Shown one piece after another: positions 1 through 64,000 of a stretch of DNA of 64,000 nucleotides. The notes under the pieces were generated by a model that saw only the letters and a list, made by a program, of their open reading frames with translations, was not told where the DNA came from and ran no database searches. Position numbers and translations under genes: made by a program. Source of the stretch: Dehalococcoidia bacterium (GTDB lineage: Bacteria; Chloroflexota; Dehalococcoidia; GIF9; UBA5629); the NCBI GenBank assembly GCA_050011565.1, contig JBEKIW010000004.1:60553-124552 (forward strand), in the 5' to 3' direction. Positions within the stretch are counted from its first letter, which is position 1, and every line of letters begins with the position of its first letter.

Positions 1-96
1 ATAGACAAACGACCAAGCTAGCCGTTCTGGAGTTGGGTGTACAATTCTGGTTCTAAACGCGCAAATTTCTAGCAGATGGTGCAGAGGTATACTGGC

Positions 97-333
97 TCAG
101 CTAAGTTCCAGTACCGAATCTGGACTATTGAATGGTTCGCCGGTTGCTTGACTGTGTCCTATTGACCAAGGTGCTACTGTTTCACCGCAATACGGGCAAC
201 TTCTCATAGCGGGGTCAACATCAACATGGCAATGAACACATTTATGTGCCAAGCTCTCACCACAAAACCGGCAAAATAGCTGACCCCATCTGTTGGCTCC
301 GCCGCATTTTGGACAAGCTAATATATGTTCCAT
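97..333 (-). CDS. small double zinc-ribbon protein (hypothetical)
   Basis: 78-aa ORF with CPKCG...CRFCG and CVHCH...CPYCG cysteine pairs (two Zn-ribbon-like motifs). No other homology recognised. Confidence 0.35.
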   Translation of the reverse strand: MEHILACPKCGGANRWGQLFCRFCGESLAHKCVHCHVDVDPAMRSCPYCGETVAPWSIGHSQATGEPFNSPDSVLELS

Positions 334-629
334 GCTCTTTTTCGTTCCCCGTTTGCCAATCTAATCAGCTACGCATTTTCCGACGCCAATTGGGTACGCG
401 ATTCGCACTAGCTGATTTACCCCGTTTTTGGCTTCTTCTATATACAATAACGTGAATCAAAGCATTTTGGTTTAGGGACGATACTAATCACATTTATTGT
501 TCACTTCGGTAAAAAAAGAGTATGAATTAGTTGGACAGTATTTTCCCGCAAAGAAAGAGTTAAATAAAAGCAATCGCAAAACAGGCAAAATGCTTTACGG
601 CATGTTAAAATGTTAATCAGTTCAAGTTT

Positions 630-711
630 GGGGAAGTGTCGGAACTGGCAGACGAGCATGACCTAGGATCATGTGCCGCAAGGCGTAGGGGTTCGAGTCC
701 CCTCTTCCCCA
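630..711 (+). tRNA. tRNA-Leu (anticodon TAG)
   Basis: GGGGAAG acceptor stem pairing with CTTCCCC, D-loop AACTGGCAGA, anticodon loop CCTAGGAT, long variable arm, T-arm GGTTCGAGTCCCC. Resembles class II tRNA-Leu. Confidence 0.85.
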
Positions 712-804
712 GAATTGGATACAGTCCTACATATTTCTGTGCATCTGATTTTTTACTGTGTATAAACTGAGTCGAGCAACAGTTAAAATTGGAAGGAGAA
801 AGAA

Positions 805-1563
805 ATGGCTTATGAGAATCTGATATATGAAAAAAAGGATAGTGTGGCTAGGATAACTATCAATCGTCCCAGCGTGATGAATGCTATAACGCCGACGCTC
901 TTAGCGGAAATGAAGGCGGCGGTGCTGGAAGCTGGGAAGGACAGCGAGATAAAGGTGATAGTGCTCACCGGAGCCGGCCGTGCCTTTTCCGCGGGAGTGG
1001 ATTTAATAGCTCTGGGAGACCGCAAACTGGAAAGAGGAAAGGTGGGGCCTATATTGGATGACCCGGCTAGAGCTCTTATAGACACCATACAGGAGGTTCC
1101 GAAGGTTGTCATAGCTATGGTCAACGGATTTTGCATAACTGGGGCCATGGAAATCGTATTGGGCTGCGACCTGGTTGTGGCCGCGGAAGAAGCGAAATTC
1201 GGAGACACTCATGCCCGCTGGGGACTGCGACCTACCTGGGGCATGAGCCAGCGTTTGCCTCGCGCTATCGGAATGTTGAAGGCTAAAGAGCTATCATTCA
1301 CGGCTGATTTGATTACAGGAAAGGAAGCACAGCAATTAGGCCTGGTAAATATGGCAGTTCCGGCAGACAAACTGGAAGAGACTGTGCAAGAGCTGGTAAA
1401 GAAGTTGATGGCGAATAGCATGGCATCTCTGGCCGCTTACAAGTATCTTTACAATCAAGGCGCGAAAGATACACTGAAAAAGGGCCTGGAACTTGAAGCC
1501 AAGAGCGAGTTCGATATTAAGGATACAGAGGAGAGGCTGGCGAAGTTCAGGAAGAAAGACTAG
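805..1563 (+). CDS. enoyl-CoA hydratase/isomerase (crotonase family)
   Basis: 252 aa with crotonase-fold motifs (VIVLTGAGRAFSAGVDL, oxyanion-hole region GFCITGAMEIVLGCD). RBS GGAAGGAGAAAG 8 nt upstream of the ATG. Confidence 0.85.
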   Translation: MAYENLIYEKKDSVARITINRPSVMNAITPTLLAEMKAAVLEAGKDSEIKVIVLTGAGRAFSAGVDLIALGDRKLERGKVGPILDDPARALIDTIQEVPKVVIAMVNGFCITGAMEIVLGCDLVVAAEEAKFGDTHARWGLRPTWGMSQRLPRAIGMLKAKELSFTADLITGKEAQQLGLVNMAVPADKLEETVQELVKKLMANSMASLAAYKYLYNQGAKDTLKKGLELEAKSEFDIKDTEERLAKFRKKD

Positions 1564-1611
1564 GCCTTAGCGCTGGCTTCGACATAGACCTGGTGCAATT
1601 AGCGTAAGGAA

Positions 1612-2355
1612 TCAAAACACAACCTGGCAATTAACGCCCTGTTTTTTAAAGGCTGAGGCAAGCTCTTTACCTGTCAGAGAAAAGAAATCATCGTTCATTG
1701 CACCCTCTAACTTACATTTCCGATATACCCAGTCGCTGTAGTGATAGTTCATTCTGTCAATCAATACGTAATCCACCTTTCCCGATAGTAAGGCAGACAG
1801 TTCCTCGGCATGGGGAAGCATCGGCGCAATCATGGCAAAAGTCCTGATTCCCGCCTGATGTAGCTCATTCAGCGCGTTTATTCTTTCCTTAATCGGCGGC
1901 GTGTTTGGTTCGAAAAGTCGCCTTATATTATCATCTGCCGTAGTAACCGTTAGTCCAACTTCAATATCGCTAGCTTTTATAATCAATTCCTTATCACGTA
2001 AGACAAGCGGCGACTTGGTCTGGATGGTGATTGGCCAATCGTGTGCAACCAAGATTTCAAGGCACTTTCTTGTCAGTTCATATTTTGCTTCTATCGGCTG
2101 ATAGGCATCGCAGACTCCGCTTATCCACACCCTACCGCGTGGCTTCTTGTTTATCTCTTTCTGCAGCAGTTCCGGCGCATTAATCTTAACATCAACGAAT
2201 TCGCCCCAAGGTTCAATGTGACCGGTGGTCCTTTTCATAAACCGGGCATAGCAGTAAGTACAAGCATGCTGGCAGCCGGTATAGGCGTTGATGGTATAGT
2301 CGTAAACTTTTGATTTAGACAGGATACTTTTAGCGTAAATTTCTCGTACAATCAT
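1612..2355 (-). CDS. radical SAM protein, SplB/DNA-repair-photolyase-like (COG1533 type)
   Basis: N-terminal CQHACTYCY (CxxxCxxC) radical-SAM cluster motif. 247 aa, typical size for the SplB-like family. Confidence 0.65.
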   Translation of the reverse strand: MIVREIYAKSILSKSKVYDYTINAYTGCQHACTYCYARFMKRTTGHIEPWGEFVDVKINAPELLQKEINKKPRGRVWISGVCDAYQPIEAKYELTRKCLEILVAHDWPITIQTKSPLVLRDKELIIKASDIEVGLTVTTADDNIRRLFEPNTPPIKERINALNELHQAGIRTFAMIAPMLPHAEELSALLSGKVDYVLIDRMNYHYSDWVYRKCKLEGAMNDDFFSLTGKELASAFKKQGVNCQVVF

Positions 2356-2426
2356 GGATACAGAACTTTCAACGATGAATATTGTTTGGCCTATTAATAG
2401 GTGTGTATGTGGGTGGTATGGTAAAG

Positions 2427-3878
2427 CTATACTTTACCGAATTGGATACCGCATTTATATAGAATGAAAAGGGCTTTGATCGAGTCTCTTAGTGTAGGAT
2501 ATACCGGAAATCGCTCGTCCTCGAAAGCCTTTTTTACCATCAGATGATATCTTCTATCCTCTTCGTCCTCTGAATAGGCCTCCAGCGAAATGCATATCAT
2601 CACGGGTTTGCCGATTTCATCCCGGGCATAGCGGCAGCCATTAACCAGGAGTTCAACAAGCTCCTTAAAGTGTGCTTCAAAAGCTCCACCCAGTACATGC
2701 CTGAGATAGTTAATCTCATCGAGGTGCAGTACTATTGAATGTATTTTGCTATCCTGAGCCAGGATTTTTATGACGTCGGCAAGATTACCTGATGTCCCCG
2801 ACAAATTGTAGAATATAGGCCAGGCATCCAGGGGATTCCCGATGCTGGTTCCGGCTATCGGCACTATCTTCCTAAGTTCGGCTAATGTTTCTTTCTGGAA
2901 TTGGGGAACTTCCAGTCCGGCCTTTACACACACGTCGGTTTCGAGCACACTGAAACCACCGGAGTTCGTAATAATAGTGGTGCCTTTTCCGGTAGGAAAG
3001 GGTGAAGAGGTGAGTGCTAAGGTACCGTTTAGTAATTCGTCGAAGTCCTCGACTTGGGTTACGCCGGTCTGTTTGAAAATCGAGCTCCAGATTTCCGGCG
3101 AACCGGCAAGTGAACCTGTATGAGAGGACGCAGCCCGGCTACCGTGCTCGGTTACACCGCCTTTTAAGGCCAGGATCGGTTTTTTCCTGGCAGCTTCAGC
3201 CAAAGCCGATTTGAGTCGCTTACCGTTTCTCGTACCTTCCATGTATAAAGCTATGACTTTAGTGTCGGGGTCGTCTGCAAGATATTCCAGAAAATCGGGA
3301 CAGTCAAGGTCTACGGCATTACCGTAGCTGATTACCTTACTAAACTTCAGGTTTCTTATCTTCCCGAGGTTCAGGAATTCTACCCCAAAGGTGCCGCTTT
3401 GCGAAATGACTCCTATCGAACCTTCTTCAAACGAGGCATTGAAAGTGAAGCTTAACCCGGATTTGGAGCAATAGATTCCCATACAATTGGGGCCGATCAG
3501 TCTAATCTTGCCTTTAGCAATGTCTTTTACCTCGTTTTCTAACTTTTTCCTTTCTGGAAGCCCGGTCTCGCTAAAGCCTGCCGTGAAAATGTGTGCTGTC
3601 TTGACACCTTTTTCTATGCACTCGGCCAATACCTTCGGAACTTGCGTTGCCGGGACAGCAATGACAACATAATCGATGTTATCCTGGATATCGAGGATAC
3701 TGGGGTAGCATTTTTTGCCAGCAAGTTCACTATATCTTGGGTTCACCAGATACAGCTTGTCCCACATCTTCGAGTTCGTTAAAGATTGTGCGAATCCATT
3801 ATCCGTAGACGCGCCTATTAAGGCAACCGCTCGTGGGTTGAAGATATATTCAAATTCGACGGCGTCCTGTGTTTTCAT
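2427..3878 (-). CDS. acyl-CoA synthetase (NDP-forming) alpha-type / CoA-binding domain protein
   Basis: 483 aa. N-terminal CoA-binding Rossmann motif (AVALIGAS), then a succinyl-CoA-synthetase-like flavodoxin domain and ligase-CoA domain (GPNCMG, SQSGT). No ATP-grasp beta subunit gene is adjacent. Confidence 0.7.
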   Translation of the reverse strand: MKTQDAVEFEYIFNPRAVALIGASTDNGFAQSLTNSKMWDKLYLVNPRYSELAGKKCYPSILDIQDNIDYVVIAVPATQVPKVLAECIEKGVKTAHIFTAGFSETGLPERKKLENEVKDIAKGKIRLIGPNCMGIYCSKSGLSFTFNASFEEGSIGVISQSGTFGVEFLNLGKIRNLKFSKVISYGNAVDLDCPDFLEYLADDPDTKVIALYMEGTRNGKRLKSALAEAARKKPILALKGGVTEHGSRAASSHTGSLAGSPEIWSSIFKQTGVTQVEDFDELLNGTLALTSSPFPTGKGTTIITNSGGFSVLETDVCVKAGLEVPQFQKETLAELRKIVPIAGTSIGNPLDAWPIFYNLSGTSGNLADVIKILAQDSKIHSIVLHLDEINYLRHVLGGAFEAHFKELVELLVNGCRYARDEIGKPVMICISLEAYSEDEEDRRYHLMVKKAFEDERFPVYPTLRDSIKALFILYKCGIQFGKV

Positions 3879-4137
3879 TATTGCCTCCGATACATTTATA
3901 TCTCAAATTCACAGAGTTATTAGACAGCAGGCAGGCCCAGCTAGGCAAAAAGCGACACACTATTATAGTCCTGATTTTAAATTCATACAATTTGAGAGCC
4001 GGAATGCTAAGCTTGACTCATCATCGTAGCATTGATAAAATGCGACTATTAAGGCCGGTTAGCTTAACGATAGGGGACCTTTCCAGTATTGTTTTGTCAC
4101 TGCCAATTAGTTTACCAGCATTTTTGGTCCGTGATTG

Positions 4138-4180
4138 ACCTCTCGCTGATAAATGGCGCGAGGTTTTTGTTTGATTTAAT
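4138..4180 (+). terminator. hairpin plus T-tract in the thrS 5' leader (candidate attenuator)
   Basis: ACCTCTCGC-(9 nt loop)-GCGCGAGGT stem (9 bp, one mismatch) followed by TTTTTGTTTGATTT, about 25-50 nt upstream of the thrS start codons. The upstream gene is divergent, so this cannot be its terminator. Confidence 0.3.
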
Positions 4181-4187
4181 ATAGAAA

Positions 4188-5936
4188 TTGGAAATGGCTA
4201 TGGAAGAGAAAGAAGCGAGATTGGAAAAGATGCGGCATTCGGCGGCTCACGTGATGGCTGAAGCTGTCAAGGCCCTTTTTACGGGAGTTAAATTTGGCAT
4301 TGGTCCGGCTATTGAGGATGGTTTTTACTATGATTTTGAGCTTCCCCGACCTCTTGTGCCAGATGATTTGATAGCAATTGAAGCCAAGATGCGAGAGGTA
4401 ATTACCGGTAATTTTTCTTTTTCTCGAGAGGAGATAGGCAAAGCGAAAGCACACAAGTTATTTGCCGAGCAGCCTTACAAGTTGGAACTAATTGATGAGC
4501 TTTCGGATAAGAAGGTGACAATATATCGCCAGGGCTCTTTTGTCGACTTGTGCCGTGGTCCTCATGTAAATTCAACCGGCGAGATTAAAGCTTTTAGGCT
4601 TACCAGCATTGCCGGAGCCTACTGGCGAGGTGATGAAAGACGCCCCATGTTGCAAAGGATTTACGGGGTTGCCTTCGAAACCGATGCTGAGCTAGAGGGT
4701 TACCTCGCCCGGTTGGCTGAGGCGGCCAAGAGAGACCACAGGAAGTTGGGTAAGGAGCTCGACCTATTTAGCCTTCATGAAGAATTCGGCCCGGGATTGG
4801 TCCACTGGCACCCTAAAGGTGCTCTGGTTCGCCAGATTATTGAGGATTTCTGGAAAGCGGAGCACAGGAAACGAGGTTACGAAATCGTTTACACGCCACA
4901 TATAGCCAAGCTGAATTTGTGGAAAACCAGCGGGCACTGGGACTTTTATCGGGAGAATCTGTATTCGCCGATGGACGTGGAGGGACAGGAGTACATTGTC
5001 AAACCGATGAACTGCCTGGGGCATATCATGATATACAAGACCCAGTTGCGGAGTTATCGCAATCTACCCCTTCGCTATGCTGAACTGGGTACGGTTTATC
5101 GTTACGAGCGTTCTGGGGTATTGCACGGGCTGGCGCGGGTGCGTGGTTTCACCCAGGATGACGCTCATATTTTTTGTCGTCCTGATCAGATTGAAGCCGA
5201 AGTATCCGAGGCAGTGCGCCTGGCTAGATTTATGATGAAGACCTTTGGCTTTAATGAGTATGAGCTTCTCCTATCTACACGCCCCGACCATTATGCCGGC
5301 ACTATTCAGATTTGGGAAGAGGCTACGGAGGCACTGCGAAAGGTACTGGAAAGCCTTGGCCTTAAGTATACGATAGACCCCGGCGAAGGCGTCTTTTATG
5401 GCCCAAAAATCGATGTCAAGCTCAGGGATGCCTTGGGCCGCTTGTGGCAGGGGCCAACCATTCAAGTCGATTTTAATTTGCCTCAGCGTTTCGATGTCAA
5501 TTATATTGGTGAGGATGGCCTGGAACATCAAGTGGTTATGGTACATCGAACCGTTTTGGGAAGTATGGAACGTTTTATGGCCTGCTTGGTCGAAAATTAT
5601 GCCGGCGCTTTCCCCGTTTGGCTGTCACCAGTTCAGGTGGCTATCATACCTATCGCCGACCGTCATCTCAGCTATGCGAACCAGGTGGCGGATGAACTCA
5701 GAGAAAATGGCATCCGTGTCCAGGTTGATGCCCGCTCGGAGAGAATGAACTTAAAGATAAGAGAGGCGCAATTGATGAAGATCCCTTATATGTTTGTTGT
5801 TGGGGATAAAGAAATGGAGGCTTCTCAAGTCTCTCTTCGATTAAGGAGTGGAGAAGACTCAGGTTTGCTGCCGGTTTCTAAGTTCTTAGATAGAGTTAGA
5901 CCAATTATTGAAACTAAAGCGCCAGATAAACTTTGA
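4188..5936 (+). CDS. thrS: threonyl-tRNA synthetase (no N-terminal TGS domain)
   Basis: 582 aa. HxxxH editing-domain motif (HSAAHVMAEAV), class II aaRS motifs, anticodon-binding C-terminus. The start could be TTG at 4188 or ATG at 4194 or 4200. Confidence 0.9.
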   Translation: MEMAMEEKEARLEKMRHSAAHVMAEAVKALFTGVKFGIGPAIEDGFYYDFELPRPLVPDDLIAIEAKMREVITGNFSFSREEIGKAKAHKLFAEQPYKLELIDELSDKKVTIYRQGSFVDLCRGPHVNSTGEIKAFRLTSIAGAYWRGDERRPMLQRIYGVAFETDAELEGYLARLAEAAKRDHRKLGKELDLFSLHEEFGPGLVHWHPKGALVRQIIEDFWKAEHRKRGYEIVYTPHIAKLNLWKTSGHWDFYRENLYSPMDVEGQEYIVKPMNCLGHIMIYKTQLRSYRNLPLRYAELGTVYRYERSGVLHGLARVRGFTQDDAHIFCRPDQIEAEVSEAVRLARFMMKTFGFNEYELLLSTRPDHYAGTIQIWEEATEALRKVLESLGLKYTIDPGEGVFYGPKIDVKLRDALGRLWQGPTIQVDFNLPQRFDVNYIGEDGLEHQVVMVHRTVLGSMERFMACLVENYAGAFPVWLSPVQVAIIPIADRHLSYANQVADELRENGIRVQVDARSERMNLKIREAQLMKIPYMFVVGDKEMEASQVSLRLRSGEDSGLLPVSKFLDRVRPIIETKAPDKL

Positions 5937-5991
5937 TTTCATCTCGTGAATATGGTATATTTTTGCTCGATGGTTCCCTTCGTGTAAGGAG

Positions 5992-6552
5992 GTGAGGAGA
6001 AACATAGTCAAGGAATTACGCGTTAATCGACAAATTAGGTCTAAGGAGGTTCGACTTATAGGGGAGACAGGCGCACAGATGGGAGTATTTCCTGTTGAGA
6101 AGGCGTTACAGATGGCTAGTGAACGCAGTCTTGACCTGGTAGAGGTGGCGTCAAATTCAGTTCCTCCTGTATGTCGAATTCTTGACTATGGTAGGTACAG
6201 ATACGAGCAGACCAAAAAGGAGCGTAAAGCCCGCAAAAGTCAGAGAAATATTGTACTCAAGGAGATCAGAATCAGGCCTCGGGTGAAGGAACATGACCTC
6301 GATACCAAAATTAAGATAGCGCGGAAATTATTGGAGGATGGCGATAAAGTAAAGGTATTTGTGGTTTTTCGAGGGCGTGAGTTTACGCATCCTGAACTTG
6401 GTTTGAAACTTCTCAGAAAAGTGGCGGATGATTTGAAAGATATAGCGATGTTTGATGGCGCTCCGTCTTCAGCGGACCGTTTTATGAGCCTGGTGCTGTC
6501 ACCGAGTTCAAGTAAACACATTAAGAAACCAGCTATAGAGGAGAAAGTATAA
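5992..6552 (+). CDS. infC: translation initiation factor IF-3
   Basis: EVRLIGETGAQMGV and C-terminal domain typical of IF3. The start codon is uncertain (see findings). Confidence 0.85.
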   Translation: MRRNIVKELRVNRQIRSKEVRLIGETGAQMGVFPVEKALQMASERSLDLVEVASNSVPPVCRILDYGRYRYEQTKKERKARKSQRNIVLKEIRIRPRVKEHDLDTKIKIARKLLEDGDKVKVFVVFRGREFTHPELGLKLLRKVADDLKDIAMFDGAPSSADRFMSLVLSPSSSKHIKKPAIEEKV

Positions 6553-6756
6553 TTGCCGAAGCTTAAGACACATAAAGGGGCCCAGAGTCGATTGCACATC
6601 ACCGGCACGGGCAAAATAATGCGAGTTAAAGTTGGTAAAAGCCATTTAAGGCGTAAGAAACCGGCCAGGACCAAGCGTCTTTATGACGAGATGATTCCGG
6701 TTCAACCTGCTGATAAGGTTAGATTGAAGAAACTACTGCCTTACGGCATTAAATAG
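6553..6756 (+). CDS. rpmI: 50S ribosomal protein L35
   Basis: MPKLKTHKGAQSR...RRKKPARTKR, 67 aa. Follows infC directly. Confidence 0.85.
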   Translation: MPKLKTHKGAQSRLHITGTGKIMRVKVGKSHLRRKKPARTKRLYDEMIPVQPADKVRLKKLLPYGIK

Positions 6757-6771
6757 ATTAGGAGGAATTGA

Positions 6772-7131
6772 TTGCCACGAGTTAAAGGCGGAATAGTCAC
6801 CCATCGAAGACATAAAAAAGTATTAAAGTTAACAAAAGGGCATAAGGCTACCAGGCATTCTCTATTTCGACGTGCTCACGAGTCAATGTTGCATGCTTTA
6901 TCTTATGCCTATAGGCATCGCCGAGAGCGAAAGGGTGATATGAGGCGGTTGTGGATTGTAAGGATAAATGCTGCTGCCCGTGCTGAAGGGCTTTCTTACA
7001 GCCAGTTTATGGACGGGCTGAGAAAGGCCAATGTGGAAATCAACCGTAAAGCCTTGGCAGACATGGCAGTAAATGACCCGTCCAGCTTCTCCACGTTACT
7101 TTCGCTAGCTTCATCCAAAATTAAGAGCTAA
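6772..7131 (+). CDS. rplT: 50S ribosomal protein L20
   Basis: [23 protein letters not shown]..., 119 aa. TTG start preceded by TTAGGAGGAA. Confidence 0.85.
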
Positions 7132-7154
7132 AATCACCCTCACGTAGTGAGAAT

Positions 7155-8192
7155 ATGCTAAATCAAGTTGAAGAGCTTGCCTCTAAAGCTCTTGATGAGC
7201 TAGCTAAAGTCACCAATGTCAATGAGATTGAAGCGTGGCGAATCCGTTATTTAGGCAGAAAAAGTAATTTAATACATATTCTGCGTTCGTTGGCAACTGT
7301 GCCAATAAATGAAAGGCGTGAAGTCGGAGCCCGAGCCAACGAACTAAAGAAATCTCTGGAAACCGCTTTTGAAGAGAAGAAGGTTGATTTAGAAAGCGAT
7401 TCAGCCCTTCTCACCGGGCGTGAGACTTTAGATGTCACCTTACCCGGTCAGCAAATTCCCCTGGGCCGTCTCCATCCAACAACTCAAATACTTGAGGAGA
7501 TTTGTGACATTTTTAGCAGCATGGGTTTTCAAGTAGTGGAAGGGCCGGAGGTAGAATGGGACTATTATAATTTCGAAGCCCTCAACATGCCGGCAGACCA
7601 TCCGGCACGTGATATGTTTGCTACATTATGGGTGGACTTTGAGACTAAAACCGGCGACAGACCTATGCTCTTGAGGACTCACACTTCTCCAGTCCAGATA
7701 AGAGTAATGGAGAAAACACCTCCACCGATCAGAATAATAGCACCGGGGCGAGTTTATAGATACGAAGCCACAGATGCCACGCACGAGTGGATGTTTTATC
7801 AAGTTGAGGGGTTGGCAGTCGATAGAAACATAACCCTGGCCGACTTAAAAGGAACATTGTTTGAATTTGCTCGCCGCCTTTTTGGCGAGGACAGGAAATG
7901 TCGTTTTCGTTGTGATTACTTTCCTTTCGTAGAACCTGGCGTTGAGGTGGCTATTGATTGTCTGGTGTGTCATGGTGCTGGATGCAGGCTGTGCGACAAT
8001 AGCGGCTGGATTGAAATTCTGGGTGCGGGGATGGTGCATCCCGAAGTTCTTCGACGCCTTGGTATTGACCCTCAGATTTATTCAGGTTTCGCCTTCGGTA
8101 TGGGGGTGGAGCGTATTCCTATTCTTCGCTACGGCATAGATGACATTCGCCTTTTTTATGGTAACGACCTCAGGTTTCTGAAGCAGTTTTGA
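7155..8192 (+). CDS. pheS: phenylalanyl-tRNA synthetase alpha subunit
   Basis: 345 aa. Class II motifs ([29 protein letters not shown]). Conserved position after rplT. Confidence 0.9.
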
Positions 8193-8217
8193 GTCTATTT
8201 ATTGCCGAGACCTTAAT

Positions 8218-10623
8218 ATGAAAGTTTCACTTCGCTGGCTAAAAGAATACGTCGACTTTTCACTGCCGGTTGAGGAGTTGTCTGAACGGCTGACCATGGC
8301 AGGGTTAGAAGTTGGTGAGACAAAGGTAATTGGTGTAAATTGGGATAACATAGTAGTTGGCAAGATAATCGATGTTAATCCACATCCAAATGCCGACCGG
8401 CTGAAATTAGTAACCGTAGATTTAGGCAAACAGCATTCCACCGTGGTCTGCGGCGCACCTAACGTGGCCGTTGGTGACAAGGTGGCTTTTGCCCGGGTTG
8501 GAGCTCAACTCATAGATGGTCATAGCGGCGAAATGGTGCAATTAAAGCCAGCCAAGATTCGGGGCATTGTTTCTGAAGGGATGGTCTGCTCTGAGAAAGA
8601 ATTGGGGATTTCTGACAGTCATGAAGGTATTATGATTCTTCCCGGAGAAGCGATTATTGGTACTCCTTTGTCTGAATATATTGGCGATACGATTCTTGAC
8701 CTTGACATAACGCCAAACCGCCCCGATTGTCTATCCGTGATTGGTATCGCCAGGGAGATAGCGGCTCTAACGGGAAGCAAGATGAACGTTCCCGAAATTC
8801 ATTACAATGAGTCGGAAAGAGCGGTAGATTCCTATGCCGCTGTGCAAATAGTCGAACCGAACTTGTGTCCCAGGTATTGTGCCAGCTTGATGGCTGATAT
8901 CAAGGTAACTGAATCGCCGCAGTGGATGCAAGGAAGGCTGTTAGCTTGCGGTATGCGTCCCATTAATAATATCGTTGATGTTACCAACTATGTGATGCTG
9001 GAATACGGTCAGCCGCTTCATGCCTTCGACTTCAACGAGATACGCGGTAAACAGATTATCATACGCCGAGCTGCAAATGGTGAAGCCATAACTACGTTGG
9101 ACGGGGTACAGAGGACTCTCAACTCGAATATACTGGTGATTGCCGACAAAGAGAGAGCCATCGCTATTGCCGGTATAATGGGAGGAGCAGATTCTGAAGT
9201 TACAGAGAATACTACAACTGTTCTGATAGAGTCGGCGAATTTCAATCAGGCTGTTATTCATCGAGGAAGCCTTGGCCTCCGGCTGAGCAGTGAAGCATCG
9301 CTACGTTTTGAGAAAGGTCTTAGCCGAGACTTACCGCTAATAGCATTGAAACGGGCTACACAATTGTTGGCGGAGCTGGCTCAGGGCAAAGTGGCCAAAG
9401 GCATTATCGATGTTTATCCTGGCAAACAGCAGAAGGAGCCTATATTTTTTCCTGTCTCTGATGTTAGACGCCTTCTCGGAGTGGAGTTAAAGGCAGGCGA
9501 CGCATGCAAGACTTTGGAGCTACTTGGGTTTGGTTGTCGACAAGTGGAATATAATTCGCAACTTCAAGTAGTGGTCCCCTGGTGGCGCACGGACGTAAAT
9601 TGCACTGCCGATTTGGTTGAAGAGATAGCTCGCATTATAGGTTATGATAAAATCCCGACTACTATGCTGAGTGCCACGTTGTCAAGGTACGAGCCAGTGC
9701 CGATGCTGCATCTCAGACGACAACTGCGTAATATCCTTATCAGTTGTGGTTTTCAGGAAGTACTTACCTATTCCTTGACCAGTTTAGAGATGTTGGGGAT
9801 GCTTTCACCAGAGCTTCGTTTAATAGGCCCCAATCCGATGAAGGTGGCTAATCCGATGTCCAGAGAGCAAGAATATCTTAGGACCAGTCTAAGGGCTGGC
9901 CCGCTATCAGTTCTAGCTCGCAATGAAAGATATGAAGAGAACGGCATAAGACTTTTTGAGATTGGCAAGGTCTTTATGCCCAGGGAAATGGATTTGCCTG
10001 AAGAACACGAGATGCTTTGCGCTGTACTTAGTGGTTCCCAGCGCAGCTTATCCTGGCGCGGCGAAGAAGAGCCGGTTGATTTCTTCGTTGCCAAGGGAGT
10101 GGCAGAAACCATTTTATCACGGTTAGGAGTAGGGGTGAGATTTGAGTCAAGTCAAGACGAAAGCCTATTCCCCGGCAGAATCGCTGATATAGTGGTCGAA
10201 ACCCATAAATTGGGTACAGTTGGGGAACTGCACCCTAAAGTATCAAAAGCATTTGGAATTTCCGGGACTGCTTATCTTATTGAAATCGATTTGGATAAAT
10301 TATCATCCTTTACGGTCACTCTCAAAACATTTCAAGCCATCCCTCGATATCCGAGCACAAGTAGAGATATTGCGCTGCTGGTAGATGAAAAAGTAACATA
10401 TCAACAGATTTGTTTCATCATCCAGAGCTTTTCTCTAGTAAGCTCGGTTGTCCTTTTCGACTTCTATTTGGGAAAACAGGTGCCAGCGGGTAAGAAATCG
10501 CTGGCTTTCAGAATCGTTTACCAATCATCGACTCATACCTTGACCGATGGTGAAGTCGACGAAGTCCAGCAGCAAATTATCGATAAGCTGCAGCGCGAAT
10601 TAGGGGCCGTTTTGAGGAGTTGA
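8218..10623 (+). CDS. pheT: phenylalanyl-tRNA synthetase beta subunit
   Basis: 801 aa. N-terminal tRNA-binding (EMAP-like) domain, B3/4 and B5 domains, C-terminal FDX-ACB-like domain. Confidence 0.9.
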   Translation: MKVSLRWLKEYVDFSLPVEELSERLTMAGLEVGETKVIGVNWDNIVVGKIIDVNPHPNADRLKLVTVDLGKQHSTVVCGAPNVAVGDKVAFARVGAQLIDGHSGEMVQLKPAKIRGIVSEGMVCSEKELGISDSHEGIMILPGEAIIGTPLSEYIGDTILDLDITPNRPDCLSVIGIAREIAALTGSKMNVPEIHYNESERAVDSYAAVQIVEPNLCPRYCASLMADIKVTESPQWMQGRLLACGMRPINNIVDVTNYVMLEYGQPLHAFDFNEIRGKQIIIRRAANGEAITTLDGVQRTLNSNILVIADKERAIAIAGIMGGADSEVTENTTTVLIESANFNQAVIHRGSLGLRLSSEASLRFEKGLSRDLPLIALKRATQLLAELAQGKVAKGIIDVYPGKQQKEPIFFPVSDVRRLLGVELKAGDACKTLELLGFGCRQVEYNSQLQVVVPWWRTDVNCTADLVEEIARIIGYDKIPTTMLSATLSRYEPVPMLHLRRQLRNILISCGFQEVLTYSLTSLEMLGMLSPELRLIGPNPMKVANPMSREQEYLRTSLRAGPLSVLARNERYEENGIRLFEIGKVFMPREMDLPEEHEMLCAVLSGSQRSLSWRGEEEPVDFFVAKGVAETILSRLGVGVRFESSQDESLFPGRIADIVVETHKLGTVGELHPKVSKAFGISGTAYLIEIDLDKLSSFTVTLKTFQAIPRYPSTSRDIALLVDEKVTYQQICFIIQSFSLVSSVVLFDFYLGKQVPAGKKSLAFRIVYQSSTHTLTDGEVDEVQQQIIDKLQRELGAVLRS

Positions 10624-10730
10624 TTTATCGGTGACAGAAGTCTTCAAAAATTTTCTCTAATAAGCGAAAATTTTGATTTGATTTGCGTTATAATTGGATG
10701 TGATTATTTACAGGAAAGGGGTAGACAAGC

Positions 10731-12482
10731 GTGAAAACTAAAGTTTTCGCTCCGGTTTTATGCCTGGCTTTGCTTTTGACTATTTGTTTGGTAAGTCCTG
10801 TTCAGGCTGCAGCGGCAATGGCTCCTAATACTGGTGTGGTTGGGGCTACGGTGACCGTATCGGGACTGTTAAAAGGTACTTATTCTATTAAATGGGACAG
10901 CGTGGGAATCAAGAGTGGCAATCTATCTGGAGATGGTAGCGTCAGCTTCACAGTGCCTGATACCGCCGGAGGTAATCATATAGTTACAGTAGACAATCCG
11001 ACTGGTACTCAGGTATTGTCTGATACTTTCTCTGTTCTTCCGTCTCTAAGTGTCAGTCCAGATTCAGGTGTAGTCGGTGATGAAATCACTGTCAGCGGTA
11101 AGGGCTTCTTAGTCAGCGAAAACAACATTGTAGTTTCTTACGATGGCACAAGTGTGAAGACAGGAATCGCGGCCGGTAATACGGGCTCGTGGGAAACAAC
11201 TTTTTCCTTGCCAGCCTCTGCAAAAGGAAGTCGCACGGTCGATGCATCGGGGCAAACTACCAAGGCAAGTGACGTTCCCGATGTCACCGTGACCATAAAT
11301 CCCACCATCAGTATGACTCCTGTATCAGGTAATGTTGGCACCTCAGTTACCGTTAGCGGTACCGGCTTTGGCAAGAGTGAAGAAAGCATTCAAGTTACCT
11401 ACGATGGTGCCAGTGCTAAGACCGGGCTCAGTGCCGACACCAAAGGGTCTTGGAGTGCTGTCTTCAATATTCCTAACTCAACCAAAGGCGGGCATACAAT
11501 AGACGCCTCGGGTGCTTCCACAAATGCCGGTGATGTTCCGGATCTCACTTTTATCGTGTCTTCGGCCGTGACTGTTAAGCCCGCGTCCGGATCTGTAGGT
11601 GATGCTATCACCGTCGCCGGCTGCGGTTTCGGCGGGAGTGAAAGCGGCATTACAATAACGCTTGACGGTAACATTGTCAAGAGCGATATCGTAGCTAATA
11701 GCGAAGGATGCTGGAACTCATCTATGACAGTACCGTCAACTACCGCAGGCAATCATGTGATAGATGCCTATGGCGCTTCAACCACGGCCTCTGAAGTTGC
11801 GGATACTAAGTTGGTTGTTTTGTCCAAGATGACTCTGGAGCCTGCTGAGGGCCATGTGGGCAGTAATATAGCGATAAACGGTGCTGGTTTCGGAGCAGGT
11901 AAAGTGGTGACTCTTAAATATGACAGTACTGCCCTGGTTAACGAATACACCACCGATGATAAAGGCAATTTTCAGGCGAGCCTGGTAGCTCCTAAAAGTC
12001 CTGGCGGTAAGCATAACTTAACTGCTACCGATGCCGGCGGCGCCTCAGCCACAGCAGTTTTCAATATGGAAACAACTCCACCGTCAGTGCCACAAATTGT
12101 GTCGCCGAAGGAAGGCAGCAGGGTAGGCCTTTTCGACCGTATTACTGCTACTTTTGAGTGGGCTGCTGTTTCTGACCCCAGCGGTGTTAGCTACAGCTTG
12201 CAGATATCTACTCAATCTGATTTTGCAACTACGCTGCTGAGTAAGGAAAACCTGGCTGAGCCTAAGTATACTTTGACTGATGAGGAGGCTTTATCGCGAG
12301 GAAAATATTATTGGCGAGTTAAAGCTATAGATGGCGCCAGTAATGATAGCGGCTGGGCTCAGTCCATAGAATTTAAAGCCGGGCTAATGCCTCTATGGGC
12401 ATTCATACTTATCGTCATCGTTGCCGCCCTTTTCTTGACTCGTTTGTTTTTCTTTGTGCGTAATATGAGAAAGGAACACTAG
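10731..12482 (+). CDS. cell-surface protein with tandem Ig-like (IPT/TIG-like) repeats and a C-terminal TM anchor
   Basis: 583 aa. GTG start, signal peptide (LCLALLLTICLVSPVQA). At least five repeats of about 90 aa (consensus P.SG.VG..VTVSG.GF...E..I.VTYDG...KTG..AD..GSW...F.IP.ST.GGH.IDA.GAST.A..V.D). Conserved C-terminal module (YYWRVKAIDGASNDSGW), then a TM helix and a basic tail. Confidence 0.6.
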   Translation: MKTKVFAPVLCLALLLTICLVSPVQAAAAMAPNTGVVGATVTVSGLLKGTYSIKWDSVGIKSGNLSGDGSVSFTVPDTAGGNHIVTVDNPTGTQVLSDTFSVLPSLSVSPDSGVVGDEITVSGKGFLVSENNIVVSYDGTSVKTGIAAGNTGSWETTFSLPASAKGSRTVDASGQTTKASDVPDVTVTINPTISMTPVSGNVGTSVTVSGTGFGKSEESIQVTYDGASAKTGLSADTKGSWSAVFNIPNSTKGGHTIDASGASTNAGDVPDLTFIVSSAVTVKPASGSVGDAITVAGCGFGGSESGITITLDGNIVKSDIVANSEGCWNSSMTVPSTTAGNHVIDAYGASTTASEVADTKLVVLSKMTLEPAEGHVGSNIAINGAGFGAGKVVTLKYDSTALVNEYTTDDKGNFQASLVAPKSPGGKHNLTATDAGGASATAVFNMETTPPSVPQIVSPKEGSRVGLFDRITATFEWAAVSDPSGVSYSLQISTQSDFATTLLSKENLAEPKYTLTDEEALSRGKYYWRVKAIDGASNDSGWAQSIEFKAGLMPLWAFILIVIVAALFLTRLFFFVRNMRKEH

Positions 12483-12575
12483 AGATCGTTTCGCCGGGCA
12501 GGTTTATTTTTCTTAAAGTTGGTTAGTTTTGTCGGCAAAGAATAGGTCTGAGCAGCGTGTAAAAACGAGCGTGCC

Positions 12576-14285
12576 TTAATTCCCGCTAGCTTCACGGATT
12601 AACTTATCAATTTTCAAGGCTATCGCTTCCAATGGCACCAGTTCGGCTTGCTTTTCCTTGCGCCATTTTAGCTCTATACTCTGGCTTTGCAGAGTGCGGG
12701 GGCTTATGGTTAGGCGCAGCGGTATTCCCAGAAGGTCTGCATCGTTGAATTTGACACCCGGGGAATCGTCTCTGTCATCGTAGAGAACTTCAATGTTTCG
12801 ATTCGTCAGGTCCTGATAGACCTTCTCAGCAGCTTCAGCAACATCTGGATTTTCCAGACGGAGAGGGCAAAGGTAAACTTGATAAGGGGCAATGCTTAAG
12901 GGCCAGATAATACCTTTATCATCATGATTCTGCTCTATTGCTGCTGCCAGCAGCCTGCCAAGCCCGATGCCGTACGTACCCATGATAATTGGGCGCGACA
13001 CCCCATTTTGATCAAGAAAGGAGGCGCCAAGTTTCTCACTTAGAAAAGTGCCCAGTTTGAAGACATGGCCGACCTCGATTCCGAGGCTAGAAAAGAGTTT
13101 ACCACTGCATTTTGGGCAACCATCCTCGGGCCGAGCCGTGGAAATATCAGCTATTATGCTGACCTCGAAATCGCGGGGATAGTTAACGTTTTTGAGGTGA
13201 GTGTCCGGTTTATTGGCACCGGCAACGAAATTGGAGCCCAGGGTTATCGAATCATCGGCGATAATCTTGATTCCCTTCAAGCCAACCGGCGAAGCCGCAC
13301 CAGCAACTAACCCGGCTGTACTCACTTCGGCTTCCGTAGCCAGGCGCAATTCGGAGGATTTCAGGAGATTTCGGAGTTTCGTCTCGTTGACTTCCATATC
13401 ACCTCTGATGACCACGAAGACGAGCTCGCCATCAGCAGAATAAAAGACGGCTTTAAGCGTCTGATGTGGTGCCACGCCAACAAAATTAGCTACCTCTTCG
13501 ATGGTTTTTATATTCGGGGTCGATATTTCCTCGACAGGTAAAGCTGTTTTCATCTCGAATTTGGTTTTTTCGCTCTGAGCTTTTTCCAGGTTCGCGGCGT
13601 AGTCGCAGTTTACGCAATGGATGATTCCATCTTCACCGGTCTCGGCAATGAGCATAAACTCATGAGACTCCTTGCCGCCTATAGCGCCGCTGTCAGCTTC
13701 CACTATCGAGGCCGGTAAACCGCAGCGGGAATAAACGTTCTTGTAGGCCTGTATCATTTCTTGATATGTTCTATCTAAATCTGCCTCATCCGTATGGAAA
13801 CTGTAGAGGTCTTTCATAATGAATTCACGGACACGTAACAGCCCGCCTCGAGGTCGAGGTTCATCGCGAAACTTATTTTGGATTTGGTAGAGCAGAAGTG
13901 GTAAGTCGCGATAGCTTTGCACAAAATGTGCAACAAGGTCTGTAATGACCTCTTCATGGGTAGGCCCCAAGACTAATGTGTGTTCTCGTCGGTCGGTAAT
14001 AGTGAACAGTGTTTTGCCGAAAGCAGTATATCTGCCTGATTTCTCCCATAGTTCGAAGGGCTGGAGTGAAGGCAACATCAATTCCTGCCCTCCCGCTTTA
14101 TCCATTTCCTCTCGAATTATTTGCTCAATTTTCTTGAGCACCCTCCAACCCAAAGGCAAATAGGAATAAACACCAGCCGCTACCTGTTGAATCATGCCAG
14201 CCCGGAGTAACAACTGATGACTGGCGGTATCAGCTTCTGACGGTATTTCCTTTAGCGTTTTGCCAAACAAATTGGAAAATCTCAT
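12576..14285 (-). CDS. proS: prolyl-tRNA synthetase (bacterial type with INS editing domain)
   Basis: 569 aa. Class II motifs, inserted editing domain, C-terminal anticodon-binding domain. Confidence 0.9.
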   Translation of the reverse strand: MRFSNLFGKTLKEIPSEADTASHQLLLRAGMIQQVAAGVYSYLPLGWRVLKKIEQIIREEMDKAGGQELMLPSLQPFELWEKSGRYTAFGKTLFTITDRREHTLVLGPTHEEVITDLVAHFVQSYRDLPLLLYQIQNKFRDEPRPRGGLLRVREFIMKDLYSFHTDEADLDRTYQEMIQAYKNVYSRCGLPASIVEADSGAIGGKESHEFMLIAETGEDGIIHCVNCDYAANLEKAQSEKTKFEMKTALPVEEISTPNIKTIEEVANFVGVAPHQTLKAVFYSADGELVFVVIRGDMEVNETKLRNLLKSSELRLATEAEVSTAGLVAGAASPVGLKGIKIIADDSITLGSNFVAGANKPDTHLKNVNYPRDFEVSIIADISTARPEDGCPKCSGKLFSSLGIEVGHVFKLGTFLSEKLGASFLDQNGVSRPIIMGTYGIGLGRLLAAAIEQNHDDKGIIWPLSIAPYQVYLCPLRLENPDVAEAAEKVYQDLTNRNIEVLYDDRDDSPGVKFNDADLLGIPLRLTISPRTLQSQSIELKWRKEKQAELVPLEAIALKIDKLIREASGN

Positions 14286-14343
14286 ATATTTTTATCCCTA
14301 CCAGCGTTAAAGAAAGTTCGCAAGCTACGTCATTACTAACAAG

Positions 14344-14625
14344 TTATTCTATACTAAAGGGAGGATATTTGTCAGTTAGAAGCAGATAATAGCTGCTTAC
14401 CCTCGTATACCAGCGGACATAGCCGGCGACAAAAGTGAAAGCCCATTTGGGATATTTACCGGTAAAGAGAATAGCCCACCAGGAGATGAAGGCGATAACA
14501 CCGGAAGCAATGCCTAGAGCCCAAAGAATAATCGCGTGAGGTATAACCATGAAGGCTCTAAAGAAGGTGGTTAGCCGTGAAAGCTTCTCCGAATAACTTG
14601 TGCCGACGGTTATTGGGTATTCCAC
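14344..14625 (-). CDS. small membrane protein (DUF4389-like)
   Basis: 93 aa with two predicted TM helices. No catalytic motif. Confidence 0.4.
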   Translation of the reverse strand: MEYPITVGTSYSEKLSRLTTFFRAFMVIPHAIILWALGIASGVIAFISWWAILFTGKYPKWAFTFVAGYVRWYTRVSSYYLLLTDKYPPFSIE

Positions 14626-14708
14626 TTTATTCTCCTTTTTGTTTATATATGTTTACAAATGTCTTTATATTCTGTTCGGATGAAGTTTAGCTACAGGAAT
14701 ATATCTGT

Positions 14709-15761
14709 TTAATTTAGTAGGTTTTTAACTTCTGCCATAAGTGCCTTCAAGAAGTCTTTTTCAGCTACGGTGCTGACAACTTTGCCTTTTCTAAAAATGG
14801 CACCTTTGCCTCTGCCGCAGGCAATGCCGACGTCAGCTTCTTTCGCTTCGCCGGGACCATTGACAACGCAGCCCATAACAGCAACCTTGATGGGCTGGCT
14901 TATATCTCTTAAGCTGCTGTCTACGGATTCAGCAAGGCCGATAATATCGACTTCAGCCCGCCCACATGATGGGCAGCTTATCAAAGTAGGGCCGTGTTGG
15001 CGAAGACCAAGAGTTTTCAAAATCTCGTAGGCAGTGTTGACCTCTTCACATGGGTGGGCACTAAGAGAGACCCGTATGGTGTCGCCAATACCTTCATCAA
15101 GTAGTATACCAATACCAACAGCACTGCGGACAGCACCGGCTCTGGGGAGTCCCGCCTCAGTTATGCCCAGGTGCAAAGGATAAGATATTTTGGCGGCTAT
15201 TGCCCTGTAAGCTTCAACAGTAGTAGGCACGTCAAAGGCTTTCAGCGATACTTTGATCAAATCAAAGTCTAAACTTTCCAGCAGCTTGATTTGCTCCAGA
15301 GCTATATTCACCATGTGCTTAGAGGTAGATATGGATGGCTTCGATGCAGGCGGTAGGCTTCCTGCATTGATGCCGATACGAATGGGCACTTGCCTTTGCC
15401 TGGCTGCCTTTACTACTTCGGTAACTTGTTCCGGCTCTCGTATATTACCGGGGTTCAGACGAAGCCCATCGGCACCTGCTCTTAAGGACTCGAGGGCAAG
15501 CCGATAGTCGAAATGTATATCAGCAACAATTGGGATGGATGTTTTCTTCTTGATGTTTGAAATAGCCTGCGCAGCTTCAGAATCCGGTACAGCTACTCTG
15601 GCTATCTCACAGCCACAATCGGCGAGTTCATTAATCTGATTTACAGTAGCTTTTATATCTCTGGTGTCGGTTTTGGCCATTGATTGGACTGCAACAGGAG
15701 CATCACCGCCTATGGTTACGTCTCCAATTCTGATAGGTTTTGATTGCCTGCGTACTATCAA
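14709..15761 (-). CDS. ispG: 4-hydroxy-3-methylbut-2-en-1-yl diphosphate synthase (flavodoxin)
   Basis: 350 aa. TIM-barrel N-domain and C-terminal 4Fe-4S domain with CPSCGR...GCVVNGPGE. MEP pathway. Confidence 0.9.
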   Translation of the reverse strand: MIVRRQSKPIRIGDVTIGGDAPVAVQSMAKTDTRDIKATVNQINELADCGCEIARVAVPDSEAAQAISNIKKKTSIPIVADIHFDYRLALESLRAGADGLRLNPGNIREPEQVTEVVKAARQRQVPIRIGINAGSLPPASKPSISTSKHMVNIALEQIKLLESLDFDLIKVSLKAFDVPTTVEAYRAIAAKISYPLHLGITEAGLPRAGAVRSAVGIGILLDEGIGDTIRVSLSAHPCEEVNTAYEILKTLGLRQHGPTLISCPSCGRAEVDIIGLAESVDSSLRDISQPIKVAVMGCVVNGPGEAKEADVGIACGRGKGAIFRKGKVVSTVAEKDFLKALMAEVKNLLN

Positions 15762-16828
15762 GGTAAAATACTCTCTCCCTGAATAATATGTGTAACATCA
15801 AAGTAGCTTACCACAATAATCAGAAGCATTAGCACCGCGAAGCCTATAAGGTGGACAAGGCCCTCTCTTTTTGGGGATATCCTTTTTCCTCGCCGGACCC
15901 ATTCTAAAGCCACAAAGATTAGTCTGCCCCCATCGAGACCCGGGAAGGGGAAGATGTTAATTATGGCCAGGTTTATACTGATTAGCGCGGCAAATTCCAG
16001 CAGGGGGCTTATGCCGGCTTTAGCAATCTGACCGGTGATTTCGGCAATACCTATCGGTCCGGTTACTTGAGGTGGTGTTCCTCCAATGAACCACCCTACC
16101 ACTTCATTACGGAATAAAACGAGTATTTCCCAGCAATGAACTATACTTGAAGGCACCGCTTTCCAAATAGGGTCCGATTGGCGGACTGTTGTACTGTCTA
16201 CACCGATGATATTGATGCCGGTTGCCCCTTGCCCCTCAGGCGGATTCCATCTTGGCTTCAAACTTAGTTCCTTAGGAGGGAGTTCGTCGCTTTGAAGCAA
16301 AATATTTACCTGTGAGCCTAGGTAAAGCTGGATAAAATAACCAACATCGCTACGATTTTTAATTGTGTGACCGTTTATTGCTAGGATTGTATCTCCCGGC
16401 TCAATTCCAGCCATCTGAGCTGGTGAACCTGGGGCAACTTCTTGTACCTGTACTTTCTCGAGAATCATATTGTGCGGGATCATAAAACTGATAGAAAACA
16501 GTAATATGGGTAGCAAAATATTCATCAACGAGCCGGCACTGAGAACCAGAATTCGTACGGGGATGCTCTTGCTGGCGAGGCTTCCCGGCAGTGTTGGGTC
16601 TTCTTCTCCGACCATCTTGGTAAAGCCACCCAGAGGTATTGCATTTATAGAATACGTTGTCTCCCCTCGCCTGAAGCTGATGATCCTGGGCGGAAAACCT
16701 ATGCCGAATTCCTCCACCTTTACTCGAGCAAGCTTGGCGGTGATGAAATGCCCAAATTCATGGGCGAAGACAAGTAATATTAGTATGCCTATAAAACTGA
16801 CAATTGTAAGTACTATTGTTTCAATCAT
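15758..16828 (-). CDS. rseP: RIP metalloprotease RseP (M50 family)
   Basis: HEFGHF zinc motif at the N-terminus, PDZ domain, multiple TM helices. Overlaps ispG by 4 nt. Confidence 0.8.
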   Translation of the reverse strand: MIETIVLTIVSFIGILILLVFAHEFGHFITAKLARVKVEEFGIGFPPRIISFRRGETTYSINAIPLGGFTKMVGEEDPTLPGSLASKSIPVRILVLSAGSLMNILLPILLFSISFMIPHNMILEKVQVQEVAPGSPAQMAGIEPGDTILAINGHTIKNRSDVGYFIQLYLGSQVNILLQSDELPPKELSLKPRWNPPEGQGATGINIIGVDSTTVRQSDPIWKAVPSSIVHCWEILVLFRNEVVGWFIGGTPPQVTGPIGIAEITGQIAKAGISPLLEFAALISINLAIINIFPFPGLDGGRLIFVALEWVRRGKRISPKREGLVHLIGFAVLMLLIIVVSYFDVTHIIQGESILP

Positions 16829-16832
16829 AAAT

Positions 16833-17960
16833 TTACCTTGCTGCTGACTTCAGCGCCGTGTCTCTTGCCCACTCATCAGCTATTAAAATTTCTTCCAGAG
16901 TAGGGCTATCTATGCTCTGGTGTAAGCTAATGGTCTTGTCTATGATTTCTGCGATTTGGGGGAAAGCGATGCGCTGTTCAAGAAAAAGTTGGATAGCAAT
17001 CTCATCGGCGGCACAAAGTACAGCAGGGTAGGTTCCTCCTTTTTTCCCGGCATCCAATGCTAGTTGTAGGCAGGGAAACATGGCACAGTTTATTGTCTCA
17101 AAGGTCAGCGAATTCAATCGTGCGAGGTTCATGCGAGGCAAATTATCGTTGGCTAGCCGCTCGGGATACGACAAAGCATATTGAATGGCGAAACGCATAT
17201 CGGGGACACTAAGTTGAGCCTTAAGTGAGCCGTCAATAAATTCTACGAGAGAATGAATTATGCTCTGTGGATGAATTACTATTTCGATTTTGTTAAGGGG
17301 TATAGAAAAAAGCCAGCTAGCTTCGATTGTTTCCAGTCCCTTATTCATCAGGGTAGCCGAATCAATAGTAACTTTTTTCCCCATTTTCCATACCGGATGT
17401 TCTAGAGCTTCATCAACTGTAACCTTAGATAATCTTAAAGGTGAATGATGATAGAAAGGCCCTCCCGAAGCGGTGAGGATAAGCTGAGCTACCCCACCTT
17501 TCTCTCCTTGCAGGCATTGGTGTATGGCGCTGTGTTCGCTATCAATAGGCAGGATTTGTGCCTGCCGGAGTTTAGCCTCCTTCATAATAATTTCGCCTGC
17601 CATGACCAGCACTTCTTTATTGGCCAGAGCTATTTTTTTTCCTGACCTTATGGCTGCTAATGTCGGGGTCAGTCCTATTTTACCTGACGTGGCTACGACT
17701 ACCATGTTGACTTCTGGATGAGTGGCAACCTCTTCCATCGAAGAGAATTTGGTGTTGCCCGGAAGATTGAATCTGTGGGGTGAGTATACTAGTTTAGGCT
17801 GAAATTGACTTATTTGATCGCTGAGTAGGCTGGCATTTTTCCCACCGGCTAAACCTATTATCCTGAATTTGTCAGGGAAATCTCTTACTATGTCCAGGAC
17901 TTGCTGACCTATAGAACCTGTTGAGCCTATAACGGCTAGTTTTTTAATAACTTTACTCAT
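16833..17960 (-). CDS. dxr: 1-deoxy-D-xylulose 5-phosphate reductoisomerase
   Basis: 375 aa. N-terminal NADPH motif (LAVIGSTGSIGQQ), DXR catalytic and C-terminal domains. Confidence 0.9.
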   Translation of the reverse strand: MSKVIKKLAVIGSTGSIGQQVLDIVRDFPDKFRIIGLAGGKNASLLSDQISQFQPKLVYSPHRFNLPGNTKFSSMEEVATHPEVNMVVVATSGKIGLTPTLAAIRSGKKIALANKEVLVMAGEIIMKEAKLRQAQILPIDSEHSAIHQCLQGEKGGVAQLILTASGGPFYHHSPLRLSKVTVDEALEHPVWKMGKKVTIDSATLMNKGLETIEASWLFSIPLNKIEIVIHPQSIIHSLVEFIDGSLKAQLSVPDMRFAIQYALSYPERLANDNLPRMNLARLNSLTFETINCAMFPCLQLALDAGKKGGTYPAVLCAADEIAIQLFLEQRIAFPQIAEIIDKTISLHQSIDSPTLEEILIADEWARDTALKSAAR

Positions 17961-18751
17961 AATTTTGCCAGTTCTACGAAATAGTATACTATAACTCCCG
18001 TGAATATGAGACTGTCCACACGATCCAGCACGCCACCGTGTCCCGGTACTAGGTTGCCTGCGTCCTTGACGCCTGTGTTACGCTTAAGCAGTGACTCCAC
18101 TAAATCCCCAAGCTGTGCGAATATGCTGATAATGAAACCCGCAAGGGCTATCTGCCAGTAGCTGAAGGGCAACGTAAAGATTAAGCCGATAGTGAGAGAA
18201 GCCACAATACTGACTAACAGCCCGCCCATAGCTCCTTCCCAGGTTTTTCCGGAGCTTATTGACGGGGCAAGTGGGTGTTTGCCCCAGGCTCTGCCGACAA
18301 AAAAGGCGCTGGTATCATTGGCAAATGTGGTGAACATGGCCAAAAATACTAATTCCCTGCCCGATTCCAAGCCTCTGAGTTGGACCCAGTAGCTGAGCAT
18401 CCAGCCGATATAGAGGATAGCGGCCATCGTCCATACCCAGTTGGTAAAAGCCTGGTCTCTCGGGCGACGAAATAACAGCCAGATCAGGGATATAATTATT
18501 GCTGAGGTAATCAGGAAAGGTAATGTAGCCGGATATGGGCAGTGAGGACTGGCGATTATAAGTAGTACCCAGGCGATACCGAAATAGGTGATTGGCTGCA
18601 CTTTTAACCCGCCTGCCATTCGGTAGAACTCCCAGCTCGCAAGACCAGCCATGGCGGCTATTAAAAGTGTAAACCACGGTTCACCGAACCATATTATGGC
18701 GATCAGGAGTGGTAAGCCGACAAAAGCAGTTAGAATTCTATGCCTGAGCAT
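17957..18751 (-). CDS. cdsA: phosphatidate cytidylyltransferase
   Basis: 264 aa polytopic membrane protein with C-terminal CTP-transferase signature (GHGGVLDRVDSL). Overlaps dxr by 4 nt. Confidence 0.8.
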   Translation of the reverse strand: MLRHRILTAFVGLPLLIAIIWFGEPWFTLLIAAMAGLASWEFYRMAGGLKVQPITYFGIAWVLLIIASPHCPYPATLPFLITSAIIISLIWLLFRRPRDQAFTNWVWTMAAILYIGWMLSYWVQLRGLESGRELVFLAMFTTFANDTSAFFVGRAWGKHPLAPSISSGKTWEGAMGGLLVSIVASLTIGLIFTLPFSYWQIALAGFIISIFAQLGDLVESLLKRNTGVKDAGNLVPGHGGVLDRVDSLIFTGVIVYYFVELAKL

Positions 18752-18889
18752 ATTAATTCTTTGGCTCTGCGTGTCTTAAGTAGAGTTGGCCGCAGCGAGG
18801 GGCGTCAAATGTTGGTAGGGCTTGATTCATTGCATTTAACGTTTAGATTTATTTGCTGAAAAGGTGAGGGCTCGAAAGTTACGGAGTTC

Positions 18890-19447
18890 TTAGACCTCCA
18901 TTATCTCCTTTTCTTTGGTTTGTCCTATATTGTTTATTTTGTCCACGAAGTTGTCAGTAAGCTTTTGAAGCTGTTCAGAAGCACGTGCGCATTGGTCTTG
19001 TGATATTCCCTTGTCCTTTTCTGACTGCCTCAATTTTTCGATACCTTCGCGTCTTAAATTACGAAGAGCAATCCTAGAGTCTTCCAACCTTTTGTGAACT
19101 GCTTTGGTTAACTCTTTACGGCGTTCTTCGGTGAGCGGCGGAATGGGTATGCGCAGAACACGGCTGTCGCTTATTGGATTCAGGCCGAGGTCAGAGGTGA
19201 GAATGGCTTTCTCAATGCTTTTGATTGAACTACTGTCCCAGGGCTGTATAAGTATCATTTTGGCATCAGGGATTGAGATAGAAGCCATTTGGTTGATTGG
19301 AGTGAGGATGCCGTGATAATCAGCTTTTATATGCTCTACTAGAGCCGGTGAGGCACGTCCCGTTCGGATGGTCGCCAGGTCTCGGGTCAAAGCTTCGACA
19401 GCCTTTTGCATTTTGCCGTTGATTTCAGTGAGTATTTGCTCAATCAT
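18890..19447 (-). CDS. frr: ribosome recycling factor
   Basis: 185 aa, typical RRF sequence (LRIPIPPLTEERRKEL). Confidence 0.9.
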   Translation of the reverse strand: MIEQILTEINGKMQKAVEALTRDLATIRTGRASPALVEHIKADYHGILTPINQMASISIPDAKMILIQPWDSSSIKSIEKAILTSDLGLNPISDSRVLRIPIPPLTEERRKELTKAVHKRLEDSRIALRNLRREGIEKLRQSEKDKGISQDQCARASEQLQKLTDNFVDKINNIGQTKEKEIMEV

Positions 19448-19449
19448 TT

Positions 19450-20692
<1,243 letters not shown>

Positions 20693-20731
20693 GTTTCTCC
20701 TCCTTAATATATGGGTGGTATTATTGCTTTC

Positions 20732-21517
20732 CTATTTATTTTCATCTGGTGTAAAGATATGTGATTCCAGTAGTTGGCCCGGTTCTGTATCGGTTGGAGT
20801 GAGCTCAGCCCTTCCTATTTCGCCGGTCTCTTTAATCATCTTGCCTTCAAGAACGGCATCAGCTATCTTGCTGCATATAAGTTTTATAGCCTTTATGGCA
20901 TCATCGTTAGCTGGAATCAGGTAATCGATATCTTCCGGATCACAATTAGTGTCCACAATAGCCACTACCGGTATGCCGACCTTTTTTGTTTCAGCCAGAG
21001 CTATCTTTTCCTTAGTTGGGTCTATGATAAATATGGCGCCAGGAAGGGTAGTCATTTCCTTAAAGCCGCCAAGAAGCTTATTTAGCCGGGCTATTTCCTT
21101 TTCAACCTTCATTTTTTCTTTCTTAGACAGGTAATCTAACTCACCTTTATCCCTTTGGTCTTCGAGACGCACCAGATAATCTATTCTCGCCTGGATAGTG
21201 CTGAAGTTAGTTAACATTCCGCCCAGCCATCTTTGGTTGACATAATACATACCACACCGTTTGGCTTCATCTTCTACTATTTCCTGAGCTTGCTTTTTAG
21301 TACCCACAAAGAGAATGCTTTGCCCATTGCTGACCAAATCTCTAACATAATTATAGGCCCTGTCCAGCATGACTACGGTCTGTTCTAAGTCGATAATGTG
21401 GATACCGTTGCGCTGTGTAAATATATAGCTTTTCATACGTGGATGCCAGTGGCCCGTGAGGTGTCCGAAATGAGCCCCGGCTTCCAGTAGTTGTTTAACT
21501 GAGATAGACTCCGCCAA
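20732..21517 (-). CDS. rpsB: 30S ribosomal protein S2
   Basis: 261 aa, typical S2 sequence ([10 protein letters not shown]). Confidence 0.9.
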
Positions 21518-21743
21518 ATTGTAACCTCCTAATCATATTAAACAGGTGAAACCAAGTTTTTGCGACTTACATAGGATTTTTGCCAAAGCCGCTCATCAGT
21601 ATAACATAAGGTGATTTCTGAGGCAATTGAACACATGGGACGTTCATTTAAAATTAAGGTGGTCTGATAACCCAAATGAGATGATTCAGTCACCCAGGAC
21701 AATTTAGTAGATATGTCAAAACCTTTCAACGTTAAGGTAAAGA

Positions 21744-21772
21744 CTTAGCCCCTCTAGATAAGAGGGGCTAAG
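21744..21772 (-). terminator. perfect 11-bp inverted-repeat hairpin downstream of an acyl-CoA dehydrogenase gene
   Basis: CTTAGCCCCTC-TAGATAA-GAGGGGCTAAG. Lies just past the stop of the minus-strand gene ending at 21799. The U-tract is weak. Confidence 0.35.
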
Positions 21773-21798
21773 TGAAGTGCCCTTGCAGCGGGAAGCTC

Positions 21799-22932
21799 TT
21801 ATTTTAAACCAATTTCCCGGGCTACCAGCTCCCTGTGGTAGTCAGTACTACCGAAAGAGGTGTCTGCAGCTTTTGACCTGCGATAATAAAGTGGTATATC
21901 GTGGTCATAGCTGGTGGCAATACCGCCGTGTAATCTTATTGCCCATTGTCCCACATCCTTATAAACCTCGTTGATATATGCCTTTGCCAAGGAGGCTTCT
22001 TTGGCACAGGGTTGTCCCTCTGATTCCATCCAGGCTGCCTGATAGACTAAATAACGGCCGGTTTGCATTGACGTCCACATGTTAGCCATTATGTGCTGAA
22101 GTGCCTGGAAGGCTCCGATAGGTCTTTCGTACTGAACCCTTTCTTTTGAGTACGCGACGGTCATTTCGATGCATGTTTGCATGGCCCCGACGGACTCTGC
22201 GCACTTAGCAATAGACCCTTTGCGCAACATCATTTCCACAATAGGCCATCCTGCGTCTATCTTGCCCAGCATGTTTTTCTTGGGTACAGCTACGTTCTCA
22301 AAGCGCACCTCGCACAGTTTATCTGCGCCTATAGTTGGTATTACTTCGCAGTGTATTCCAGGGGTCTTGGAGTTCACTAGAAACAGTGTGATTCCTTTCT
22401 CTGGAGAATCCCCGTCTTTGGTTCGGGTAACACAGACGATATAATTAGCAACATGGGCCATTTCAACAAAGAGCTTTGTGCCATTTATTATGAAGTCATC
22501 CCCTTTAGGTGTTGCTTTGACGGAAATTCCAGAAGCATCGAAGGTCCCTTCAGCCTCCAGAAGCGCCATAGTCATAATCAAACCTCCGCTGGCTATTTTG
22601 GGTAGGAACTCTTTCTTTTGTTCCTCGGTCCCGGCTTCCAGGATAGGGAAGGTACTTATTACCGTAGGAATCAGCGGTCCCGGGAGTATATTTCTGCCTA
22701 CCTCCTCTAACAGGACTGTCAGGTCCTGGAAGGTATAACCAATACCCTCGTATTGTTCAGGGATAACCAACGCCATCCATCCCAGCTCAGCCATCTTCTT
22801 CCAGAGCTCGGGGGAATATCCCTTCTCACTCTTTTCAAGCTCTCTCACCAGAGTTTTTGGGCATTCCGTGGTAAGGAAGTCCCGTGATGCTTTCTTCAGA
22901 ATCTCTTGTGCTTCAGTAAATCTAAGGTCCAT
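21799..22932 (-). CDS. acyl-CoA dehydrogenase
   Basis: 377 aa with N-terminal alpha, middle beta-barrel and C-terminal alpha ACAD domains. Confidence 0.85.
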   Translation of the reverse strand: MDLRFTEAQEILKKASRDFLTTECPKTLVRELEKSEKGYSPELWKKMAELGWMALVIPEQYEGIGYTFQDLTVLLEEVGRNILPGPLIPTVISTFPILEAGTEEQKKEFLPKIASGGLIMTMALLEAEGTFDASGISVKATPKGDDFIINGTKLFVEMAHVANYIVCVTRTKDGDSPEKGITLFLVNSKTPGIHCEVIPTIGADKLCEVRFENVAVPKKNMLGKIDAGWPIVEMMLRKGSIAKCAESVGAMQTCIEMTVAYSKERVQYERPIGAFQALQHIMANMWTSMQTGRYLVYQAAWMESEGQPCAKEASLAKAYINEVYKDVGQWAIRLHGGIATSYDHDIPLYYRRSKAADTSFGSTDYHRELVAREIGLK

Positions 22933-22955
22933 GATTCCTCCTATCGAAACTTAAT

Positions 22956-24140
22956 TTATTTCATCCGGGGTAAGCCCAAGCCGTACCAGGCGATGATATT
23001 CCTTTGTATCTCGTTTGTACCCATGGAGATTATGGTTACGAAACACTCTTGGAATTTTTTCTCCCAGGCTCCGTGCATTGGGGCCCAGCGGGAGTTTTTG
23101 ACCTGACCATACGGGCCTGCGATGTCAGTGGCAACGAAAGCGAAGCGCTCGCCTAGCTCACTATAGAATATCTTTGCTGCTGACGCATCCATCAGTGCCA
23201 TCTCGTTCCTGTTTTGCAAGTCAGCTATTCGATAGGCGATGGCTTTGGCTGCTTCCAGTTCGCAGGCTAGCTGTGCCACCCGGTTGCGTACCAACGGGTC
23301 TTTCGACAGAAGTTTCCCGTTCCGTTTGGTTGTATTACAAAATTCGACCAGCTCTTCTAGTTCGCGGTACATGCCCATGATTTCACCCATTCCAGACCTC
23401 TCGAAGCCGGCTAAGAGATTGACTATAGCCCAGCCTTCGTTTTCCTGGCCCACGATGTTTTTCGCCGGCACATGAACATCATCGAAGTAAACTTCAGCAA
23501 ACGGGGCATCGCCATCAATATAGGGAATGGGTCGTACTGTTACGCCAGGGGTTTTCATATCGAGCAAGAGGAAGGTGATATTGTGGTGTTTGCGAGCTGC
23601 TGGGTCTGTCTTAAATACTCCAAACCCCCAATCAGCCCGATGAGCACCGGTATTCCAGGTCTTCTGGCCATTAATAACGTATTCATCACCCTTTTTTATT
23701 GCGGTGGCTGACAGAGTGGCCAAATCCGAGCCCGCATTTGGTTCGCTCCACAATTCGCACCACATAACCTCTCCTCGTGCAATGGGCGGCAGAAATTCTT
23801 TCTTTATTGGGTCGCTTGCCGCCTGTAGAAGGGTAGGAGCGAGCATTTGGATTCCAAAGATATCGACTCCAGGAATCCCGTGATATCCTCTTGCTTCGGC
23901 GAAGAGGACTTTGTCCATCATGGTGCCACTACCGCCGTATTCAGCGGGCCAGGCTAGACCAAGCCATCCCTTTTTAGCGAATTCCTTGGCGCAGTAAAGG
24001 TGGAATTGCCAGCATTCATCAACCTCAAACACGGCCTCCAATCCGATAAAACTTGCCGGCCTTTTTTTCTCGAGCTCCTTACAGAAATCGAAATACTCCT
24101 TTCTGTGCGCCTTTTCTTCTTGTGTTAGCTCAAAATCCAT
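22956..24140 (-). CDS. acyl-CoA dehydrogenase
   Basis: 394 aa, ACAD fold. Adjacent paralog of the previous gene. Confidence 0.85.
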   Translation of the reverse strand: MDFELTQEEKAHRKEYFDFCKELEKKRPASFIGLEAVFEVDECWQFHLYCAKEFAKKGWLGLAWPAEYGGSGTMMDKVLFAEARGYHGIPGVDIFGIQMLAPTLLQAASDPIKKEFLPPIARGEVMWCELWSEPNAGSDLATLSATAIKKGDEYVINGQKTWNTGAHRADWGFGVFKTDPAARKHHNITFLLLDMKTPGVTVRPIPYIDGDAPFAEVYFDDVHVPAKNIVGQENEGWAIVNLLAGFERSGMGEIMGMYRELEELVEFCNTTKRNGKLLSKDPLVRNRVAQLACELEAAKAIAYRIADLQNRNEMALMDASAAKIFYSELGERFAFVATDIAGPYGQVKNSRWAPMHGAWEKKFQECFVTIISMGTNEIQRNIIAWYGLGLPRMK

Positions 24141-24413
24141 GTGTGCCTCCTTTAAATGTTAAACTCCCTATGAAAGTGCCGCTGACAAGAGTTGATGTCG
24201 ACCATCGACCACTAGTCAATCGCCGCACCTAGGTTTCTAATCCATCTCAATTTGCTGTATCTAGTCTCAATTCCGAAGATTACCGACAATCTTCGTACGG
24301 GCAAATGCACTGATTGAGTCTCGGAAAAACCTTCTAAGCTCAACCCTCAATTACGCCCGTATATTATAATATAGATTTCGTCGTTTGGAAAGTATCTGAT
24401 ATCTCGTACTTAC

Positions 24414-25244
24414 CTAGGTCGACCGGTGATGGATTTCTTCAATTTTGTAATGCAGGATACCGGCCGGTGCCTTTACCTCGACGTTTTGCCCTTTTATACA
24501 TCCGAGCAAGGCTTGACCCATGGGTGAGGCAACTGAGATTTTGCCTTCCATTGCATTAGCTTCACTGATATCAACAAGTGTATAGCGTACCTGTTCTCCT
24601 GAAGCTATATCCCGTAGCACCGCCGTATCACCAAAACTTATTTCTCGGCTACCGGCTTGTTGCTCGTCCACTAAAGCAACCATTTTCAGAGTTGATTCCA
24701 GCTGTTTAATACGCGCCTCTACGTGTCCTTGATGCTCCCTGGCCGCTTCAAGAGGCGCATTTTCGCGGAAATCCTTATCTGAGGCAGCTTTCTTCAGTTC
24801 TTCAGCTATACGCGGGCGACCTTTTTTAAGGCTGTTAAGCTCCGCCTGTAAATCAGTGTAACCTTGATTAGTCAGCAATACCTTCCGGTAGGAGCGCCGT
24901 TTTATAGACGTAGATTTGGGTGGTGTTTTTTTGCTCTTCAGATGGACTGCAAGGTTCTTTTTGGTCATGCCCTGCTTGTGTATGTAAGTAAGAAAGTTTT
25001 TAATTATCCCTAATTTCTCGGCTACTTCAGTCGTTGAAGAGGTGATCTGCTCAGCATAGTTGGCGACTTCCGGAATGGTTAGCCCGATCAGCGGGCGTTT
25101 TTCTCCATACCAACGTACAAATTTGTATACTTCTTGTTGGGCTTTTAGCCTTTCGTCTGAGGATAATGTTAGAAGAAACTGAGTGGCAGCCTCTCCTAGA
25201 CTATAATCAGATAGAGCTGAATCAGGTGTGTTTTTTGAGGCCAT
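24414..25244 (-). CDS. GreA-family transcription elongation factor with an N-terminal extension of about 120 aa
   Basis: C-terminal 150 aa matches GreA (coiled coil DKDFRENAPLEAAREHQ, FKBP-like domain GDTAVLRD...GKISVASPMGQALLG). N-terminal 120 aa unrelated to GreA. Confidence 0.7.
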   Translation of the reverse strand: MASKNTPDSALSDYSLGEAATQFLLTLSSDERLKAQQEVYKFVRWYGEKRPLIGLTIPEVANYAEQITSSTTEVAEKLGIIKNFLTYIHKQGMTKKNLAVHLKSKKTPPKSTSIKRRSYRKVLLTNQGYTDLQAELNSLKKGRPRIAEELKKAASDKDFRENAPLEAAREHQGHVEARIKQLESTLKMVALVDEQQAGSREISFGDTAVLRDIASGEQVRYTLVDISEANAMEGKISVASPMGQALLGCIKGQNVEVKAPAGILHYKIEEIHHRST

Positions 25245-25329
25245 CCCTTTGCTCTAAGACGGCGTTAATAATAGAACATGGAGACGGGCTGTGTCAAATA
25301 TAGCGGGAATTCAGGTTTCTGATACCTCG

Positions 25330-26214
25330 CTATGATGATACTGCGTAGCCTATAAACTTGTAGGCCAGTTTAGCTGCCAGAAAGGCGCAGGAATCGGTGT
25401 AGTCCTTGGGGCACAGTTCCACCAGGTCGAAACCAATGACACGTTTATGACGAGTTACATAACTTAATAAATTCAGGACTTCGTGCCATTGCATTCCGCC
25501 TGGTTCAGGAGTGCCCACTGCCGGCATAACTGAAAGGTCAAAGACGTCTAAATCGATTGATACGTACACGTTGTCGCTTAATGAGGTTGTTATATTCTCA
25601 GGTGGAGCTAAATCTGAGCTTGATGTTGTGATATAGAAGGGATGCATTTTATTTTGGGTTAAAAACTCCCGCTCCTCCAAACTTAAGCTTCGTACTCCAA
25701 CTTGCACGATAGGGCAGAGTTCATGAATACGGCGCATTACGCAGGCATGGCTATATTTGGTTCCTAAATATTCGTCTCTGAGGTCGGCATGTGCATCTAG
25801 CTGCAGCACACAAACATCCTGCATCTTTTCTTTCAGGGCTTGAACCATGCCGAGGCTAAGGGAGTGCTCACCGCCAAACATTACAGGGAATTTCCCTTGT
25901 TTTACCAGTTCACCCGCAATACGATAAACCCGTTCAATCATCTTTTCCGGGCTATTTAACAAGGGTTGGACTGCCGGTAAAGTATGAATTCCGACTTTAT
26001 ATATCTCGCGGTTGAGTTCAATATCATAAAGTTCTAAATATTGCGAAGCGTTGATAATAGCCTGCGGCCCTTCGCGCGTGCCGCTATGCCATTCGGTAGT
26101 GCTGTCATAGGGCACTGGTAAAATCACCACTCTGGCAGTTTGCACGTCGGAGTAAGGGGATGACAATCCGGCGAAGTTTTGCCCGGGGGAGAGCAGGTCC
26201 TCTATGTTTTCCAT
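25330..26214 (-). CDS. speB: agmatinase (arginase/ureohydrolase family)
   Basis: 294 aa. Mn-binding motifs (GGEHS, DAHADL, SIDLDVFD). Confidence 0.8.
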   Translation of the reverse strand: MENIEDLLSPGQNFAGLSSPYSDVQTARVVILPVPYDSTTEWHSGTREGPQAIINASQYLELYDIELNREIYKVGIHTLPAVQPLLNSPEKMIERVYRIAGELVKQGKFPVMFGGEHSLSLGMVQALKEKMQDVCVLQLDAHADLRDEYLGTKYSHACVMRRIHELCPIVQVGVRSLSLEEREFLTQNKMHPFYITTSSSDLAPPENITTSLSDNVYVSIDLDVFDLSVMPAVGTPEPGGMQWHEVLNLLSYVTRHKRVIGFDLVELCPKDYTDSCAFLAAKLAYKFIGYAVSS

Positions 26215-26217
26215 ATC

Positions 26218-26613
26218 TCAAACTGAGCGGAGTTGAGCCGTATCCGCAACTTCGGGGAGTTCAGCCATCTTCCAATCGCGGTTTATAAGGCGACTTGACA
26301 GTCTAGTTAGTTGAAATTTGTCCTTGAAGTCCTTCACGACCTGCTCGGCATTAAAATTCTTGCAGGAGAAAACGTCTATATTTATGTAACAACGTTCGAC
26401 GAAAGTATGAATGCTGACATGGCTTTCGGCGATAAAAACGAATCCGGATATTCCCCAGTCTTCAGGCTTCGAGCCGATGTATTTAAAAACGTGCGGAGAT
26501 GAAATCTTTGTCATGTCAATCCGGGCAGGATATGAGTCCAACAGTTGATAGATAAATTGCTCATCCTGCATTAATCTTGGATTATCTCCATAGCCATCAA
26601 TAGTCAGATGCAT
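26218..26613 (-). CDS. speH: S-adenosylmethionine decarboxylase proenzyme (small pyruvoyl-dependent type)
   Basis: 131 aa. Self-cleavage motif FIAESHVSIHTFVE (the E-S site gives the pyruvoyl group). Confidence 0.85.
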   Translation of the reverse strand: MHLTIDGYGDNPRLMQDEQFIYQLLDSYPARIDMTKISSPHVFKYIGSKPEDWGISGFVFIAESHVSIHTFVERCYINIDVFSCKNFNAEQVVKDFKDKFQLTRLSSRLINRDWKMAELPEVADTAQLRSV

Positions 26614-26621
26614 GGTTCCCC

Positions 26622-27845
26622 CTAAAGCAAAATTCTCCTTAGCTCGAAAAGTGCTGCCGTGACCGCTCTTTGCTTTATTTGTAGGCGGTTACCAGGGTAG
26701 TTTTTAGCAAAACTCTGCTTACTCCGCCCGTCATCAAGGCTAACAAAGATGGTACCGATTGACTGCCCCTCAATTTCAGCGGGCCCCATTACCCCGGTGA
26801 GACCGACACCGATAGATGTCCTGAGCGTTTCTCTAGCCGTTGTTGCCATAGCCTCGCATGTTTCCATGCTTACAGTTCCGTATCGAGATATACACTGCGG
26901 GTCAAGGCCGAAAGCCGCTCTCGACGCTTCGCTATAAGCAACCAGTCCTCCCGCAAAATATTTAGAGCTGCCGGGAACATTGGTGATAACATTGGCTAAA
27001 GAACCACCAGTATAAGACTCCATAGTGGCAAGGGTTAGCTTTTTGGACGACAGTAAATTTCCGACGATGCTCTCCAGTGTTTCAGGGTCTGTTCCCCATA
27101 TATAATCATTTAAAATCCCCCTGATGTCACTTTCTCGTTGGTTAATAAGCTTTTGCGCTTTGTCTTCGGTCTGTGCTTTAGCCGTGATGCGCAGGTAAAT
27201 GCCATCAATTTTAGCATACGTAGCCAATGTCGGATTTGTAGAGGGAAGAAACGGGCTTGCTCTCTCGTCTACCTCTGCTTCGGTCAGGCCGAAGGTCTTA
27301 AGGGTTTTGGAAACAATTACAGCGCCGGATGACCTCTGTTGCAACCTGGGCACTATTTCTTTCGTCCACATCAATTCCATCTCACGTGGTGGGCCAGGCA
27401 TGGTAATAATTATTCGATTATCGTTTTCCACCCACCAGCCCGGTGCGGTGCCCCTGGGGTTCGGGACAATTTCTGCTGAGGGAATTACTGTAGCCTGCTT
27501 GATGTTGCTTGGTGGCATTTCTCTCTTGAAATATCTGAATAGCTCTTCGAATTTCTGGACGAGAGCGTAGTCAACCGTAAGTTTTTCTCCGAGGAACTCA
27601 GCTATTGCTTCTCGAGTGATATCATCTTGGGTCGGTCCTAAACCGCCGGTAGTGATAATGATATCGGATCTTTGCCATCCTTGCTTTAAGGTTTCGATTA
27701 GCCTGCCCTGGTTGTCGCCAACCATTGATATAAAGTTAAGGTCAAGGCCAAGCAAAGGTAGCTGGCTCGCGAGATAAGCGGAATTTGTATCGATGATGTC
27801 CCCCAAAAGAAGCTCGGTGCCAATCGAGATTATTTCTGCCTTCAT
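26622..27845 (-). CDS. cinA: CinA-family protein (competence/damage-inducible; MoCF-binding domain plus NMN deamidase domain)
   Basis: 407 aa. N-terminal MoaB/MogA-like domain (MKAEIISIGTELLLG), C-terminal CinA domain. Confidence 0.85.
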   Translation of the reverse strand: MKAEIISIGTELLLGDIIDTNSAYLASQLPLLGLDLNFISMVGDNQGRLIETLKQGWQRSDIIITTGGLGPTQDDITREAIAEFLGEKLTVDYALVQKFEELFRYFKREMPPSNIKQATVIPSAEIVPNPRGTAPGWWVENDNRIIITMPGPPREMELMWTKEIVPRLQQRSSGAVIVSKTLKTFGLTEAEVDERASPFLPSTNPTLATYAKIDGIYLRITAKAQTEDKAQKLINQRESDIRGILNDYIWGTDPETLESIVGNLLSSKKLTLATMESYTGGSLANVITNVPGSSKYFAGGLVAYSEASRAAFGLDPQCISRYGTVSMETCEAMATTARETLRTSIGVGLTGVMGPAEIEGQSIGTIFVSLDDGRSKQSFAKNYPGNRLQIKQRAVTAALFELRRILL

Positions 27846-27865
27846 CGTAAGTCGTGCCCGTTACG

Positions 27866-29161
27866 TCAACATCTAATCGTAGAAATTCCCAAGTATTTCT
27901 CTACCAATGCCATGGCGCAGTACTTGCCGCACATACTACAGGCTGGCCCGCCAGCGCTATATTTACTATGAATTGTTTTAACTTTTTCAGGGTCTAAAGA
28001 CAGCTCGGCCTGCAATTCCCAATCAAGGTTCTTCCTGGCCATTGACATTTTCCTATCCCATTCACTGGCTCGTTTTGTGCCTCTAACGATGTCGGCGGCG
28101 TGGGCGGCAATGCGCGAAGCTATTACACCGATTTTTACATCTTCAACATCCGGTAGTGAAAGATGTTCTGTGGGAGTGACATAACATAGAAAATCAGCTC
28201 CCGAAGCGGCAGCAATGGCACCGCCGATAGCTGCTGTAATGTGGTCATAGCCGGCACCGATGTCTGTTACCAGCGGGCCGAGAACATAAAACGGAGCGCC
28301 GTGACAGAGGCTCTTCTCTAGCTGAACATTAGCGGCAATTTGATTTAACGGTAGGTGTCCTGGTCCCTCAACCATTGTTTGCACCCCGGCTTCTCTACCA
28401 CGATCTACGAGTTCTCCGAGAGTAATCAGCTCTTCAACTTGAGCCCGGTCGGTGGCATCAGCTATGCTGCCGGGACGCATGCCATCACCCAGACTTAGAG
28501 TTACGTCAAATTTACGGGCTATATCTAACAGACGGTCAAAGTATTCATACAGCGGGTTCTCGCGGTCGTTGTATAATATCCAACCGATAAGAAATGCGCC
28601 TCCACGGGAGACAACATCGGTTAATCTTTTCTGATGTTTTAATCGGGCTATGGCGGCTCGAGTGACGCCGCAATGTACAGTCATAAAGTCGACGCCATCC
28701 TTTGCCTGCTGCTCAATAACAGAGAAGATTTGGTCTACAGACATGTTTACAATTGCACCATATCTTTCAATGGCTTCAATCCCTGTTTGGTATATCGGCA
28801 CAGTACCTACAGGTAAAGTACTGGCAGCTATGATAGATTGGCGGATCGCTGAGATGTCGCCCCCGGTACTCAGATCCATAACCGCATCAGCACCAAAGCG
28901 TGTAGCGGTAAGGAGCTTTTCCAGCTCGCTGTCCATGTTGCCATACTCTGACGAAGTGCCGATGTTGGCATTGACCTTAACCGAAAGCTCTACACCAATG
29001 CCACGTGAAACCAGGCTAGTATGATTAATGTTAGACGGGATTACTATTTTACCTTCAGCCACGTATTGCCCGACAATCTCAGGGCTTACGCTTTCCTGTT
29101 GCGCTACGTGTTTCACTTGGGGTGATAGTATACCCCGGTTTGCCAACTCCAATTGACCCAT
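27866..29161 (-). CDS. thiC: phosphomethylpyrimidine synthase
   Basis: 431 aa. Conserved ThiC core (HCGVT, C-terminal CSMCGKYCA cluster motif). Confidence 0.9.
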
Positions 29162-29174
29162 GTTATCTCCTAAA

Positions 29175-29222
29175 GAAAAAAACCAAGAGCTTTAGTAACC
29201 ACTACTAAACCCTTGGTTTGAT
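29175..29222 (-). terminator. intrinsic terminator forming the expression platform of the thiC TPP riboswitch
   Basis: Minus strand reads AACCAAGGGTTTAGTAGTGGTTACTAAAGCTCTTGGTTTTTTTC (imperfect stem with U7 tract), then RBS TAGGAGA and the thiC ATG. Confidence 0.6.
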
Positions 29223-29227
29223 TTACC

Positions 29228-29330
29228 GCTTCCCTACGCTTGTATTACCAAGGTCAGGTTCTGACGGTTCTCCGCAATAACGGAGTCTCAGCCTGGTTTA
29301 TTTTTCTGGGCACCCCTAGCGGTTAGCTAA
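29228..29330 (-). promoter_or_regulatory. TPP (THI-box) riboswitch aptamer
   Basis: Minus strand reads ...CTAGGGGTGCCCAG...GGCTGAGAC...CGTCAGAACCTGACCTTGGTAATACAAGCGTAGGGAA. Contains the invariant THI-box elements (GGGGUGCCC, CUGAGA, ACCUGAUCUGGAUAAUGCCAGCGUAGGGAA-like 3' half). Lies directly 5' of thiC. Confidence 0.8.
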
Positions 29331-29399
29331 AACCAATATTAAATATATCATATAACGACGCTGAGAAACAAGTAAATTTTTAGCGAAACCATTGCTTGA

Positions 29400-31025
29400 C
29401 TATCTTCTGGCTTTATATCGCCGCCAGGTTATTGTCGCCAAGCCCACTATCCCAGCGATAAACACTAGTGGGATAACCAGAGACAAAATAAGGACTCGAC
29501 TTGACATGGGTATTACTTCAAATTCGTTAGCATCTGACCACAACCCTTCATTGCCGATGTCATCCACAGCCATTACTCGCCAGGTATAGCTGCCTATAGT
29601 TACGATGTCATCTCTGGATAAACTGTACTCTGAATCTACCAGCCCTTTCTTTAAGACAGTCGGTGATGAAAAGTCATTACCATTGGCAATCTCCAAGTTG
29701 TACGTTGTTTTACCCTGGACTTTAATATCCGACCAATCAAATGTAACATCAGGCGCCACAAGTCCTCGTTTGTCAGCGCTTTGAAACGAGATGATTCCCA
29801 TCAGTTGCTTGGCTGTCCCAAGAAATACATCACCAACTGAATCAAAAACCGCTAATTTAGCTCCCTGCGCGGGGGATACTAGCGATGGTGCAGTAGGTGT
29901 GACTTTGTCGATTATGAAAATAGTTTCTGCCGAACCGCCTGCTCCTCCTGTAGCTTTCACTTTGTTTTCTTTGATAGTACTTTGAGGGGCTTCAAAACTG
30001 GTACTAAAGCTACCTTTATCGTCGGCAATGGCATTTGTACTGAGGTTAGTTCCTTCAAAGCTCAAGCTAATAGCTTCATCCTTGTTGAAGCCTGTTCCGT
30101 TAACAATGACCTTTGTCCCCTTGTTTCCCGAAGGCGGCTCTAATTGGATATTTGGAACCACGTTAAAATCCATATCAGGGATGATTCCTTTAGGTGTGAA
30201 ATCGCTACCAAAGATGCCAAGCAGGTGAGGTCCTTTAGTGGTGGGTGGAATATTCAAAGTAGCATTCAAGACTCCATCTGTGCCCGCTATAAGATTGACC
30301 AGGAATATTTGATTATCCCATGTAAAGGTGATCCCGTCCTCACTGGTTCGGAAGCCATATCCTTCTACTGTAATCTCCGTTCCTACCGGACCGGAGTTCG
30401 GTTGTATCTTAACAAATGGTGCAACAATGAATTTGTGCTCGCCGATTTCAGAGGCATCAGTCGAACTGCTGAAAGCACTGATATAGTATTCACCCTTAGT
30501 CGGCTCGGGGGCGTCAAAATTGACGCTCCACATACCGAGATGGTTGGCAGTAGCAGAAAACGGGAGGGCGGTTTTATTCCACGTTACTTTAATATCTTTT
30601 TCGAAGCAGACGAAGCCGTTACCAGTAACCGTAAGCGATGTATATGGCCGGCCAATACGCGGAAATATTTCTATTCCGGGCAATACGGTGAATGTAGCTG
30701 ATGCGGTGCTGCCGGTCCAATTGCTGTCGTCTGTAATTCTAATGGTGTAGCTGCCTCGACAGACTGTTGGTACCTGCAAATCGAATGCTAACTCACCAGT
30801 GTCAGATATAGGTACCTTGCTCAATATAATTTGTTTATCCCAGTAGATGGTAGCCAATCGGCCGGAGAATCCATCACCGCTGATATGCACGGATGTATTG
30901 ACGGTGCCTGACGTAGGCGCTATCGTAATATTAGAAGCATGAGTGGGTACAGGGGAGGCCAGAAATATGAGCGGGAGAACAATAATTATAGCTAAGAACG
31001 TAAGTAAAACTTTAGAATGTGCCAA
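29400..31025 (-). CDS. cell-surface protein with tandem Ig-like repeats and a C-terminal TM anchor (paralog of 10731..12482)
   Basis: 541 aa. Signal peptide, repeated GxGF...T(F/W)D...G domains, C-terminal module YTWRVMAVDDIGNEGLW matching YYWRVKAIDGASNDSGW of the paralog, terminal TM helix and RRYKARR tail. Confidence 0.6.
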   Translation of the reverse strand: MAHSKVLLTFLAIIIVLPLIFLASPVPTHASNITIAPTSGTVNTSVHISGDGFSGRLATIYWDKQIILSKVPISDTGELAFDLQVPTVCRGSYTIRITDDSNWTGSTASATFTVLPGIEIFPRIGRPYTSLTVTGNGFVCFEKDIKVTWNKTALPFSATANHLGMWSVNFDAPEPTKGEYYISAFSSSTDASEIGEHKFIVAPFVKIQPNSGPVGTEITVEGYGFRTSEDGITFTWDNQIFLVNLIAGTDGVLNATLNIPPTTKGPHLLGIFGSDFTPKGIIPDMDFNVVPNIQLEPPSGNKGTKVIVNGTGFNKDEAISLSFEGTNLSTNAIADDKGSFSTSFEAPQSTIKENKVKATGGAGGSAETIFIIDKVTPTAPSLVSPAQGAKLAVFDSVGDVFLGTAKQLMGIISFQSADKRGLVAPDVTFDWSDIKVQGKTTYNLEIANGNDFSSPTVLKKGLVDSEYSLSRDDIVTIGSYTWRVMAVDDIGNEGLWSDANEFEVIPMSSRVLILSLVIPLVFIAGIVGLATITWRRYKARR

Positions 31026-31213
31026 TTTATACCCTTCCTCAATATTTTGTCGTTAAACAAAGTAGTTTATAGTGGTGGGAAGGAAAAATCAAATCAAAAT
31101 CCTTGGGGATGTCAAAACTTGTGCTGGGGTTATCGCTACCATTAATACGAAGTTGGCTTGACAATGCAAACGTCATATTGATAGACTTTCGCCGGTTGGG
31201 TATTTCTTAGCGT

Positions 31214-31287
31214 GGCCCCGTGGTGTAGCGGACTAACATGCCACCCTGTCACGGTGGAGATCGTGGGTTCGAATCCCATCGGGGTCG
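31214..31287 (+). tRNA. tRNA-Asp (anticodon GTC)
   Basis: GGCCCCG acceptor stem pairing with CGGGGTC, D-arm GTGGTGTAGCGG, anticodon loop CTGTCAC, T-arm GGTTCGAATCCC. Confidence 0.85.
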
Positions 31288-31367
31288 CATTCTTTATGTG
31301 CAAGTGGAATTTCCGAACCCGGATTCATTCAATCAAGATATTGCCAGTTACCTGATTTTAAAAGCAA

Positions 31368-32966
31368 TTAGCCCAGCTTACGCAGTTCCGCTCTCAAAAC
31401 TTTGCCTAAAAGGTTCTTAGGCAATGCGTCAATAAATTCTACACTCTTAGGCGTTTTAAAGGTGGGCAGGCATTCCTTGCAAAAAGCTATCATCTCTTGT
31501 TCGTTAGCTTGCTCCTGCGCTTTGAGCACAACGAAAGCCTTTATTTCTTCTCCATAGGTCTTATCCGGGACGCCGATAACACCGGCTTCGGCAACCTTGT
31601 GATTTCGATAAAGAACCTCTTCTATTTCTCGTGGAGATACATTTTCTCCCCCACGGATGATAATATCCTTTTTCCGATCAGTGATGTACAGATAACCGTC
31701 TTCATCCATATAGCCTATATCACCTGTGTAAAGCCAGCCGTTCCTGATAGCCTGTGCTGTATCCTCAGGCAGGTTCCAGTAGCCTTTCATCAAAGTAGGG
31801 CCCTTTACTACGATCTCGCCTCGTTGTCCCTGCGGTAGCTCGTGGTCGTTGTCGTCAAAAACTTTGATAACGTTGCATCTTAACAGGTTCTTGCCGATAG
31901 AGCCGTATTTAGGCGGGAGGTCAACCGGTTGTCCGGTGGTAGTGGCTCCCGATTCGGTTAGCCCCCAACCTTCTTTTATATCCACTCCTGTCTTTTCTTT
32001 CCACCTCAAGGCGATTTCCACAGGAAGTGCTGCTCCGCCGGAATTGCAGGATTGAAGTGAACTTAAATCGTATTTGTCCAGGTCTGGGAAATCCAGCATC
32101 TGTATGTACATGGTGGGCACCGCTGCCATATGTGTAATCTTAAATGATTGAATCGCTTTCAGGGCTTCCTCGACATTCCACCACCTGAGCACGACAGCTC
32201 TTCCACCTACGAAGGAACCCATAATGCTGAAGGCAATGCCATATGAGTGAGAAAGAGGCAGCACCCCCAGGCTGATCGTGGTCCGACTAACGCCGGTAAT
32301 ACCCAGCGATTCTTCGATTGGTTTAAGTGTCTTGGGGTCTATGGAATAGATTGTTGAGCGAACAGTCAGTGGCAGGTGGATGAGGACATATTCAAAAAAG
32401 CATAGGGCATTGATGTAAAGAGAATAGTGGGTATGCATCACTCCTTTAGGCTGACCTGTGGTGCCGGCAGTGTAGATTAAAGCTGCAACATCATTGTTAT
32501 CGGTTTCTTCTGCAATTAGTTCGTCTGAGCTATCGGACATCAGTTTACGGTATGAGAGCGTCCCGGGAATGTCATCTTTGTCGGTCAAGATGATATATTT
32601 CAACTTGGGAGCCTGTTTCTGTGCCTCTAGAATCCATCCCAGATAATCCGAGCTGGTAAGTAAAGCTTTGGCTCCGCAATCGCGATATATATAAGAGGCC
32701 TGGTCAGGCCGAAGCAGCGGATTTAAAGGTACTACTATGCCACCTATCTTGTATATGGCAGGGAAAGCTGAAAATACAGGCGGGCTGTTTGGCATCTGCA
32801 CCGCTACCTGGTCCCCTTTGCCGATTCCAAGCCCCTTTAATGCATTGCCCAGTTGATTGGCGGTGCGATTTGTTTCAGCGTTGGTATACCATCTGCCTTC
32901 GAAGTAGATACTCTCATACTCCCCGAACCTTTTAACATTGTCCTCGATGAGACTACCGATATTCAT
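31368..32966 (-). CDS. AMP-dependent acyl-CoA synthetase/ligase
   Basis: 532 aa. AMP-binding motif (YTAGTTGQPKGV), TGD and C-terminal lysine region. Confidence 0.85.
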   Translation of the reverse strand: MNIGSLIEDNVKRFGEYESIYFEGRWYTNAETNRTANQLGNALKGLGIGKGDQVAVQMPNSPPVFSAFPAIYKIGGIVVPLNPLLRPDQASYIYRDCGAKALLTSSDYLGWILEAQKQAPKLKYIILTDKDDIPGTLSYRKLMSDSSDELIAEETDNNDVAALIYTAGTTGQPKGVMHTHYSLYINALCFFEYVLIHLPLTVRSTIYSIDPKTLKPIEESLGITGVSRTTISLGVLPLSHSYGIAFSIMGSFVGGRAVVLRWWNVEEALKAIQSFKITHMAAVPTMYIQMLDFPDLDKYDLSSLQSCNSGGAALPVEIALRWKEKTGVDIKEGWGLTESGATTTGQPVDLPPKYGSIGKNLLRCNVIKVFDDNDHELPQGQRGEIVVKGPTLMKGYWNLPEDTAQAIRNGWLYTGDIGYMDEDGYLYITDRKKDIIIRGGENVSPREIEEVLYRNHKVAEAGVIGVPDKTYGEEIKAFVVLKAQEQANEQEMIAFCKECLPTFKTPKSVEFIDALPKNLLGKVLRAELRKLG

Positions 32967-33073
32967 GATTCCTCTTTCCCCGGCTTTCTAATTTTAGGCG
33001 GTAACCGATTTTAACTGCCCTGAAGGTTGATAGGATAGTACACTTGTAGATTTTCAACGTCAAGTCTTGTGAA

Positions 33074-33099
33074 ATATATAGGAATTTATTCCTATATAT
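33074..33099. promoter_or_regulatory. perfect inverted repeat (candidate operator) in the divergent intergenic region
   Basis: ATATATAGGAA-TTTA-TTCCTATATAT: 11-bp arms, 4-nt spacer. Sits between the divergently transcribed CoA ligase (start 32966) and the HMGCS-like gene (start 33200). Confidence 0.35.
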
Positions 33100-33199
33100 A
33101 CTTGTCTGAAGTTGCAAAGGTTTGACTGGTAACGGGGGCTGTGCTAGTCTACAGTTACTGTTTTTTCCGTCCAACAATTGTTAATCAGGAGGTTAATTA

Positions 33200-34642
33200 A
33201 TGGTAGGCATTAAATCATACGGCGCTTACATCCCAAGGTATCGGATAAATCACAATACAATCTTTTCTGCAGTAGGGTTCCTTGGTACTTTTCCGCCACC
33301 GGGTGAGAACGCAGTTGCCAACCATGATGAGGATACGCTTAGCATGGCAGTAGCTGCCGGCGTTGATTGCTTGAATAGCATGAAAAGAGAGGAGATAGAA
33401 GGACTCTATCTGGCAACCACCAGCCAGCCCTATATGTTAAGGCAGAACTCAGCATTAGTGGCGGCTGCACTGGACCTGCAAAATAATATTAGAACTGCAG
33501 ATTTCCTTGGCTCTAACAAGGCAGGAACGGGTGCACTTCTTTCTGCCTTTGACGCCGTCAAAGGCGGTACATTAACCAATGTACTGGTCTGTGCCTCTGA
33601 TTGCCGTGTAAGTAAACCGGGTAGCTCGCAAGAGCCTCTATATGGTGATGCCGCTGCCGCTGTCCTTATGAGCAGTGATGACGTCATTGCTACACTCGAA
33701 GGTCACTTTTCTATATCTTATGATTTTCCTGACCGCTGGAAAGCAACCAGTGATAAATTTGAACATGCCTGGGAAGATAGGTTTATTCGCGACGCGGGCT
33801 ATACCAAGATTATACCCGAGGCAATTTCCGGCCTGCTGAAAAAGTACAACTTAGCTATTACTGACTTCACCAAAATTGCATTTCCTGACCTTTATCCTAG
33901 AGAACATGCCGCGATAGTCAAACGATTGGGCGCCGACCCTCGCCAGATTCAGACATCGTTGCTGGATAAAGTCGGTGATAGCGGTGCGGCTTCGCCCCTG
34001 ATGATGCTGGTGGCAGCGCTGGAAGATGCCAAGCCAGGGGATAAGATAATGGTTGCCAGCTTCGGAAATGGCAGCGATGCTATGTTTTTCCAGGTAACTG
34101 AAAAGATTAAGAAGATAGGTGATAGGCGTGGCATAAAGAAGAATTTGGAGACGAAAAAGGAGCTTGCCAGTTACGAAAAATACCTCGCCTTTCGTAATCT
34201 GACACCTGTGGAGTTGGGGATGCGGGGTGAAATAGGTTTTCGCACTCCCATGTCTACATTGTTCAGGGAACGAGAAACAGTTTTGGCCCTGTGCGGCTCT
34301 AAATGTAAGCGTTGCGGGACGCCGCAATATCCACGCCAAAGAATATGCGTTAATCCTGACTGTGGTGCTGTAGACCAAATGGAGGGCTATCGTTTTTCTG
34401 ATAAAAAAGGTGTGCTGTTTACTTATACAGGTGACAATCTGGCAGCCAGCATTGACCCGCCCGCGATTTATGGGTTCGTAGATTTTGATGGCGGAGGAAG
34501 GTTCTGGTTTGACATTACTGATTGCGACCTGGACTCGACTAAAGTGGGCATGCCTGTGGAGATGACCTTTCGCAGGAGATATGTTGATGAGAGCGGTGGT
34601 GTTTATGGCTATTCCTGGAAAGCAATGCCAGTGCGTGCCTAA
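33200..34642 (+). CDS. HMG-CoA-synthase-like (UPF0219 / archaeal-type) domain fused to a C-terminal DUF35 (Zn-ribbon plus OB-fold) domain
   Basis: The N-terminal MVGIKSYGAYIPRYRI opening and thiolase-like fold over about 350 aa resemble archaeal-type HMGCS. The C-terminal 130 aa have CGSKCKRCG...CVNPDCG (Zn ribbon) followed by an OB-fold (FVDFDGGGRFWFDI...MPVEMTFRR), typical of DUF35. Confidence 0.7.
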   Translation: MVGIKSYGAYIPRYRINHNTIFSAVGFLGTFPPPGENAVANHDEDTLSMAVAAGVDCLNSMKREEIEGLYLATTSQPYMLRQNSALVAAALDLQNNIRTADFLGSNKAGTGALLSAFDAVKGGTLTNVLVCASDCRVSKPGSSQEPLYGDAAAAVLMSSDDVIATLEGHFSISYDFPDRWKATSDKFEHAWEDRFIRDAGYTKIIPEAISGLLKKYNLAITDFTKIAFPDLYPREHAAIVKRLGADPRQIQTSLLDKVGDSGAASPLMMLVAALEDAKPGDKIMVASFGNGSDAMFFQVTEKIKKIGDRRGIKKNLETKKELASYEKYLAFRNLTPVELGMRGEIGFRTPMSTLFRERETVLALCGSKCKRCGTPQYPRQRICVNPDCGAVDQMEGYRFSDKKGVLFTYTGDNLAASIDPPAIYGFVDFDGGGRFWFDITDCDLDSTKVGMPVEMTFRRRYVDESGGVYGYSWKAMPVRA

Positions 34643-34674
34643 GCGTCAAAACTGACTTTACGGAGGATACGAAA

Positions 34675-35877
34675 ATGGCAGAAGGTATTAGAGATAAGGT
34701 AGCTATCATCGGCATGGGCTGTACAAAATTTGGTGAGTTGTGGGATAAAGGCGCTGAAGACCTGATGGTGGACGCCTTCCAGGAATGCATTGAGGACGCC
34801 GGTATGGAAAAGAAGGATATCCAGGCAGCCTGGTTTGGCGTGCATTTTGAGGAGCAAAGTGTGGGAAAAGGGGCTACCTCTATGGCACTAGCGCTAAAGC
34901 TTCCTTTTATTCCTGTTACCAGGGTTGAAAACTTCTGCGCTACCGGCACGGAAGCTCTGAGAGGGGCTTGTTACGGCGTAGCTTCGGGGGCATACGATAT
35001 CGCTTTAGCCTTAGGTGTGGAAAAGCTAAAGGATACCGGGTATGGCGGCCTTCCCGGCGGCCAGGGCCTTTTAGGGTCCAGAAATGCGCTTATAATGCCT
35101 AAAATAACAGCACCGGGAAGTTTTGCCATGCTGGCGACGAGGTATTTCGCAGTGTACAGCCTCAGCCCCGAAGAAGGTAAGAAAATGCTGGCCAGGGTAT
35201 CAGCCAAAAGCCATCATAATGGTTCTTTGAACCCCAAGGCACATCTGCGACGCGAAATAACTGTGGAGCAGGTTATGAATGCTCCAATAATTGCCTGGCC
35301 GCTGGGGCTTTTCGATTGCTGCGGTGTCAGCGATGGTTCGGCAGCAGCTATCGTAACCACAGCTGAGCTGGCTAAAAAGTTCAGGCCTGACCCCGTATAT
35401 ATCAAATCTCTCCAGATTGCCTTAAGTTCGGGCGAGGAATTGATGTATACCAAATGGGATGGCGCGCATGTCGAGACCGGATTTCGCGCCGGAGTTCAAG
35501 CCTATAAAGAGGCCGGAGTTAAAAATCCGCGTAAAGAAATTAGCATGGCTGAAGTACATGACTGCTTCTCCATAACCGAAGCGGTAACTATGGAGGATTT
35601 GCAGTTCAGTCCCCGAGGAAAGGTTAAAGAAGATATCGAGGCTGGACGTTTCAATCTGGACGGCGAGCAGCCTGTTCAGCCCGACGGCGGATTGAAATGT
35701 TTCGGGCATCCTATCGGTGCCTCCGGCCTGCGTATGATGTACGAGATGTATAAGCAGCTGCAGGGCAAAGCCCAGTTGCCGGAACGACAGTTAAAGAACC
35801 CCAAGCTGGGATTAACTCATAATATGGGTGGCTTTCCGGCCATGAATATTGTTAGCGTGGCCATTGTTGGGTTATAA
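34675..35877 (+). CDS. thiolase-like protein (SCP-x / nonspecific lipid-transfer-protein type)
   Basis: 400 aa. N-terminal catalytic Cys region (VENFCATGTEALRGA), C-terminal GHPIGASGLRMM and CCGVSDG motifs. Confidence 0.8.
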   Translation: MAEGIRDKVAIIGMGCTKFGELWDKGAEDLMVDAFQECIEDAGMEKKDIQAAWFGVHFEEQSVGKGATSMALALKLPFIPVTRVENFCATGTEALRGACYGVASGAYDIALALGVEKLKDTGYGGLPGGQGLLGSRNALIMPKITAPGSFAMLATRYFAVYSLSPEEGKKMLARVSAKSHHNGSLNPKAHLRREITVEQVMNAPIIAWPLGLFDCCGVSDGSAAAIVTTAELAKKFRPDPVYIKSLQIALSSGEELMYTKWDGAHVETGFRAGVQAYKEAGVKNPRKEISMAEVHDCFSITEAVTMEDLQFSPRGKVKEDIEAGRFNLDGEQPVQPDGGLKCFGHPIGASGLRMMYEMYKQLQGKAQLPERQLKNPKLGLTHNMGGFPAMNIVSVAIVGL

Positions 35878-36202
35878 GACGGAAGAATGAACTTAAAAGG
35901 CAGGCTGTGGCTGATGGTGCGCCGGCGATATTTGACCTATATCAGGAAAGGGTATATGCTGGGCAGTAATTTACGTCTGATGCTATTGACATGCTGTGGT
36001 ATAATATTTGCCGTACCTCCGATTGTATTTTGTATTGAATATGCTATAAACTGGTCACATGAATAAAAAACAAATCTTATTAGTGGAAGGGGGTGGTCGT
36101 ATCGAGTGAATAAGACCAAGCATGCCGGGGCAAACATCGGTCGATGGTGTTTGTCAGCAAATTTGTCCTTAAGAGGAAATGTTTTAGGAGGTTAATGGCT
36201 AA

Positions 36203-38092
36203 GTGAAAAAAGTTCTGTTCTTATTGTTTACCTGTCTCTTACTTGTAGCGATTGTACTTCCTGCCTGTAAGCCTGGTCCAGCAGTTACCGGGCCAGTAAT
36301 AAAGATAGGCGTCATCGGGCCGATGCAATATATACAGGGCGAGCATCACTGGTGGGGTGCTGAGATGGCTCGTGATGAAATAAATGCGGCAGGTGGTGTA
36401 AAGGTCCTCCCTGACCAGCCCCCGTATATGGTTGAGCTAATCAAAGCAGACTCCAATGAAATAAACAGCATTACCGATGCCTCCGCGGCCATGGAAAAGT
36501 TGATAACGGTAGACAAGGCACAATTTGTGGTCGGGGGCTTCAGGACGGAAGCTGTCTTCCCCATGCAGGAAGTCGCCATGGACAACAAGATAATTTTCAT
36601 GAATTGTGGCGCGGCTACACTTGCACTACAAACGCCGGTGTTGACGAATTATGACCGCTATAAGTACTACTTCAGAGTCACTCCATTCCAATCCGGCTAT
36701 CTAGTCCAGAATGTGTTAATGTCAATGTCAATGGCCGAAAAAATAATAAAAGAGGATACCGGGATACAAAGGCCGTTGAATGCTGCTGTCTTTACTGAAG
36801 GGGCGCAGTGGGCTGATGCCATAACGTCAATCATGCAATCGCTGATTCCTACGAAGCTGGGTATGAAAGTCGTTGGCACATGGAGACCATCGCCTACAGC
36901 CACAGATTGTAATGCCGAGATGGCAGCTATACAAGCTGCTAACACCGACATTATCGGTGAAGTTATATCCGGCCCGCTTGGTGTACCATATGCCAGGTCA
37001 TGGGGCGAGCTGAAAGTACCGGCAGCTTCAGTGGGCATTAACGTTGAGTCCCAGGCTTTCACCTTCTGGGAAGCGACTCAGCATTTCGGCAACTTGGAGA
37101 CTGGCCTGGTTACATTAGCTGAGAACACAGCGGTTACGCCGAAGACTGTCCCGTTCTACAATGCCTTTGTAGCGAAGACCGGACAGCCACCCATATATAC
37201 TGGTGCCGGCACTTACGATGCCGTCTATACCTTGGCAGAAGCCATAACCCGGGCAGGGACTCTGGATTCAGATGCCGTGGTTGCTGAGCTGGAAAAGACG
37301 GATAGAGTTGGGGCTGGGGCCCGCCTTGTATTTACGGGTATTGATGATCCGTCGAAGGATCCTCACGACGTGACCTACGGTCCCGGATTTTCAACGGGTA
37401 TCGCCGGGCAGTGGCAGGATGGAAAATTGGTAGGTGTCTGGCCGAACCCTAACTATGTCGGGTATGTTCCGAATGATGCCTGGAAAACGGTGTCATATGA
37501 GGGAATGGTTAAGTGGATACCACGCCCCGAGCTAATCGACAAGTTGAAGGCCGAGGCGGCTACGCAACCGGCGGCACCCCCAGCGGGAGAACAACCTGCA
37601 GCACCTCCGGCGGGAGAACAGCCGGCAGCACCTCCAGCAGCAGGATTAGCGACTTACACCAACACCGAGTATGGTTTCTCCGTTCAATATCCTGGTGACT
37701 GGGTAGCGCGACCAGAGCTCATCATTAAGCCTGAATTCCAAAAGGCTGCATACGGTGTATCTGGCTTTGTTCCAGGGTTTGTTGCTTATGCCTTTGCTAA
37801 TCCTCCGGAGGAGTCTAAAGATTGGATCGTTACGTCTTTCAAGGCGACAGGCAATACAATGCCTAAAGTGACCTCAGACATCAAACAGGAGACTCTGGCG
37901 GATGGTACTCAAGCTTACACGTATAAAGCAAGCTATGTATCTGCCACTGGATATGGGATAGAGTCGTACGTCCTCGATGCAGATAAGGGAACCACCCGGT
38001 TTCGTGTGAATGTATTTACTATACCTGATATGGCTCCTATGGATGAGGCGCTGGCTTCGCAAGTTGCTCACTCTTTGACCTTTACAAAGTAA
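36203..38092 (+). CDS. Liv-type ABC transporter substrate-binding lipoprotein fused to a Pro-rich linker and a PsbP-like C-terminal domain
   Basis: 629 aa. GTG start, lipobox LPACK. Residues 30-440 are a periplasmic-binding-protein type I (LivK family) fold. Residues 455-480 are PAGEQPAAP x3. The C-terminal 150 aa begin YTNTEYGFSVQYPGDWV (PsbP-like hallmark). Confidence 0.7.
   Translation: MKKVLFLLFTCLLLVAIVLPACKPGPAVTGPVIKIGVIGPMQYIQGEHHWWGAEMARDEINAAGGVKVLPDQPPYMVELIKADSNEINSITDASAAMEKLITVDKAQFVVGGFRTEAVFPMQEVAMDNKIIFMNCGAATLALQTPVLTNYDRYKYYFRVTPFQSGYLVQNVLMSMSMAEKIIKEDTGIQRPLNAAVFTEGAQWADAITSIMQSLIPTKLGMKVVGTWRPSPTATDCNAEMAAIQAANTDIIGEVISGPLGVPYARSWGELKVPAASVGINVESQAFTFWEATQHFGNLETGLVTLAENTAVTPKTVPFYNAFVAKTGQPPIYTGAGTYDAVYTLAEAITRAGTLDSDAVVAELEKTDRVGAGARLVFTGIDDPSKDPHDVTYGPGFSTGIAGQWQDGKLVGVWPNPNYVGYVPNDAWKTVSYEGMVKWIPRPELIDKLKAEAATQPAAPPAGEQPAAPPAGEQPAAPPAAGLATYTNTEYGFSVQYPGDWVARPELIIKPEFQKAAYGVSGFVPGFVAYAFANPPEESKDWIVTSFKATGNTMPKVTSDIKQETLADGTQAYTYKASYVSATGYGIESYVLDADKGTTRFRVNVFTIPDMAPMDEALASQVAHSLTFTK
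37571..37645 (+). repeat. 27-nt tandem repeat (about 2.7 copies) encoding the PAGEQPAAP linker
   Basis: GCGGCACCCCCAGCGGGAGAACAACCT / GCAGCACCTCCGGCGGGAGAACAGCCG / GCAGCACCTCCAGCAGCAGGA. Confidence 0.7.
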
Positions 38093-38234
38093 CCATTTTA
38101 AATATTAGCGAGACCCCAGGCCAACGCCTGGGGTCTCGCCAGAGGCTTATCAGACGAATTGCCGGTCGGCAGTTTTTGAGGACGGCAAGCCTAGATTGAG
38201 AATGTTATATGGCAAATTAGCAAAAGGAGATGCG

Positions 38235-38879
38235 ATGACGAACAAGACATACAAATTCGTAACAGTGTTAATGGTCATGCTGCTTGTTCTGGGTCTGGCC
38301 TTAGTGGCCTGCAAGGCACCGGCTGAAACAGTAACGCCACCGGCTCCACCCGAACAACAAGCGACGCCACCGGCTGAACAACAAGCGACGCCACCGGCTG
38401 AACAACCAGCTACACCGCCGGCTGCACACCAACTGACATATACAGCTAAAACATATACTAATAGCCAGTATGGCTTCTCAATCCAGTACCCAAAGGATTG
38501 GGTAGAGCGCCCCGAAATCGCCAATGGGAGCCTTATCATTGCCTTCGGTGTACCCGGGTTCGTTCCTGGCGTAAGTATGAGTGTACGTGATGCAAATGAA
38601 CCTATGACTGCCGATTGGGTCGTGGCAGCGAATACGGCTGAGGGGAACACGAAGGTTAAAGTTACGTCACCTCCGACAGAGACAACTCTGTTTGACGGCA
38701 CGCCGGCAGTTCAGTACGTATCGAAGTTTACGTCTGGACAATACGACATTGTTTCTTTTGCCACCAGCACAGACAAGAACGGCAAGCGGATTCGTGCCAC
38801 TGTATGGACTATAGACGCGTTCTCTCCTTACGATGAGGCACTGTTCTCTGAGATAGCACACACCTTGTCAGTTAAATAA
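38235..38879 (+). CDS. PsbP-like domain lipoprotein with a Pro-rich linker
   Basis: The start is more likely the ATG at 38235 (RBS AAAGGAGA) than the ORF-track 38196. Lipobox LALVACK, PPAEQQAT x3 linker, then YTNSQYGFSIQYPKDWVERPE... This is homologous to the C-terminal domain of the upstream SBP. Confidence 0.6.
   Translation: MTNKTYKFVTVLMVMLLVLGLALVACKAPAETVTPPAPPEQQATPPAEQQATPPAEQPATPPAAHQLTYTAKTYTNSQYGFSIQYPKDWVERPEIANGSLIIAFGVPGFVPGVSMSVRDANEPMTADWVVAANTAEGNTKVKVTSPPTETTLFDGTPAVQYVSKFTSGQYDIVSFATSTDKNGKRIRATVWTIDAFSPYDEALFSEIAHTLSVK
38333..38420 (+). repeat. 24-nt tandem repeat (about 3 copies) encoding the PPAEQQAT linker
   Basis: CCACCGGCTGAACAACAAGCGACG repeated, with minor variation. 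Confidence 0.7.
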
Positions 38880-39013
38880 GAAATCGTTTTAGTCCTGTAT
38901 GGAGGCTGCAGGCCGGTTACAGTCTGTAGTCTCCATGAAGGTTAGCGGAACAAGTATGCCGTTTGGTACCGTAGAGTTAGGCAAGTAAGATTGAAGGTTA
39001 GGTAAGATAAGAT

Positions 39014-39886
39014 ATGGTTGAAGGAATTATAGTTCAGACTCTGGTGAAAGGAAGTGTATATGCGCTCCTGGCTCTCGGTTTCGCCCTAATCTTTGGGGTA
39101 GCCCGGGTGCTACAGCTGTCGCATACCGCGTTTTACATGCTGGCAGCCTACGGGATATTTGCTTTCGCCAGCTTACTCGGTTGGAGTCCGATTGTGTCCA
39201 TTATCCTGTCTATAGTCATTACTACCGGGCTGGGGCTTCTGGTGTACAAGCTACTTATCGACCGTGTACGTGAGCACCACGTAACCGTGATGCTGATAAC
39301 CCTGGCTGTAGCCATGATGTTTCAGCAGATCATGATTATTGCCTTCTCAGGTCAATATCGTTCAGCGCCGGCTTTTGTCACAGGATACTGGGAAATACTC
39401 GGCGTAAAAGTCGTCTTCCAGAATTTGCTGGTATTTGCTGGTGCGGCGGTTGTTCTGCTCATCGTATGGGCGCTTTTGTCAAAGACAAGACTGGGTATTG
39501 CCATCAGGGCTACCGCTCAGGACACCGAAATTGCCAATCTAATGGGGATAAATGTCTCCACTATACTGTTCACGGTTATGGGTATTGCCGCGGCACTGGC
39601 CGCGGTTGCCGGCGTGCTGGTGGCTCCAACGTTGGTCCTTGAACCTGGTATGCTGTGGCCTCCATTCGTCATGGTCATGGCGATAATTACTCTGGGTGGT
39701 CTGGGAAGCGTCAAGGGAAGTGTCATCGGAGCTTTTATTCTGGCCCTGGTTGAAACCCTGGTTGTTTTCTTGCTGCCTACCGGTGCCTTTCTTAAGGGGG
39801 CCGCCGCCTTGCTGGTCATGGTGATAGTACTCATTGTAAGGCCTGAGGGTCTATTTGGCGTAGTTTTCGAAGAGGAGAGATTGTAA
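39014..39886 (+). CDS. branched-chain-amino-acid-type ABC transporter permease (LivH family)
   Basis: 290 aa with about 8 TM helices, LivH-like. Confidence 0.85.
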   Translation: MVEGIIVQTLVKGSVYALLALGFALIFGVARVLQLSHTAFYMLAAYGIFAFASLLGWSPIVSIILSIVITTGLGLLVYKLLIDRVREHHVTVMLITLAVAMMFQQIMIIAFSGQYRSAPAFVTGYWEILGVKVVFQNLLVFAGAAVVLLIVWALLSKTRLGIAIRATAQDTEIANLMGINVSTILFTVMGIAAALAAVAGVLVAPTLVLEPGMLWPPFVMVMAIITLGGLGSVKGSVIGAFILALVETLVVFLLPTGAFLKGAAALLVMVIVLIVRPEGLFGVVFEEERL

Positions 39887-39887
39887 A

Positions 39888-40937
39888 TTGCTAAGTAGAT
39901 TATTTAAAGATTTTCAGGGCGATGTAGTGGCCATACCGGGCAGGTTAATAGCTTTAATTTTCTTTGTGCTCTTGTTTCTAATTCCTGCATTTACACAGCA
40001 GCCTTACATACTGCGTATGCTGATTTTTACGAATATGTTCGTTATCTTCGCCGTAAGCTGGGATTTTATATCCGGCTATACCGGCCAGTTGAACTTCGGT
40101 CATGCCCTCTTCTTCGGGGTGGCCGCCTACACGACAGCTTTGCTGAACAGGGGAGGCGACCTGGGCCCGCACTGGCCAATATGGGTAACCATACCGCTGG
40201 GTGCCATTGCAGCGGTAATAGCCGGCGTTGTCATGTGTTTGCCGGCATTGAGGTTGAGGGGACCCTATCTGGCTCTGGTAACCCTGGCGTTTCCACTTAT
40301 TCTTCTCGGGGTTATTTTCTCTTTTACCAAGTTTACCGGTGGTGAGTTAGGAATTTCCGGTATTGACCGCATTTCCGATTCCAGAACAGTAGAGTACTAC
40401 ATCTCAGTGCTCGTCATGATCGTCTCGGTATTCATAATGTGGAAGCTTACGGATGCCCAGAGCGGCCTGGTCAGGACAGGGATTATTCTTCATGCTATAC
40501 GCGAGGATGAAATTGCAGCTCGCGCCAGCGGAATAAATACAATACGATATAAGCTGTTCGCCTTTGCTGTAGGCGGCTTCTTCGCCGGAATAGCAGGCGG
40601 CTTTTATGCGCACTTCCTGAGAATTGCCGGTCCTTCCTCCCTGGACCTTACATTGTCGTTCCAAGCCATAATATGGACTGTTTTCGGAGGTATTGTTAGC
40701 ATTTACGGGGCGGTGGTGGGGGTTTATATACTTTATCCTCTGATGGAGTCCCTGCGTTCTATCTCGGAGTACCGGATGTTAATCTTTGCCGTCATAGTGA
40801 TACTGATTCTTCTTTTCATGCCTGAAGGCATTGCCGTCTGGATACGGGACAAGATTGAGAGACAATGTCCACGTTGCAAGCTGACTAATGTGTCATGGCG
40901 TCATACCTGTAGAGCTTGCAGCGCTGACCTGTACTAG
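39888..40937 (+). CDS. ABC transporter permease (LivM family) with a C-terminal CxxC..CxxC tail
   Basis: 349 aa polytopic. Last 30 aa: CPRCKLTNVSWRHTCRACSADLY. Confidence 0.85.
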   Translation: MLSRLFKDFQGDVVAIPGRLIALIFFVLLFLIPAFTQQPYILRMLIFTNMFVIFAVSWDFISGYTGQLNFGHALFFGVAAYTTALLNRGGDLGPHWPIWVTIPLGAIAAVIAGVVMCLPALRLRGPYLALVTLAFPLILLGVIFSFTKFTGGELGISGIDRISDSRTVEYYISVLVMIVSVFIMWKLTDAQSGLVRTGIILHAIREDEIAARASGINTIRYKLFAFAVGGFFAGIAGGFYAHFLRIAGPSSLDLTLSFQAIIWTVFGGIVSIYGAVVGVYILYPLMESLRSISEYRMLIFAVIVILILLFMPEGIAVWIRDKIERQCPRCKLTNVSWRHTCRACSADLY

Positions 40938-40989
40938 GGGATGCTTGGATAAGTAAAAGCTTACAATCTTCTGGGAAAAGCTAGAGATT

Positions 40990-41739
40990 CTAGAGGCCGA
41001 GATACGTCTTTCTGATAGTTTCGTCTTTGAGCAACTCTGCAGCTGTTCCTTGGGCGATGATATGGCCTCTTGACATAACGTAATTTCTTACTGAGAGGCT
41101 AAAAGCGAAACTGACATCTTGTTCAGCCAGTAAAATAGTAACACCCAGTTCGCGGTAAATCTCTTCTACACGTTTAAACAGGTCCTGCTTTAATTTTGGT
41201 GCCAGGCCGCTTGAGGGTTCGTCAACCATCATGAACTTAGGGCGACGCATCAACGACCTGCCAATAGCCAGCATTTGACGTTCACCGCCGGATAGTGTTC
41301 CCGATATTTGATTCTGTCGTTCTTTCAGTCTGGGAAAGAGCTCATAGACCTTTTCCATGCTACTATTAATTGCCTTCTGGTCCTTGACAAGATAAGCGCC
41401 GGCCAGCAGGTTATCTTTAACCGTCATTTCAACAAATGGCCTGCCTCGCTCCGGGCAAAGGAGCAGACCTCTTTTGGCTATATCAGATGCCGACAGATTT
41501 TCAATCCTCTCACCCTCGAACTCTATAATCCCATCGAAGGTTATATCAGCCTGTCTGGTTCCTTTTGAGACCTCTTTCTCCCACTTTATTAATCCTGCCA
41601 TAGCCCTGAGTAAGGTGCTCTTTCCGGCACCGTTGGGGCCGACAAGGCTCACCAATTCGCCTTTTTCTACATTAAGGCTGGCGTCATCCAGCACCGTGGC
41701 CGTGTCGTAACGGACGGTTACGTTTTTAACTTCCAGCAA
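40990..41739 (-). CDS. ABC transporter ATP-binding protein (LivF family)
   Basis: Walker A GPNGAGKST, signature LSGGERQ, Walker B MMVDEPS. Confidence 0.85.
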   Translation of the reverse strand: MLEVKNVTVRYDTATVLDDASLNVEKGELVSLVGPNGAGKSTLLRAMAGLIKWEKEVSKGTRQADITFDGIIEFEGERIENLSASDIAKRGLLLCPERGRPFVEMTVKDNLLAGAYLVKDQKAINSSMEKVYELFPRLKERQNQISGTLSGGERQMLAIGRSLMRRPKFMMVDEPSSGLAPKLKQDLFKRVEEIYRELGVTILLAEQDVSFAFSLSVRNYVMSRGHIIAQGTAAELLKDETIRKTYLGL

Positions 41740-42499
41740 TGAGCACCTCCTTACCTGTGTAAGCTTCGATTACTACGGGGTTTTTGGATATTTCTTCAGG
41801 TGTGCCTGTAGCGATGATTTCGCCAAAGCAAAGTACAATTACTCTGTCTACTATCTTCATCAGCTCACTAAGCTTGTGCTCTATGATAAGCATAGCCGGC
41901 CCTTCACTATGAAGCCGGCCGAATCTCCCGCCTTTGTGTAACCGTTTCATTGATTTGGCCACAAGCTCGGTTTCGGCTGGGTTCAATCCGCCGAAAGGCT
42001 CATCGAGGATAAGCAACTCCGGTTCGGTGGCAATAGCTCTGGCTACCTCCAGCCGCTTTAAATCCCCGTGTGCTAGAATAGAAGCCGGTTCTAGAGCCAT
42101 GTCGGCGATACCTACGAATTCCAAAGCGTCTCGTGCCTTTACCTCGACTCTTTTGACCCATTCGCCTCGCTTGGATATCCTCGGGCAGAGACAACCTACC
42201 ATAACGTTAGCTATGATAGGCAAATGGCGGAAAGGTTTTACTACCTGGAAAGTTCCCACCATACCTCTCTGGACAATATCCCACGATCGTTTTCTGGTTA
42301 TATCTTTGCCGTCAAGTATGACTTTTCCTGAATCCGGCCTCAATATGCCGAGTAAGCAGCGTATGAGTGTGGTCTTGCCCGAACCGTTTGGCCCAATCAG
42401 GCCGACGATTTCATCTCTTTCTATCTTGAAGCTCACATTATTAACAGCAGATAGACCGCCGAAGGTCTTGGTTAAATTTTCGACTTCTAGAAACGCCAT
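41726..42499 (-). CDS. ABC transporter ATP-binding protein (LivG family)
   Basis: Walker A GPNGSGKTT, Walker B LILDEPFGGLNP. Its start lies 7 nt after the upstream CoA ligase stop. Confidence 0.85.
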   Translation of the reverse strand: MAFLEVENLTKTFGGLSAVNNVSFKIERDEIVGLIGPNGSGKTTLIRCLLGILRPDSGKVILDGKDITRKRSWDIVQRGMVGTFQVVKPFRHLPIIANVMVGCLCPRISKRGEWVKRVEVKARDALEFVGIADMALEPASILAHGDLKRLEVARAIATEPELLILDEPFGGLNPAETELVAKSMKRLHKGGRFGRLHSEGPAMLIIEHKLSELMKIVDRVIVLCFGEIIATGTPEEISKNPVVIEAYTGKEVLIAGS

Positions 42500-42506
42500 T
42501 TTATAG

Positions 42507-44216
42507 CTACTCCTCTCTCAGCTCACGACGAGATACTTTGCCGACATCTGTTTTAGGCACCTCGCCTCTGAACTCGACGATTGTGGGACACTTATAATCA
42601 GCTAGCCTCTCCTGGCAATATTTCATGATATCCAGCTCTGATAGCTTCCCTCTGGCTTCTGTCTCGAGGACAACTACTGCTTTTACTTTCTCTCCAACCT
42701 CGGGGTCGGGAACTCCGATTACACCCGTCTCCTTGATTTGAGGATGAGCCGCCAGGACTTCTTCTACCTCCCTGGCATATACAATCTTGCCCTTGTGCTT
42801 AATCATATCACGTTTTCTGTCGTAGAAAAAGAAATAGCCGTCTTGATCCATTCTGCACAAGTCGCCGGTACGAAGCCAGATTTCACCGTCTATATTGACA
42901 AATGTTTCACTGGTTGCCTCCGGGTTTTTCCAGTATCCTTTGGCTACTTGTGGACCCTTTATTATAAGCTCGCCTATCTCGCCAACAGAAAGAAAATTGT
43001 TGCTATCGGGGTCGACTATGGCAGCCACGGTATTAGGTAGAGGTACACCGAAAGAGCCGACTTTTGTTTTGCCGAATGGGTTGACAATTCCCACAGAAGT
43101 TGTTTCAGTCATCCCCCAGCCCTCGTGGATTTTGGAGCCCGTCCTTTTCTCCCAGCCTTTAGCCGTGTCCTCAAGTAGGATGTCGGCGCCGGAGATAAGA
43201 ACTTTGACGCGCTTCCAATTGACTCTGTCGGTGCGGTGGTAATCTCGAAGATATTCATATAAGGCCGCCACGCTGTAGAAAATAGTTGCATGGTAAGTTT
43301 CCATGGCGTTGAGTAAGTCGTCAAGGTCGATGGTGGTGAATATCACCAGGGTGTATCCCTGCGCCAGACCACCCGCCACCAACACCGCCTGGCCATAGAT
43401 ATGATAGAAGGGCAAATAAGCTAAAATGGTTTCCTTGCCTTCTTGCGTAACATCGCCCCAGAAATTTGCGGCTATATGTTCGGATACGTTAATGTTTTCG
43501 TGGGTTATCATAACACCTTTGGGTAGTCCCGTTGTCCCTCCGGTGTAGGGAAGAGTTACCAGGTCCTCCTTATTGTTGAATTCGATTTTCGGTGGATTGG
43601 GTGGATATTTCTTAATCAAGTCTTTGAATAGATAGAATCCCTCTCTATGGTAGAGCTCGGCAGGCGGTGCTGCCATCTTCTGGTAGACGGCACGGAGTAC
43701 GCTGCTGCCCATGAACCTTTTCAGCCACGGTATATAATCGGCGATATTTACCAGGATGACCTTATCCAGCTTGACTTCTGCCCGTTCGACGTTATCATAG
43801 AGATTATCCTGGCAGATAATTATGGTGGCGCCGCTGTCTTCAATTTGATGTTTGATTTCGGGGCTGACATAGAAAGGACTGATGGCAGTTAAAATGGCTC
43901 CAGCCTTTAAAGCTCCGAAAAAGGCTATGATGAACTGGGGTGAGTTCAGAAGTAGTAAAGCGACTCTATCCCCCTTTTTAACTCCTAAGTCCTGGAGAGC
44001 TGTGGCGAATCTATCGACATGGTCTCTTAGCTCGCGGTAGCTCATCTTCCTGCCATAGAATATTACGGCAGTTCTATCCTTCCATTTGTCTGTGGCTTCG
44101 TTAAAGATGTCAACTGCGGACTTATCCGCCATTTTTATGTCCGCCGGCACCTCCGGGAGATAGAACTTCAGCCACGGTCTGGATTCGTATATTGCCTTGT
44201 TGGTATCGGCCGCCAT
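42507..44216 (-). CDS. AMP-dependent acyl-CoA synthetase/ligase
   Basis: AMP-binding motifs (YTGGTTGLPKGV, GWGMTE, TGD). The start is taken at the internal ATG (44214-44216), which has a perfect RBS AAAGGAGGAGGTGA. The ORF-track 5' extension MLYFAPNKGGGDI appears to be leader sequence. Confidence 0.85.
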   Translation of the reverse strand: MAADTNKAIYESRPWLKFYLPEVPADIKMADKSAVDIFNEATDKWKDRTAVIFYGRKMSYRELRDHVDRFATALQDLGVKKGDRVALLLLNSPQFIIAFFGALKAGAILTAISPFYVSPEIKHQIEDSGATIIICQDNLYDNVERAEVKLDKVILVNIADYIPWLKRFMGSSVLRAVYQKMAAPPAELYHREGFYLFKDLIKKYPPNPPKIEFNNKEDLVTLPYTGGTTGLPKGVMITHENINVSEHIAANFWGDVTQEGKETILAYLPFYHIYGQAVLVAGGLAQGYTLVIFTTIDLDDLLNAMETYHATIFYSVAALYEYLRDYHRTDRVNWKRVKVLISGADILLEDTAKGWEKRTGSKIHEGWGMTETTSVGIVNPFGKTKVGSFGVPLPNTVAAIVDPDSNNFLSVGEIGELIIKGPQVAKGYWKNPEATSETFVNIDGEIWLRTGDLCRMDQDGYFFFYDRKRDMIKHKGKIVYAREVEEVLAAHPQIKETGVIGVPDPEVGEKVKAVVVLETEARGKLSELDIMKYCQERLADYKCPTIVEFRGEVPKTDVGKVSRRELREE

Positions 44217-44246
44217 TATGTCACCTCCTCCTTTATTTGGAGCAAA

Positions 44247-44256
44247 GTATAGCACA
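44247..44256 (-). promoter_or_regulatory. extended -10 promoter element TGcTATACT for the downstream CoA ligase
   Basis: Minus strand reads TGTGCTATACT, about 30 nt upstream of the ligase ATG. A duplicate sits at 46366-46376. Confidence 0.35.
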
Positions 44257-44500
44257 GTGTTTGTATTTTGCCAATGTGACTGAGATGTTTGGTGGTTATA
44301 TTAAAGTACGAACGAAATATACGCAGGATTGAGTTTTGCGAATTTAACAGCGTTCGCCCTGGTACTTTCATAACAGCACCAAATTCTAAGCTAGAGCAGA
44401 TTGTTGCCCATTTCTTTTGTTCGGTTGATAGGCTCTTTGCCGGCATCTAAGGCAGGCTTGTGAAAGGCTACATCAGTATCGCTTCAATGTCAAGCCGGTT

Positions 44501-46333
44501 TTACAGCTCGTCCTCTCTCAATTCCCGCCTAGATACTTTGCCGACATCTGTCTTTGGCACTTCACCCCTGAACTCTACGATTCTGGGACATTTATAGTGC
44601 GCCATATGTTCCGCGCAATATTTCATGATTTCTTCTTCGGAGACTTTGCCTCTGGCGTCCGTCTCGAGGACGACGATGGCTTTGACTTTCTCTCCGACGT
44701 TTTTGTCGGGAACCCCGATTACACCCGCCTCTTTGACCAGTGGATGCGCTTTCAGTACCTCCTCCACCTCCCTGGCGAATACCGCCAGGCCCTTATATTT
44801 AATCATGTCACGTTTTCTATCGTAGAAAAAGAAATAGCCTTCTTTGTCCATTCTGGCCAGGTCGCCGGTTCGAAGCCATGTTTCGCCGCCGATTTTGACG
44901 AACATTTTCTTCGTCTCTTCCGGATTATGCCAGTATCCTGGGGATATTTGTGGACCCCTGACGGCAAGCTCGCCTATCTCGCCAACAGGCAGAAATTTGG
45001 TGCTTTCAGGACTGAGTATTCCAGCTACTGTGTTACACATGGGGACGCCGAAAGAACCGACCTTCGGCCTGCCGTATGGACTACCCATTCCAATAGAGCT
45101 AGTCTCAGTCATACCCCAGCCCTCATGTATTTTAGTATTTGTCCGTTTCTCCCAACCTATCGCCGTATCTTCAAGAAGGGCATCGGCGCCGGAGACGAGA
45201 ACTTTGAGGCGCTTCCAGTTAATTCTGTCCGTACGTTGATAATCTCTGAGGTACTCATACAAAGACGGGACGCTGAAGAAAATAGTTGCCTTGTAGCTTT
45301 CGATGGCATTTAAGATGTCGTCGAGGTCGGGGGTGGTGAATATCACCAGGGTGTAGCCCTGAGCCAGACCACCCAACATAATCACTGCCTGACCGTAGAT
45401 ATGGTAAAAGGGCAAATATGCCAGTATGGTCTCTTTGCCTTCCTGGACAATATTTCCCCAGAACTCTGAGCCTATGTACCTGGCTGCAGTGATATTATAG
45501 TGGGTTATCATAGCTCCTTTGGGAAGTCCTGTTGTGCCGCCGGTATAGGGCAGGGTTACCAGGTCCTCATGAATATTGAACTTGATTTTTGGCGGCTTGG
45601 GCGGATATTTCTTAATCAAGTCCTGTAATTGATAAATTCCTTCTCTTTCATATATCTCAGAAGGTGGTGCTGCCATCTTCTGGTATACAGCCCTGAGTAT
45701 GCTGCTGCCCAGGAACTTTTTTAGCCCGGGTAAATATTCTGCAATACTGGTCAGGATAACCTTATCCAGTTTGACTCCTGACCGTTCCACATTTTCATAA
45801 AGTATATCCTGGCAGACGATTATCCGGGCGCCGCTGTCTTCAATTTGATGTTTGATTTCGGGACTAACATAAACAGGACTGATGGCAGTCAGTATAGCTC
45901 CAGCCTTCAGGGCGCCGAAATAGGCTATGATGAATTGAGGTGAGTTCAGGAGCAGTAAAGCAACCCTATCACCTTTTTTGACTCCCAGGTCCTGCAAGGC
46001 TGTGGCGAATCTATCGACGTGGTCTCTTAATTCGCGGTAGCTTATTTTTCTACCGTAGAATATTACGGCGGTCCTATCCTTCCATTTAGTTGTAGCTTCA
46101 TCGAAGGTTTCGACTGCGGATTTTTCCGGTATTTTGACATCCGCGGGCACCTCTTTGAGGTAAAACTTCAGCCATGGTCTTTTTTCATATATTGCCTTGT
46201 TTGGGTCAGCCTTTGGAGCAGCTTTCTTTACTTGAGCTTTCTTTAGTTGAGCTTTCTTTAGTTGAGCTTTCTTTAGTTGAGCTTTCTTTGGGTGAGCCTT
46301 CTTTGGGTGGGACTTCTTTGGGTGAGCCTTCAT
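44501..46333 (-). CDS. AMP-dependent acyl-CoA synthetase/ligase with a lysine-rich N-terminal repeat tail
   Basis: Paralog of 42507..44216, about 75% identical by eye. The start is taken at ATG 46331-46333, preceded by TTAGGAGGAGACGACACA. The N-terminus is MKAHPKKSHPKKAHPKKAQLKKAQLKKAQLKKAQVKKAAPK. Confidence 0.8.
   Translation of the reverse strand: MKAHPKKSHPKKAHPKKAQLKKAQLKKAQLKKAQVKKAAPKADPNKAIYEKRPWLKFYLKEVPADVKIPEKSAVETFDEATTKWKDRTAVIFYGRKISYRELRDHVDRFATALQDLGVKKGDRVALLLLNSPQFIIAYFGALKAGAILTAISPVYVSPEIKHQIEDSGARIIVCQDILYENVERSGVKLDKVILTSIAEYLPGLKKFLGSSILRAVYQKMAAPPSEIYEREGIYQLQDLIKKYPPKPPKIKFNIHEDLVTLPYTGGTTGLPKGAMITHYNITAARYIGSEFWGNIVQEGKETILAYLPFYHIYGQAVIMLGGLAQGYTLVIFTTPDLDDILNAIESYKATIFFSVPSLYEYLRDYQRTDRINWKRLKVLVSGADALLEDTAIGWEKRTNTKIHEGWGMTETSSIGMGSPYGRPKVGSFGVPMCNTVAGILSPESTKFLPVGEIGELAVRGPQISPGYWHNPEETKKMFVKIGGETWLRTGDLARMDKEGYFFFYDRKRDMIKYKGLAVFAREVEEVLKAHPLVKEAGVIGVPDKNVGEKVKAIVVLETDARGKVSEEEIMKYCAEHMAHYKCPRIVEFRGEVPKTDVGKVSRRELREDEL
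46221..46333. repeat. 15-nt tandem DNA repeat (about 7 copies) encoding the K-K-A-(Q/H)-(L/P) tail
   Basis: GCTTTCTTTAGTTGA x3, then GCTTTCTTTGGGTGA / GCCTTCTTTGGGTGG / GACTTCTTTGGGTGA. Confidence 0.7.
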
Positions 46334-46365
46334 TGTGTCGTCTCCTCCTAATTTGCTAAGCGTCA

Positions 46366-46376
46366 AGTATAACACA
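46366..46376 (-). promoter_or_regulatory. extended -10 promoter element TGtTATACT for CoA ligase paralog 2
   Basis: Minus strand reads TGTGTTATACTTGAC... followed by the RBS and ATG, matching the architecture of the leader at 44217-44260. Confidence 0.35.
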
Positions 46377-46580
46377 TTATACTCGTATTTTGCTACTGTG
46401 TATGAAGTGCTGGTTATGCTGTTTTTAAGTCCGGAATATCCGGTTTATTGCCACGCAGGCTCTGGAATTGATAAAATACGCTACTATAGATGATTGCGGC
46501 TTAAATTAGCAGGTAATACCTGGCGCCGTTCACAATATAATCAGATGGGTTCGTCAAACATTAACCACAAGGAGGCTCGA

Positions 46581-47078
46581 GTGAGAAACAATAAAAAACA
46601 TTGGTTTCTGCTTTTGGGACTTATCGTCCTGCTGCTCAGTTCTGTCGTCGGTTGTGGTCAGCCGGGATTCACGGCATATACCAATGATTTGGGAGGGTAT
46701 AGTATTAGTTATCCGCTCAGTTGGAAGGGCGAGGTTTCTAAAGACGGGACAACATTCCTAATAGCATCTCCGACCCGCGTGGCTTCGGTCATGATATATG
46801 TAGCAGATTCCATGTCAGCTCAAACTGCTGCCCAACGTTGGCTTATGTCATTGGGAACACATTGGTCTGAAATAGCTCAAATAGAAAATAAACCAATGGA
46901 AGGCTTCTGGAACTGGTATGTTTCATATGACTATAATGCGGATACTGGCCCGTTTCACGGAGAGGCTTACTTCAAGAGCACTGCAGACCACCTCTATAGA
47001 TTGGATACGGCAGCAGATTCGGCTGGATACAAGAATTATCCCTTCTCTATGATAATCTCATCATTTAAGCTGAAGTGA
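46581..47078 (+). CDS. PsbP-like domain lipoprotein (third paralog)
   Basis: Probable GTG start at 46581 after GGAGG. Lipobox VVGCGQ. YTNDLGGYSISYPLSWKGEV... is homologous to the domains at 38235..38879 and the SBP C-terminus. Confidence 0.55.
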   Translation: MRNNKKHWFLLLGLIVLLLSSVVGCGQPGFTAYTNDLGGYSISYPLSWKGEVSKDGTTFLIASPTRVASVMIYVADSMSAQTAAQRWLMSLGTHWSEIAQIENKPMEGFWNWYVSYDYNADTGPFHGEAYFKSTADHLYRLDTAADSAGYKNYPFSMIISSFKLK

Positions 47079-47249
47079 TTCATTCCGCTATAAATCACTC
47101 AGTCTAAATTTAACGGCCGCTATACATCCTCTTTAGATAGGGCTTCACCTTATCAAGGTAACCAGCCATTTCTATAGGCTTCCGGTGACCGTCTATAACC
47201 CAATCTTCACCTAATTTTCACGCAATATTTGTATTTTCTTCGTCGTATT

Positions 47250-47277
47250 TTCACATTTGTCTGTTATGCTATATAGT
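47250..47277 (+). promoter_or_regulatory. sigma70-like promoter for the CBS-domain gene
   Basis: TTCACA, 16-nt spacer, TATAGT. Lies 43 nt upstream of the ATG at 47321. Confidence 0.3.
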
Positions 47278-47320
47278 CAAAGGTCGAAAAGTTAAAGTAG
47301 AAAAGAATAAGGAGGCAGCC

Positions 47321-47764
47321 ATGTTGATACGTGACATAATGACAACTAACGTAGTCTCGATTCCAAGCACTACTTCGTTAGCTGATGCCAGGAGAATAAT
47401 GGATGTCCACGGGGTGAAGCATTTGCCGGTAATAGATAAGGAAAAACTGGTAGGCATGGTCACCCTGAATGCGCTGGACAAAGCAGGACCCTCTGCCATA
47501 ACCACTTTCAGCAAGCAAGAGCTTAATTACCTGTTAAACAGGTTGACTGTCAAGGAAGTCATGAGCAGGGACCTGATCACCATTTCTCCAGATGACACCG
47601 TTGTGGAAGCAGTGGCTTTAGCCCGACTGAATAAGTCGAGGTTATTGCTGGCCATGGAGGACGGTCACCTGGTAGGGATAGTTACTACCAGCGATTTCTT
47701 CTATAACGTGCTTGACCGAATACTGGGTATAGGCCAGACCGATGCCATGGTTTTAGCGCACTAA
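47321..47764 (+). CDS. CBS-domain pair protein
   Basis: 147 aa with two CBS motifs (IMTTNVVSIPSTTSLADARRIMDVHGVKHLPV; VMSRDLITISPDDTVVEAVALARLNKSRLLLA). Confidence 0.7.
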   Translation: MLIRDIMTTNVVSIPSTTSLADARRIMDVHGVKHLPVIDKEKLVGMVTLNALDKAGPSAITTFSKQELNYLLNRLTVKEVMSRDLITISPDDTVVEAVALARLNKSRLLLAMEDGHLVGIVTTSDFFYNVLDRILGIGQTDAMVLAH

Positions 47765-47789
47765 GTCAAAGGGGAGAGCTGAAATAGAA

Positions 47790-47833
47790 GGCGGATATCT
47801 GGTTTCGATGTCAGGTATCCGCCGCTATTTTTG
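47790..47833 (+). terminator. intrinsic terminator after the CBS gene
   Basis: GGCGGATATCTGG-(8 nt)-TCAGGTATCCGCC forms a 13-bp stem (two G-U pairs), followed by GCTATTTTTGTG. Confidence 0.6.
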
Positions 47834-47860
47834 TGCGAGCACGGATACCAGCCGCCTTTC

Positions 47861-47903
47861 CTAAAAGACGAGAAACCAGCGCTGGTCACGACGCTGGTTT
47901 CTC
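47861..47903 (+). terminator. second hairpin with a 12-bp stem
   Basis: GAGAAACCAGCG-CTGGTCACGA-CGCTGGTTTCTC, then TGTTTGGTT. It contains the self-palindrome CCAGCGCTGG. Confidence 0.4.
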
Positions 47904-48264
47904 TGTTTGGTTAAGGGGGCGATGACTCGCCTAATTAGTACAACGTAATAAATCGACGAAAGTTTAGGCCGGCTACGGTTGAGGTTCAGAAAAATTTATA
48001 ACTGCTTTGGGATAATCATTTGTTCAGACCGCGAGCCACGAGCTCCCGGGAGAACACCCTTCCAGAACGCTCCTGGCATGGCTCACCTCCTGTGACGTTA
48101 AGGTTCCCCTGAGAAATAAGATATCATACAAGCCCGCCAATAGCCATAGTGGGTTATATAATTGTCCGTTCGCTACTGCTAATGCCATTGCCCAAAATAT
48201 ACTTTAAAGACTATATATTTGTGTTGATTACGAGTCATAGAGAGTAATTAAAGTTTGTTAGTAA

Positions 48265-49107
48265 AAATGGGTTAGTTCATTTGTAGAACTCTATTATTTC
48301 TCCTCTCCTAGGTTAATCTTTAGAGAAATTACTGATGAGCCACCCCATCGTCTGTTGGCGACTTACGTAACTGAAACATTTGTACACAACCCAAGTGTTC
48401 TAAACGCCTGTTTTATAGAAACAGATTATTCTCACCTTTACTTCCTTGCATTGATAAACTCGTCACTTTTGTCTGAATATTTTTATCGAACAAGTCCAAA
48501 GTCGGGCAAGGGACTATTTCCGAAAGTATTAGTCGAAGACATTAGGAGATTTCCCATACGCCGCGTCTCCTTTACCACACTTCGTGAACGGCGTGAGGCA
48601 TTGGTCGGTCAAGGCCGCCAGCTTTACGAGGTAGATCCGTCAAGCGTAGTCGCGTTCGTGGAAGAGCGTCTTTCCGCTCAACCGGAAGAATCAGATGTGG
48701 TGCATGACCTGCTGGCTTTCCTGGCGGAGGAGATGATACGGCTCAACAAAGAGAAGCAGTCCAGGATTAAAGTGTTTTTATCCTGGCTTGAGAAGGAGAT
48801 ACTGAAAGGCTCCGTTGAAGACCAGAAGAACAAGACAAAGATAAAGGACTTCTATAACAATACCTTTGAGGATTTGCTGGATGTGCTTAAGAAAAATAAG
48901 ATTATCCCGGACCCGTGCCCGTCCAACATACGGGACATTATAGCCAGTGAATTTTCGGCGGCTGTGAATGCCCTTACTCCACTAAAGACTCGAATCAAAG
49001 TAACCGATGACCTCATTGACCAGATAGTCTATAGACTCTACAGCCTTACCGATGATGAAATATCCATCGTGGAAGGCAGTATTACCACGACAACTCGAAC
49101 AAAATGA
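48265..49107 (+). pseudogene. fragment of a type IIG restriction-modification / BREX PglX-like protein (C-terminal TaqI_C-like specificity region only)
   Basis: The translation (..PRLIFREITDEPPHRLLATYVTETFVHNPSVLNACF...FLALINSSLLSEYFYR...FPKVLVEDIRRFPI...) resembles the C-terminal specificity region of gamma-class N6-adenine methyltransferase / type IIG enzymes. The reading frame is closed by TAA at 48262, there is no ATG, and the N-terminal methyltransferase domain is absent. Upstream is 590 nt of AT-rich non-coding DNA. Confidence 0.5.
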
Positions 49108-49210
49108 GTTTGTGAGATTGCCACGTCGCTACACTCCTCGCAATGACATGGGGAGAGAGTTCGCAATGACAGGTTAGGGCTTGGCGGTTATTTACCGGCA
49201 GGTTAGTAAA

Positions 49211-50359
49211 TCAGATTTTGGAGAACAACCTTCCCAACAAGGGACTTTCTATTAGAATGGCTCCATCGGGGCAGGTTTCCTGACAGCAGTAGCAGCGGAT
49301 ACAGCGGTCGTAGTTGTGCCTGGGCGGCTGGGACCTGTCACCTTCATACCAATCGACGGCTTTGGGGTGGACGGGACACATCTTAACGCAGATACCGCAT
49401 AGGTCACACCTGGCTTTATCGATAACGGGCCTCTGGGTTATTCTGTTTTTGATGAAGGTACTGAACCGGCCGCCGGTACTATGGGCTGGAGGCGTTCGGT
49501 TTACCTCAAAGCTGGGGTCGAAAAAGGAATCTATGTCTCCGCCTGTCAGCTCAATATTCTCAGCGTGGTATGTTCCCAGCTTGGCTGCTTCACCCGGCTG
49601 GCTGGTGGGTACGATGGCGGGATTAAGGTTAATAATACGGCAGGCTGTGGCATCCAGGGCTATGGGGTCGCTGGAGAATAACAGGACATTTAACTGCTTC
49701 GGCTTGCCGCTCCTGGGACCGTTACCCTCCATGGCTGTAATCCCATCCAAAATGTAAAGGCGTGGCTTTATAAGCGTATTCAAATCAACCAGCATGGTGG
49801 CGAAATCGTAGGGGTCAGGCAGTTTAACGTGGTACTGGCTCTTGAGCAGGCCAGGGATGCAGCCGAATTGATTCTTTACGGCTCCGGTAAATAGCGTAAG
49901 GCCGTGCGTTTTGAGCCGGGGCAAGCTTACCAGGCCGTCAGCCTCCAGCACGCCATTGGCAATGACGAATTTCTTGACCAGCAGGGCATTCTTATGGCTG
50001 ACCGACTTCCCGGAATCGAAATCGGCTAATTTGAGCTCCAGCTCGTCACCAACCTGCTTCAAGCCGGCTCGTCTGATATTGGGCTCGCATTTGCCGAAGG
50101 CCGGGGAGTCGCCATAAGACACGACGGCGCCGGCTTCTTTGAAGAGGCCGGCTACGGCTCTGAATACGGCAGTATGCGTGGTCACGCCGTTATTGGGACT
50201 GGTGCCAATCAATACATTGGGTTTCAGTACGATTCTGTCACCGGATTTGACGAAGGCGGAGACGCCACCGAGCAGGTCGAGCCCGGCTCGAACGGCTGTC
50301 AACACCTCATTACTATCGTAGGAAACGCATTTAACGAGCGCGACTTTTGATTTATTCAT
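49211..50359 (-). CDS. DUF362-domain protein with a C-terminal 2x[4Fe-4S] ferredoxin domain
   Basis: 382 aa. C-terminal CDLCGICVKMCP and CIRCYCCQETCP motifs. Confidence 0.7.
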   Translation of the reverse strand: MNKSKVALVKCVSYDSNEVLTAVRAGLDLLGGVSAFVKSGDRIVLKPNVLIGTSPNNGVTTHTAVFRAVAGLFKEAGAVVSYGDSPAFGKCEPNIRRAGLKQVGDELELKLADFDSGKSVSHKNALLVKKFVIANGVLEADGLVSLPRLKTHGLTLFTGAVKNQFGCIPGLLKSQYHVKLPDPYDFATMLVDLNTLIKPRLYILDGITAMEGNGPRSGKPKQLNVLLFSSDPIALDATACRIINLNPAIVPTSQPGEAAKLGTYHAENIELTGGDIDSFFDPSFEVNRTPPAHSTGGRFSTFIKNRITQRPVIDKARCDLCGICVKMCPVHPKAVDWYEGDRSQPPRHNYDRCIRCYCCQETCPDGAILIESPLLGRLFSKI

Positions 50360-50468
50360 GGGTGGTTCTTCCTGTCGGGTGAATGTTAAGACGATGGGGG
50401 AACAAAAGTCAAAAGTTAAAAGCTAAAAGTCAAAAATTGGGGGATAATTTTTACGTCAGCGTGCGGAG

Positions 50469-51719
50469 TCAGGCCTGGCTGTCCTTTTTCAGGATATAGT
50501 CCCGGACAATTTTAAGAGATGCTTCAACCAGCTCCGGTTCAATAGATTCAGGGACATCATCCGGTGTGTGATACACGAGGTCCTCACCGAATTTTCCGAT
50601 ATCAAAGCTAATACCCGCCATATTGATGGCTTCAACGCCGAGCTTGCCGAATTCAGCGGCATCCGTGCTGCCGGCACCGAAGGGCATAGAGGCGATTCGG
50701 GCGGGATAACCCAGCGATTTAGCAGTATCCACACAATCCTGCGCCATGGCACGGGACAGCCTCACGGTTGAATTCAGGTCTTTGTCCAGAAAAGTGAGGT
50801 CTTTGAGCTTGTAAAGCGTGTCGATATTAAAGACATAGGTCTTGGTGTTCAGCAATTCTTGGCCGTGTTTATTACAGAAGGCACGCGCGCCGCGGAGCCC
50901 GGCTTCCTCGGCATCGAAAGAGGCTACTATTAAGCGGGTGTGACGCAGAGGATTTTTGCCCGCTTTTTTAGCCTGATGGAATAGCCGGGCCGTCTCGCCG
51001 GCAACGGCTACGGCAATCATGTCATCGCCGGCAGCGGGAGATACCTCTCCCGTGGTGAAGAAGGCCAGCGGCAGCTGGAAAATGCCGCCGACCATCAGGG
51101 CCACAGGTACCCAGAGTAGGATCCCGTCGGGAACAGGGACTTGAAACAAGGCCAGCACGATCCAAATCAGCGAGACGAGGAAGCCGAGCAGCAAAAACAG
51201 TATGCCGGCGTTGATTAGCCTGGCATAGTATTTCGGGGCATAAGCCAGTAGCTGAAAGACATAGGCGGCGTCATGATGGGCGCTGACCACGACCTGCTGC
51301 TTTACCTCGCCTTCAGGTTCGATAGAGCCGTAGACGTTGTAGCCGGTGGCTTTGGGGAAATAGGGGTCGAGCAATTCCCAGTAGCGGACAAACTGGGCAT
51401 AAAACATGAAGATTGCCAGGCCGTAGACGACAAGCGCCGTCAGCGGGAGCCCGAAATATAATAGAACAGCGCCGGCAAAATAAAGGACGACGAGGGCGGG
51501 GATATATTTCAGGAAGCTCTTAGGGTGGACCGTGAAATCTTCCACGTGCACCGAGCCCGGGTCACAGTGCTTAATGAATTCCTGTTTTATGCGGTCGGCG
51601 GCATTTTTACAGGCTTCCGTTCCAGCCAGGCGGTTGGGGTAGTTCTGAACGACTTCATCGGTGAAGTTGAAGACTCGACGGACGTGGGTTTTGGTTATGT
51701 TCAGGCTGCGGGTTTTCAT
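50469..51719 (-). CDS. M28-family zinc peptidase with membrane-spanning insert
   Basis: 416 aa. SAHHDAAY and DAEEAGLRGA metal-binding motifs. A central block of TM helices is present. Confidence 0.65.
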   Translation of the reverse strand: MKTRSLNITKTHVRRVFNFTDEVVQNYPNRLAGTEACKNAADRIKQEFIKHCDPGSVHVEDFTVHPKSFLKYIPALVVLYFAGAVLLYFGLPLTALVVYGLAIFMFYAQFVRYWELLDPYFPKATGYNVYGSIEPEGEVKQQVVVSAHHDAAYVFQLLAYAPKYYARLINAGILFLLLGFLVSLIWIVLALFQVPVPDGILLWVPVALMVGGIFQLPLAFFTTGEVSPAAGDDMIAVAVAGETARLFHQAKKAGKNPLRHTRLIVASFDAEEAGLRGARAFCNKHGQELLNTKTYVFNIDTLYKLKDLTFLDKDLNSTVRLSRAMAQDCVDTAKSLGYPARIASMPFGAGSTDAAEFGKLGVEAINMAGISFDIGKFGEDLVYHTPDDVPESIEPELVEASLKIVRDYILKKDSQA

Positions 51720-51767
51720 GGCGTTGTCTGCTGCCTATGTTAAGGCGCAGGTGGATGGTTGTCAACT

Positions 51768-51875
51768 GGAAATCCCCCTTTATCCCCCTTTTTCAAAGGG
51801 GGAAATAGGCTTCTCCCTTTCCTAAAGGGAGATTGAGAGGGATTTTACCTTCTTACAAATCCCCCTTTATCCGCT
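51768..51875. repeat. structured intergenic repeat element, copy A (one full unit of about 77 nt plus a partial unit)
   Basis: AATCCCCCTTTATCCCCCTTTTTCAAAGGGGGAAATAGGCTTCTCCCTTTCCTAAAGGGAGATTGAGAGGGATTTTA, then CAAATCCCCCTTTATCC. Nested palindromes: CCCCCTTT/AAAGGGGG, TCTCCCTTT/AAAGGGAGA, outer AATCCC/GGGATT. Confidence 0.65.
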
Positions 51876-52024
51876 CGAGCGCATTTCCGTTATTTTTGAC
51901 ACTTTACTGAATAGGTTGTACCATTCTCTGCCCAATGATATGTATTTCCAACGACCGAGCGAGTCAAGATTCGGATGGCTTTCAGCTATTCGACCTTTCG
52001 CGAAGTCTATTTTAAGGAGGACTA

Positions 52025-52801
52025 ATGAAGCGTTATAAATACCTGTTATTGTGTCTAACTATTGTCGTGTCTATTGTCTCACTGGGTGGTTGTCTTGTAT
52101 CATCCTCTACTCAGTCTGAAATCCAACTACCAACCCCAAGCAGTACACCGGCGATGCCGCAGATTGGGGCACTGGTTACCTTGCCCAGCTTTGCCGATTT
52201 GACGGATACCGTTAAGCGTTCGGTGGTAGCCATTGACACCGAGACCGTTGTTACCAGAAGATATATTCAGCGCACTATCCCGGGTGCCGGCTCGGGATGG
52301 ATAATCGATGAAAGCGGCATCATCGTAACCAATAATCATGTAATCGAAGGTGCACAAACTATTACGGTGGAACTGGAAAACGGTAAGACGTACACTCCAG
52401 TAAGCATCAAAACTGACCCCGATTCCGATATAGCGATACTTAAGATTAATGCCGGGAAGCTACCGGCTCTCAAAGTTGGTGATGCCTCGAAGCTGAGGGT
52501 TGGGGATTGGGTGGTAGCGGTAGGAAACGCGCTGGGAATGGGCATAAGTGTTAAAGACGGTATCGTCAGTCGTCTCGGCGTGAGCATTCAAATATCTCCA
52601 AGTGAAACGTATTCCAATCTAATTGAAACCAATGCCGCAATTAATCCCGGCAACAGCGGCGGTCCGCTGGTCAACCTGGCGGGAGAGGTAATCGGCATAA
52701 CCAGCCTGAAACTCGCTATTGGCGGCGTCGAAGGGATGGGATATGCCATAAATATAGAAGATGCGCTGCCGGTGATTCAGAGGCTATTCAAATCAATTTA
52801 G
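52025..52801 (+). CDS. secreted trypsin-like serine protease (S1C/HtrA-like, no PDZ domain), lipoprotein
   Basis: 258 aa. Lipobox LGGC. His (TNNHV), Asp (DIAILK) and Ser (GNSGGPLVN) catalytic triad motifs. Confidence 0.8.
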   Translation: MKRYKYLLLCLTIVVSIVSLGGCLVSSSTQSEIQLPTPSSTPAMPQIGALVTLPSFADLTDTVKRSVVAIDTETVVTRRYIQRTIPGAGSGWIIDESGIIVTNNHVIEGAQTITVELENGKTYTPVSIKTDPDSDIAILKINAGKLPALKVGDASKLRVGDWVVAVGNALGMGISVKDGIVSRLGVSIQISPSETYSNLIETNAAINPGNSGGPLVNLAGEVIGITSLKLAIGGVEGMGYAINIEDALPVIQRLFKSI

Positions 52802-52886
52802 TTTACCCGCTTAAATAGAAGCGATGATTTATGATTCTTGCTAATTGTGGTAAATTTTAGGCTGAATGAAATCAAAGGAGGGCTAT

Positions 52887-53084
52887 ATGGCGGCAAAAAG
52901 TGAATATCAACGGCAGCTAACTATTCTTTTAATATCTTTTCTGGCAGGCTATTTCGGTCTGGACCGTTTCTACCGGGGAGAAATAGCACTGGGCGTTATT
53001 AAGATGATAACATGTGGCGGCCTTGGAGTGTGGTATTTAGTGGATGTAGCTATTGCTGCCTATCAATTTGGAAAGCTTGACTAA
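52887..53084 (+). CDS. TM2-domain small membrane protein
   Basis: FGLDRFYRGEIALGVIKMITCGGLGVWYLVD matches the TM2 domain signature. The start is likely the ATG at 52887 after AAGGAGGG (the ORF track begins at 52866). Confidence 0.6.
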   Translation: MAAKSEYQRQLTILLISFLAGYFGLDRFYRGEIALGVIKMITCGGLGVWYLVDVAIAAYQFGKLD

Positions 53085-53110
53085 TCCCGAAGCTAACCGT
53101 TAAATTAAGG

Positions 53111-53138
53111 CCTTTTCACCTGAGGGCAGGTGACAGCT
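53111..53138 (+). terminator. hairpin after the TM2 gene
   Basis: TCACCTG-AGGG-CAGGTGA. 7-bp stem with no clear U-tract, so it is weak. Confidence 0.25.
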
Positions 53139-53143
53139 AGAGC

Positions 53144-53289
53144 AAAAATCCCCCTTAATCCCCCTTTTTCTAAGGGGGAGACGAAGAATAAAAGTTAGAA
53201 GTAGGGATTTAAGATCCCCCTTAACCCCCCTTTTCCAAAGGGGGAAATAGACCTCTCCCTTTCGTAAAGGGAGATTGAGAGGGATTTTA
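53144..53289. repeat. structured intergenic repeat element, copy B (a diverged partial unit plus one full unit)
   Basis: ...AAAATCCCCCTTAATCCCCCTTTTTCTAAGGGGGAG...TAGGGATTTAAG ATCCCCCTTAACCCCCCTTTTCCAAAGGGGGAAATAGACCTCTCCCTTTCGTAAAGGGAGATTGAGAGGGATTTTA. The full unit is about 90% identical to copy A. Confidence 0.65.
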
Positions 53290-53290
53290 G

Positions 53291-54580
53291 CTACATTGCC
53301 GGGTTCGTGACGTGTCCGAGAAATAAGATCGCCCCTGTTTGAATGTCCCGAATTAGAAAGATAAAGGGGCGGTCAATGGTCACATCAACAACGTTCAATT
53401 GTAACGATGTGGTTGTCATAACAACCGCCGTAGCGGCGGCTGCCTCCGTGCCGACTTCGTCGACAGAAACAAATGCCTTATGAATCACGTCCGATATGTA
53501 TAGATCGCGCTTGCCGTCCATGCCTGAAAAATCAGCGTTCTCGGTAAAAGCCACCGGCATACCCATAGCACTGAGGGCTTTCTTCAGGCTGAAGTCGGAG
53601 GAGAATTCGTATTTGGGCATAGTCAACACGACTCGCTTGGAAGCTAAGCTGGCAATAATTCCGTCGACCTTACCGGCATCCAGAGACCTTTCAAACGTAG
53701 TGAACTGGCCGGGCTGAGGCAGCAGAATCACCATGGAAAGCTCGCTTCCGTCATAGGGCAATTCCACCGCCTGATAATCATCACCTTCTGCATAGGCAAA
53801 CGATTTTGTCTGTTTCATCATTGGCACGGTGACTTCACTGCCGGAGAGCAAGTGAAAGGTGCCATCGGCGGTGGCATCTTTCTCGAAGGGGAACTGCCAG
53901 GCGGCGTTGAAGTAGATGGCGTTGGTCAGGACCAGGCGGGTCATGGCGTCGATAGCGCCCGGTGGAATCAGGTCTTTAATCCTGCCTTCCGTCTGGTCGC
54001 TTACCCAGTCGTTAATAGTGACGCGCGATGGTTCAGGTGCGTTTATGAAATCGAGCGTTCTGATGCCGGCGCCGTAGTTCTCAGCCAGGATATCGAGGAA
54101 CTCCTGGAGAAAGGCGTAGCCCTTTTGTCCCCAGATGGCATTTACGATATTGAGTCTGAAGCCTTTCTCATCCTTGCCTTTGGCGCCCTGGCCACGCTGG
54201 CTTAGTTCTATATCCAGGCTATTGAGCGCCGGGTGAAGCAGTTCCTGCGGCAGAGTATAGTGGAGCGTGTTTGCCATTTGCTGCGCCGTATCGCCGCGGG
54301 CGCCGGCATAGGTCATAGCCAGTGCCAGCGAAATGCTGTAGGGTGAAAAGAAAACGTTTTCATCTCCTTTGATTTGTTGATAGGCGTCAAAGGCAAATGC
54401 GTTGTTGCCGTTTACCAGCGCGGCCAGGTCAGCCTGACTGGCGACTGGAGAAGTTATTCTTTGCTTATCCGATTTTACTGTCTGGCTTACCGGCTGCGCA
54501 CCAGGCGGCACGATACAGGCTGAACTGCCAATCAACATCATAGCAACTAAAATAACCGAAACCAGCAAATTGTTTTTCAT
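53291..54580 (-). CDS. serpin (serine protease inhibitor), lipoprotein
   Basis: 429 aa. Lipobox GSSAC. Serpin core motifs (FNAAWQFPF; hinge EVGTEAAAATAVVM typical of inhibitory serpins; C-terminal PFIFLIRD). Confidence 0.8.
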   Translation of the reverse strand: MKNNLLVSVILVAMMLIGSSACIVPPGAQPVSQTVKSDKQRITSPVASQADLAALVNGNNAFAFDAYQQIKGDENVFFSPYSISLALAMTYAGARGDTAQQMANTLHYTLPQELLHPALNSLDIELSQRGQGAKGKDEKGFRLNIVNAIWGQKGYAFLQEFLDILAENYGAGIRTLDFINAPEPSRVTINDWVSDQTEGRIKDLIPPGAIDAMTRLVLTNAIYFNAAWQFPFEKDATADGTFHLLSGSEVTVPMMKQTKSFAYAEGDDYQAVELPYDGSELSMVILLPQPGQFTTFERSLDAGKVDGIIASLASKRVVLTMPKYEFSSDFSLKKALSAMGMPVAFTENADFSGMDGKRDLYISDVIHKAFVSVDEVGTEAAAATAVVMTTTSLQLNVVDVTIDRPFIFLIRDIQTGAILFLGHVTNPAM

Positions 54581-54668
54581 GTTTTATTCCCTCCTAGTCT
54601 ACTCTATCACCATGAATAACGAAGCGGCCTGGCAAAGGTTTAGCAAGCCACAGTGCGCAGGCGGTTTC

Positions 54669-55112
54669 TCAAGGTACACATATGATTTCCGGCTCGTGTT
54701 CCGGCTGCGGACGGGCACCTCCTTCAGCGAAGATGTGTACCGCCTGATAAACATAGCACGCCCTGGACTTACACATACCATCCTCAAGGCAGATTTCCCT
54801 CAGAATTTCATCAGCCCGCTGCCGGTGAACCCTATAATCGAGGACGCCTTCCCGCATCAACTGATACAGGGCGTCGTGAACGAGAGAGCCACGCATGAAG
54901 TCTCTGGTATCGATGGTCGGTCCGCTGGGCCCGTCCCAGGCATAATACTTGTTGATAGATAAAATCCCCTGCGGGGACAAGGACAGGAATTTAGCCAGTT
55001 TGCGCCTGATAGCCTTGAGAGGTTTGAGGTCGATTTTAATCGTGTAGTCTTTCATCACCTGGTACTTATAACTCGTCAGGTTCCTATAACAAACCTTTGA
55101 CATGTTCACCAC
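54669..55112 (-). CDS. DUF1353-like hypothetical protein
   Basis: 147 aa. YAWDGPSGP...SLVHDALYQ resembles the DUF1353 family, which is often phage-associated. Weak call. Confidence 0.4.
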   Translation of the reverse strand: MVNMSKVCYRNLTSYKYQVMKDYTIKIDLKPLKAIRRKLAKFLSLSPQGILSINKYYAWDGPSGPTIDTRDFMRGSLVHDALYQLMREGVLDYRVHRQRADEILREICLEDGMCKSRACYVYQAVHIFAEGGARPQPEHEPEIICVP

Positions 55113-55170
55113 CTCCTATATTCCTTCAGTAACAGTGCCTTGTACGGCTCGCCTAAGAGGATTCATAAAT

Positions 55171-56118
55171 CTAGGTAACAGACTCCAGCACCTCTTGTAT
55201 GGCTCTCTCTGTCAATTGCAGGAATGTATCATACGCTCCTAAATCCAATTTCCCTTCCGCTATAATTTTACCGATAGGTCTATCCATAATGTTGGCTATA
55301 ATATACTGACACAATGGGTCCATTAATTTCAGTGCCCAAAGTTCCCTCTCTGTAGGCGGCTCAATTATCTTCAGTTCCTCGGCTACTTTCAAATCCCATG
55401 GAATACTATTTTTCACATCCTCAACGTCTGCCTCATCCTGCCAGGGGAATACCTCAGCTAAATACAGCACATGGGTATGAGGGTCGAATCTGAAAACTCC
55501 TCTGTCAGTGACCACGGCTGAAGGTCCTCCTCCAACTAAATTCGCCTTCTTCCTGGCATCGGGACTGCCATCGAGGAAACCTGCCTCGGTCATGTAGTCG
55601 AGTTTTTCCACCCATTGCCTTGGGTTAAACTCCGCGGTATACACTATTCTCCCCGCCGATGATGCTATGTCGGCTCCGCCGCCGCTACCATTCATCTTCA
55701 TTTGTCGTCCAATTATATAACTAACATTAACATTTCCAAACATATCCATTTGGGCAAACCCCAGATAAGACATATCAATAAAGCCCGATTGTTGGTCTAT
55801 GAACGTCTCAGGAAGGCCCTGATGACACATAGCCATGGCGCCTGCCGAGTTATCAGCCGGGCTGATCAGGACGGAAACGCTGGCAAATCCCACATATCCT
55901 GCCTCGGCCACCAGTACTACATTTGGCGTATGTACCAGCTTGGCTATGGCACCGGCGAGGTCCGAAATGCCAATGCCAACAAACACAGTCTCTCTATCTT
56001 CCACTTCCCTTGACCCGGCGCAGCATACCAGCACCGGCGGCTCATATCTCTTCTTCATTGCATCGAGCTGCCGCCGTGAATATTTCTCTCGCGTGGTATA
56101 TAAATGTCCCATTTTCAT
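55171..56118 (-). CDS. CoA-transferase family I, beta subunit (GctB / 3-oxoacid CoA-transferase B like)
   Basis: 315 aa. VFVGIGISDLAGAIAKL...VAEAGYVG region typical of beta subunits. Confidence 0.7.
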   Translation of the reverse strand: MKMGHLYTTREKYSRRQLDAMKKRYEPPVLVCCAGSREVEDRETVFVGIGISDLAGAIAKLVHTPNVVLVAEAGYVGFASVSVLISPADNSAGAMAMCHQGLPETFIDQQSGFIDMSYLGFAQMDMFGNVNVSYIIGRQMKMNGSGGGADIASSAGRIVYTAEFNPRQWVEKLDYMTEAGFLDGSPDARKKANLVGGGPSAVVTDRGVFRFDPHTHVLYLAEVFPWQDEADVEDVKNSIPWDLKVAEELKIIEPPTERELWALKLMDPLCQYIIANIMDRPIGKIIAEGKLDLGAYDTFLQLTERAIQEVLESVT

Positions 56119-56146
56119 ACCTCTCTTATATTTTTATTAATATCCC

Positions 56147-57199
56147 TCACCCGGGTATATTGTTTAGCTTATGTTCTGCTTTAGCCAGTCTATCCAGTTT
56201 TTCCCATCCTATCTTGTCGCAATATCCGAAGTGAGTTTTGGGGCCATAAACCCATTCATCGATCCACTTCAAAGCTCCTTCGCGACTCTGCCTCTGTAGT
56301 AAGAGTGACACGAAGCTTAGACCGTCCATTGTATAGCATCCAAAGCAACCTGCAGGATGGCAATTAAAGGGAAGGTGGACAACGGCATCGGTGCAATAGG
56401 CTGGTATCACCGTCAGCCCCGGGTTCTCATATATCTTTTCGGTGGGAACAATTTCCTCAGCAAGCAGCACTACATGTTTAGCTGCCCTGGCTTTCCAGTA
56501 ATCCGTTCCTTTAAAGCCCCATATCTGACCATTTCCTCTTCGGTCTGCCTTCTGAACTGAGATGAAGGCGACATCCGGTTTGTAAGCCGGGATAAGCAGC
56601 AGCGGCTTGTTCTCATACGGGTCATTTATGACCTTGATATCTTTATTGTATTTGGGGATATCGGTGCCAAGTGAGGAGCGGCAGGGCATGAAGGGGACAT
56701 TGATTGCCCCGGCCATGAGTCTCAGCGAAATTTCAAAATTCGTCCAGTCTACGATCTTGAGCCAGGGTAAATCAGACTTAACCTTATCTTTCGGCGTGGC
56801 TAAAACACCACCCGCCTCAACCGGGCGCGGTACACCCTCCTTTATACCGCGCTCCAGCGCCGGCGTGCCGGAAATACCACCCACCTGGCGCGTCATGTTA
56901 TACGCTATATCTATCCTATCGAGCACCCCCAACTCTACCAGCAGGTCTATACCCTCAAAATTTCCGCTCTCATCTATAATAGATAAATTTTTCTTTCCTT
57001 GACGTGCTATCTCCCTCATAATGGCTTCAGGCTGCCTGCACATGACAAAACCACCTATACAAAATGAATCTCCATCATGCAGAAACGTTTCCACTGCTTC
57101 CTTCTCCGTCATCACCTTACGCAATCTCTTTTTGTAATGTGCGTCTTTGGCTCTCTCCTCATAATTTATTGTTTCAAGCCCTTTTATTGCCATTTTCAC
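56147..57199 (-). CDS. CoA-transferase family I, alpha subunit (GctA-like)
   Basis: 350 aa. GDSFCIGGF and PYENKPLLLIPA regions typical of alpha subunits. Adjacent to the beta subunit. Confidence 0.7.
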   Translation of the reverse strand: MKMAIKGLETINYEERAKDAHYKKRLRKVMTEKEAVETFLHDGDSFCIGGFVMCRQPEAIMREIARQGKKNLSIIDESGNFEGIDLLVELGVLDRIDIAYNMTRQVGGISGTPALERGIKEGVPRPVEAGGVLATPKDKVKSDLPWLKIVDWTNFEISLRLMAGAINVPFMPCRSSLGTDIPKYNKDIKVINDPYENKPLLLIPAYKPDVAFISVQKADRRGNGQIWGFKGTDYWKARAAKHVVLLAEEIVPTEKIYENPGLTVIPAYCTDAVVHLPFNCHPAGCFGCYTMDGLSFVSLLLQRQSREGALKWIDEWVYGPKTHFGYCDKIGWEKLDRLAKAEHKLNNIPG

Positions 57200-57398
57200 A
57201 ATGCCCCCTTTTATAAATTTTCTAGAAACTAGATTATCCAGTAGCTTTAAGGTTTTTTACTTCGATGGAGAACACCTGGTTTCTGGAATACCATGAGTTA
57301 GATAATCCGGTATCGACTTCAGGTGGGTTATACTATATCTCGCCAGCTTGTGATTACTGAGCTACTCAGGTTGTCACTACTAGGTCTTCTACGAATGG

Positions 57399-57472
57399 TC
57401 GGGGTGGCCGGATTCGAACCGGCGACCACCTGAACCCCATTCAGGTGCGCTACCAGGCTGCGCTACACCCCG
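57399..57472 (-). tRNA. tRNA-Pro (anticodon GGG)
   Basis: Reverse complement CGGGGTGTAGCGCAGCCTGGTAGCGCACCTGAATGGGGTTCAGGTGGTCGCCGGTTCGAATCCGGCCACCCCGA. Anticodon loop ATGGGGT. Confidence 0.85.
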
Positions 57473-57567
57473 CGTGGCTTTGAATTAGTCAATATGGTAT
57501 CATAAGTCCCTAATTAGAACAATCCAGGTTTAGCTTCAGTTAGTTTAAGCAGGAGAGGGTTCGAAAG

Positions 57568-58842
57568 TTGGCTAAGAAACATATTAAAACCGAAGTAAAA
57601 CCGCTGCCTACCAAGCGGCAGTTGTCCAGGCACCGTCGCCAGCAGCGTATCCAGCACATCATTTACATTGCCGGGACCGTATTTTTAGCTTTGCTCATTG
57701 CTTTCGTCGCCTATGGATACTGGGACGTTCAGATTAAACCGTTTCATCAGCCGGCGGCGAAAATTAATGGTACCACCTATGATATGGGCTATTACGTAAA
57801 GATGCTTGAGCTTTATAGTAAAGGGCAGGATGCTTCCCAGACCGCGACCATGGCAGATAACCTTATCAAAGTCATGCAATATAACGAGGCAGTGGCTAGG
57901 TCAGCGCCGGAAGTCGGTATAAGTGTTAGCAATGATGAGATAAATAGCACTTTGAAGACTTTGACACTTCCAAATGAGAAGGTGTACAGGGACGCAATTG
58001 GTTCTACAACTCTGGCAAACAAATTAGTTCAGAACTATTTTGATAAGGAAGTGCCGACCAGCACCGAACAGGTGGAGGTCCAGGCATTGTTCGTGGAAAG
58101 CGCCGATGTAGCCGACAAGCTAGCAGCCAGGATTGCGGCAGGAGATAATTTTACGGCACTGGCGGAGGAATATTCGCTGGAACCGATTACTAAGGATAAT
58201 GGCGGGAACCTGGGCTGGCTGCCTAAAGGTTTCGCCGATATGTTGCTGGGGAATTTAGGCAATTCGGCGCTCAAGGACCTTCCATTTACACTTGAGCCGG
58301 GACAGCTCAGCCAGCCGACTTTTGATGGGATGGTCAGTAAATCAATCGGTTACTGGGTGGTGCTAGTGACTGAAAAGGACCCTACAAAGGGTAGCCATGT
58401 CAGGGCTATTCTAACAGGAAGCCGGCATGATGCCGAGGCGATAAGAGCCAAGATAGTTGCCGGGGAGGATTTTGCGAGTCTGGTTAAAACCTATTCGCAG
58501 GATTACACTAGCGCTTCCGATAATGGCGATATGGGCTGGACGGGAGAAGGTACAATCACCAACAGGCTGGTTAGGGGGATGGCAGTGCCTCTCGAAATTG
58601 GCGCTGTAAGTCAACCGGCGGCTGATAGCTCTGTTCAAACCCTGGGAGGTTTTTGGCTGGTCAGAGTGTTGAACAAAGATGAAAACCGGGTGCTGGATGA
58701 CAGTACCAGGCAAACGCTGAGAACGGGACTCTTTGAAAAATGGATGACTGAGAAAATGAAGGATGATTCGGTGGAAACGTTACTAACCGAAGACCAGAAA
58801 GCGTGGGCAATAAACCTCGTTGTTAAGAGCAGGGGTCAATAA
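57568..58842 (+). CDS. membrane-anchored peptidyl-prolyl cis-trans isomerase (PrsA/SurA-like, parvulin domains)
   Basis: 424 aa. N-terminal TM helix. Two parvulin-like segments (GGNLGWLPKGF..., GDMGWTGEG...). Confidence 0.7.
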   Translation: MAKKHIKTEVKPLPTKRQLSRHRRQQRIQHIIYIAGTVFLALLIAFVAYGYWDVQIKPFHQPAAKINGTTYDMGYYVKMLELYSKGQDASQTATMADNLIKVMQYNEAVARSAPEVGISVSNDEINSTLKTLTLPNEKVYRDAIGSTTLANKLVQNYFDKEVPTSTEQVEVQALFVESADVADKLAARIAAGDNFTALAEEYSLEPITKDNGGNLGWLPKGFADMLLGNLGNSALKDLPFTLEPGQLSQPTFDGMVSKSIGYWVVLVTEKDPTKGSHVRAILTGSRHDAEAIRAKIVAGEDFASLVKTYSQDYTSASDNGDMGWTGEGTITNRLVRGMAVPLEIGAVSQPAADSSVQTLGGFWLVRVLNKDENRVLDDSTRQTLRTGLFEKWMTEKMKDDSVETLLTEDQKAWAINLVVKSRGQ

Positions 58843-58844
58843 CT

Positions 58845-60143
58845 ATGGCGGCCAGGAAGAGTATTAATATCGGTTTGATGGGGTTGGGTGTAATCGGCGG
58901 TGGCATGGTCAAGGTCCTGATGAATAAACCGGACACTTTGGCCAGAGAAGCCGGCAGCAAGCTGGTTCTTAAAAAGGTGTTGGAGAAGGACCTGGCTAAG
59001 CATGGCGCATTAGGCGTCGACCGCGCTATTTTTACCACAAGGGTCGAAGACCTGGTGGAGAACCCGGAAATAGACGTAATCGTGGAGCTTATGGGCGGCG
59101 AACATCCTGCCTTTGAATATATAAGGGACGCTCTAGCCCATGGCAAGCATGTGGTTACCGCCAACAAAGAGGTCATGTCCAAGCACTGGGCGGAGCTTTT
59201 GACTGCAGCTCGTGACCATAACGCTTGTCTTCGCTATGAGGCAAGCGTTGGCGGAGGCATACCTCTAATTGCTCCCTTCCAGGAAGACCTGGTGGCTAAC
59301 GATGTTTCAGCTATCTACGCCATCGTAAACGGCACTACCAACTATATTTTGACTCGAATGGCCAAGGAAGGGCTGGATTTTGCCGTGGCTTTGAAAAATG
59401 CGCAGGAATTAGGCTATGCCGAGGCTAACCCGACAAATGATATAGAAGGAATAGATGCGGCTTATAAGCTGGCTATATTAACGACCATAGCTTTCGGTAC
59501 CGAAGTAAAGCCGGACAATGTGTATCACGAGGGAATTTCGCGGCTTCAGGCCCGTGATTTTCGCTATGCACGTGAACTGGGCTATGCCATAAAGCTGCTG
59601 GCTATTGCCAAAGGAAATAAGGATTCCATCGAAGCTCGTGTTCACCCTGTCTTTATACCGGAGGACTCGCTGCTGGCCAAGGTAGACGGAGTTTATAATG
59701 CCATTTTGGTCGAAGGCGACCTGGTCGGACAGGTTATCTTCTATGGTGAGGGAGCCGGTCCCAGGGCAACTTCGAGTGCCGTTGTTTCGGATATAATCAA
59801 GATAGCCCAGGATATTAATAACGGGAAACCCAGTGCACCGAGATTGCCTTTTGCCAGCGGGCGGACTGTTATGCCCATGGCCGAGATAAAGACTCGATAC
59901 TATATGAGGATGAGCGTGGCTGACCAGCCGGGAGTTTTAGCACAGATTTCCAGGATACTGGGCGACCATGCCATCAGTATTTCTTCAGTGATTCAGAAGG
60001 AGACCGACGCGTCTACCAGGGTTGCCGAGATTGTGATAATGACTCATCCGGCGGAAGAGCAGGCAGTTCAGCAGGCGCTTAAAGAGACCAAGCATCTGGG
60101 TGTGGTCAAAGAAATCAGCAACTTCGTCAGAGTTGAGGCTTAG
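58845..60143 (+). CDS. hom: homoserine dehydrogenase
   Basis: 432 aa. NAD-binding N-domain ([14 protein letters not shown]), catalytic domain, C-terminal ACT domain. Confidence 0.9.
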
Positions 60144-60151
60144 GTGTAACC

Positions 60152-61204
60152 ATGGAACGCGGAGTTTTGTTCAGATACCGTGATTTGCTACCGGTTACTC
60201 AAGCCACGCCCATGATAACCCTGGGTGAGGGCAGTACCCCCCTGGTCAGGTCGCTTTACCTGGAGAAGGAGCTTGGCTGCGGCGGGCTTTATTTTAAGCT
60301 CGAGGGGTGTAATCCTACCGGCTCTTTCAAGGACCGGGGCATGGTGGTGGCTATAGCCAAGGCTGTGGAAGAAGGCAGTCGCAGCGTCATTTGTGCGTCT
60401 ACCGGAAATACCAGCGCCTCGGCTGCTGCCTACGGAGCCAGATTCGGCCTCGATGTGGTGGTTATGGTGCCCAAAGGTAAGATAGCCCTGGGTAAGATGG
60501 CTCAGGCGATTGCTTACGGGGCCAAGATTATCGCCGTACAGGGCAACTTCGACCAGGCGCTGCAGATAGTCCGCAGCCTGGCGGAAAAGCATCCGGTTAC
60601 GCTGGTCAATTCGCTAAACCCGTATAGAATTCAAGGTCAGAAGACGGCGGCGTTTGAGATTGTGGATGATTTGGGTGATGCTCCCGACTACTTTTTTATC
60701 CCCGTTGGTAATGCCGGAAATATTACCGCCTACTGGAAAGGTTTTGTAGAATACAAAAAGGCGGGCAGGGCTAGCCGGACTCCGAAGATGATGGGCTTTC
60801 AGGCTGAAGGTGCCGCGCCCATAGTCAAGGGCAAGGTCATCGACAGGCCGAAAACCTTAGCGACGGCAATCCGCATCGGTAACCCAGCCAGCTGGAAGGG
60901 GGCAGTGGCGGCTCGAGATGAATCCGGCGGCGTAATCGATTCAGTGACTGACGATGAGATTCTGGCTGCCTATAAGCTTCTGGCGAGGAAGGAAGGCGTT
61001 TTCGGCGAACCGGCCTCAGCGGCGTCGGTGGCCGGGCTTATCAAGATGGTCAAACAGGGGTTGAATCTTTCCGGTAAAAAAGTGGTCTGTATCATCACCG
61101 GCACCGGGCTGAAAGACCCAAACCTGCCGGCAAAGTTCGCCGAGCCTTTTCCAGAATTGCCCGCTGACATAAAAGCAGTTGAGCGAACCTTAGGGTGGAG
61201 TTGA
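60152..61204 (+). CDS. thrC: threonine synthase
   Basis: 350 aa. PLP-lysine motif ([10 protein letters not shown]), glycine-rich loop. Confidence 0.9.
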
Positions 61205-61240
61205 CATTAGCCGCCACCGCAAGTATAAAGAGACCTGCCA

Positions 61241-61819
61241 ATGCCTAGAGTAAGAACAGCCAGCGTCGGTGAATTCTATCAGCATTATCCCAAAGTAGCG
61301 GCTATACTTACGGTAAACGCCGGAGGCAAGAAGAACGCCATGGCCGCCGCCTGGCACAGCGCCATTTCCTATAAGCCTCCGCTTTATGGAGTGGCTGTAT
61401 CACCCAAGAGGTATACTTATAAACTTATCGTAGAATCCGGAGAGTTCGGCATTAACTTCATGCCCTTTGAAGCTGCCGAGCTTATCGCTTCGGTCGGCGG
61501 CAGCGGCGGCAGTGAAATGGATAAGTTTCGTAAGTTTAATGTAGCGGAAGAGAAGCCCTTGAAAACGACGGTGCCAATACTGAGAGAGGCATATGCCGCT
61601 TATGAGTGCAAACTTGTGGATAATAAAACCTATGGCGACCATGCCTGGATGGTGGGTGAAATTGTGGCGGTGCATTTTACCGACGATTTATTCACTGACA
61701 AGGGAACACTTGATGTTAGCAAGCTGAATCCGGCGCTTTATCTGGGAGCTGAACTTTACATAACTGCTAAGAGAGAATCGGTTCGATTGCTGGACCGGGA
61801 GACTTACGGAAGGCGTTAG
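61241..61819 (+). CDS. flavin-reductase-like domain protein
   Basis: 192 aa split-barrel FMN-binding fold ([15 protein letters not shown]). Confidence 0.7.
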
Positions 61820-61847
61820 AAAAAAGTTATCTAAGAGGAGGGCAGCA

Positions 61848-62414
61848 GTGGTTGACATGCCTAAGATCGAAGCCGCGGTACTTTCTATAATTAAGGCCAT
61901 CGGGGAGGACCCTCAAAGGGAAGGCCTGCGGGATACGCCGCAGCGCATTGCTGACATGTATACTGAGCTTTTTTCGGGTTTGAATATGGATGCCAAAGCG
62001 GAGTTGACCGTGGGTTTTGAGGTGGGACATCATGAAATGGTGATACTCAGAGATATTCCTTTTTACTCTATGTGCGAGCATCATTTTTTACCGTTTTATG
62101 GAGTGGCTCATGTGGGCTATATTCCCAGTGAAGAGGGGCGGGTTGTCGGGGTGAGCAAGCTGGCGCGGGTAGTGGATATCTTTGCTAAACGGCTTCAATT
62201 GCAGGAGCGGATGACGTCACAGATTGCCGATGCCATTTGCGAAGCTCTGCAACCGGACGGTGTGGCGGTGGTCATTCAAGCCGAGCATTTATGCATGACC
62301 ATGCGCGGCATTAAGAAGCCGGGGAGCAACGTTATAACTTCGGCCACCAGGGGACTTTTCCGCAGCAGAGCGGCCACACGCGCCGAGTTCCTGTCGTTAG
62401 TCCAAGGCAGATAA
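61848..62414 (+). CDS. folE: GTP cyclohydrolase I
   Basis: 188 aa. CEHHFLPF and catalytic His/Cys motifs. Possibly a GTG start. Confidence 0.9.
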
Positions 62415-62437
62415 TTTATTCATGGCGCAGGGACTCG

Positions 62438-63106
62438 ATGGGTACTGTATCGAAAGCTAAAATGGAAGCTAAAAACCTGATACCACCGTTTATCTCAGAG
62501 GTCAAGGGATTTCTTGACGAGGACGAGGGCTTAAGGTTGTTTGAACTGGCCTCCGAAGCTTGTTCGCTTGGCCCCTGTCTCGAGATTGGCAGCTTTTGTG
62601 GGAAGTCCACTATATATATTGGGACTGCCTGTAAAATAAAGGGGAGGACGTTGTTCTCAATCGACCATCATCGAGGTTCGGAGGAACAACAACCCGGCCA
62701 GCCTTACTTCGATTCTGACCTTATGGATAGCGAGTCCGGCCTGATTGACAGCCTTCCTTATTTTCGTGCCGTCATAAAAAAGGCCGGATTGGACGATGTT
62801 GTGGTGCCCATGGTAACCAAATCCCATGTCGCAGCTAAAGATTGGGAGACGCCTTTGGGCTTAGTGTTCATAGACGGTGGCCACAGCTACGAAACAGTTA
62901 TTACAGACTATGAGTGCTGGTGTCCGCATTTGCTGCTTGGTGGGTTCCTTGTCTTCCATGACGTCTTTTTAGACCCGGCTGAAGGCGGGCGGGCTCCTTA
63001 TGAAGTTTACAAGCTGGCGCTGGCCTCAGGTCAGTTTGAAGAACTGCCGATGACGAAGACATTAGGTGCGCTACGGTATTGCCAGCCCATGATGGTCAAG
63101 AAGTAG
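62438..63106 (+). CDS. class I SAM-dependent methyltransferase (Methyltransf_24/CmcI-like)
   Basis: 222 aa. LEIGSFCGKST SAM-binding motif I, VFIDGGHSYE motif. Confidence 0.6.
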   Translation: MGTVSKAKMEAKNLIPPFISEVKGFLDEDEGLRLFELASEACSLGPCLEIGSFCGKSTIYIGTACKIKGRTLFSIDHHRGSEEQQPGQPYFDSDLMDSESGLIDSLPYFRAVIKKAGLDDVVVPMVTKSHVAAKDWETPLGLVFIDGGHSYETVITDYECWCPHLLLGGFLVFHDVFLDPAEGGRAPYEVYKLALASGQFEELPMTKTLGALRYCQPMMVKK

Positions 63107-63958
63107 ACTTGTCGCCGACATAGGCCGGAGCATATCGGCCGCTAGGACTACCGCTGCCGATGTCCAGGTTGGCTTTTCTTCAGGCCAGATCTCCTTGGTT
63201 GGCAATGCTATGCCGTAGAAGTAGGCGCCGTCATCATCCCGCAACTGGTGAATCCAATTATAAACAGTTGCCGAGTCTTTGTATTCGCCGTGTACAGCCA
63301 GGGCAATAGACAGCTCACTTGTTTCAGCGGCCGTGACCCATCCCTGTTCCAGGCTACAGAGACAGCCAAATCCATCGATGACGAATTTATCCCACCAACT
63401 GGACAAACGACGCTTGGCATCGTCGCCGTCGACGACACGGCACATCGCCGGGTAATACCAGTCCATAGCAAATGTAAATCTATTTTCCTGCGGTGTGGTA
63501 AGTACACAGGGCAGTTTATTAATTGCTTTTACCAGAGCGGCATTTGCCATTTTCCAGTCAGTTCTGTCCTCCTCCAAGATTGAGGCAATAGAAAGAGCGC
63601 TCTTAATACTCAAATATGTTGAGCTACAACTACTTATTAATGCCGTGGGATATATAGTGCCGGCGCTATCTCTAGCCCAGTAGATTTCGCCATTAGGTCC
63701 TCTCATATCTAGTACGAAGTCGATAGCAGCCCGTACAGCCGGCCACACCTTCTTGAGAGAAGCAACATCACCGGTGCTCAGGTAATGGTGCCATACCCCT
63801 ACGGCAATATATGAAATGCTATGTGAAACCTTGTAGGTTTCAAGCGGTTCACCATCTTTGTACGACGCATACCAGCTCCCATCCTCAAGTTGAATTTCGG
63901 ATAGCCACTCATAGGCTCGCCGTGCTTCGCCATGAAAATTCCCCACATCTAACGCCAT
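63071..63958 (-). CDS. hypothetical alpha/alpha-toroid-like protein (prenyltransferase/squalene-oxidase-repeat-like?); N-terminus may lie beyond the window edge
   Basis: 295 aa with repeated aromatic-rich QxxxDGSW-type segments (LEDGSWYASY, DDDGAYFYG). Overlaps the 3' end of the methyltransferase gene. Weak family assignment. Confidence 0.4.
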   Translation of the reverse strand: MALDVGNFHGEARRAYEWLSEIQLEDGSWYASYKDGEPLETYKVSHSISYIAVGVWHHYLSTGDVASLKKVWPAVRAAIDFVLDMRGPNGEIYWARDSAGTIYPTALISSCSSTYLSIKSALSIASILEEDRTDWKMANAALVKAINKLPCVLTTPQENRFTFAMDWYYPAMCRVVDGDDAKRRLSSWWDKFVIDGFGCLCSLEQGWVTAAETSELSIALAVHGEYKDSATVYNWIHQLRDDDGAYFYGIALPTKEIWPEEKPTWTSAAVVLAADMLRPMSATSLLLDHHGLAIP

Positions 63959-64000
63959 CGCGTTTTCAACATGTGTCCACGTGTCTGTAATCCCCCCCTG

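Follow-up and report, generated by a model that had tools for sequence, protein, structure and literature searches.

Tandem FadD-like acyl-CoA ligase genes joined to a Liv-type ABC transporter in an uncultured Dehalococcoidia bacterium

In the 64,000-nucleotide stretch of DNA analyzed here (the window), an uncultured Dehalococcoidia bacterium encodes a Liv-type ABC transporter together with two tandem FadD-like acyl-CoA ligases, and all genes of the locus are intact. We regard this locus as probably a self-contained module for the uptake and activation of a carboxylic acid, most likely an aliphatic one. Because the linkage of ligase and transporter genes is conserved in two phyla, import of a carboxylic acid and its activation to a CoA thioester, as proposed in the preliminary description, is the best reading. 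Given that the importer carries its own FadD-like ligase, joined to an ATPase gene, the system would probably import an aliphatic acid and convert it to the CoA ester.

Gene organization and intergenic junctions

Open reading frames and domain matches confirm two tandem ligase genes, co-oriented with livG and livF and convergent with livH, livM and the gene for the substrate-binding protein (SBP; Table 1). The preliminary description named these genes correctly but missed a gene for a 214-aa lipoprotein between the SBP gene and livH. The ligB stop codon (TAG, 42509–42507) and the livG start codon (ATG, 42499–42497) are separated by exactly 7 nt (CTATAAA), and the Shine–Dalgarno sequence of livG, GAGAGGAG, lies inside the last ligB codons, just as had been noted. 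Further on, livF shares 14 nt with the end of livG, and AAGGAGGTG precedes its TTG start. Since the ligB–livG gap is only 7 nt, it cannot hold a terminator or a promoter, either of which had been named as counting against the linkage. The four-gene transcript originally suggested thus stands in part: co-transcription of ligB–livG–livF is predicted securely, but obligatory inclusion of ligA is not, given a promoter-like site for each ligase copy.

Table 1. Features of the locus and of the distant candidate pathway genes (positions in the window)
Feature	Positions	Strand	Evidence or remark
Hydratase	805–1563		35 kb from locus
ACADs	21799–24140		12 kb from locus
SBP, substrate-binding lipoprotein, 629 aa	36203–38092	+	Peripla_BP_6, E 1.9e-27 (Pfam)
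Stem-loop 1, 14 bp	38108–38139	+	dG -32.2 kcal/mol, z -6.6
Stand-alone lipoprotein, 214 aa	38235–38879	+	ORF, lipobox LVAC, weak PsbP_2 match
Stem-loop 2, ~16 bp	38898–38937	+	dG -33.3 kcal/mol, z -5.8
livH, LivH-type permease, 290 aa	39014–39886	+	BPD_transp_2, E 4e-37
livM, LivM-type permease, 349 aa	39888–40937	+	BPD_transp_2, E 1.7e-44
livF, LivF-type ABC ATPase, 249 aa	40990–41739	-	ABC_tran; TTG start
livG, LivG-type ABC ATPase, 257 aa	41726–42499	-	ABC_tran and BCA_ABC_TP_C tail
ligB, FadD-like acyl-CoA ligase, 569 aa	42507–44216	-	AMP-binding, E 2.7e-92; AMP-binding_C
Promoter-like site of ligB-livG-livF	44246–44274	-	TTGGCA-17-TGnTATACT
ligA, FadD-like acyl-CoA ligase, 610 aa	44501–46333	-	AMP-binding and AMP-binding_C
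Duplicated promoter-like site upstream of ligA	46366–46396	-	GTAGCA...TGTGTTATACT, upstream-region alignment

Each of the two promoter-like sites is conserved and follows the form TTGnCA-17-TGTGCTATACT. The ligB site, which falls in the 284-nt gap between ligA and ligB, has an extended -10 element (10/12 matches in the scan, with the TG); it is kept before the livG-proximal ligase in the related loci L004–L007 and L014, and a similar form precedes single-copy ligases. The site upstream of ligA is likewise conserved in related loci, and a search for a terminator downstream of ligA found none. Transcription of ligA may be separate from that of ligB–livG–livF.

The SBP carries a lipoprotein-type signal ending in the lipobox LPAC, followed by a Peripla_BP_6 domain (residues 33–372 by Pfam, with the fold reaching ~455), a Pro-rich linker of 2.7 copies of a 9-aa repeat (nt 37565–37638) and a C-terminal PsbP-fold domain (residues ~480–629; model pLDDT 96, TM 0.74 to PsbP/CyanoP). 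It owes its length to this extra domain. The protein is 100% identical to a Dehalococcoidia MAG protein (P0121), and its AF2 model (pLDDT 89.7) has a type-I PBP fold by Foldseek. The 214-aa lipoprotein has a comparable build, with a Pro-rich linker (8-aa repeat, 3.4 copies, 38352–38432) and a PsbP-fold domain paralogous to that of the SBP (44% identical); the nearest relatives (L004–L007, L014, L017 and L058) have its gene at the corresponding place. Directly 3′ of the SBP stop codon, a perfect GC-rich stem without a U-tract folds better than all 200 shuffles; it probably acts as a partial terminator or as a 3′ structure that stabilizes the mRNA. A second strong stem-loop separates the lipoprotein gene from livH, and long stems, mostly of 12–24 bp, occur in the SBP–livH interval of nearly all related loci. 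LivM ends in a CPRC-x11-CRAC zinc ribbon (nt 40866–40934), which is present in 54/54 members of the module family and in 0/4 of a second Liv type.

Conservation of the module and divergence of the ligase copies

The relatives compared, all of them MAGs, include ~45 Dehalococcoidia loci in which a ligase gene is followed within 1–7 nt by livG–livF, convergent with SBP–livH–livM. This arrangement holds for every Dehalococcoidia locus that has sufficient flank and whose ligase reaches 64% identity or more; liv genes were not found near ligase homologs of 40% identity or less. In Thermodesulfobacteriota the orthologous module (ligase 55%, SBP 44% identical) is collinear, with six genes on one strand in the order SBP–livH–livM–ligase–livG–livF. 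Because the 1–7 nt stop-to-ATG spacing and the embedded Shine–Dalgarno sequence recur in ~50 independent loci, whose ligases are 52–90% identical to ligB, the junction is, by this comparison, far beyond chance. Adjacency and translational-coupling geometry kept across two phyla, together with a Thermodesulfobacteriota gene order that puts the ligase after the permeases and ahead of the ATPases, support a functional tie between the ligase and the Liv-type transporter.

The two ligases share 78% identity over 567 aa with zero gaps, and both retain the TGGTTGLPKG, GWGMTE, TGD and RKRDMIK motifs and the PKTDVGK lysine. At 22 positions of fixed difference between the copies, single-copy orthologs agree with ligA at 16 and with ligB at none; on this evidence ligB, the livG-coupled copy, is the diverged paralog and ligA is close to the ancestral sequence. 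LigA also has a 40-aa N-terminal tail of Lys-rich pentapeptides, (KKAHP/KKAQL)n, corresponding to a 15-nt tandem repeat (46220–46335). Such tails, variable in copy number, are found in many ligase orthologs.

Substrate class and comparison with known importers

Judged from the sequences, the substrate is most likely aliphatic (a fatty acid of medium or long chain, or something closely related) rather than aromatic or a branched-chain amino acid. Although all NCBIfam matches at the locus lie under curated cut-offs, the top matches of the ligases are all long-chain-fatty-acid–CoA ligase models (PRK08314, 457–467 bits; 457 for ligB), with FadD-type or generic acyl-CoA synthetase models filling the first ten places. 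Among solved structures in the PDB search, the highest-scoring relative outside the NRPS enzymes is A. fulgidus FadD-1 (229 bits), nearly tied with feruloyl-CoA synthetase (225) and 4-coumarate ligase (224). The SBP ligand cannot be read from its fold, because identity to any solved PBP is just 15–20% and amino-acid, urea and aromatic-acid binders rank equal. The preliminary description had the locus feeding nearby ACAD, hydratase and thiolase genes, which is not supported: greA, thiC, ribosomal, tRNA-synthetase and MEP-pathway genes intervene before the ACADs and hydratase, and the adjacent thiolase, paired with an HMG-CoA-synthase-like/DUF35 fusion, is not of the β-oxidation type. The module does not adjoin β-oxidation genes in Dehalococcoidia. 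In one Thermodesulfobacteriota lineage (L083/L084) it is embedded in a straight-chain β-oxidation cluster, with ACADs of 594 aa, of which one has an ACAD9/VLCAD C-domain, FadB-like ECH+3HCDH proteins, thiolases and a second ligase; in another (L081/L082) its neighbors are unrelated.

The same design could instead serve dicarboxylic, branched or alicyclic acids (pimelate-like or cyclohexanecarboxylate-like), with the paralogs covering different members, which we consider unlikely. The PimA model scores 313–325 bits against the ligases, but this is below its own cut-off and well under the FadD-type scores. A two-gene ACAD pair in the window weakly resembles PimC/PimD, yet lies 12 kb off, beyond housekeeping genes; and while the thiolase next to the locus belongs to the SCP-x/DUF35-associated type, which elsewhere handles bulky 3-oxoacyl-CoAs, the L083/L084 cluster resembles a generic one for long-chain β-oxidation. 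In R. palustris, pimFABCDE adjoins a Liv-type ABC cluster (RPA3723–3725), and the Peripla_BP_6/COG0683 SBPs beside it, whose annotation is for the binding of branched-chain amino acids, bind fatty as well as dicarboxylic acids, which agrees with the range of substrates of the neighboring acyl-CoA ligase, pimA (PMC3223731). Likewise, the Ralstonia/Cupriavidus pimelate ABC transporter and pimeloyl-CoA ligase are adjacent by locus-tag number and share their acid by fitness data (PMC12543098). Those systems are proteobacterial, with periplasmic SBPs and with ligases in or beside a β-oxidation operon, whereas here the SBP is a membrane-anchored lipoprotein, sharing 15–20% identity with the solved SBPs of R. 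palustris, and the ligase lies within the transporter's own gene order.

Uptake and activation of an aromatic acid (benzoate, hydroxybenzoate or a phenylpropanoid) by ligases like BadA, BzdA or CouB appears improbable, and the bzdA/badA analogy first drawn is not borne out. In Azoarcus and R. palustris, Liv-type ABC genes do share clusters or transcripts with genes for CoA ligases of aromatic acids, 4-coumarate and feruloyl-CoA ligases score nearly as high as FadD-1, and aromatic-acid SBPs of R. palustris are among the SBP fold matches. However, benzoate-CoA ligase models are outside the best 25 NCBIfam matches of the ligases, solved benzoate-CoA ligases reach 140–165 bits against 229 for FadD-1, the window ORFs scanned gave no match to a benzoyl-CoA reductase or ring-cleavage family, and a straight-chain β-oxidation cluster surrounds the orthologous module of L083/L084. 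The excerpted text of PMC4424350 describes mbdB1B2B3B4B5-mbdA of Azoarcus sp. [quoted passage not shown] The likeness lies in importer and cognate ligase genes sharing a transcription unit and in the internal promoter, comparable to the separate promoter-like sites of the present locus; but mbd serves an aromatic substrate, its ligase belongs to the benzoate-CoA-ligase type rather than being FadD-like, and its ligase gene comes last, rather than first and translationally coupled to an ATPase gene or, in the collinear form, between permease and ATPase genes.

Finally, an ordinary importer of branched-chain amino acids (or of other amino acids or urea), with the ligase a mere neighbor or an enzyme of another pathway, is very improbable: the SBP does appear in the source annotations as a [quoted passage not shown], the best models for the transporter subunits are LivF, LivG, UrtB and UrtC, and the SBP's top fold matches include proteins that bind leucine or urea, but every equivalog cut-off is widely missed (SBP, 35 against 477 bits; LivF, 195 bits; UrtB and LivH models both under cut-off for the livH product), neither the recurrent ligase–livG junction nor a ligase inserted between permease and ATPase genes is expected of an unrelated neighbor, and most COG0683 "BCAA" SBPs tested in R. 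palustris failed to bind such amino acids (PMC3223731). The locus shares with E. coli LivJ/K-LivHMGF (HAAT, TC 3.A.1.4) its five components, the Pfam family of each subunit and the LivG-specific BCA_ABC_TP_C, and differs in its unreached cut-offs, embedded ligase, LivM zinc-ribbon tail, SBP (a lipoprotein to which a PsbP-fold domain is added), and predicted substrate, a carboxylic acid and not an amino acid.

Proposed uptake-and-activation mechanism

In the favored reading, import of an aliphatic acid, a membrane-anchored binding lipoprotein would catch the acid outside the monoderm cell and LivH/LivM would bring it in, driven by LivG/LivF. A dedicated FadD-like AMP-forming ligase would turn it into acyl-CoA at once, trapping it and drawing uptake forward, and the short junction with its embedded Shine–Dalgarno sequence would allow the ligase gene and livG to be translated in step. 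A tandem duplication of ligase and promoter appears to have occurred in this lineage; ligA, the upstream copy, would have kept its near-ancestral sequence and acquired the Lys-rich tail, and divergence of ligB probably widened or shifted the range of acids activated.

In vectorial acylation by E. coli FadL/FadD (TCDB class 4.C, acyl-CoA-ligase-coupled transport), a FadD-type ligase traps the fatty acid that has crossed the membrane, a concept shared by the FadD-like ligase and trapping proposed here. To our knowledge, no ABC importer participates in that uptake and fadL and fadD are genetically unlinked, whereas transport across the cytoplasmic membrane is here predicted to be ATP-driven, SBP-dependent and genetically locked to the ligase. 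As analogues, fadD5 of mycobacteria is the first gene of the mce1 operon for lipid import, and in peroxisomes ABCD transporters work with acyl-CoA synthetases. The peroxisomal topic is treated in PMC6642094. The pairing of an ABC importer with a CoA ligase is a known design, and the locus would add to it no new principle but a variant, in which the ligase is FadD-like, duplicated and joined to the ATPase gene.

Conserved linkage of the ligase and transporter genes

The four minus-strand genes of the locus, livF, livG and the tandem acyl-CoA ligase paralogs ligB and ligA, converge on the plus-strand genes for the substrate-binding lipoprotein (SBP) and the LivH and LivM permeases. Predicted ORFs and domain matches bear out the gene set and strand arrangement of the preliminary description, although it had missed both a lipoprotein gene between those for the SBP and LivH and the extra C-terminal domain that accounts for the length of the SBP. 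The TAG stop of ligB precedes the ATG of livG by exactly 7 nt, with GAGAGGAG located within the last ligB codons; livG and livF overlap by 14 nt, and AAGGAGGTG precedes the TTG start of livF.

Features of the ligase–transporter locus and of the genes around it
Feature	Position	Strand	Remarks
Hydratase gene	805-1563		
ispG	14709-15761		MEP pathway
dxr	16833-17960		MEP pathway
Acyl-CoA dehydrogenase (ACAD) pair	21799-24140		
thiC	27866-29161		
TPP riboswitch	29214-29327		69 bits
Third AMP-binding ligase	31368-32966	-	532 aa, FadD-like
HMG-CoA synthase (HMGCS)-like/DUF35 fusion	33200-34642		
Thiolase	34675-35877		SCP-x-type
SBP	36203-38092	+	629-aa Peripla_BP_6 lipoprotein
SBP C-terminal domain	37634-38089		
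Stem-loop after SBP gene	38108-38139	+	dG -32 kcal/mol, z -6.6
Lipoprotein gene between SBP and livH	38235-38879	+	214 aa
Stem-loop after lipoprotein gene	38898-38937	+	dG -33 kcal/mol, z -5.8
livH	39014-39886	+	BPD_transp_2 permease
livM	39888-40937	+	BPD_transp_2 permease
LivM CPRC-x11-CRAC tail	40866-40934		
livF	40990-41739	-	ABC ATPase
livG	41726-42499	-	ABC ATPase with BCA_ABC_TP_C
ligB	42507-44216	-	AMP-binding ligase
ligA	44501-46333	-	AMP-binding ligase
ligA tandem repeat	46220-46335		15-nt unit
Second lipoprotein paralog	46494-47078		divergent from ligA
Trypsin-like peptidase gene	52025-52801		
Serpin gene	53291-54580		Pfam E 7.5e-119

To place this arrangement in context, 77 loci with ligase relatives were fetched from species-representative genomes, and the module genes were located by tblastn. 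The nearest ligase homologs belong to Dehalococcoidia and Dehalococcoidales MAGs, and the SBP has a 100% identical counterpart (P0121) that NCBI lists under a Dehalococcoidia MAG. In all Chloroflexota loci whose ligase reaches 64% identity and whose flanks are long enough (~45), ligase-livG-livF is convergent with livM-livH-SBP, and the genes flanking these modules differ, for example recA/recX in one related locus (L001) and thiolase/HMGCS in another (L003). In Thermodesulfobacteriota/Syntrophaceae MAGs (ligase 52–58% identical), the genes are collinear on one strand in the order SBP-livH-livM-ligase-livG-livF, such that the ligase gene lies inside the transporter operon. The Thermodesulfobacteriota and window modules are orthologous as wholes, with 55% identity between the ligases and, across the full binding domain, 44% between the SBPs. 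In ~50 loci the ligase stop lies 1–7 nt from the livG ATG, and in every case a GAGGAGG-like Shine-Dalgarno sequence is embedded in the C-terminal 'LREE' codons of the ligase. Ligase homologs at most 40% identical had no liv genes nearby among the 77 loci. Ligase–transporter co-orientation and operon-type spacing, as looked for in an uptake-and-activation operon, are thus conserved across genomes. Judged by the conserved linkage, short junctions and collinear operons, the ligase is an integral and co-inherited part of this transporter family.

An AMP-binding gene is likewise part of a second Liv operon, distantly related or unrelated, in four of the loci (L008, L009, L015 and L054); the combination of ligase and Liv transporter is therefore a recurrent design. 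In L009 (346-8818) this operon is divergent from the module and encodes LivG, a 655-aa ligase (AMP-binding_C_3), LivH, LivM, two SBPs and a PsbP-like protein. When the Thermodesulfobacteriota ligase served as query to look for cultured relatives, the best 120 matches were all proteins from MAGs or metagenomes.

Transcription signals and the history of the ligase pair

The preliminary description proposed co-transcription of ligase-ligase-livG-livF. Approximately 70 nt of upstream sequence are conserved between ligA and ligB, including a sigma-70-like extended -10 promoter-like site (TTGGCA-17-TGTGCTATACT) ~35 nt before each ligase ATG. The same promoter-like element lies ahead of the livG-proximal ligase in the five closest related loci (L004-L007 and L014), and similar elements occur upstream of single-copy ligases. 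Because a conserved promoter-like site precedes each ligase copy, the unit predicted securely is ligB-livG-livF, whose promoter looks ancestral; the site ahead of ligA would be a duplicated copy of that of ligB. Folding revealed no terminator-like structure 3′ of ligA (z -0.45), so read-through from ligA into ligB is possible but not required. The proposed transcript would be retained for its livG-proximal part; ligA, with a promoter-like site of its own, may be transcribed separately. Folding of the convergent livM/livF gap gave z +0.28, and a consensus terminator scan returned 13 hits, which is chance level (12.5 expected), with zero in the relevant gaps. On the opposite strand, the strong stem-loops that follow the SBP and lipoprotein genes both lack a U-tract. 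Long stems, mostly of 12–24 bp, occupy the SBP-livH gaps of nearly all related loci, which is the usual arrangement for producing SBP in excess over permease. An Rfam scan of the window identified a TPP riboswitch, upstream of thiC, and tRNAs, none of them within the locus.

The tandem ligase pair is confined to the window and the same five closest relatives. An alignment of the two paralogs spans 567 residues without a gap, at 78% identity. In a neighbour-joining tree (no bootstrap), the copies coupled to livG fall into one clade with long branches, and the upstream copies join the single-copy orthologs. At 22 positions the two copies carry different fixed residues; single-copy orthologs agree with ligA at 16 of these and with ligB at none. 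From branch length and shared states alike, the diverged paralog is the livG-coupled ligB. The derived changes in ligB include P296I, P317A/S318A, A346I and Y474H/L477K, adjoining conserved motifs, and its divergence would be compatible with a shifted or widened substrate range. In a further related locus (L017, 10717-11070), ligB is reduced to a ~300-nt 3′ remnant that retains the Shine-Dalgarno sequence and the livG junction, and that shows loss of one paralog after the duplication.

Substrate class of the module

The transporter has the complete component set of the HAAT/Liv type (TC 3.A.1.4), with two permeases, two ATPases in which Walker A/B and signature motifs are legible, and a cluster-B type-I SBP (Peripla_BP_6, Pfam E 1.9e-27). 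By sequence, the SBP does not qualify as a receptor for branched-chain or hydrophobic amino acids, scoring 35 bits against the LivJ/LivK equivalog PRK15404 (cut-off 477), and LivH, LivM, LivG and LivF reach none of their equivalog cut-offs. An AlphaFold (AF2) model of the SBP, based on 36 homologs (pLDDT 89.7), has the type-I PBP fold and matches LivJ, LivK and UrtA-type PBPs with Foldseek probability 1.0 and TMt 0.75–0.86. Attempts to read the ligand from these comparisons were abandoned: the best matches in a PDB sequence search reached E 1e-4, and the Foldseek matches, all at 15–20% identity, were binders of pyroglutamate, urea, leucine or 4-hydroxybenzoate ranked within an order of magnitude of one another. 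A carboxylate ligand is instead suggested by the obligate linkage of the ligase to the transporter, together with the precedent of Rhodopseudomonas palustris, in which the majority of COG0683 SBPs annotated as 'BCAA' binders have aromatic, fatty or dicarboxylic acids as ligands rather than branched-chain amino acids (PMC3223731).

Both ligases comprise AMP-binding and AMP-binding_C domains (Pfam E 1e-88 to 1e-92) with intact ANL core motifs, namely the P-loop TGGTTGxPKG, GxGxTE, TGD, the hinge (D/R)xK and the A10 lysine. For each paralog the top nine NCBIfam models are long-chain-fatty-acid-CoA ligases, led by PRK08314 at 457/467 bits (cut-off 705), and none reaches its cut-off; the PimA model scores 313–325 bits. 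The preliminary description had likened the locus to aromatic/organic-acid loci such as those with benzoate-CoA ligase (bzdA/badA), and comparison does not support the aromatic likeness. Specifically, benzoate-CoA ligase is not within the best 25 NCBIfam families, and solved benzoate-CoA ligases score 140–165 bits versus 229 bits for Archaeoglobus fulgidus FadD-1, the best stand-alone solved-structure match. Structures of feruloyl- and 4-coumarate-CoA ligases lie close to FadD-1 (224–225 bits). No benzoyl-CoA reductase or ring-pathway family was matched among the window ORFs scanned. The third ligase gene of the window, upstream of tRNA-Asp, scores 461 bits against PRK06187, slightly below the cut-off of 476, and an equivalent gene occupies the same place in L003.

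The nearby beta-oxidation genes that the locus was thought to feed are not operonic with it, the ACAD pair lying 12 kb and the hydratase gene 35 kb away, with greA, an arginase-family gene, cinA, thiC, rpsB, tsf, pyrH, frr, dxr, ispG and tRNA-synthetase genes in between. The ACAD pair shows a weak likeness, far under cut-offs, to the PimD (small) and PimC (large) pimeloyl-CoA dehydrogenase subunits. The adjacent thiolase and HMGCS-like/DUF35 genes best match the archaeal thiolase/HMGCS/DUF35 complex (PDB 6esq/6et9) and PhlABC, and the pair is syntenic with the SBP gene in L003, L010 and L014. A role for this pair in mevalonate-pathway entry was considered and dropped, since the window encodes IspG and Dxr of the MEP pathway. 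Elsewhere in the window, the trypsin-like peptidase gene lies near a gene for a serpin, a protein family not often found in bacteria.

The collinear module of one Thermodesulfobacteriota lineage (L083/L084) lies within a beta-oxidation cluster that encodes two acyl-CoA dehydrogenases of 594 aa (the C-domain of one is of the ACAD9/VLCAD type), two FadB-like proteins (ECH+3HCDH), two thiolases, a 3-hydroxyacyl-CoA dehydrogenase and a second ligase; the neighbours of the module in another lineage (L081/L082) are unrelated. It is this single association that suggests medium- or long-chain fatty-acid activity of the ligases. On balance, the locus is probably a module that takes up and activates a carboxylate, most likely an aliphatic acid; of the two parts of this reading, we are more confident of uptake combined with activation than of the class of substrate. 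The earlier interpretation is thus retained for carboxylate uptake and activation, but neither for the aromatic likeness nor for supply of nearby beta-oxidation genes.

Our literature search found no paper on the module in Dehalococcoidia or syntrophs, and returned analogous systems alone. The closest experimentally studied analogue is the Azoarcus CIB mbd operon (mbdB1-B5-mbdA), which joins ABC transporter genes to the gene for a 3-methylbenzoate-CoA ligase, with an internal promoter ahead of the latter (PMC4424350). The same transporter-plus-ligase logic is represented for aliphatic acids by pim and RPA3723-3725 of R. palustris (PMC3223731) and by the pimelate transporter and ligase of Ralstonia (PMC12543098). 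Compared to these known systems, the window module differs in having a FadD-like ligase whose gene precedes the ATPase gene and is coupled to it, a zinc-ribbon LivM, a PsbP-domain lipoprotein SBP and a lineage-specific ligase duplication.

Accessory domains and possible docking of the ligase

A C-terminal zinc-ribbon tail on LivM, CPRC-x11-CR(A/V/I)C, occurs in 54/54 modules from both phyla, in Dehalococcoidia as well as Thermodesulfobacteriota, and LivM of a second Liv type is without it. The tail is probably cytoplasmic, because it is rich in Lys and Arg, and may serve as a cytoplasmic docking element. The C-terminal domain of the SBP, joined via a Pro-rich repeat linker, is predicted to adopt the PsbP/Mog1 alpha/beta sandwich fold (model pLDDT 96), matching PsbP and CyanoP with Foldseek probability 1.0 and TMq 0.69–0.74 (CyanoP TM 0.74), and more weakly the Mycobacterium tuberculosis proteins Apa, MTC28 and LpqN, and DcrB. 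PsbP-fold domains of the module score at best 15–21 bits against Pfam PsbP and PsbP_2 (cut-offs 23.5 and 27), and hence fail sequence membership in these two families. Some module clades have the domain on the SBP and others do not; the window additionally encodes two stand-alone lipoprotein paralogs of it, one in the SBP-livH gap and one divergent from ligA. At the N-terminus of ligA, the tandem repeat encodes a Lys-rich (KKAHP/KKAQL)n tail. Similar (KKAxP/KKAQL)n tails of 2–9 or more repeats are found on ligA-type ligases in many metagenomes; among ligA orthologs they span 16–65 aa with widely variable copy number, and are absent from some. Such a tail could bind membranes or polyanions.

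The module bears a conceptual likeness to FadL/FadD vectorial acylation. A stronger form of this idea, which we hold to be unlikely at present, is that the ligase is a stoichiometric, physically docked subunit of the importer and more than a co-regulated neighbour; the two would then form a primary-active machine for 'vectorial acylation' that hands the acid directly from the permease to the ligase active site. Several features are consistent with a docked ligase and none is proof. The near-invariant 1–7 nt translational coupling of ligase and LivG fits this proposal, the module-specific LivM zinc ribbon could act as docking site, and the Lys-rich tail could hold the uncoupled ligA at the anionic membrane. 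The extracellular PsbP-fold domain on the SBP, with LpqN among its weaker fold matches, would fit as well, insofar as mycobacterial cell-envelope lipoproteins such as LpqN bind hydrophobic ligands.

In sediments and aquifers, the Dehalococcoidia and the syntrophic Thermodesulfobacteriota are abundant anaerobes, most of them uncultured. Routine annotation labels the transporter of this module as one for branched-chain amino acids and its ligase as a long-chain acyl-CoA synthetase. If dedicated acid scavenging is indeed its function, metabolic reconstructions should book the module as carboxylate, not amino-acid, uptake. The ligA/ligB pair, with its clear direction of divergence, offers a natural experiment on the widening of substrate range. 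In addition, the combination of ligase–ATPase coupling, LivM zinc ribbon and PsbP-domain SBP provides a concrete system for testing whether bacterial ABC importers physically pass their substrates on to the first metabolic enzyme.

Follow-up and report, generated by a model that had tools for sequence, protein, structure and literature searches.

Putative organic acid uptake and activation cluster of Dehalococcoidales with three predicted extracytoplasmic PsbP/Mog1-fold modules

The analyzed stretch of DNA (64,000 nucleotides, hereafter the window) contains a locus for a Liv-type ABC importer and two acyl-CoA ligases in which three proteins carry a domain of the PsbP/Mog1 fold. These modules are the C-terminal domain of the substrate-binding protein (SBP), referred to as D1, and the domains of two lipoproteins, D2 and D3. 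We tentatively interpret the region as a conserved Dehalococcoidales cluster that takes up an organic acid (most probably a fatty or dicarboxylic one), activates it with CoA and processes it in a manner resembling beta-oxidation. The three extracytoplasmic modules would serve as accessory binding or docking units at the outer face of the membrane. For this combined reading we estimate a probability of about 0.45. Dehalococcoidia have no peptidoglycan wall, abound in sediments, aquifers and peat, and for the most part remain uncultured. To our knowledge, the capture of organic acids at their cell surface is poorly understood.

Gene content of the cluster

The plus-strand operon is headed by genes for an HMG-CoA-synthase-like protein with a ChsH2/DUF35 OB-fold (33200-34642) and an SCP-x-type thiolase (34675-35877), which were assigned by Pfam and NCBIfam matches and are syntenic in the loci L001, L003, L017 and L041. 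The SBP gene (36203..38092, plus strand) encodes 629 aa comprising a signal peptide, a Peripla_BP_6 core, a Pro-rich linker and D1, which forms the C-terminal 149 aa (residues ~481-629; 37643-38089, plus strand). The Peripla_BP_6 score of 97.3 bits (cutoff 31.7) and the adjacent LivH/M and LivG/F genes identify the protein as a HAAT/Liv-type binding protein. An identical database protein (P0340, 100% identity) is named ABC transporter substrate-binding protein of a Dehalococcoidia bacterium. A search of PDB sequences with the core gave only weak matches (E ≥ 6e-5), namely binding proteins of a generic type for branched-chain amino acids and urea. The linker between core and D1, which differs in length and sequence between homologues, is encoded by 2.7 copies of a 27-nt tandem repeat specifying QPAAPPAGE (37565-37638, plus strand; Tandem Repeats Finder).

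Directly 3' of the SBP stop codon, an inverted repeat forms a GC-rich hairpin with a perfect 14-bp stem (38108..38139, plus strand; folding energy -32.2 kcal/mol, z -6.6) that is not followed by a T tract. The same GAGACCCC.GG hairpin is located 3' of the SBP gene in L001, L003 and L041 and, in these loci, also 3' of each D1-type lipoprotein gene. The hairpin 3' of the SBP gene probably acts as an mRNA 3' stabilizer or attenuator; a genome-wide repeat was considered as well and dismissed, as the element occurs only once within the window.

The D2 lipoprotein (214 aa; 38235..38879, plus strand), whose ATG is preceded at a distance of 7 nt by the ribosome-binding site AAGGAG, consists of a signal peptide with lipobox, a 47-aa linker rich in Pro, Gln, Ala and Thr, and the PsbP-fold domain (38451-38876). 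Its linker is encoded by 3.4 copies of a 24-nt tandem repeat specifying EQQATPPA (38352-38432, plus strand; Tandem Repeats Finder) and varies widely in length across homologues. All 145 D2 homologues belong to Dehalococcoidia or Chloroflexota. The genes for a LivH-like (39014-39886) and a LivM-like permease (39888-40937), both on the plus strand, were recognized by matches to the NCBIfam UrtB/LivH and LivM/UrtC families, respectively, and BPD_transp_2 is annotated for these permeases in orthologous loci. The C-terminal tail of LivM carries a conserved CxxC...CxxC pattern.

The remaining importer genes lie on the minus strand and are convergent with the permease operon. They are open reading frames for LivF-like (40990-41739) and LivG-like (41726-42499) ATPases, whose orthologues (87-95% identity) are annotated with ABC_tran and BCA_ABC_TP_C. 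Located 5' of both in one common operon are the genes of two paralogous AMP-forming acyl-CoA ligases (42507-44255 and 44501-46375, both minus strand), which were identified by AMP-binding Pfam matches with scores of 310 and 298 bits. Their nearest NCBIfam models, both scoring below the cutoff, are long-chain fatty-acid CoA ligase and PimA. Divergent from the second ligase gene, the D3 lipoprotein gene (165 aa, GTG start; 46581..47078, plus strand) encodes a PsbP-fold domain that begins no more than 7 residues past the lipobox, leaving no room for a linker.

D2 and D3 are predicted to be lipidated, having a basic n-region, a hydrophobic h-region and a lipobox of the form [LVI][ASTVI][GAS]C (L-V-A-C26 in D2 and V-V-G-C25 in D3) with a single Cys that is invariant or nearly so in the respective family. 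A preliminary description of this DNA had placed a lipobox Cys before each of the three domains. This applies to D2 and D3, whereas in the SBP Cys22 precedes D1 by ~460 residues and lies in an L-P-A-C box with a non-canonical Pro at -2, which is conserved in orthologues. The coordinates given there for the SBP, D2 and D3 genes were correct, and the repeat-encoded Pro/Gln/Ala-rich linkers of two of the proteins are real.

Relationships and fold of the three modules

D1 and D2 share 46% identity over 149 aa (E 9e-37), and tblastn against the whole window recovered this match at E ~1e-31. By sequence, the two are clearly paralogues of one subfamily. Their duplication must be old, because no DNA similarity between them was detectable by blastn within the window. 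A recent local duplication was therefore rejected, also because D1 and D2 fall into separate clades of the tree that are older than the split of the sampled species. No further copy of the domain was found in the window by tblastn.

The relationship of D3 to this pair is more distant. D2 and D3 are 30% identical over 63 aa (E 3e-5 in the pairwise comparison, 0.006-0.008 against the window), and the alignment of D1 and D3 is limited to a 20-aa motif. Profile-profile comparison of D3 with D1/D2 yielded a probability of 90% (E 1.6e-6) over 58 N-terminal columns, and across the whole domain the likeness is at the level of the fold only. D3 is a member of a separate, tightly conserved family of 165-aa proteins; since its similarity is confined to the N-terminal ~60 residues, we discarded the possibility that it represents a third copy of the D1/D2 subfamily. 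D3 also lacks the Pro-rich linker and the "PE" part of the motif YTN..YGFS(I/V)QYP..W..PE, which the preliminary description had listed for all three proteins.

AlphaFold models were of high confidence (pLDDT 96.2 for D2, AF2, and 94.0 for D3), and both had cyanobacterial PsbP as best match; for D2, the top Foldseek hit was CyanoP (2xb3; E 2.7e-8, TM 0.73). The two models have an identical order of secondary-structure elements, and their equivalence is based on this order and the common top matches rather than on direct superposition. For D1, the PsbP fold is predicted from its 46% identity to the modelled D2. Given the common best match of the two models, all three modules share the PsbP/Mog1 fold, that is, an antiparallel beta-sheet with flanking helices in the order beta-beta-(beta)-beta-beta-alpha-beta4-alpha that is superposable on solved PsbP structures.

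Scores for Pfam PsbP_2 (PF18933; threshold 27) were 16.2 bits for the SBP, 21.1 for D2 and 14.7 for D3, with matches spanning mostly about 20 residues, and scores for Pfam PsbP (PF01789; threshold 23.5) were 13.0 bits for D2 and 16.8 for D3. D3 reached 17.7 bits with NCBIfam PSII_PsbP (NF040946; threshold 60), and the NCBIfam search assigned no family to D2 or D3. The models of the LpqN family (Lpp-LpqN) and of DcrB (PF08786) gave no match at E ≤ 1 for any of the three proteins, which resemble LpqN and DcrB in fold only. The D1/D2 profile recruited 76 multidomain relatives, of which 36 matched PsbP_2 (best E 2e-63), 19 PsbP and four DcrB. Through these relatives, the link of the window proteins to PsbP_2 is transitive only.

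The preliminary description had regarded the modules as three PsbP-like paralogues that share one domain and arose by local duplication, and had suggested alignment and phylogeny as a check. What remains of this proposal is an ancient pair of paralogues together with a protein from a different family of the same superfamily that aligns in part. The designation "PsbP-like" is appropriate at the fold level (D2 and D3 modelled, D1 via D2), but the Pfam cutoffs for PsbP_2 and PsbP are reached by none of the three.

Conservation of the cluster and distribution of the domain

Comparisons were made throughout with metagenome-assembled genomes. The gene order SBP-D1, D1-type and/or D2-type lipoprotein, LivHM, LivFG, ligases and D3 is kept in every related Dehalococcoidales locus covered by the comparison (L001-L006, L011, L012, L017 and L041), all syntenic loci originating from one order. 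D3 was present in 10 of 10 loci with downstream sequence, and it is divergent from the ligase gene even in the most distant D3 homologues, in which the other neighbor differs. The gene beyond D3 varies (CBS, rotamase or NMT1-family binding protein), and genes for MaoC and SDR proteins have been gained or lost inside the cluster between loci.

The domain is joined to the SBP cassette in various ways, being either fused, downstream, or upstream with a different linker. The long form of the SBP with the fused domain accounts for 57 of the 119 closest SBP homologues. In L045, a short-form SBP is accompanied by an upstream lipoprotein with the same domain (E 4e-31) on an acidic coiled-coil linker. 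L046 is a closely related Liv/ligase cassette without any PsbP-like gene, and in L047 the SBP is followed by only a 60-aa remnant of the domain, which indicates that the module is dispensable. Within each genome, the SBP domain and that of the neighboring lipoprotein are 68-94% identical. A split locus in the MAG chromosome CP070642 (L007 and L013) was considered as a sign of D2 travelling with the permeases. It was discounted as a probable assembly join, since masked N runs lie immediately beside both sites, precisely at the repeated domain.

The conserved cluster, the fusion in about half of the SBP homologues and the split short form support a functional tie of the domain to the transporter, as had been suggested from the initial inspection of the sequence. 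However, the domain is not specific to transporters, and cassettes exist without it. The D1/D2 profile retrieved 726 representatives at E ≤ 1e-3. Ser/Thr kinases and TIR-TM proteins end outside the cell in a C-terminal domain of this same subfamily, which follows a transmembrane helix and a Pro-rich or FN3 spacer, and the domain also terminates surface proteins. The C-terminal fusions include FN3, CARDB, InlB-repeat, PD40, clostripain, kinase and TIR proteins, and the domain always occupies the most distal position. Its aromatic and charged motifs YTNxxYGFSxQYP, DKxGKRIR and PYDE are invariant. A sister lipoprotein subfamily is paired with a ~600-aa polytopic membrane alpha/beta hydrolase in four loci.

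Possible roles of the modules

In the reading we prefer, the modules would be extrinsic partners of an integral membrane machinery, in this case the LivHM permease with its SBP. D1 and D2, on flexible repeat-encoded Pro-rich stalks, would bind a partner protein or a substrate-related ligand, and D3, held directly on the membrane behind its lipid anchor, would be a membrane-proximal partner. As sister cassettes lack the modules, their role would be accessory rather than essential. Such docking may be analogous to that of CyanoP/PsbP on photosystem II and of LpqN with MmpL3. CyanoP has a lipobox and binds tightly to the membrane (PMC4180030), and LpqN is reported as an accessory partner of MmpL3 and MmpL11 (PMC7458404).

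These systems differ from the present one in several respects. Sequence identity of the window proteins to CyanoP/PsbP (PF01789; PDB 2xb3, 1v2b) is only 15-19%, and the host is non-photosynthetic; in the genome, the partner is not photosystem II but a cluster of ABC importer and ligase genes, D1 being joined to an SBP and, like D2, mounted on a long Pro-rich stalk. D1 and D2 match PsbP_2 better than any other Pfam family, owing to the N-terminal YTN..YGFS.QYP..W strands, but with 14.7-21.1 bits (cutoff 27) the window proteins represent divergent subfamilies restricted to Dehalococcoidia. LpqN, MTC28 and Apa (PDB 6e5d, 4ol4/4pws, 5zx9) are mycobacterial envelope proteins of the Mog1-PsbP fold without a sequence-level match here, and the transporter of LpqN belongs to the RND exporters and operates in a diderm-like envelope; the association in the present cluster is a genomic one, with an ABC importer that has an SBP. 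DcrB (PDB 6e8a) is an enterobacterial inner-membrane lipoprotein whose genomic context is unrelated to this cluster. Compared with the common Liv/HAAT cassette, which consists of the Peripla_BP_6 SBP core, LivHMGF and adjacent AMP-forming ligases and also occurs without a PsbP module in the same lineage, the cluster described here additionally has the C-terminal domain of the SBP, one or two stalked lipoproteins and D3. No description of an SBP/PsbP-fold fusion was found in the searchable literature, and nothing relevant was returned when PsbP-like domains were searched for in combination with SBPs, with ABC transporters or with Dehalococcoidia.

Some observations count against docking at the importer. 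The same subfamily occurs in unrelated contexts, so that a generic envelope- or surface-binding role fits equally well; adjacency of D3 via a divergent promoter is weaker than co-transcription; relatives of the Liv/ligase cassette lack the module; and all three proteins stay below the Pfam gathering thresholds. The modules could instead take part in substrate capture, one of the examples given in the preliminary description, with the stalked D1 and D2 binding a hydrophobic or organic-acid substrate and passing it to the SBP core, and D3 doing likewise at the membrane surface. This would resemble the lipid-binding proteins LpqN and LprG that feed transporters, and the fatty-acid/PimA-like ligases and thiolase/DUF35 enzymes of the cluster make an amphipathic substrate plausible. 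The invariant motifs are also in line with ligand binding, as is the occurrence of the domain at the outer tip of kinases and TIR receptors, a position that would suit a sensor of small molecules. We nevertheless regard capture as unlikely, considering that most characterized PsbP/Mog1-fold proteins (PsbP, Mog1, Tsi3, Eag chaperones) bind proteins, that the SBP already provides high-affinity capture, that sister cassettes import without the module, and that the N-terminal motif is shared as a structural hallmark by PsbP_2 proteins in general and does not mark a specific binding site. An improbable role, too, is that of a surface anchor or spacer that binds the S-layer or another surface polymer of these monoderms without a wall and positions diverse surface proteins, such as the SBP, kinases, peptidases and adhesin-like proteins, in the manner of SLH or LysM domains, the transporter being one instance. 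The numerous C-terminal fusions, the invariably distal position and the Pro-rich stalks of variable, repeat-driven length agree with such anchoring, in which case the finding would amount only to a routine annotation of a lineage-specific domain. However, the SBP, D2 and D3 already have predicted lipid anchors, the stalkless D3 cannot reach an S-layer, and anchoring leaves unexplained both the strict conservation of D3 beside the ligases and the fusion to, or separation from, one particular SBP clade.

A quite improbable option is that the D1/D2-type domain serves Dehalococcoidia as a lineage-specific sensor or co-receptor outside the cytoplasm and links the supply of substrate at the transporter to signalling across the membrane. 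The module would cap the importer SBP, the stalked lipoproteins, Hanks-type Ser/Thr kinases and TIR-domain receptors, coupling might occur through a shared ligand or homotypic domain-domain contacts, and the concerted evolution that the SBP domain and the neighboring lipoprotein undergo within a genome would reflect selection for homotypic pairing. Very unlikely is the absence of any functional tie, with D2 and D3 as general envelope lipoproteins kept in place by inherited order in a narrow clade and D1 as a neutral fusion. Shared ancestry alone could keep the gene order, since the syntenic loci all come from one order, and the module is dispensable in sister cassettes; but synteny holds despite the changing flanks and the turnover of MaoC and SDR genes, the domain is joined to the SBP cassette in several ways, and the SBP domain and the neighboring lipoprotein keep a high identity within each genome.

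Repeatedly fused to one importer SBP or encoded next to it, the PsbP-fold module would represent a new type of importer accessory. It also provides a clear natural case of a domain undergoing fusion and fission, and of a fused domain evolving in concert with its free copy. If the proposed role is confirmed, the known functions of the PsbP/Mog1 fold would be widened from the photosystem and the mycobacterial envelope to nutrient uptake and sensing in a major subsurface lineage.

Relationship and fold of the three domains

In the Liv-type substrate-binding protein (SBP; 36203..38092, plus strand), the Peripla_BP_6 core (97 bits) is extended at its C-terminus by an additional domain of ~150 aa (D1; 37643-38089). 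D1 shared 46% identity over 149 aa (E = 9e-37) with the domain (D2; 38451-38876) of the 214-aa lipoprotein encoded at 38235..38879. In contrast, the alignment of the 165-aa lipoprotein at 46581..47078 (D3) with D2 was limited to 63 aa with 30% identity (E = 3e-5 pairwise, ~0.007 against the whole window), and only a 20-residue motif aligned with D1. A profile-profile comparison of the D1/D2 and D3 families gave 90% probability (E = 1.6e-6) in the N-terminal 58 columns only. The single domain that the preliminary description assigned to all three proteins is thus common to D1 and D2, which form one divergent subfamily, whereas D3 matches in its N-terminal part only and belongs to another family. 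No fourth copy of the domain was found in the window.

None of the three window proteins reached the Pfam thresholds (PsbP_2, 14.7-21.1 bits versus a cutoff of 27; PsbP, 13-16.8 bits versus 23.5). AlphaFold2 models of D2 and D3, for which family alignments served as input, were confident (pLDDT 96.2 and 94.0, respectively) and had strands and helices in identical order. For both models the top Foldseek match was cyanobacterial PsbP (2xb3; E ~2.6e-8, TM 0.73-0.75), and further matches were plant PsbP, NDH PnsL subunits, Mog1, DcrB, Apa, MTC28, LpqN, Eag/SciW chaperones, and Tsi3. The D1/D2 domain profile retrieved 726 representative proteins at E ≤ 1e-3; among 76 multidomain relatives, PsbP_2 was clear in 36, while 19 matched PsbP and four DcrB. 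Based on these fold matches and profile relatives, the designation “PsbP-like” is correct at the superfamily level.

The tandem repeats described as encoding the linkers are real, with a 27-nt unit (2.7 copies) encoding QPAAPPAGE in the SBP and a 24-nt unit (3.4 copies) encoding EQQATPPA in the D2 lipoprotein. Linker length varied widely among homologues. A lipobox Cys had been noted ahead of each domain; this applies to D2 and D3, which have canonical lipoboxes with a single conserved Cys each, but the Cys of the SBP lies at the SBP's own N-terminus in a conserved yet non-canonical L-P-A-C box.

Duplication and concerted evolution

All comparative evidence was derived from metagenome-assembled genomes. 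D1 and D2 are paralogues, in line with the proposed local duplication, but a recent origin did not hold: the duplication is old, because D1-D2 DNA similarity in the window was undetectable by blastn and both fell into separate clades in a tree of all copies, each with orthologues from other species. In several related genomes, the SBP gene is separated from the D2-type gene or LivH by the gene of a further, free-standing lipoprotein of D1 type, which has 94, 89, 85, 72, and 68% protein identity (≤92% DNA identity) to the SBP D1 of the same genome. As these identities far exceed those of D1 orthologues between genomes, they indicate concerted evolution of both copies, the hallmark of either gene conversion or repeated re-duplication. 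Linker, domain, and downstream hairpin all lie within the converted tract. Such pairs were seen in loci L001 (8542-8973 versus 9399-9830), L003, L041, L017, and L014; the window genome has no extra D1-type lipoprotein.

A perfect 14-bp GC-rich hairpin without a T tract (38108-38139; -32 kcal/mol, z -6.6) is located directly 3' of the SBP stop codon and occurs once in the window. In L001, L003, and L041, its sequence, GAGACCCC.GG, is likewise present after the SBP gene and after each gene for a D1-type lipoprotein. The hairpin belongs to the duplicated or converted unit, and its probable role is to stabilise the SBP portion of the mRNA. In loci L007 and L013 (CP070642.1, a MAG chromosome classed as “complete”), masked N runs border the D2-type gene at two places; these runs coincide with the repeated domain, and the chromosome is probably mis-joined there.

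Gene cluster and association with the transporter

The region at 33.2-47.1 kb comprises two convergent operons and one divergent gene. The plus-strand operon encodes an HMG-CoA-synthase-like protein with a DUF35 OB-fold, an SCP-x-type thiolase, the SBP (629 aa), the 214-aa lipoprotein, and the permeases LivH and LivM, and the minus-strand operon encodes two AMP-forming acyl-CoA ligases and the ATPases LivG and LivF, with the D3 gene divergent from the ligase genes. Two homologous proteins (P0001 and P0340), both named as uncultured Dehalococcoidia bacterium, were 100% identical to window proteins. The ligases were nearest to long-chain fatty-acid and PimA-type CoA ligases, with scores below the family cutoffs. 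MaoC hydratases and an SDR are also encoded in relatives' clusters and, together with the thiolase/DUF35 pair, suggest that the substrate may be a fatty or dicarboxylic acid.

Two variants of the cluster exist, since the thiolase-SBP interval contains two MaoC-type hydratase genes and an SDR gene in L001 (4925-6782) and L003 (5874-7739) but is a mere gap of ~250-325 bp in the window (35878-36202) and L041. A third AMP-forming ligase gene (31368-32966, minus strand) lies immediately upstream of the cluster, syntenic with L003 and L041. Ligase 2 (44501-46375, minus strand) contains a 15-nt tandem repeat (~7.7 copies; 46220-46335) that encodes a Lys-rich (HPKKA/QLKKA)n N-terminal extension, which is absent from the L001, L003, and L041 orthologues; L042 has a different, DSKK-type repeat. 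The LivM-like permease (39888-40937) carries a zinc-ribbon-like CxxC-x11-CxxC tail, ERQCPRCKLTNVSWRHTCRACSADLY, at its C-terminus (40860-40937), kept in all related cassettes including PsbP-less ones (L045, L046). Between the CBS and DUF362 genes, a 250-aa ORF (48355-49107) had weak TaqI_C specificity-domain and Ydc2-like matches; L003 is ~700 bp shorter at this position, suggesting that the ORF is what is left of a restriction-modification gene inserted here. Two large IPT/TIG-domain proteins (10731-12482 and 29400-31025) are probably located at the cell surface.

The order SBP-D1, lipoprotein(s), LivHM, LivFG, ligase(s), and D3 was kept in L001-L006, L011, L012, L017, and L041, and D3 was present in all ten loci with downstream sequence. 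Even the most distant D3 homologues (57-59% identity) are divergent from a ligase gene, while the opposite neighbour gene differs. Of the closest homologues of the SBP core (n = 119, ≥56% identity), 57 were long forms that carry the domain and 62 were short forms that lack it. In the short-form cassette L045, a lipoprotein encoded just upstream combines this domain (E = 4e-31) with an acidic coiled-coil linker, and the relation of domain and SBP, judged from these sequences, is a fusion/fission pattern. Locus L047 (10001-11681) has an orphan short-form SBP (474 aa) adjoining ribosomal protein genes, then a 60-aa ORF with similarity to the final third of the domain (E = 5e-16), which represents a decayed fusion or else a frameshift. 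The module is dispensable, as the short-form cassette L046 contained no PsbP-like domain gene and L047 only this remnant. Hence, the proposed tie to the transporter is supported by gene order, D3 conservation, and the SBP fusions, but it is not exclusive, given L046, L047, fusions to unrelated proteins, and a sister lipoprotein subfamily that is paired with a membrane hydrolase.

Occurrence in other proteins and putative role

The D1/D2 subfamily also provides the extracellular C-terminal part of TIR-TM proteins and of Ser/Thr kinases, with a tandem pair in one kinase, and is terminal in clostripain-like peptidases and in PD40, CARDB, and InlB-repeat proteins. Kinase and TIR-TM cases include L016 (8534-10999) and proteins P0215, P0229, P0212, and P0198; the kinase layout is zinc ribbon, kinase, TM, FN3, and one or two PsbP-like domains, and the L016 kinase neighbours PP2C, FHA-ABC protein, and vWA genes. 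A D2-type sister lipoprotein subfamily is divergently paired with a ~600-aa polytopic membrane alpha/beta hydrolase at four loci (L008, 7600-10453; L009; L010; L040) with 56-75% identity among them and no transporter nearby. PsbP-fold lipoproteins are already known; for an SBP-PsbP fusion, a conserved transporter-associated PsbP-fold set, or kinase and TIR fusions of the domain, no description was found in the searchable literature.

What these occurrences have in common is an extracytoplasmic module alongside integral membrane machinery (permease, membrane hydrolase, or single-pass receptor). Most characterised proteins with the PsbP/Mog1 fold are binding proteins or serve membrane complexes as extrinsic partners. 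The lipobox protein CyanoP binds tightly to the membrane and associates with PSII (PMC4180030), and LpqN was reported to be an accessory protein for MmpL3 and MmpL11 (PMC7458404). Considering the shared membrane-machinery context and these roles, we favour D1, D2, and D3 as putative accessory docking or binding modules; putative functions in substrate capture or envelope anchoring, as offered in the preliminary description, are live alternatives. As accessory docking or binding modules, D3, with just 7 residues between lipid anchor and domain, would be a membrane-proximal partner, and D1 and D2, on stalks of 37-47 residues, would be reaching modules.

Follow-up and report, generated by a model that had tools for sequence, protein, structure and literature searches.

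A copy-number-variable, lysine-rich tandem-repeat tail on a FadD-like acyl-CoA ligase of Dehalococcoidia, possibly serving as an electrostatic tether

A tandem pair of acyl-CoA ligases beside a Liv-type importer

The window analysed here, a 64-kb stretch of DNA from a genome of the Dehalococcoidia (Dehalococcoidales), carries two acyl-CoA ligase genes in tandem (Table 1), the upstream member of the pair bearing an N-terminal repeat tail. This tail-bearing ligase comprises 610 amino acids with a net charge of +21 and a pI of 9.3, as computed from the translation, and is the most basic protein of the window (median pI 6.3). It matches the Pfam families AMP-binding (PF00501, 297.6 bits against a cut-off of 29.9, E = 1.5e-88, residues 77-468) and AMP-binding_C (PF13193, 70.3 bits against a cut-off of 24.5), and with both domains above their thresholds the host protein is a FadD-like AMP-forming acyl-CoA ligase of the ANL superfamily. 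The translation contains YTGGTTGLPKG and VPKTDVGKVSRRELRE, columns which are invariant across 68 homologs, and we take the TGGTTGxPKG P-loop and the PKTxxGK motif with the C-terminal catalytic lysine to be the canonical motifs of ANL enzymes. The FadD13 structure 3r44 matches the ligase with E=9e-55. All 25 listed matches to NCBIfam long-chain-fatty-acid--CoA ligase models fall under the models' own cut-offs, the best being NF006181 with 466.7 bits against 705, and these matches begin only at residue 44 of the protein.

The downstream member of the pair, paralog 1, is 78% identical to the tail-bearing ligase, with 569 amino acids, a net charge of -8 and a pI of 5.9, and is preceded by a promoter-like site of its own (TTGGCA-17-TATACT). 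The order of ligase, LivG and LivF genes is common to the relatives L001 and L002, and the cluster also includes a thiolase and a ChsH2-OB protein.

Table 1. Features of the ligase locus, in coordinates of the 64-kb window
Feature	Position	Strand	Basis or remark
Divergent part of the cluster: Peripla_BP_6 binding protein, 227-aa lipoprotein, two BPD_transp_2 permeases	36203..40937	(+)	Pfam; synteny in L002
LivG-like and LivF-like ABC ATPases, downstream of both ligases	40990..42499	(-)	Pfam ABC_tran, BCA_ABC_TP_C
Tail-less paralog 1, with own promoter-like site and Shine-Dalgarno sequence, immediately downstream	42507..44216	(-)	ORF, Pfam
Tail-bearing FadD-like AMP-forming acyl-CoA ligase (paralog 2), CDS	44501..46333	(-)	ORF, Pfam; identical to NCBI MGD0353454.1
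Native N-terminal pentad ADPNK, presumed repeat seed	46196..46210	(-)	GCTGACCCAAACAAG against unit GCTCACCCAAAGAAG, 13/15 identical
Repeat units 7-8, KAQVK KAAPK	46211..46240	(-)	Counterparts in L001/L002 are KAQVK and KADPK
Repeat units 4-6, three identical AAAGCTCAACTAAAG (KAQLK)	46241..46285	(-)	Tandem Repeats Finder and unit reading
Repeat units 1-3, KAHPK KSHPK KAHPK (xHPKK type)	46286..46330	(-)	Read from sequence
ATG start codon of the tail-bearing ligase	46331..46333	(-)	Aligns with the ATG of paralog 1
Shine-Dalgarno AGGAGG, 10-nt spacer to the ATG	46344..46349	(-)	Homologous to AGGAGG of paralog 1
Putative -10 hexamer TATACT of the tail-bearing ligase	46366..46371	(-)	Aligned with TATACT of the paralog 1 promoter-like site

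The repeat array and its translation

Tandem Repeats Finder reports an array at 46220-46335 (period 15, 7.7 copies, 91% matches, score 127) with a core of 5.7 copies (94%, score 142); tandem arrays elsewhere in the window number only two. Codons 2-41 (46330-46211) read in frame as KAHPK KSHPK KAHPK KAQLK KAQLK KAQLK KAQVK KAAPK, so that the ligase N-terminus MKAHPKKSHPKKAHPKKAQLKKAQLKKAQLKKAQVKKAAPK consists of eight 15-nt units and the tail has a net charge of +16. The xHPKK type of the first three units is the most frequent among orthologs, and the three KAQLK units are identical over 45 nt, far beyond chance. The first-pass annotation had given the tail peptide exactly as it is translated and had counted about seven copies of a 15-nt tandem repeat, which the present reading confirms as eight lysine-bracketed units followed by the seed; it had also described the tail as missing from the adjacent paralog, and paralog 1 does start MAADTNKAIYE. 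An antisense ORF at 46174-46359 (61 aa, ELSLV repeats) was set aside as a mirror image of the repeat for which no supporting evidence was found, and poly(A)-track stalling or frameshifting was discarded, the longest A run in the tail being 3 nt.

The array is located between the conserved ATG with its Shine-Dalgarno sequence, the latter unchanged in the relatives L001-L003, and the conserved enzyme start NKAIYExRPW. The earlier observation that no ATG follows the repeat is borne out: there is no in-frame ATG, GTG or TTG between the start codon and a GTG at codon 62, which lies past Y49, R52, P53 and W54, all invariant in the 68 homologs. A translation start downstream of the repeat is rejected on these grounds and on the match of ATG and Shine-Dalgarno sequence to those of paralog 1, and the NCBI annotation MGD0353454.1 describes the identical 610-aa product from the same start. 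The -10 hexamer of Table 1 is an alignment-based assignment at which the promoter scan gave no independent call. None of the approximately 60 ortholog tails contains a stop codon or breaks the reading frame.

AlphaFold (AF2) assigns a pLDDT of <50 over residues 1-39, and the tail is probably, to judge from this model, an intrinsically disordered polycationic N-terminal extension. A folded alternative would have the AQLKK units form a small right-handed quadrilateral beta-helix like that of pentapeptide-repeat (A[D/N]LXX) proteins. Such proteins dominate the 104 matches of a tail-only HMMER search of 1.84 billion representatives, alongside assorted lysine-repeat proteins and no other ligase, and the tail of ortholog L004, with 12 A-x-L-x-K units, reaches 46.1 bits on PF00805, above the cut-off of 20.2. 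The window tail, on the other hand, stays unmatched by PF00805 even when E<=10 is allowed and holds four A-Q-L/V-K-K units only, equal to one coil; the central position of 132 ortholog pentads is P or S (60 and 42) far more often than L (16), and the two lysines of each unit would bring like charges into a stack, which together with the low pLDDT makes the beta-helix extremely improbable.

Origin and copy number of the repeat

The tail probably arose by tandem duplication of the ligase's own codons 2-6 (K-A-D-P-N), KADPN becoming KAHPK; duplication of this seed would have been followed by changes of N to K and of D to H, A or Q. The tail-less relative L006 starts M-K-A-D-P-N-K, the single-unit form, and intermediate forms occur among the orthologs (MKADTKKIDSKKPDTNK in P0025 and MKADPKKAHSKK... 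in P0250).

Against the eight units of the window gene, L001, with approximately 96% DNA identity over 5 kb, has four, the difference being a clean 60-nt in-register indel with nearly identical flanks. Units 4-6 are missing in L001-L003, at the site of this indel, and appear to be the most recent expansion of the array. Several different tail lengths are found within ortholog clusters at >=90% identity, and orthologs overall range from 1 to 15 units, so that the array, with in-register differences between near-identical alleles, is a copy-number-variable coding tandem repeat. Unit number changes fast, and the mutational mechanism of these 15-nt steps is probably replication slippage or unequal exchange. 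The idea of a phase-variable contingency locus was dropped, as 15 nt is divisible by three and all of the roughly 60 variants stay in frame; slippage would alter the length of the tail and not its expression state.

In trees, approximately 60 distinct orthologs from Dehalococcoidia MAGs form one clade with 2-15 pentads, a range which speaks against a precise structural role. The trait is retained over approximately 15% core divergence, with one tail loss (L088/P0260) nested in the clade. The first-pass annotation had called the copy number prone to vary, as the strain comparison demonstrates; its suggestion of a recent expansion applies to the three identical KAQLK units but fails for the trait as such, which is old and clade-wide, the units having diverged among its bearers. 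The tail is not essential, since it was lost at least once in the clade and close outgroups are tail-less. In 1.9 Mb of fetched Dehalococcoidia DNA, mostly from the same neighbourhood, this tail was the only lysine-rich segment, and a genome-wide habit of lysine tails was not seen in these loci.

Constraint on the basic positions

Each pentad combines two basic residues with three small or variable ones. In a count of 132 pentads in fixed register, with no filter for K, R or Q applied, K occupies 94% of column 1 and 91% of column 5, where R accounts for another 5%, and columns 2-4 are variable, column statistics which overstate the sample size because units within one gene are not independent (concerted evolution). 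The tail codons comprise 150 AAG and 69 AAA for lysine, 13 for R and 3 for E; replacements at the basic columns are mostly R and Q with E nearly absent, and the acidic residues of the listed ortholog tails mostly stand in the final one or two units, beside the native end. Between units, 50% of pairs differ synonymously at the second basic column and none at the amino-acid level, a conservation figure that is partly circular as only units with K, R or Q at both basic positions were accepted for comparison, and 67-92% of pairs are amino-acid-changing at the inner columns. The basic positions of the tail look selected, charge being kept while codons and inner residues turn over.

These patterns bear on two readings in which the peptide itself would matter little. 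A microsatellite-like repeat might expand and contract as a neutral by-product of slippage, its function being at most general solubility, and the range of 1-15 units, variable even inside clusters of >=90% identity, would be expected of such a repeat. The clade includes at least one nested loss, the close tail-less relatives are apparently functional, and frame and absence of stop codons would be enforced anyway by the essential enzyme downstream. Neutrality is nonetheless improbable, given basic columns that remain more than 90% K/R despite AAA/AAG turnover while the inner columns are free, the persistence of the trait across the core divergence noted above, and a parallel change of the core charge by approximately 11 units that slippage does not explain. 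The second reading places the role at the mRNA level, where an A-rich, weakly structured repeat would leave the ribosome-binding region accessible and increase translation. The tail has 43% GC against 48% in the gene body, and the folding energy of the -30 to +60 region is -9.6 kcal/mol in the tailed gene and -16.1 kcal/mol in paralog 1, but both folds are indistinguishable from dinucleotide shuffles (z = +0.97 and +0.52, respectively), one or two units would suffice, and neither the conservation of lysine despite synonymous turnover nor the shift in core charge would be explained; a role of this kind is very unlikely. That the tail is real, translated, selected for charge and variable in copy number can be held with high confidence.

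Charge of the folded core

The folded core of the ligase differs in charge between proteins with and without the tail. Its net charge is +5.3 +/- 1.6 (range +2 to +8) in 34 tail-bearing proteins and -5.5 +/- 1.9 in 31 tail-less sisters, with no overlap between the two sets, and among the charge-changing substitutions are those of E by K at residues 67, 251, 480 and 497; the nested tail-less pair L088/P0260 has core charges of +1 and +2. The core has switched from acidic to basic in the lineage bearing the tail, and the association amounts to essentially one evolutionary event plus one reversal rather than a replicated correlation. Compensation of tail charge by core charge is rejected because the two correlate positively (Spearman rho = 0.37, a statistic that ignores kinship).

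Tandem pairs also invite a reading in which the tail is a tether to a protein partner or to polyphosphate, through a charge-complementary heterodimer with the acidic paralog, another acidic partner, or polyP granules. In each pair examined, the upstream copy is near-neutral to basic (-2 to +7) and the downstream copy acidic (-6 to -10), and one report (PMC9239181) links AlgP, an H1-like protein, with how polyphosphate granules are spaced. Yet paralog 1 keeps its charge of -6 to -10 in all genomes examined, with or without a tail on the partner gene, and no polyP genes were seen in the ligase cluster, so that a partner of this kind is quite unlikely.

A possible electrostatic tether

The best overall explanation, which falls a little short of an even chance, is a disordered polycationic tail that originated from the gene's own codons and tethers the enzyme to a polyanionic surface, the membrane being favoured. 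After gene duplication, one ligase copy would have evolved into a strong polycation, with a net charge of +21 in the window, whose tail would serve as a flexible electrostatic tether of tunable length to some polyanionic surface in the cell. The favoured candidate for this surface is the cytoplasmic membrane, on its anionic inner face. The ligase would be held by the membrane beside the co-encoded Liv-type ABC importer, and imported organic or fatty acids would be thioesterified there, while the acidic, tail-less paralog would work in the cytosol. Electrostatic docking directly on the ATPases is unlikely because LivG and LivF are themselves slightly basic (net charge +3 each). The membrane as the target is a tentative choice, and the tail has no hydrophobic anchor, which counts against it. 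That the tail could mediate association with a membrane or with nucleic acids had been put forward in the first-pass annotation, and the switch of the folded core from acidic to basic in the same lineage lends this proposal indirect support.

Nucleic-acid binding is the main rival to the membrane as target. In this alternative, lysine pentads like those of H1 and Hc2 would bind the ligase to DNA, RNA or ribosomes or make it condense together with them, and it fits at least as well as the membrane because Hc2 pentads share the architecture of the tail, likewise joining two positive residues to three of A/V/T/P in strain-variable number (PMC2848022). Ortholog tails give sub-threshold matches to Pfam HC2 (L091 35, L005 21.6 and L004 19.6 bits, cut-off 40), the lysine repeats of Streptomyces TopA stabilise the enzyme-DNA complex (PMC5714199), any disordered tail of +16 would bind nucleic acids in vitro, and the basic core fits equally well. 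Set against this, the window tail does not match HC2 (PF07382) at a limit as lax as E<=10, no nucleic-acid role is known for the host enzyme, which lies in an uptake/thiolase cluster, and known bacterial H1-like tails sit on DNA-related or granule-associated (AlgP) proteins; the nucleoid reading is on balance rather unlikely. The more specific proposition, that a tether derived from the gene's own codons and a reversal of core charge together place one ligase at the membrane by the importer, or alternatively at the nucleoid, is doubtful but slightly better placed.

In bacteria, the known lysine-rich repeat tails belong mostly to nucleoid proteins or to proteins that handle DNA. A FadD-like ligase is an unusual bearer of one, with a copy number that varies between near-identical strains, a charge that looks selected and a core whose charge has shifted in step. 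If the tether is real, the locus provides a simple system in which to test how charge by itself sorts paralogs inside a bacterium. It would also be an example, open to dating, of a disordered region that a gene has built out of its own codons, and would hint at the way in which organic-acid uptake and activation are coupled in uncultured Dehalococcoidia. Should the tail be neutral, the orthologs form a natural series of 1-15 units for studying the tolerance of an enzyme N-terminus to a polycation.

Comparison with known systems

The literature searched holds no paper that joins an acyl-CoA synthetase with a lysine-rich N-terminal extension, or Dehalococcoidia with lysine-rich sequences. Placed among the protein families considered, the ligase belongs to the ANL superfamily, and the window tail matches neither HC2 nor PF00805. 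The pentapeptide repeat proteins of PF00805 share with the AQLKK units a period of five, with A at i-2 and L at i, but the units of the window are too few, most units of the clade have Pro or Ser at the centre, and the tail is predicted to be disordered.

The closest likeness in unit architecture is to the chlamydial histone H1-like protein Hc2 (HctB, PF07382), with its consecutive pentamers of two basic residues and three of A/V/T/P, its evenly spaced charges, and a unit number that differs from strain to strain while the frame is kept (PMC2848022). The ligase tail has in common with it the pentamers of two basic and three small residues, the variable unit number and the kept frame. Hc2, in contrast, is a stand-alone nucleoid protein made up almost entirely of repeats and organised in 36-aa super-elements, whereas the ligase carries 2-15 pentads on the N-terminus of a metabolic enzyme. 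The two would share no ancestry, because the tail appears to have been seeded from the ligase's own codons.

Actinobacterial topoisomerase I (TopA), like the ligase, is an enzyme with fused lysine repeats of lineage-variable length, and the repeats of TopA clamp it electrostatically to a polyanion (PMC5714199). The TopA repeats differ in being C-terminal, in having another unit sequence, and in belonging to a DNA enzyme whose substrate is itself the polyanion. AlgP, with its KPAA repeats, and Streptomyces DdbA carry lysine-rich low-complexity modules for localisation or tethering (PMC9239181, PMC3643593), the H1-like domain of DdbA being fused to another functional domain (PMC3643593). They resemble the ligase tail as lysine-rich low-complexity repeats and differ in unit sequences and in hosts, which are related to DNA or polyP, none being an ANL-family ligase.

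From the side of the enzyme, the nearest systems are FadD13 of M. tuberculosis (PMC8253482) and Faa1 of yeast (PMC10993510), peripheral membrane acyl-CoA synthetases which are recruited via positive surfaces. These belong to the same superfamily as the tail-bearing ligase, whose folded core is basic as well. FadD13 and Faa1 use a structured surface patch, whereas the ligase described here would rely for its putative membrane binding on a tandem-repeat tail that is predicted to be disordered.

The tailed ligase and its start site

The first-pass annotation had described a lysine-rich N-terminal tail, encoded by a 15-nt tandem repeat, on one of two adjacent acyl-CoA ligase paralogs. Both peptide and repeat are real, eight units being read on the minus strand with the native ADPNKAIYEKRPW directly behind the eighth, and just two tandem arrays occur elsewhere in the 64-kb window. 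Pfam places AMP-binding and AMP-binding_C domains from residue 77, and the NCBIfam profiles for long-chain-fatty-acid--CoA ligases begin to match at residue 44, every one under its curated cut-off; by these matches, the protein is classed as a FadD-like ligase whose substrate the family models leave unassigned. The nearest solved structure is A. fulgidus FadD-1 (3g7s), FadD13 (3r44) being matched as well. The tail lies outside all family models matched.

Features of the tailed ligase and its surroundings (window positions)
Feature	Position	Strand	Details
Tailed ligase CDS	44501-46333	-	610 aa
ATG of tailed ligase	46333-46331	-	AGGAGG 10 nt upstream
Eight in-frame 15-nt units	codons 2-41	-	KAHPK KSHPK KAHPK KAQLK KAQLK KAQLK KAQVK KAAPK
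Tandem Repeats Finder array	46220-46335		period 15, copies 7.7, matches 91%
Paralog 1 (tail-less ligase)	42507-44216	-	569 aa
Third AMP-binding ligase	31368-32966		532 aa, acidic, tail-less
Other two tandem repeats	37565-37638, 38352-38432		within the transporter cluster
Related lipoprotein domains	37640-38092, 38196-38879		46% identity, E=8e-36
Divergent lipoprotein	46494-47078		beside tailed ligase
Near-invariant intergenic region	46334-46460		5' of tailed ligase
Hairpin-like element	46431-46443		CCGG-ATATT-CCGG
TaqI_C-like/Ydc2-like fragment	48355-49107		past CBS gene
Serpin locus	50469-54580		serpin of 429 aa, E=7.5e-119

As the annotation had also held, the adjacent paralog 1 (78% identity) lacks the tail, starting MAADTNKAIYE. 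The 5' regions of both genes can be aligned through a putative -10 TATACT, AGGAGG and ATG, the tail forming one inserted block right behind the first codons. Translation from downstream of the repeat, the objection that the annotation had raised against itself, is ruled out: the first in-frame ATG, GTG or TTG past the ATG is the GTG of codon 62, beyond residues Y49, R52, P53 and W54, which are invariant in 68 homologs. NCBI annotation MGD0353454.1 is exactly the same 610-aa product, and some 60 distinct ortholog tails are all in frame with zero stop codons. That the repeat serves to open the translation-initiation region is a weaker explanation: the tailed gene folds at -9.6 kcal/mol against -16.1 kcal/mol for paralog 1, but neither fold is distinct from shuffles.

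Origin and lability of the tail

N-terminal KKxxx pentads are found in 35/35 of the nearest database proteins (85-98% identity, Dehalococcoidia MAGs), whose lengths run from 581 to 619 aa in 5-aa steps, while homologs under about 88% identity have 569-571 aa and begin MTADPNKAKYE. All named sources of loci are Dehalococcoidales, Dehalococcoidia or Chloroflexota MAGs. The copy-number variation anticipated in the annotation is borne out by L001, a locus of about 96% identity to the window over 5 kb, which carries 4 units to the window's 8; the alignment of the two has a clean gap of 60 nt, in register and with nearly identical sequence on either side. Unit counts reach 13 (L004) and 15 (L091) in species-representative genome and metagenome loci, and single clusters at >=90% identity hold several tail lengths, such as 586, 591 and 606 aa. 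In neighbour-joining trees of catalytic cores, one clade takes in all tail-bearing proteins, with one tail-less pair (L088/P0260) nested inside it. Given this single clade and the differing unit counts, the tail is old as a trait and labile in length.

Near tail-less relatives start M-K-A-D-P-N-K, as in L006 (ATG AAG GCT GAC CCA AAC AAG), and the native pentad GCT GAC CCA AAC AAG and the unit GCT CAC CCA AAG AAG disagree at 2/15 positions. Short-tailed forms, MKADTKKIDSKKPDTNK, MKTDTKKITSKKPDKNK and MKADPKKAHSKK..., resemble intermediates. We infer that the tail arose by tandem duplication of the gene's own codons 2-6, which would have been followed by N to K and D to H/A/Q changes.

Apparent charge selection in tail and core

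Column statistics were taken over 132 pentads in fixed register from 27 tails, without a K/R/Q filter, the units not being independent of each other in these or in the pairwise figures. Column 1 is K in 94% and column 5 K in 91% and R in 5%, the columns between being A/T/S, H/E/A/Q/D/L and P/S/L, respectively. Substitutes for K are mostly R (13), with E 3 times, and acidic residues in the listed tails mostly fall in the final unit or two, beside the native end. Units differ synonymously within and between genes (GCT/GCC/GCA/GCG, CTA/CTG/TTA, AAG 150 : AAA 69). Among pairs of units that had each passed a K/R/Q filter, the second basic column differs synonymously in 50% and in amino acid in 0, and the inner columns differ in amino acid in 67-92%.

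A charge shift in the folded core, correlated with the tail, is new relative to the annotation. Counted from the RPW motif onward (window 44501-46195 against proteins P0001-P0120 and loci L001-L163), core net charge is +5.3 +/- 1.6 in 34 tail-bearing proteins (range +2 to +8, mean pI 8.6), -5.5 +/- 1.9 in 31 sister proteins (-9 to -1) and -9.0 on average in 49 further homologs; near tail-less outgroups lie at -4 to +1 and the nested tail-less pair at +1/+2. Of the difference, +8.6 is traceable to 17 alignment columns, including recurrent E to K at 67, 251, 480 and 497, N/A/P to K at 246, 528 and 544, and loss of D at 294, 441 and 482. No protein of the window is more basic than the tailed ligase (+21, pI 9.3; median pI 6.3), and paralog 1 has a net charge of -6 to -10 in each genome examined. 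Slippage is unable to explain the change in the folded core, and the shift points to selection on the tailed paralog for being a polycation. A tail that is a neutral product of slippage is a weaker reading, contradicted by K-column conservation as well as by the core, but one nested loss and a span of 1-15 units mark the tail as dispensable.

Gene neighbourhood

The tailed ligase, the tail-less ligase, LivG and LivF follow one another on one strand, with divergent genes for two Liv permeases, a 227-aa lipoprotein, a 629-aa Peripla_BP_6 binding protein, a thiolase and a ChsH2-OB/zinc-ribbon protein; the order is identical in L001 and L002. The third ligase lies just past the thiolase/ChsH2-OB pair. 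Of the other two repeats, a 27-nt one encodes QPAAPPAGE x3, a linker within the binding protein, and a 24-nt one EQQATPPA x3, in the 227-aa ORF behind its lipoprotein signal. The extra C-terminal domain of the binding protein (about 150 aa) is related to that lipoprotein, and the divergent lipoprotein weakly shares a YTNxxxG[FY]SIxYPxxW start (E=1e-4); Pfam gives this extracytoplasmic family a weak PsbP_2 hint only. The intergenic region is nearly invariant against L001-L003, coding DNA there being 90-96% identical, which suggests shared regulatory sites of divergent promoters; the small hairpin-like element lies inside it. The TaqI_C-like/Ydc2-like fragment looks like part of a variable defence islet, its syntenic spot in L002 (L002:1-8040) holding a complete type I restriction-modification system and a Fic protein. 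Further on, the serpin adjoins a trypsin-like and an M28 peptidase, giving this Dehalococcoidia genome a bacterial serpin locus.

Possible roles of the tail

One of two paralogs, then, has a disordered, charge-selected, copy-number-variable polycationic N-terminus. AlphaFold2 (68-sequence alignment) gives pLDDT <50 at residues 1-39, with a nominal low-confidence helix across the QL units. This disorder, the absence of a PF00805 (Pentapeptide) match in the window tail and a central position that is mainly Pro or Ser weaken the reading as a pentapeptide-repeat beta-helix, although the tail of ortholog L004 clears the PF00805 cut-off, at 46 against 20.2 bits. That tail (L004:4054-4260; likewise L085 and L086) consists of 12-13 K-A-[ST]-L-[KR] units and might, in its own lineage, fold as a highly basic beta-helix.

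We infer that the tail would tether the ligase electrostatically to a polyanion. The favoured target would be the anionic surface of the membrane, next to the importer encoded alongside the ligase, on three grounds: membranes are where this class of enzymes works, positive surfaces recruiting them there, as with FadD13 (PMC8253482) and Faa1 (PMC10993510); the gene belongs to an uptake cluster; and the division of the paralogs into an acidic and a basic one suggests that they are sorted inside the cell. Tethering to a protein partner, or to polyP (PMC9239181), is a weaker option.

Nucleic-acid binding is the main rival to membrane tethering. A pentad of two basic and three small residues is the architecture of the chlamydial histone H1-like protein Hc2, whose repeat number differs between strains as the tail's does (PMC2848022), and actinobacterial topoisomerase I (TopA) is clamped to DNA by lysine repeats (PMC5714199). 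Within 1.9 Mb of fetched Dehalococcoidia DNA, mostly the same gene neighbourhood, there are no other lysine-rich segments, and a literature search returned nothing connecting acyl-CoA synthetases or Dehalococcoidia to lysine-rich tails. The sequence type of the tail is already known from other systems, unlike its host protein, its presumed self-seeded origin and the accompanying core charge reversal.
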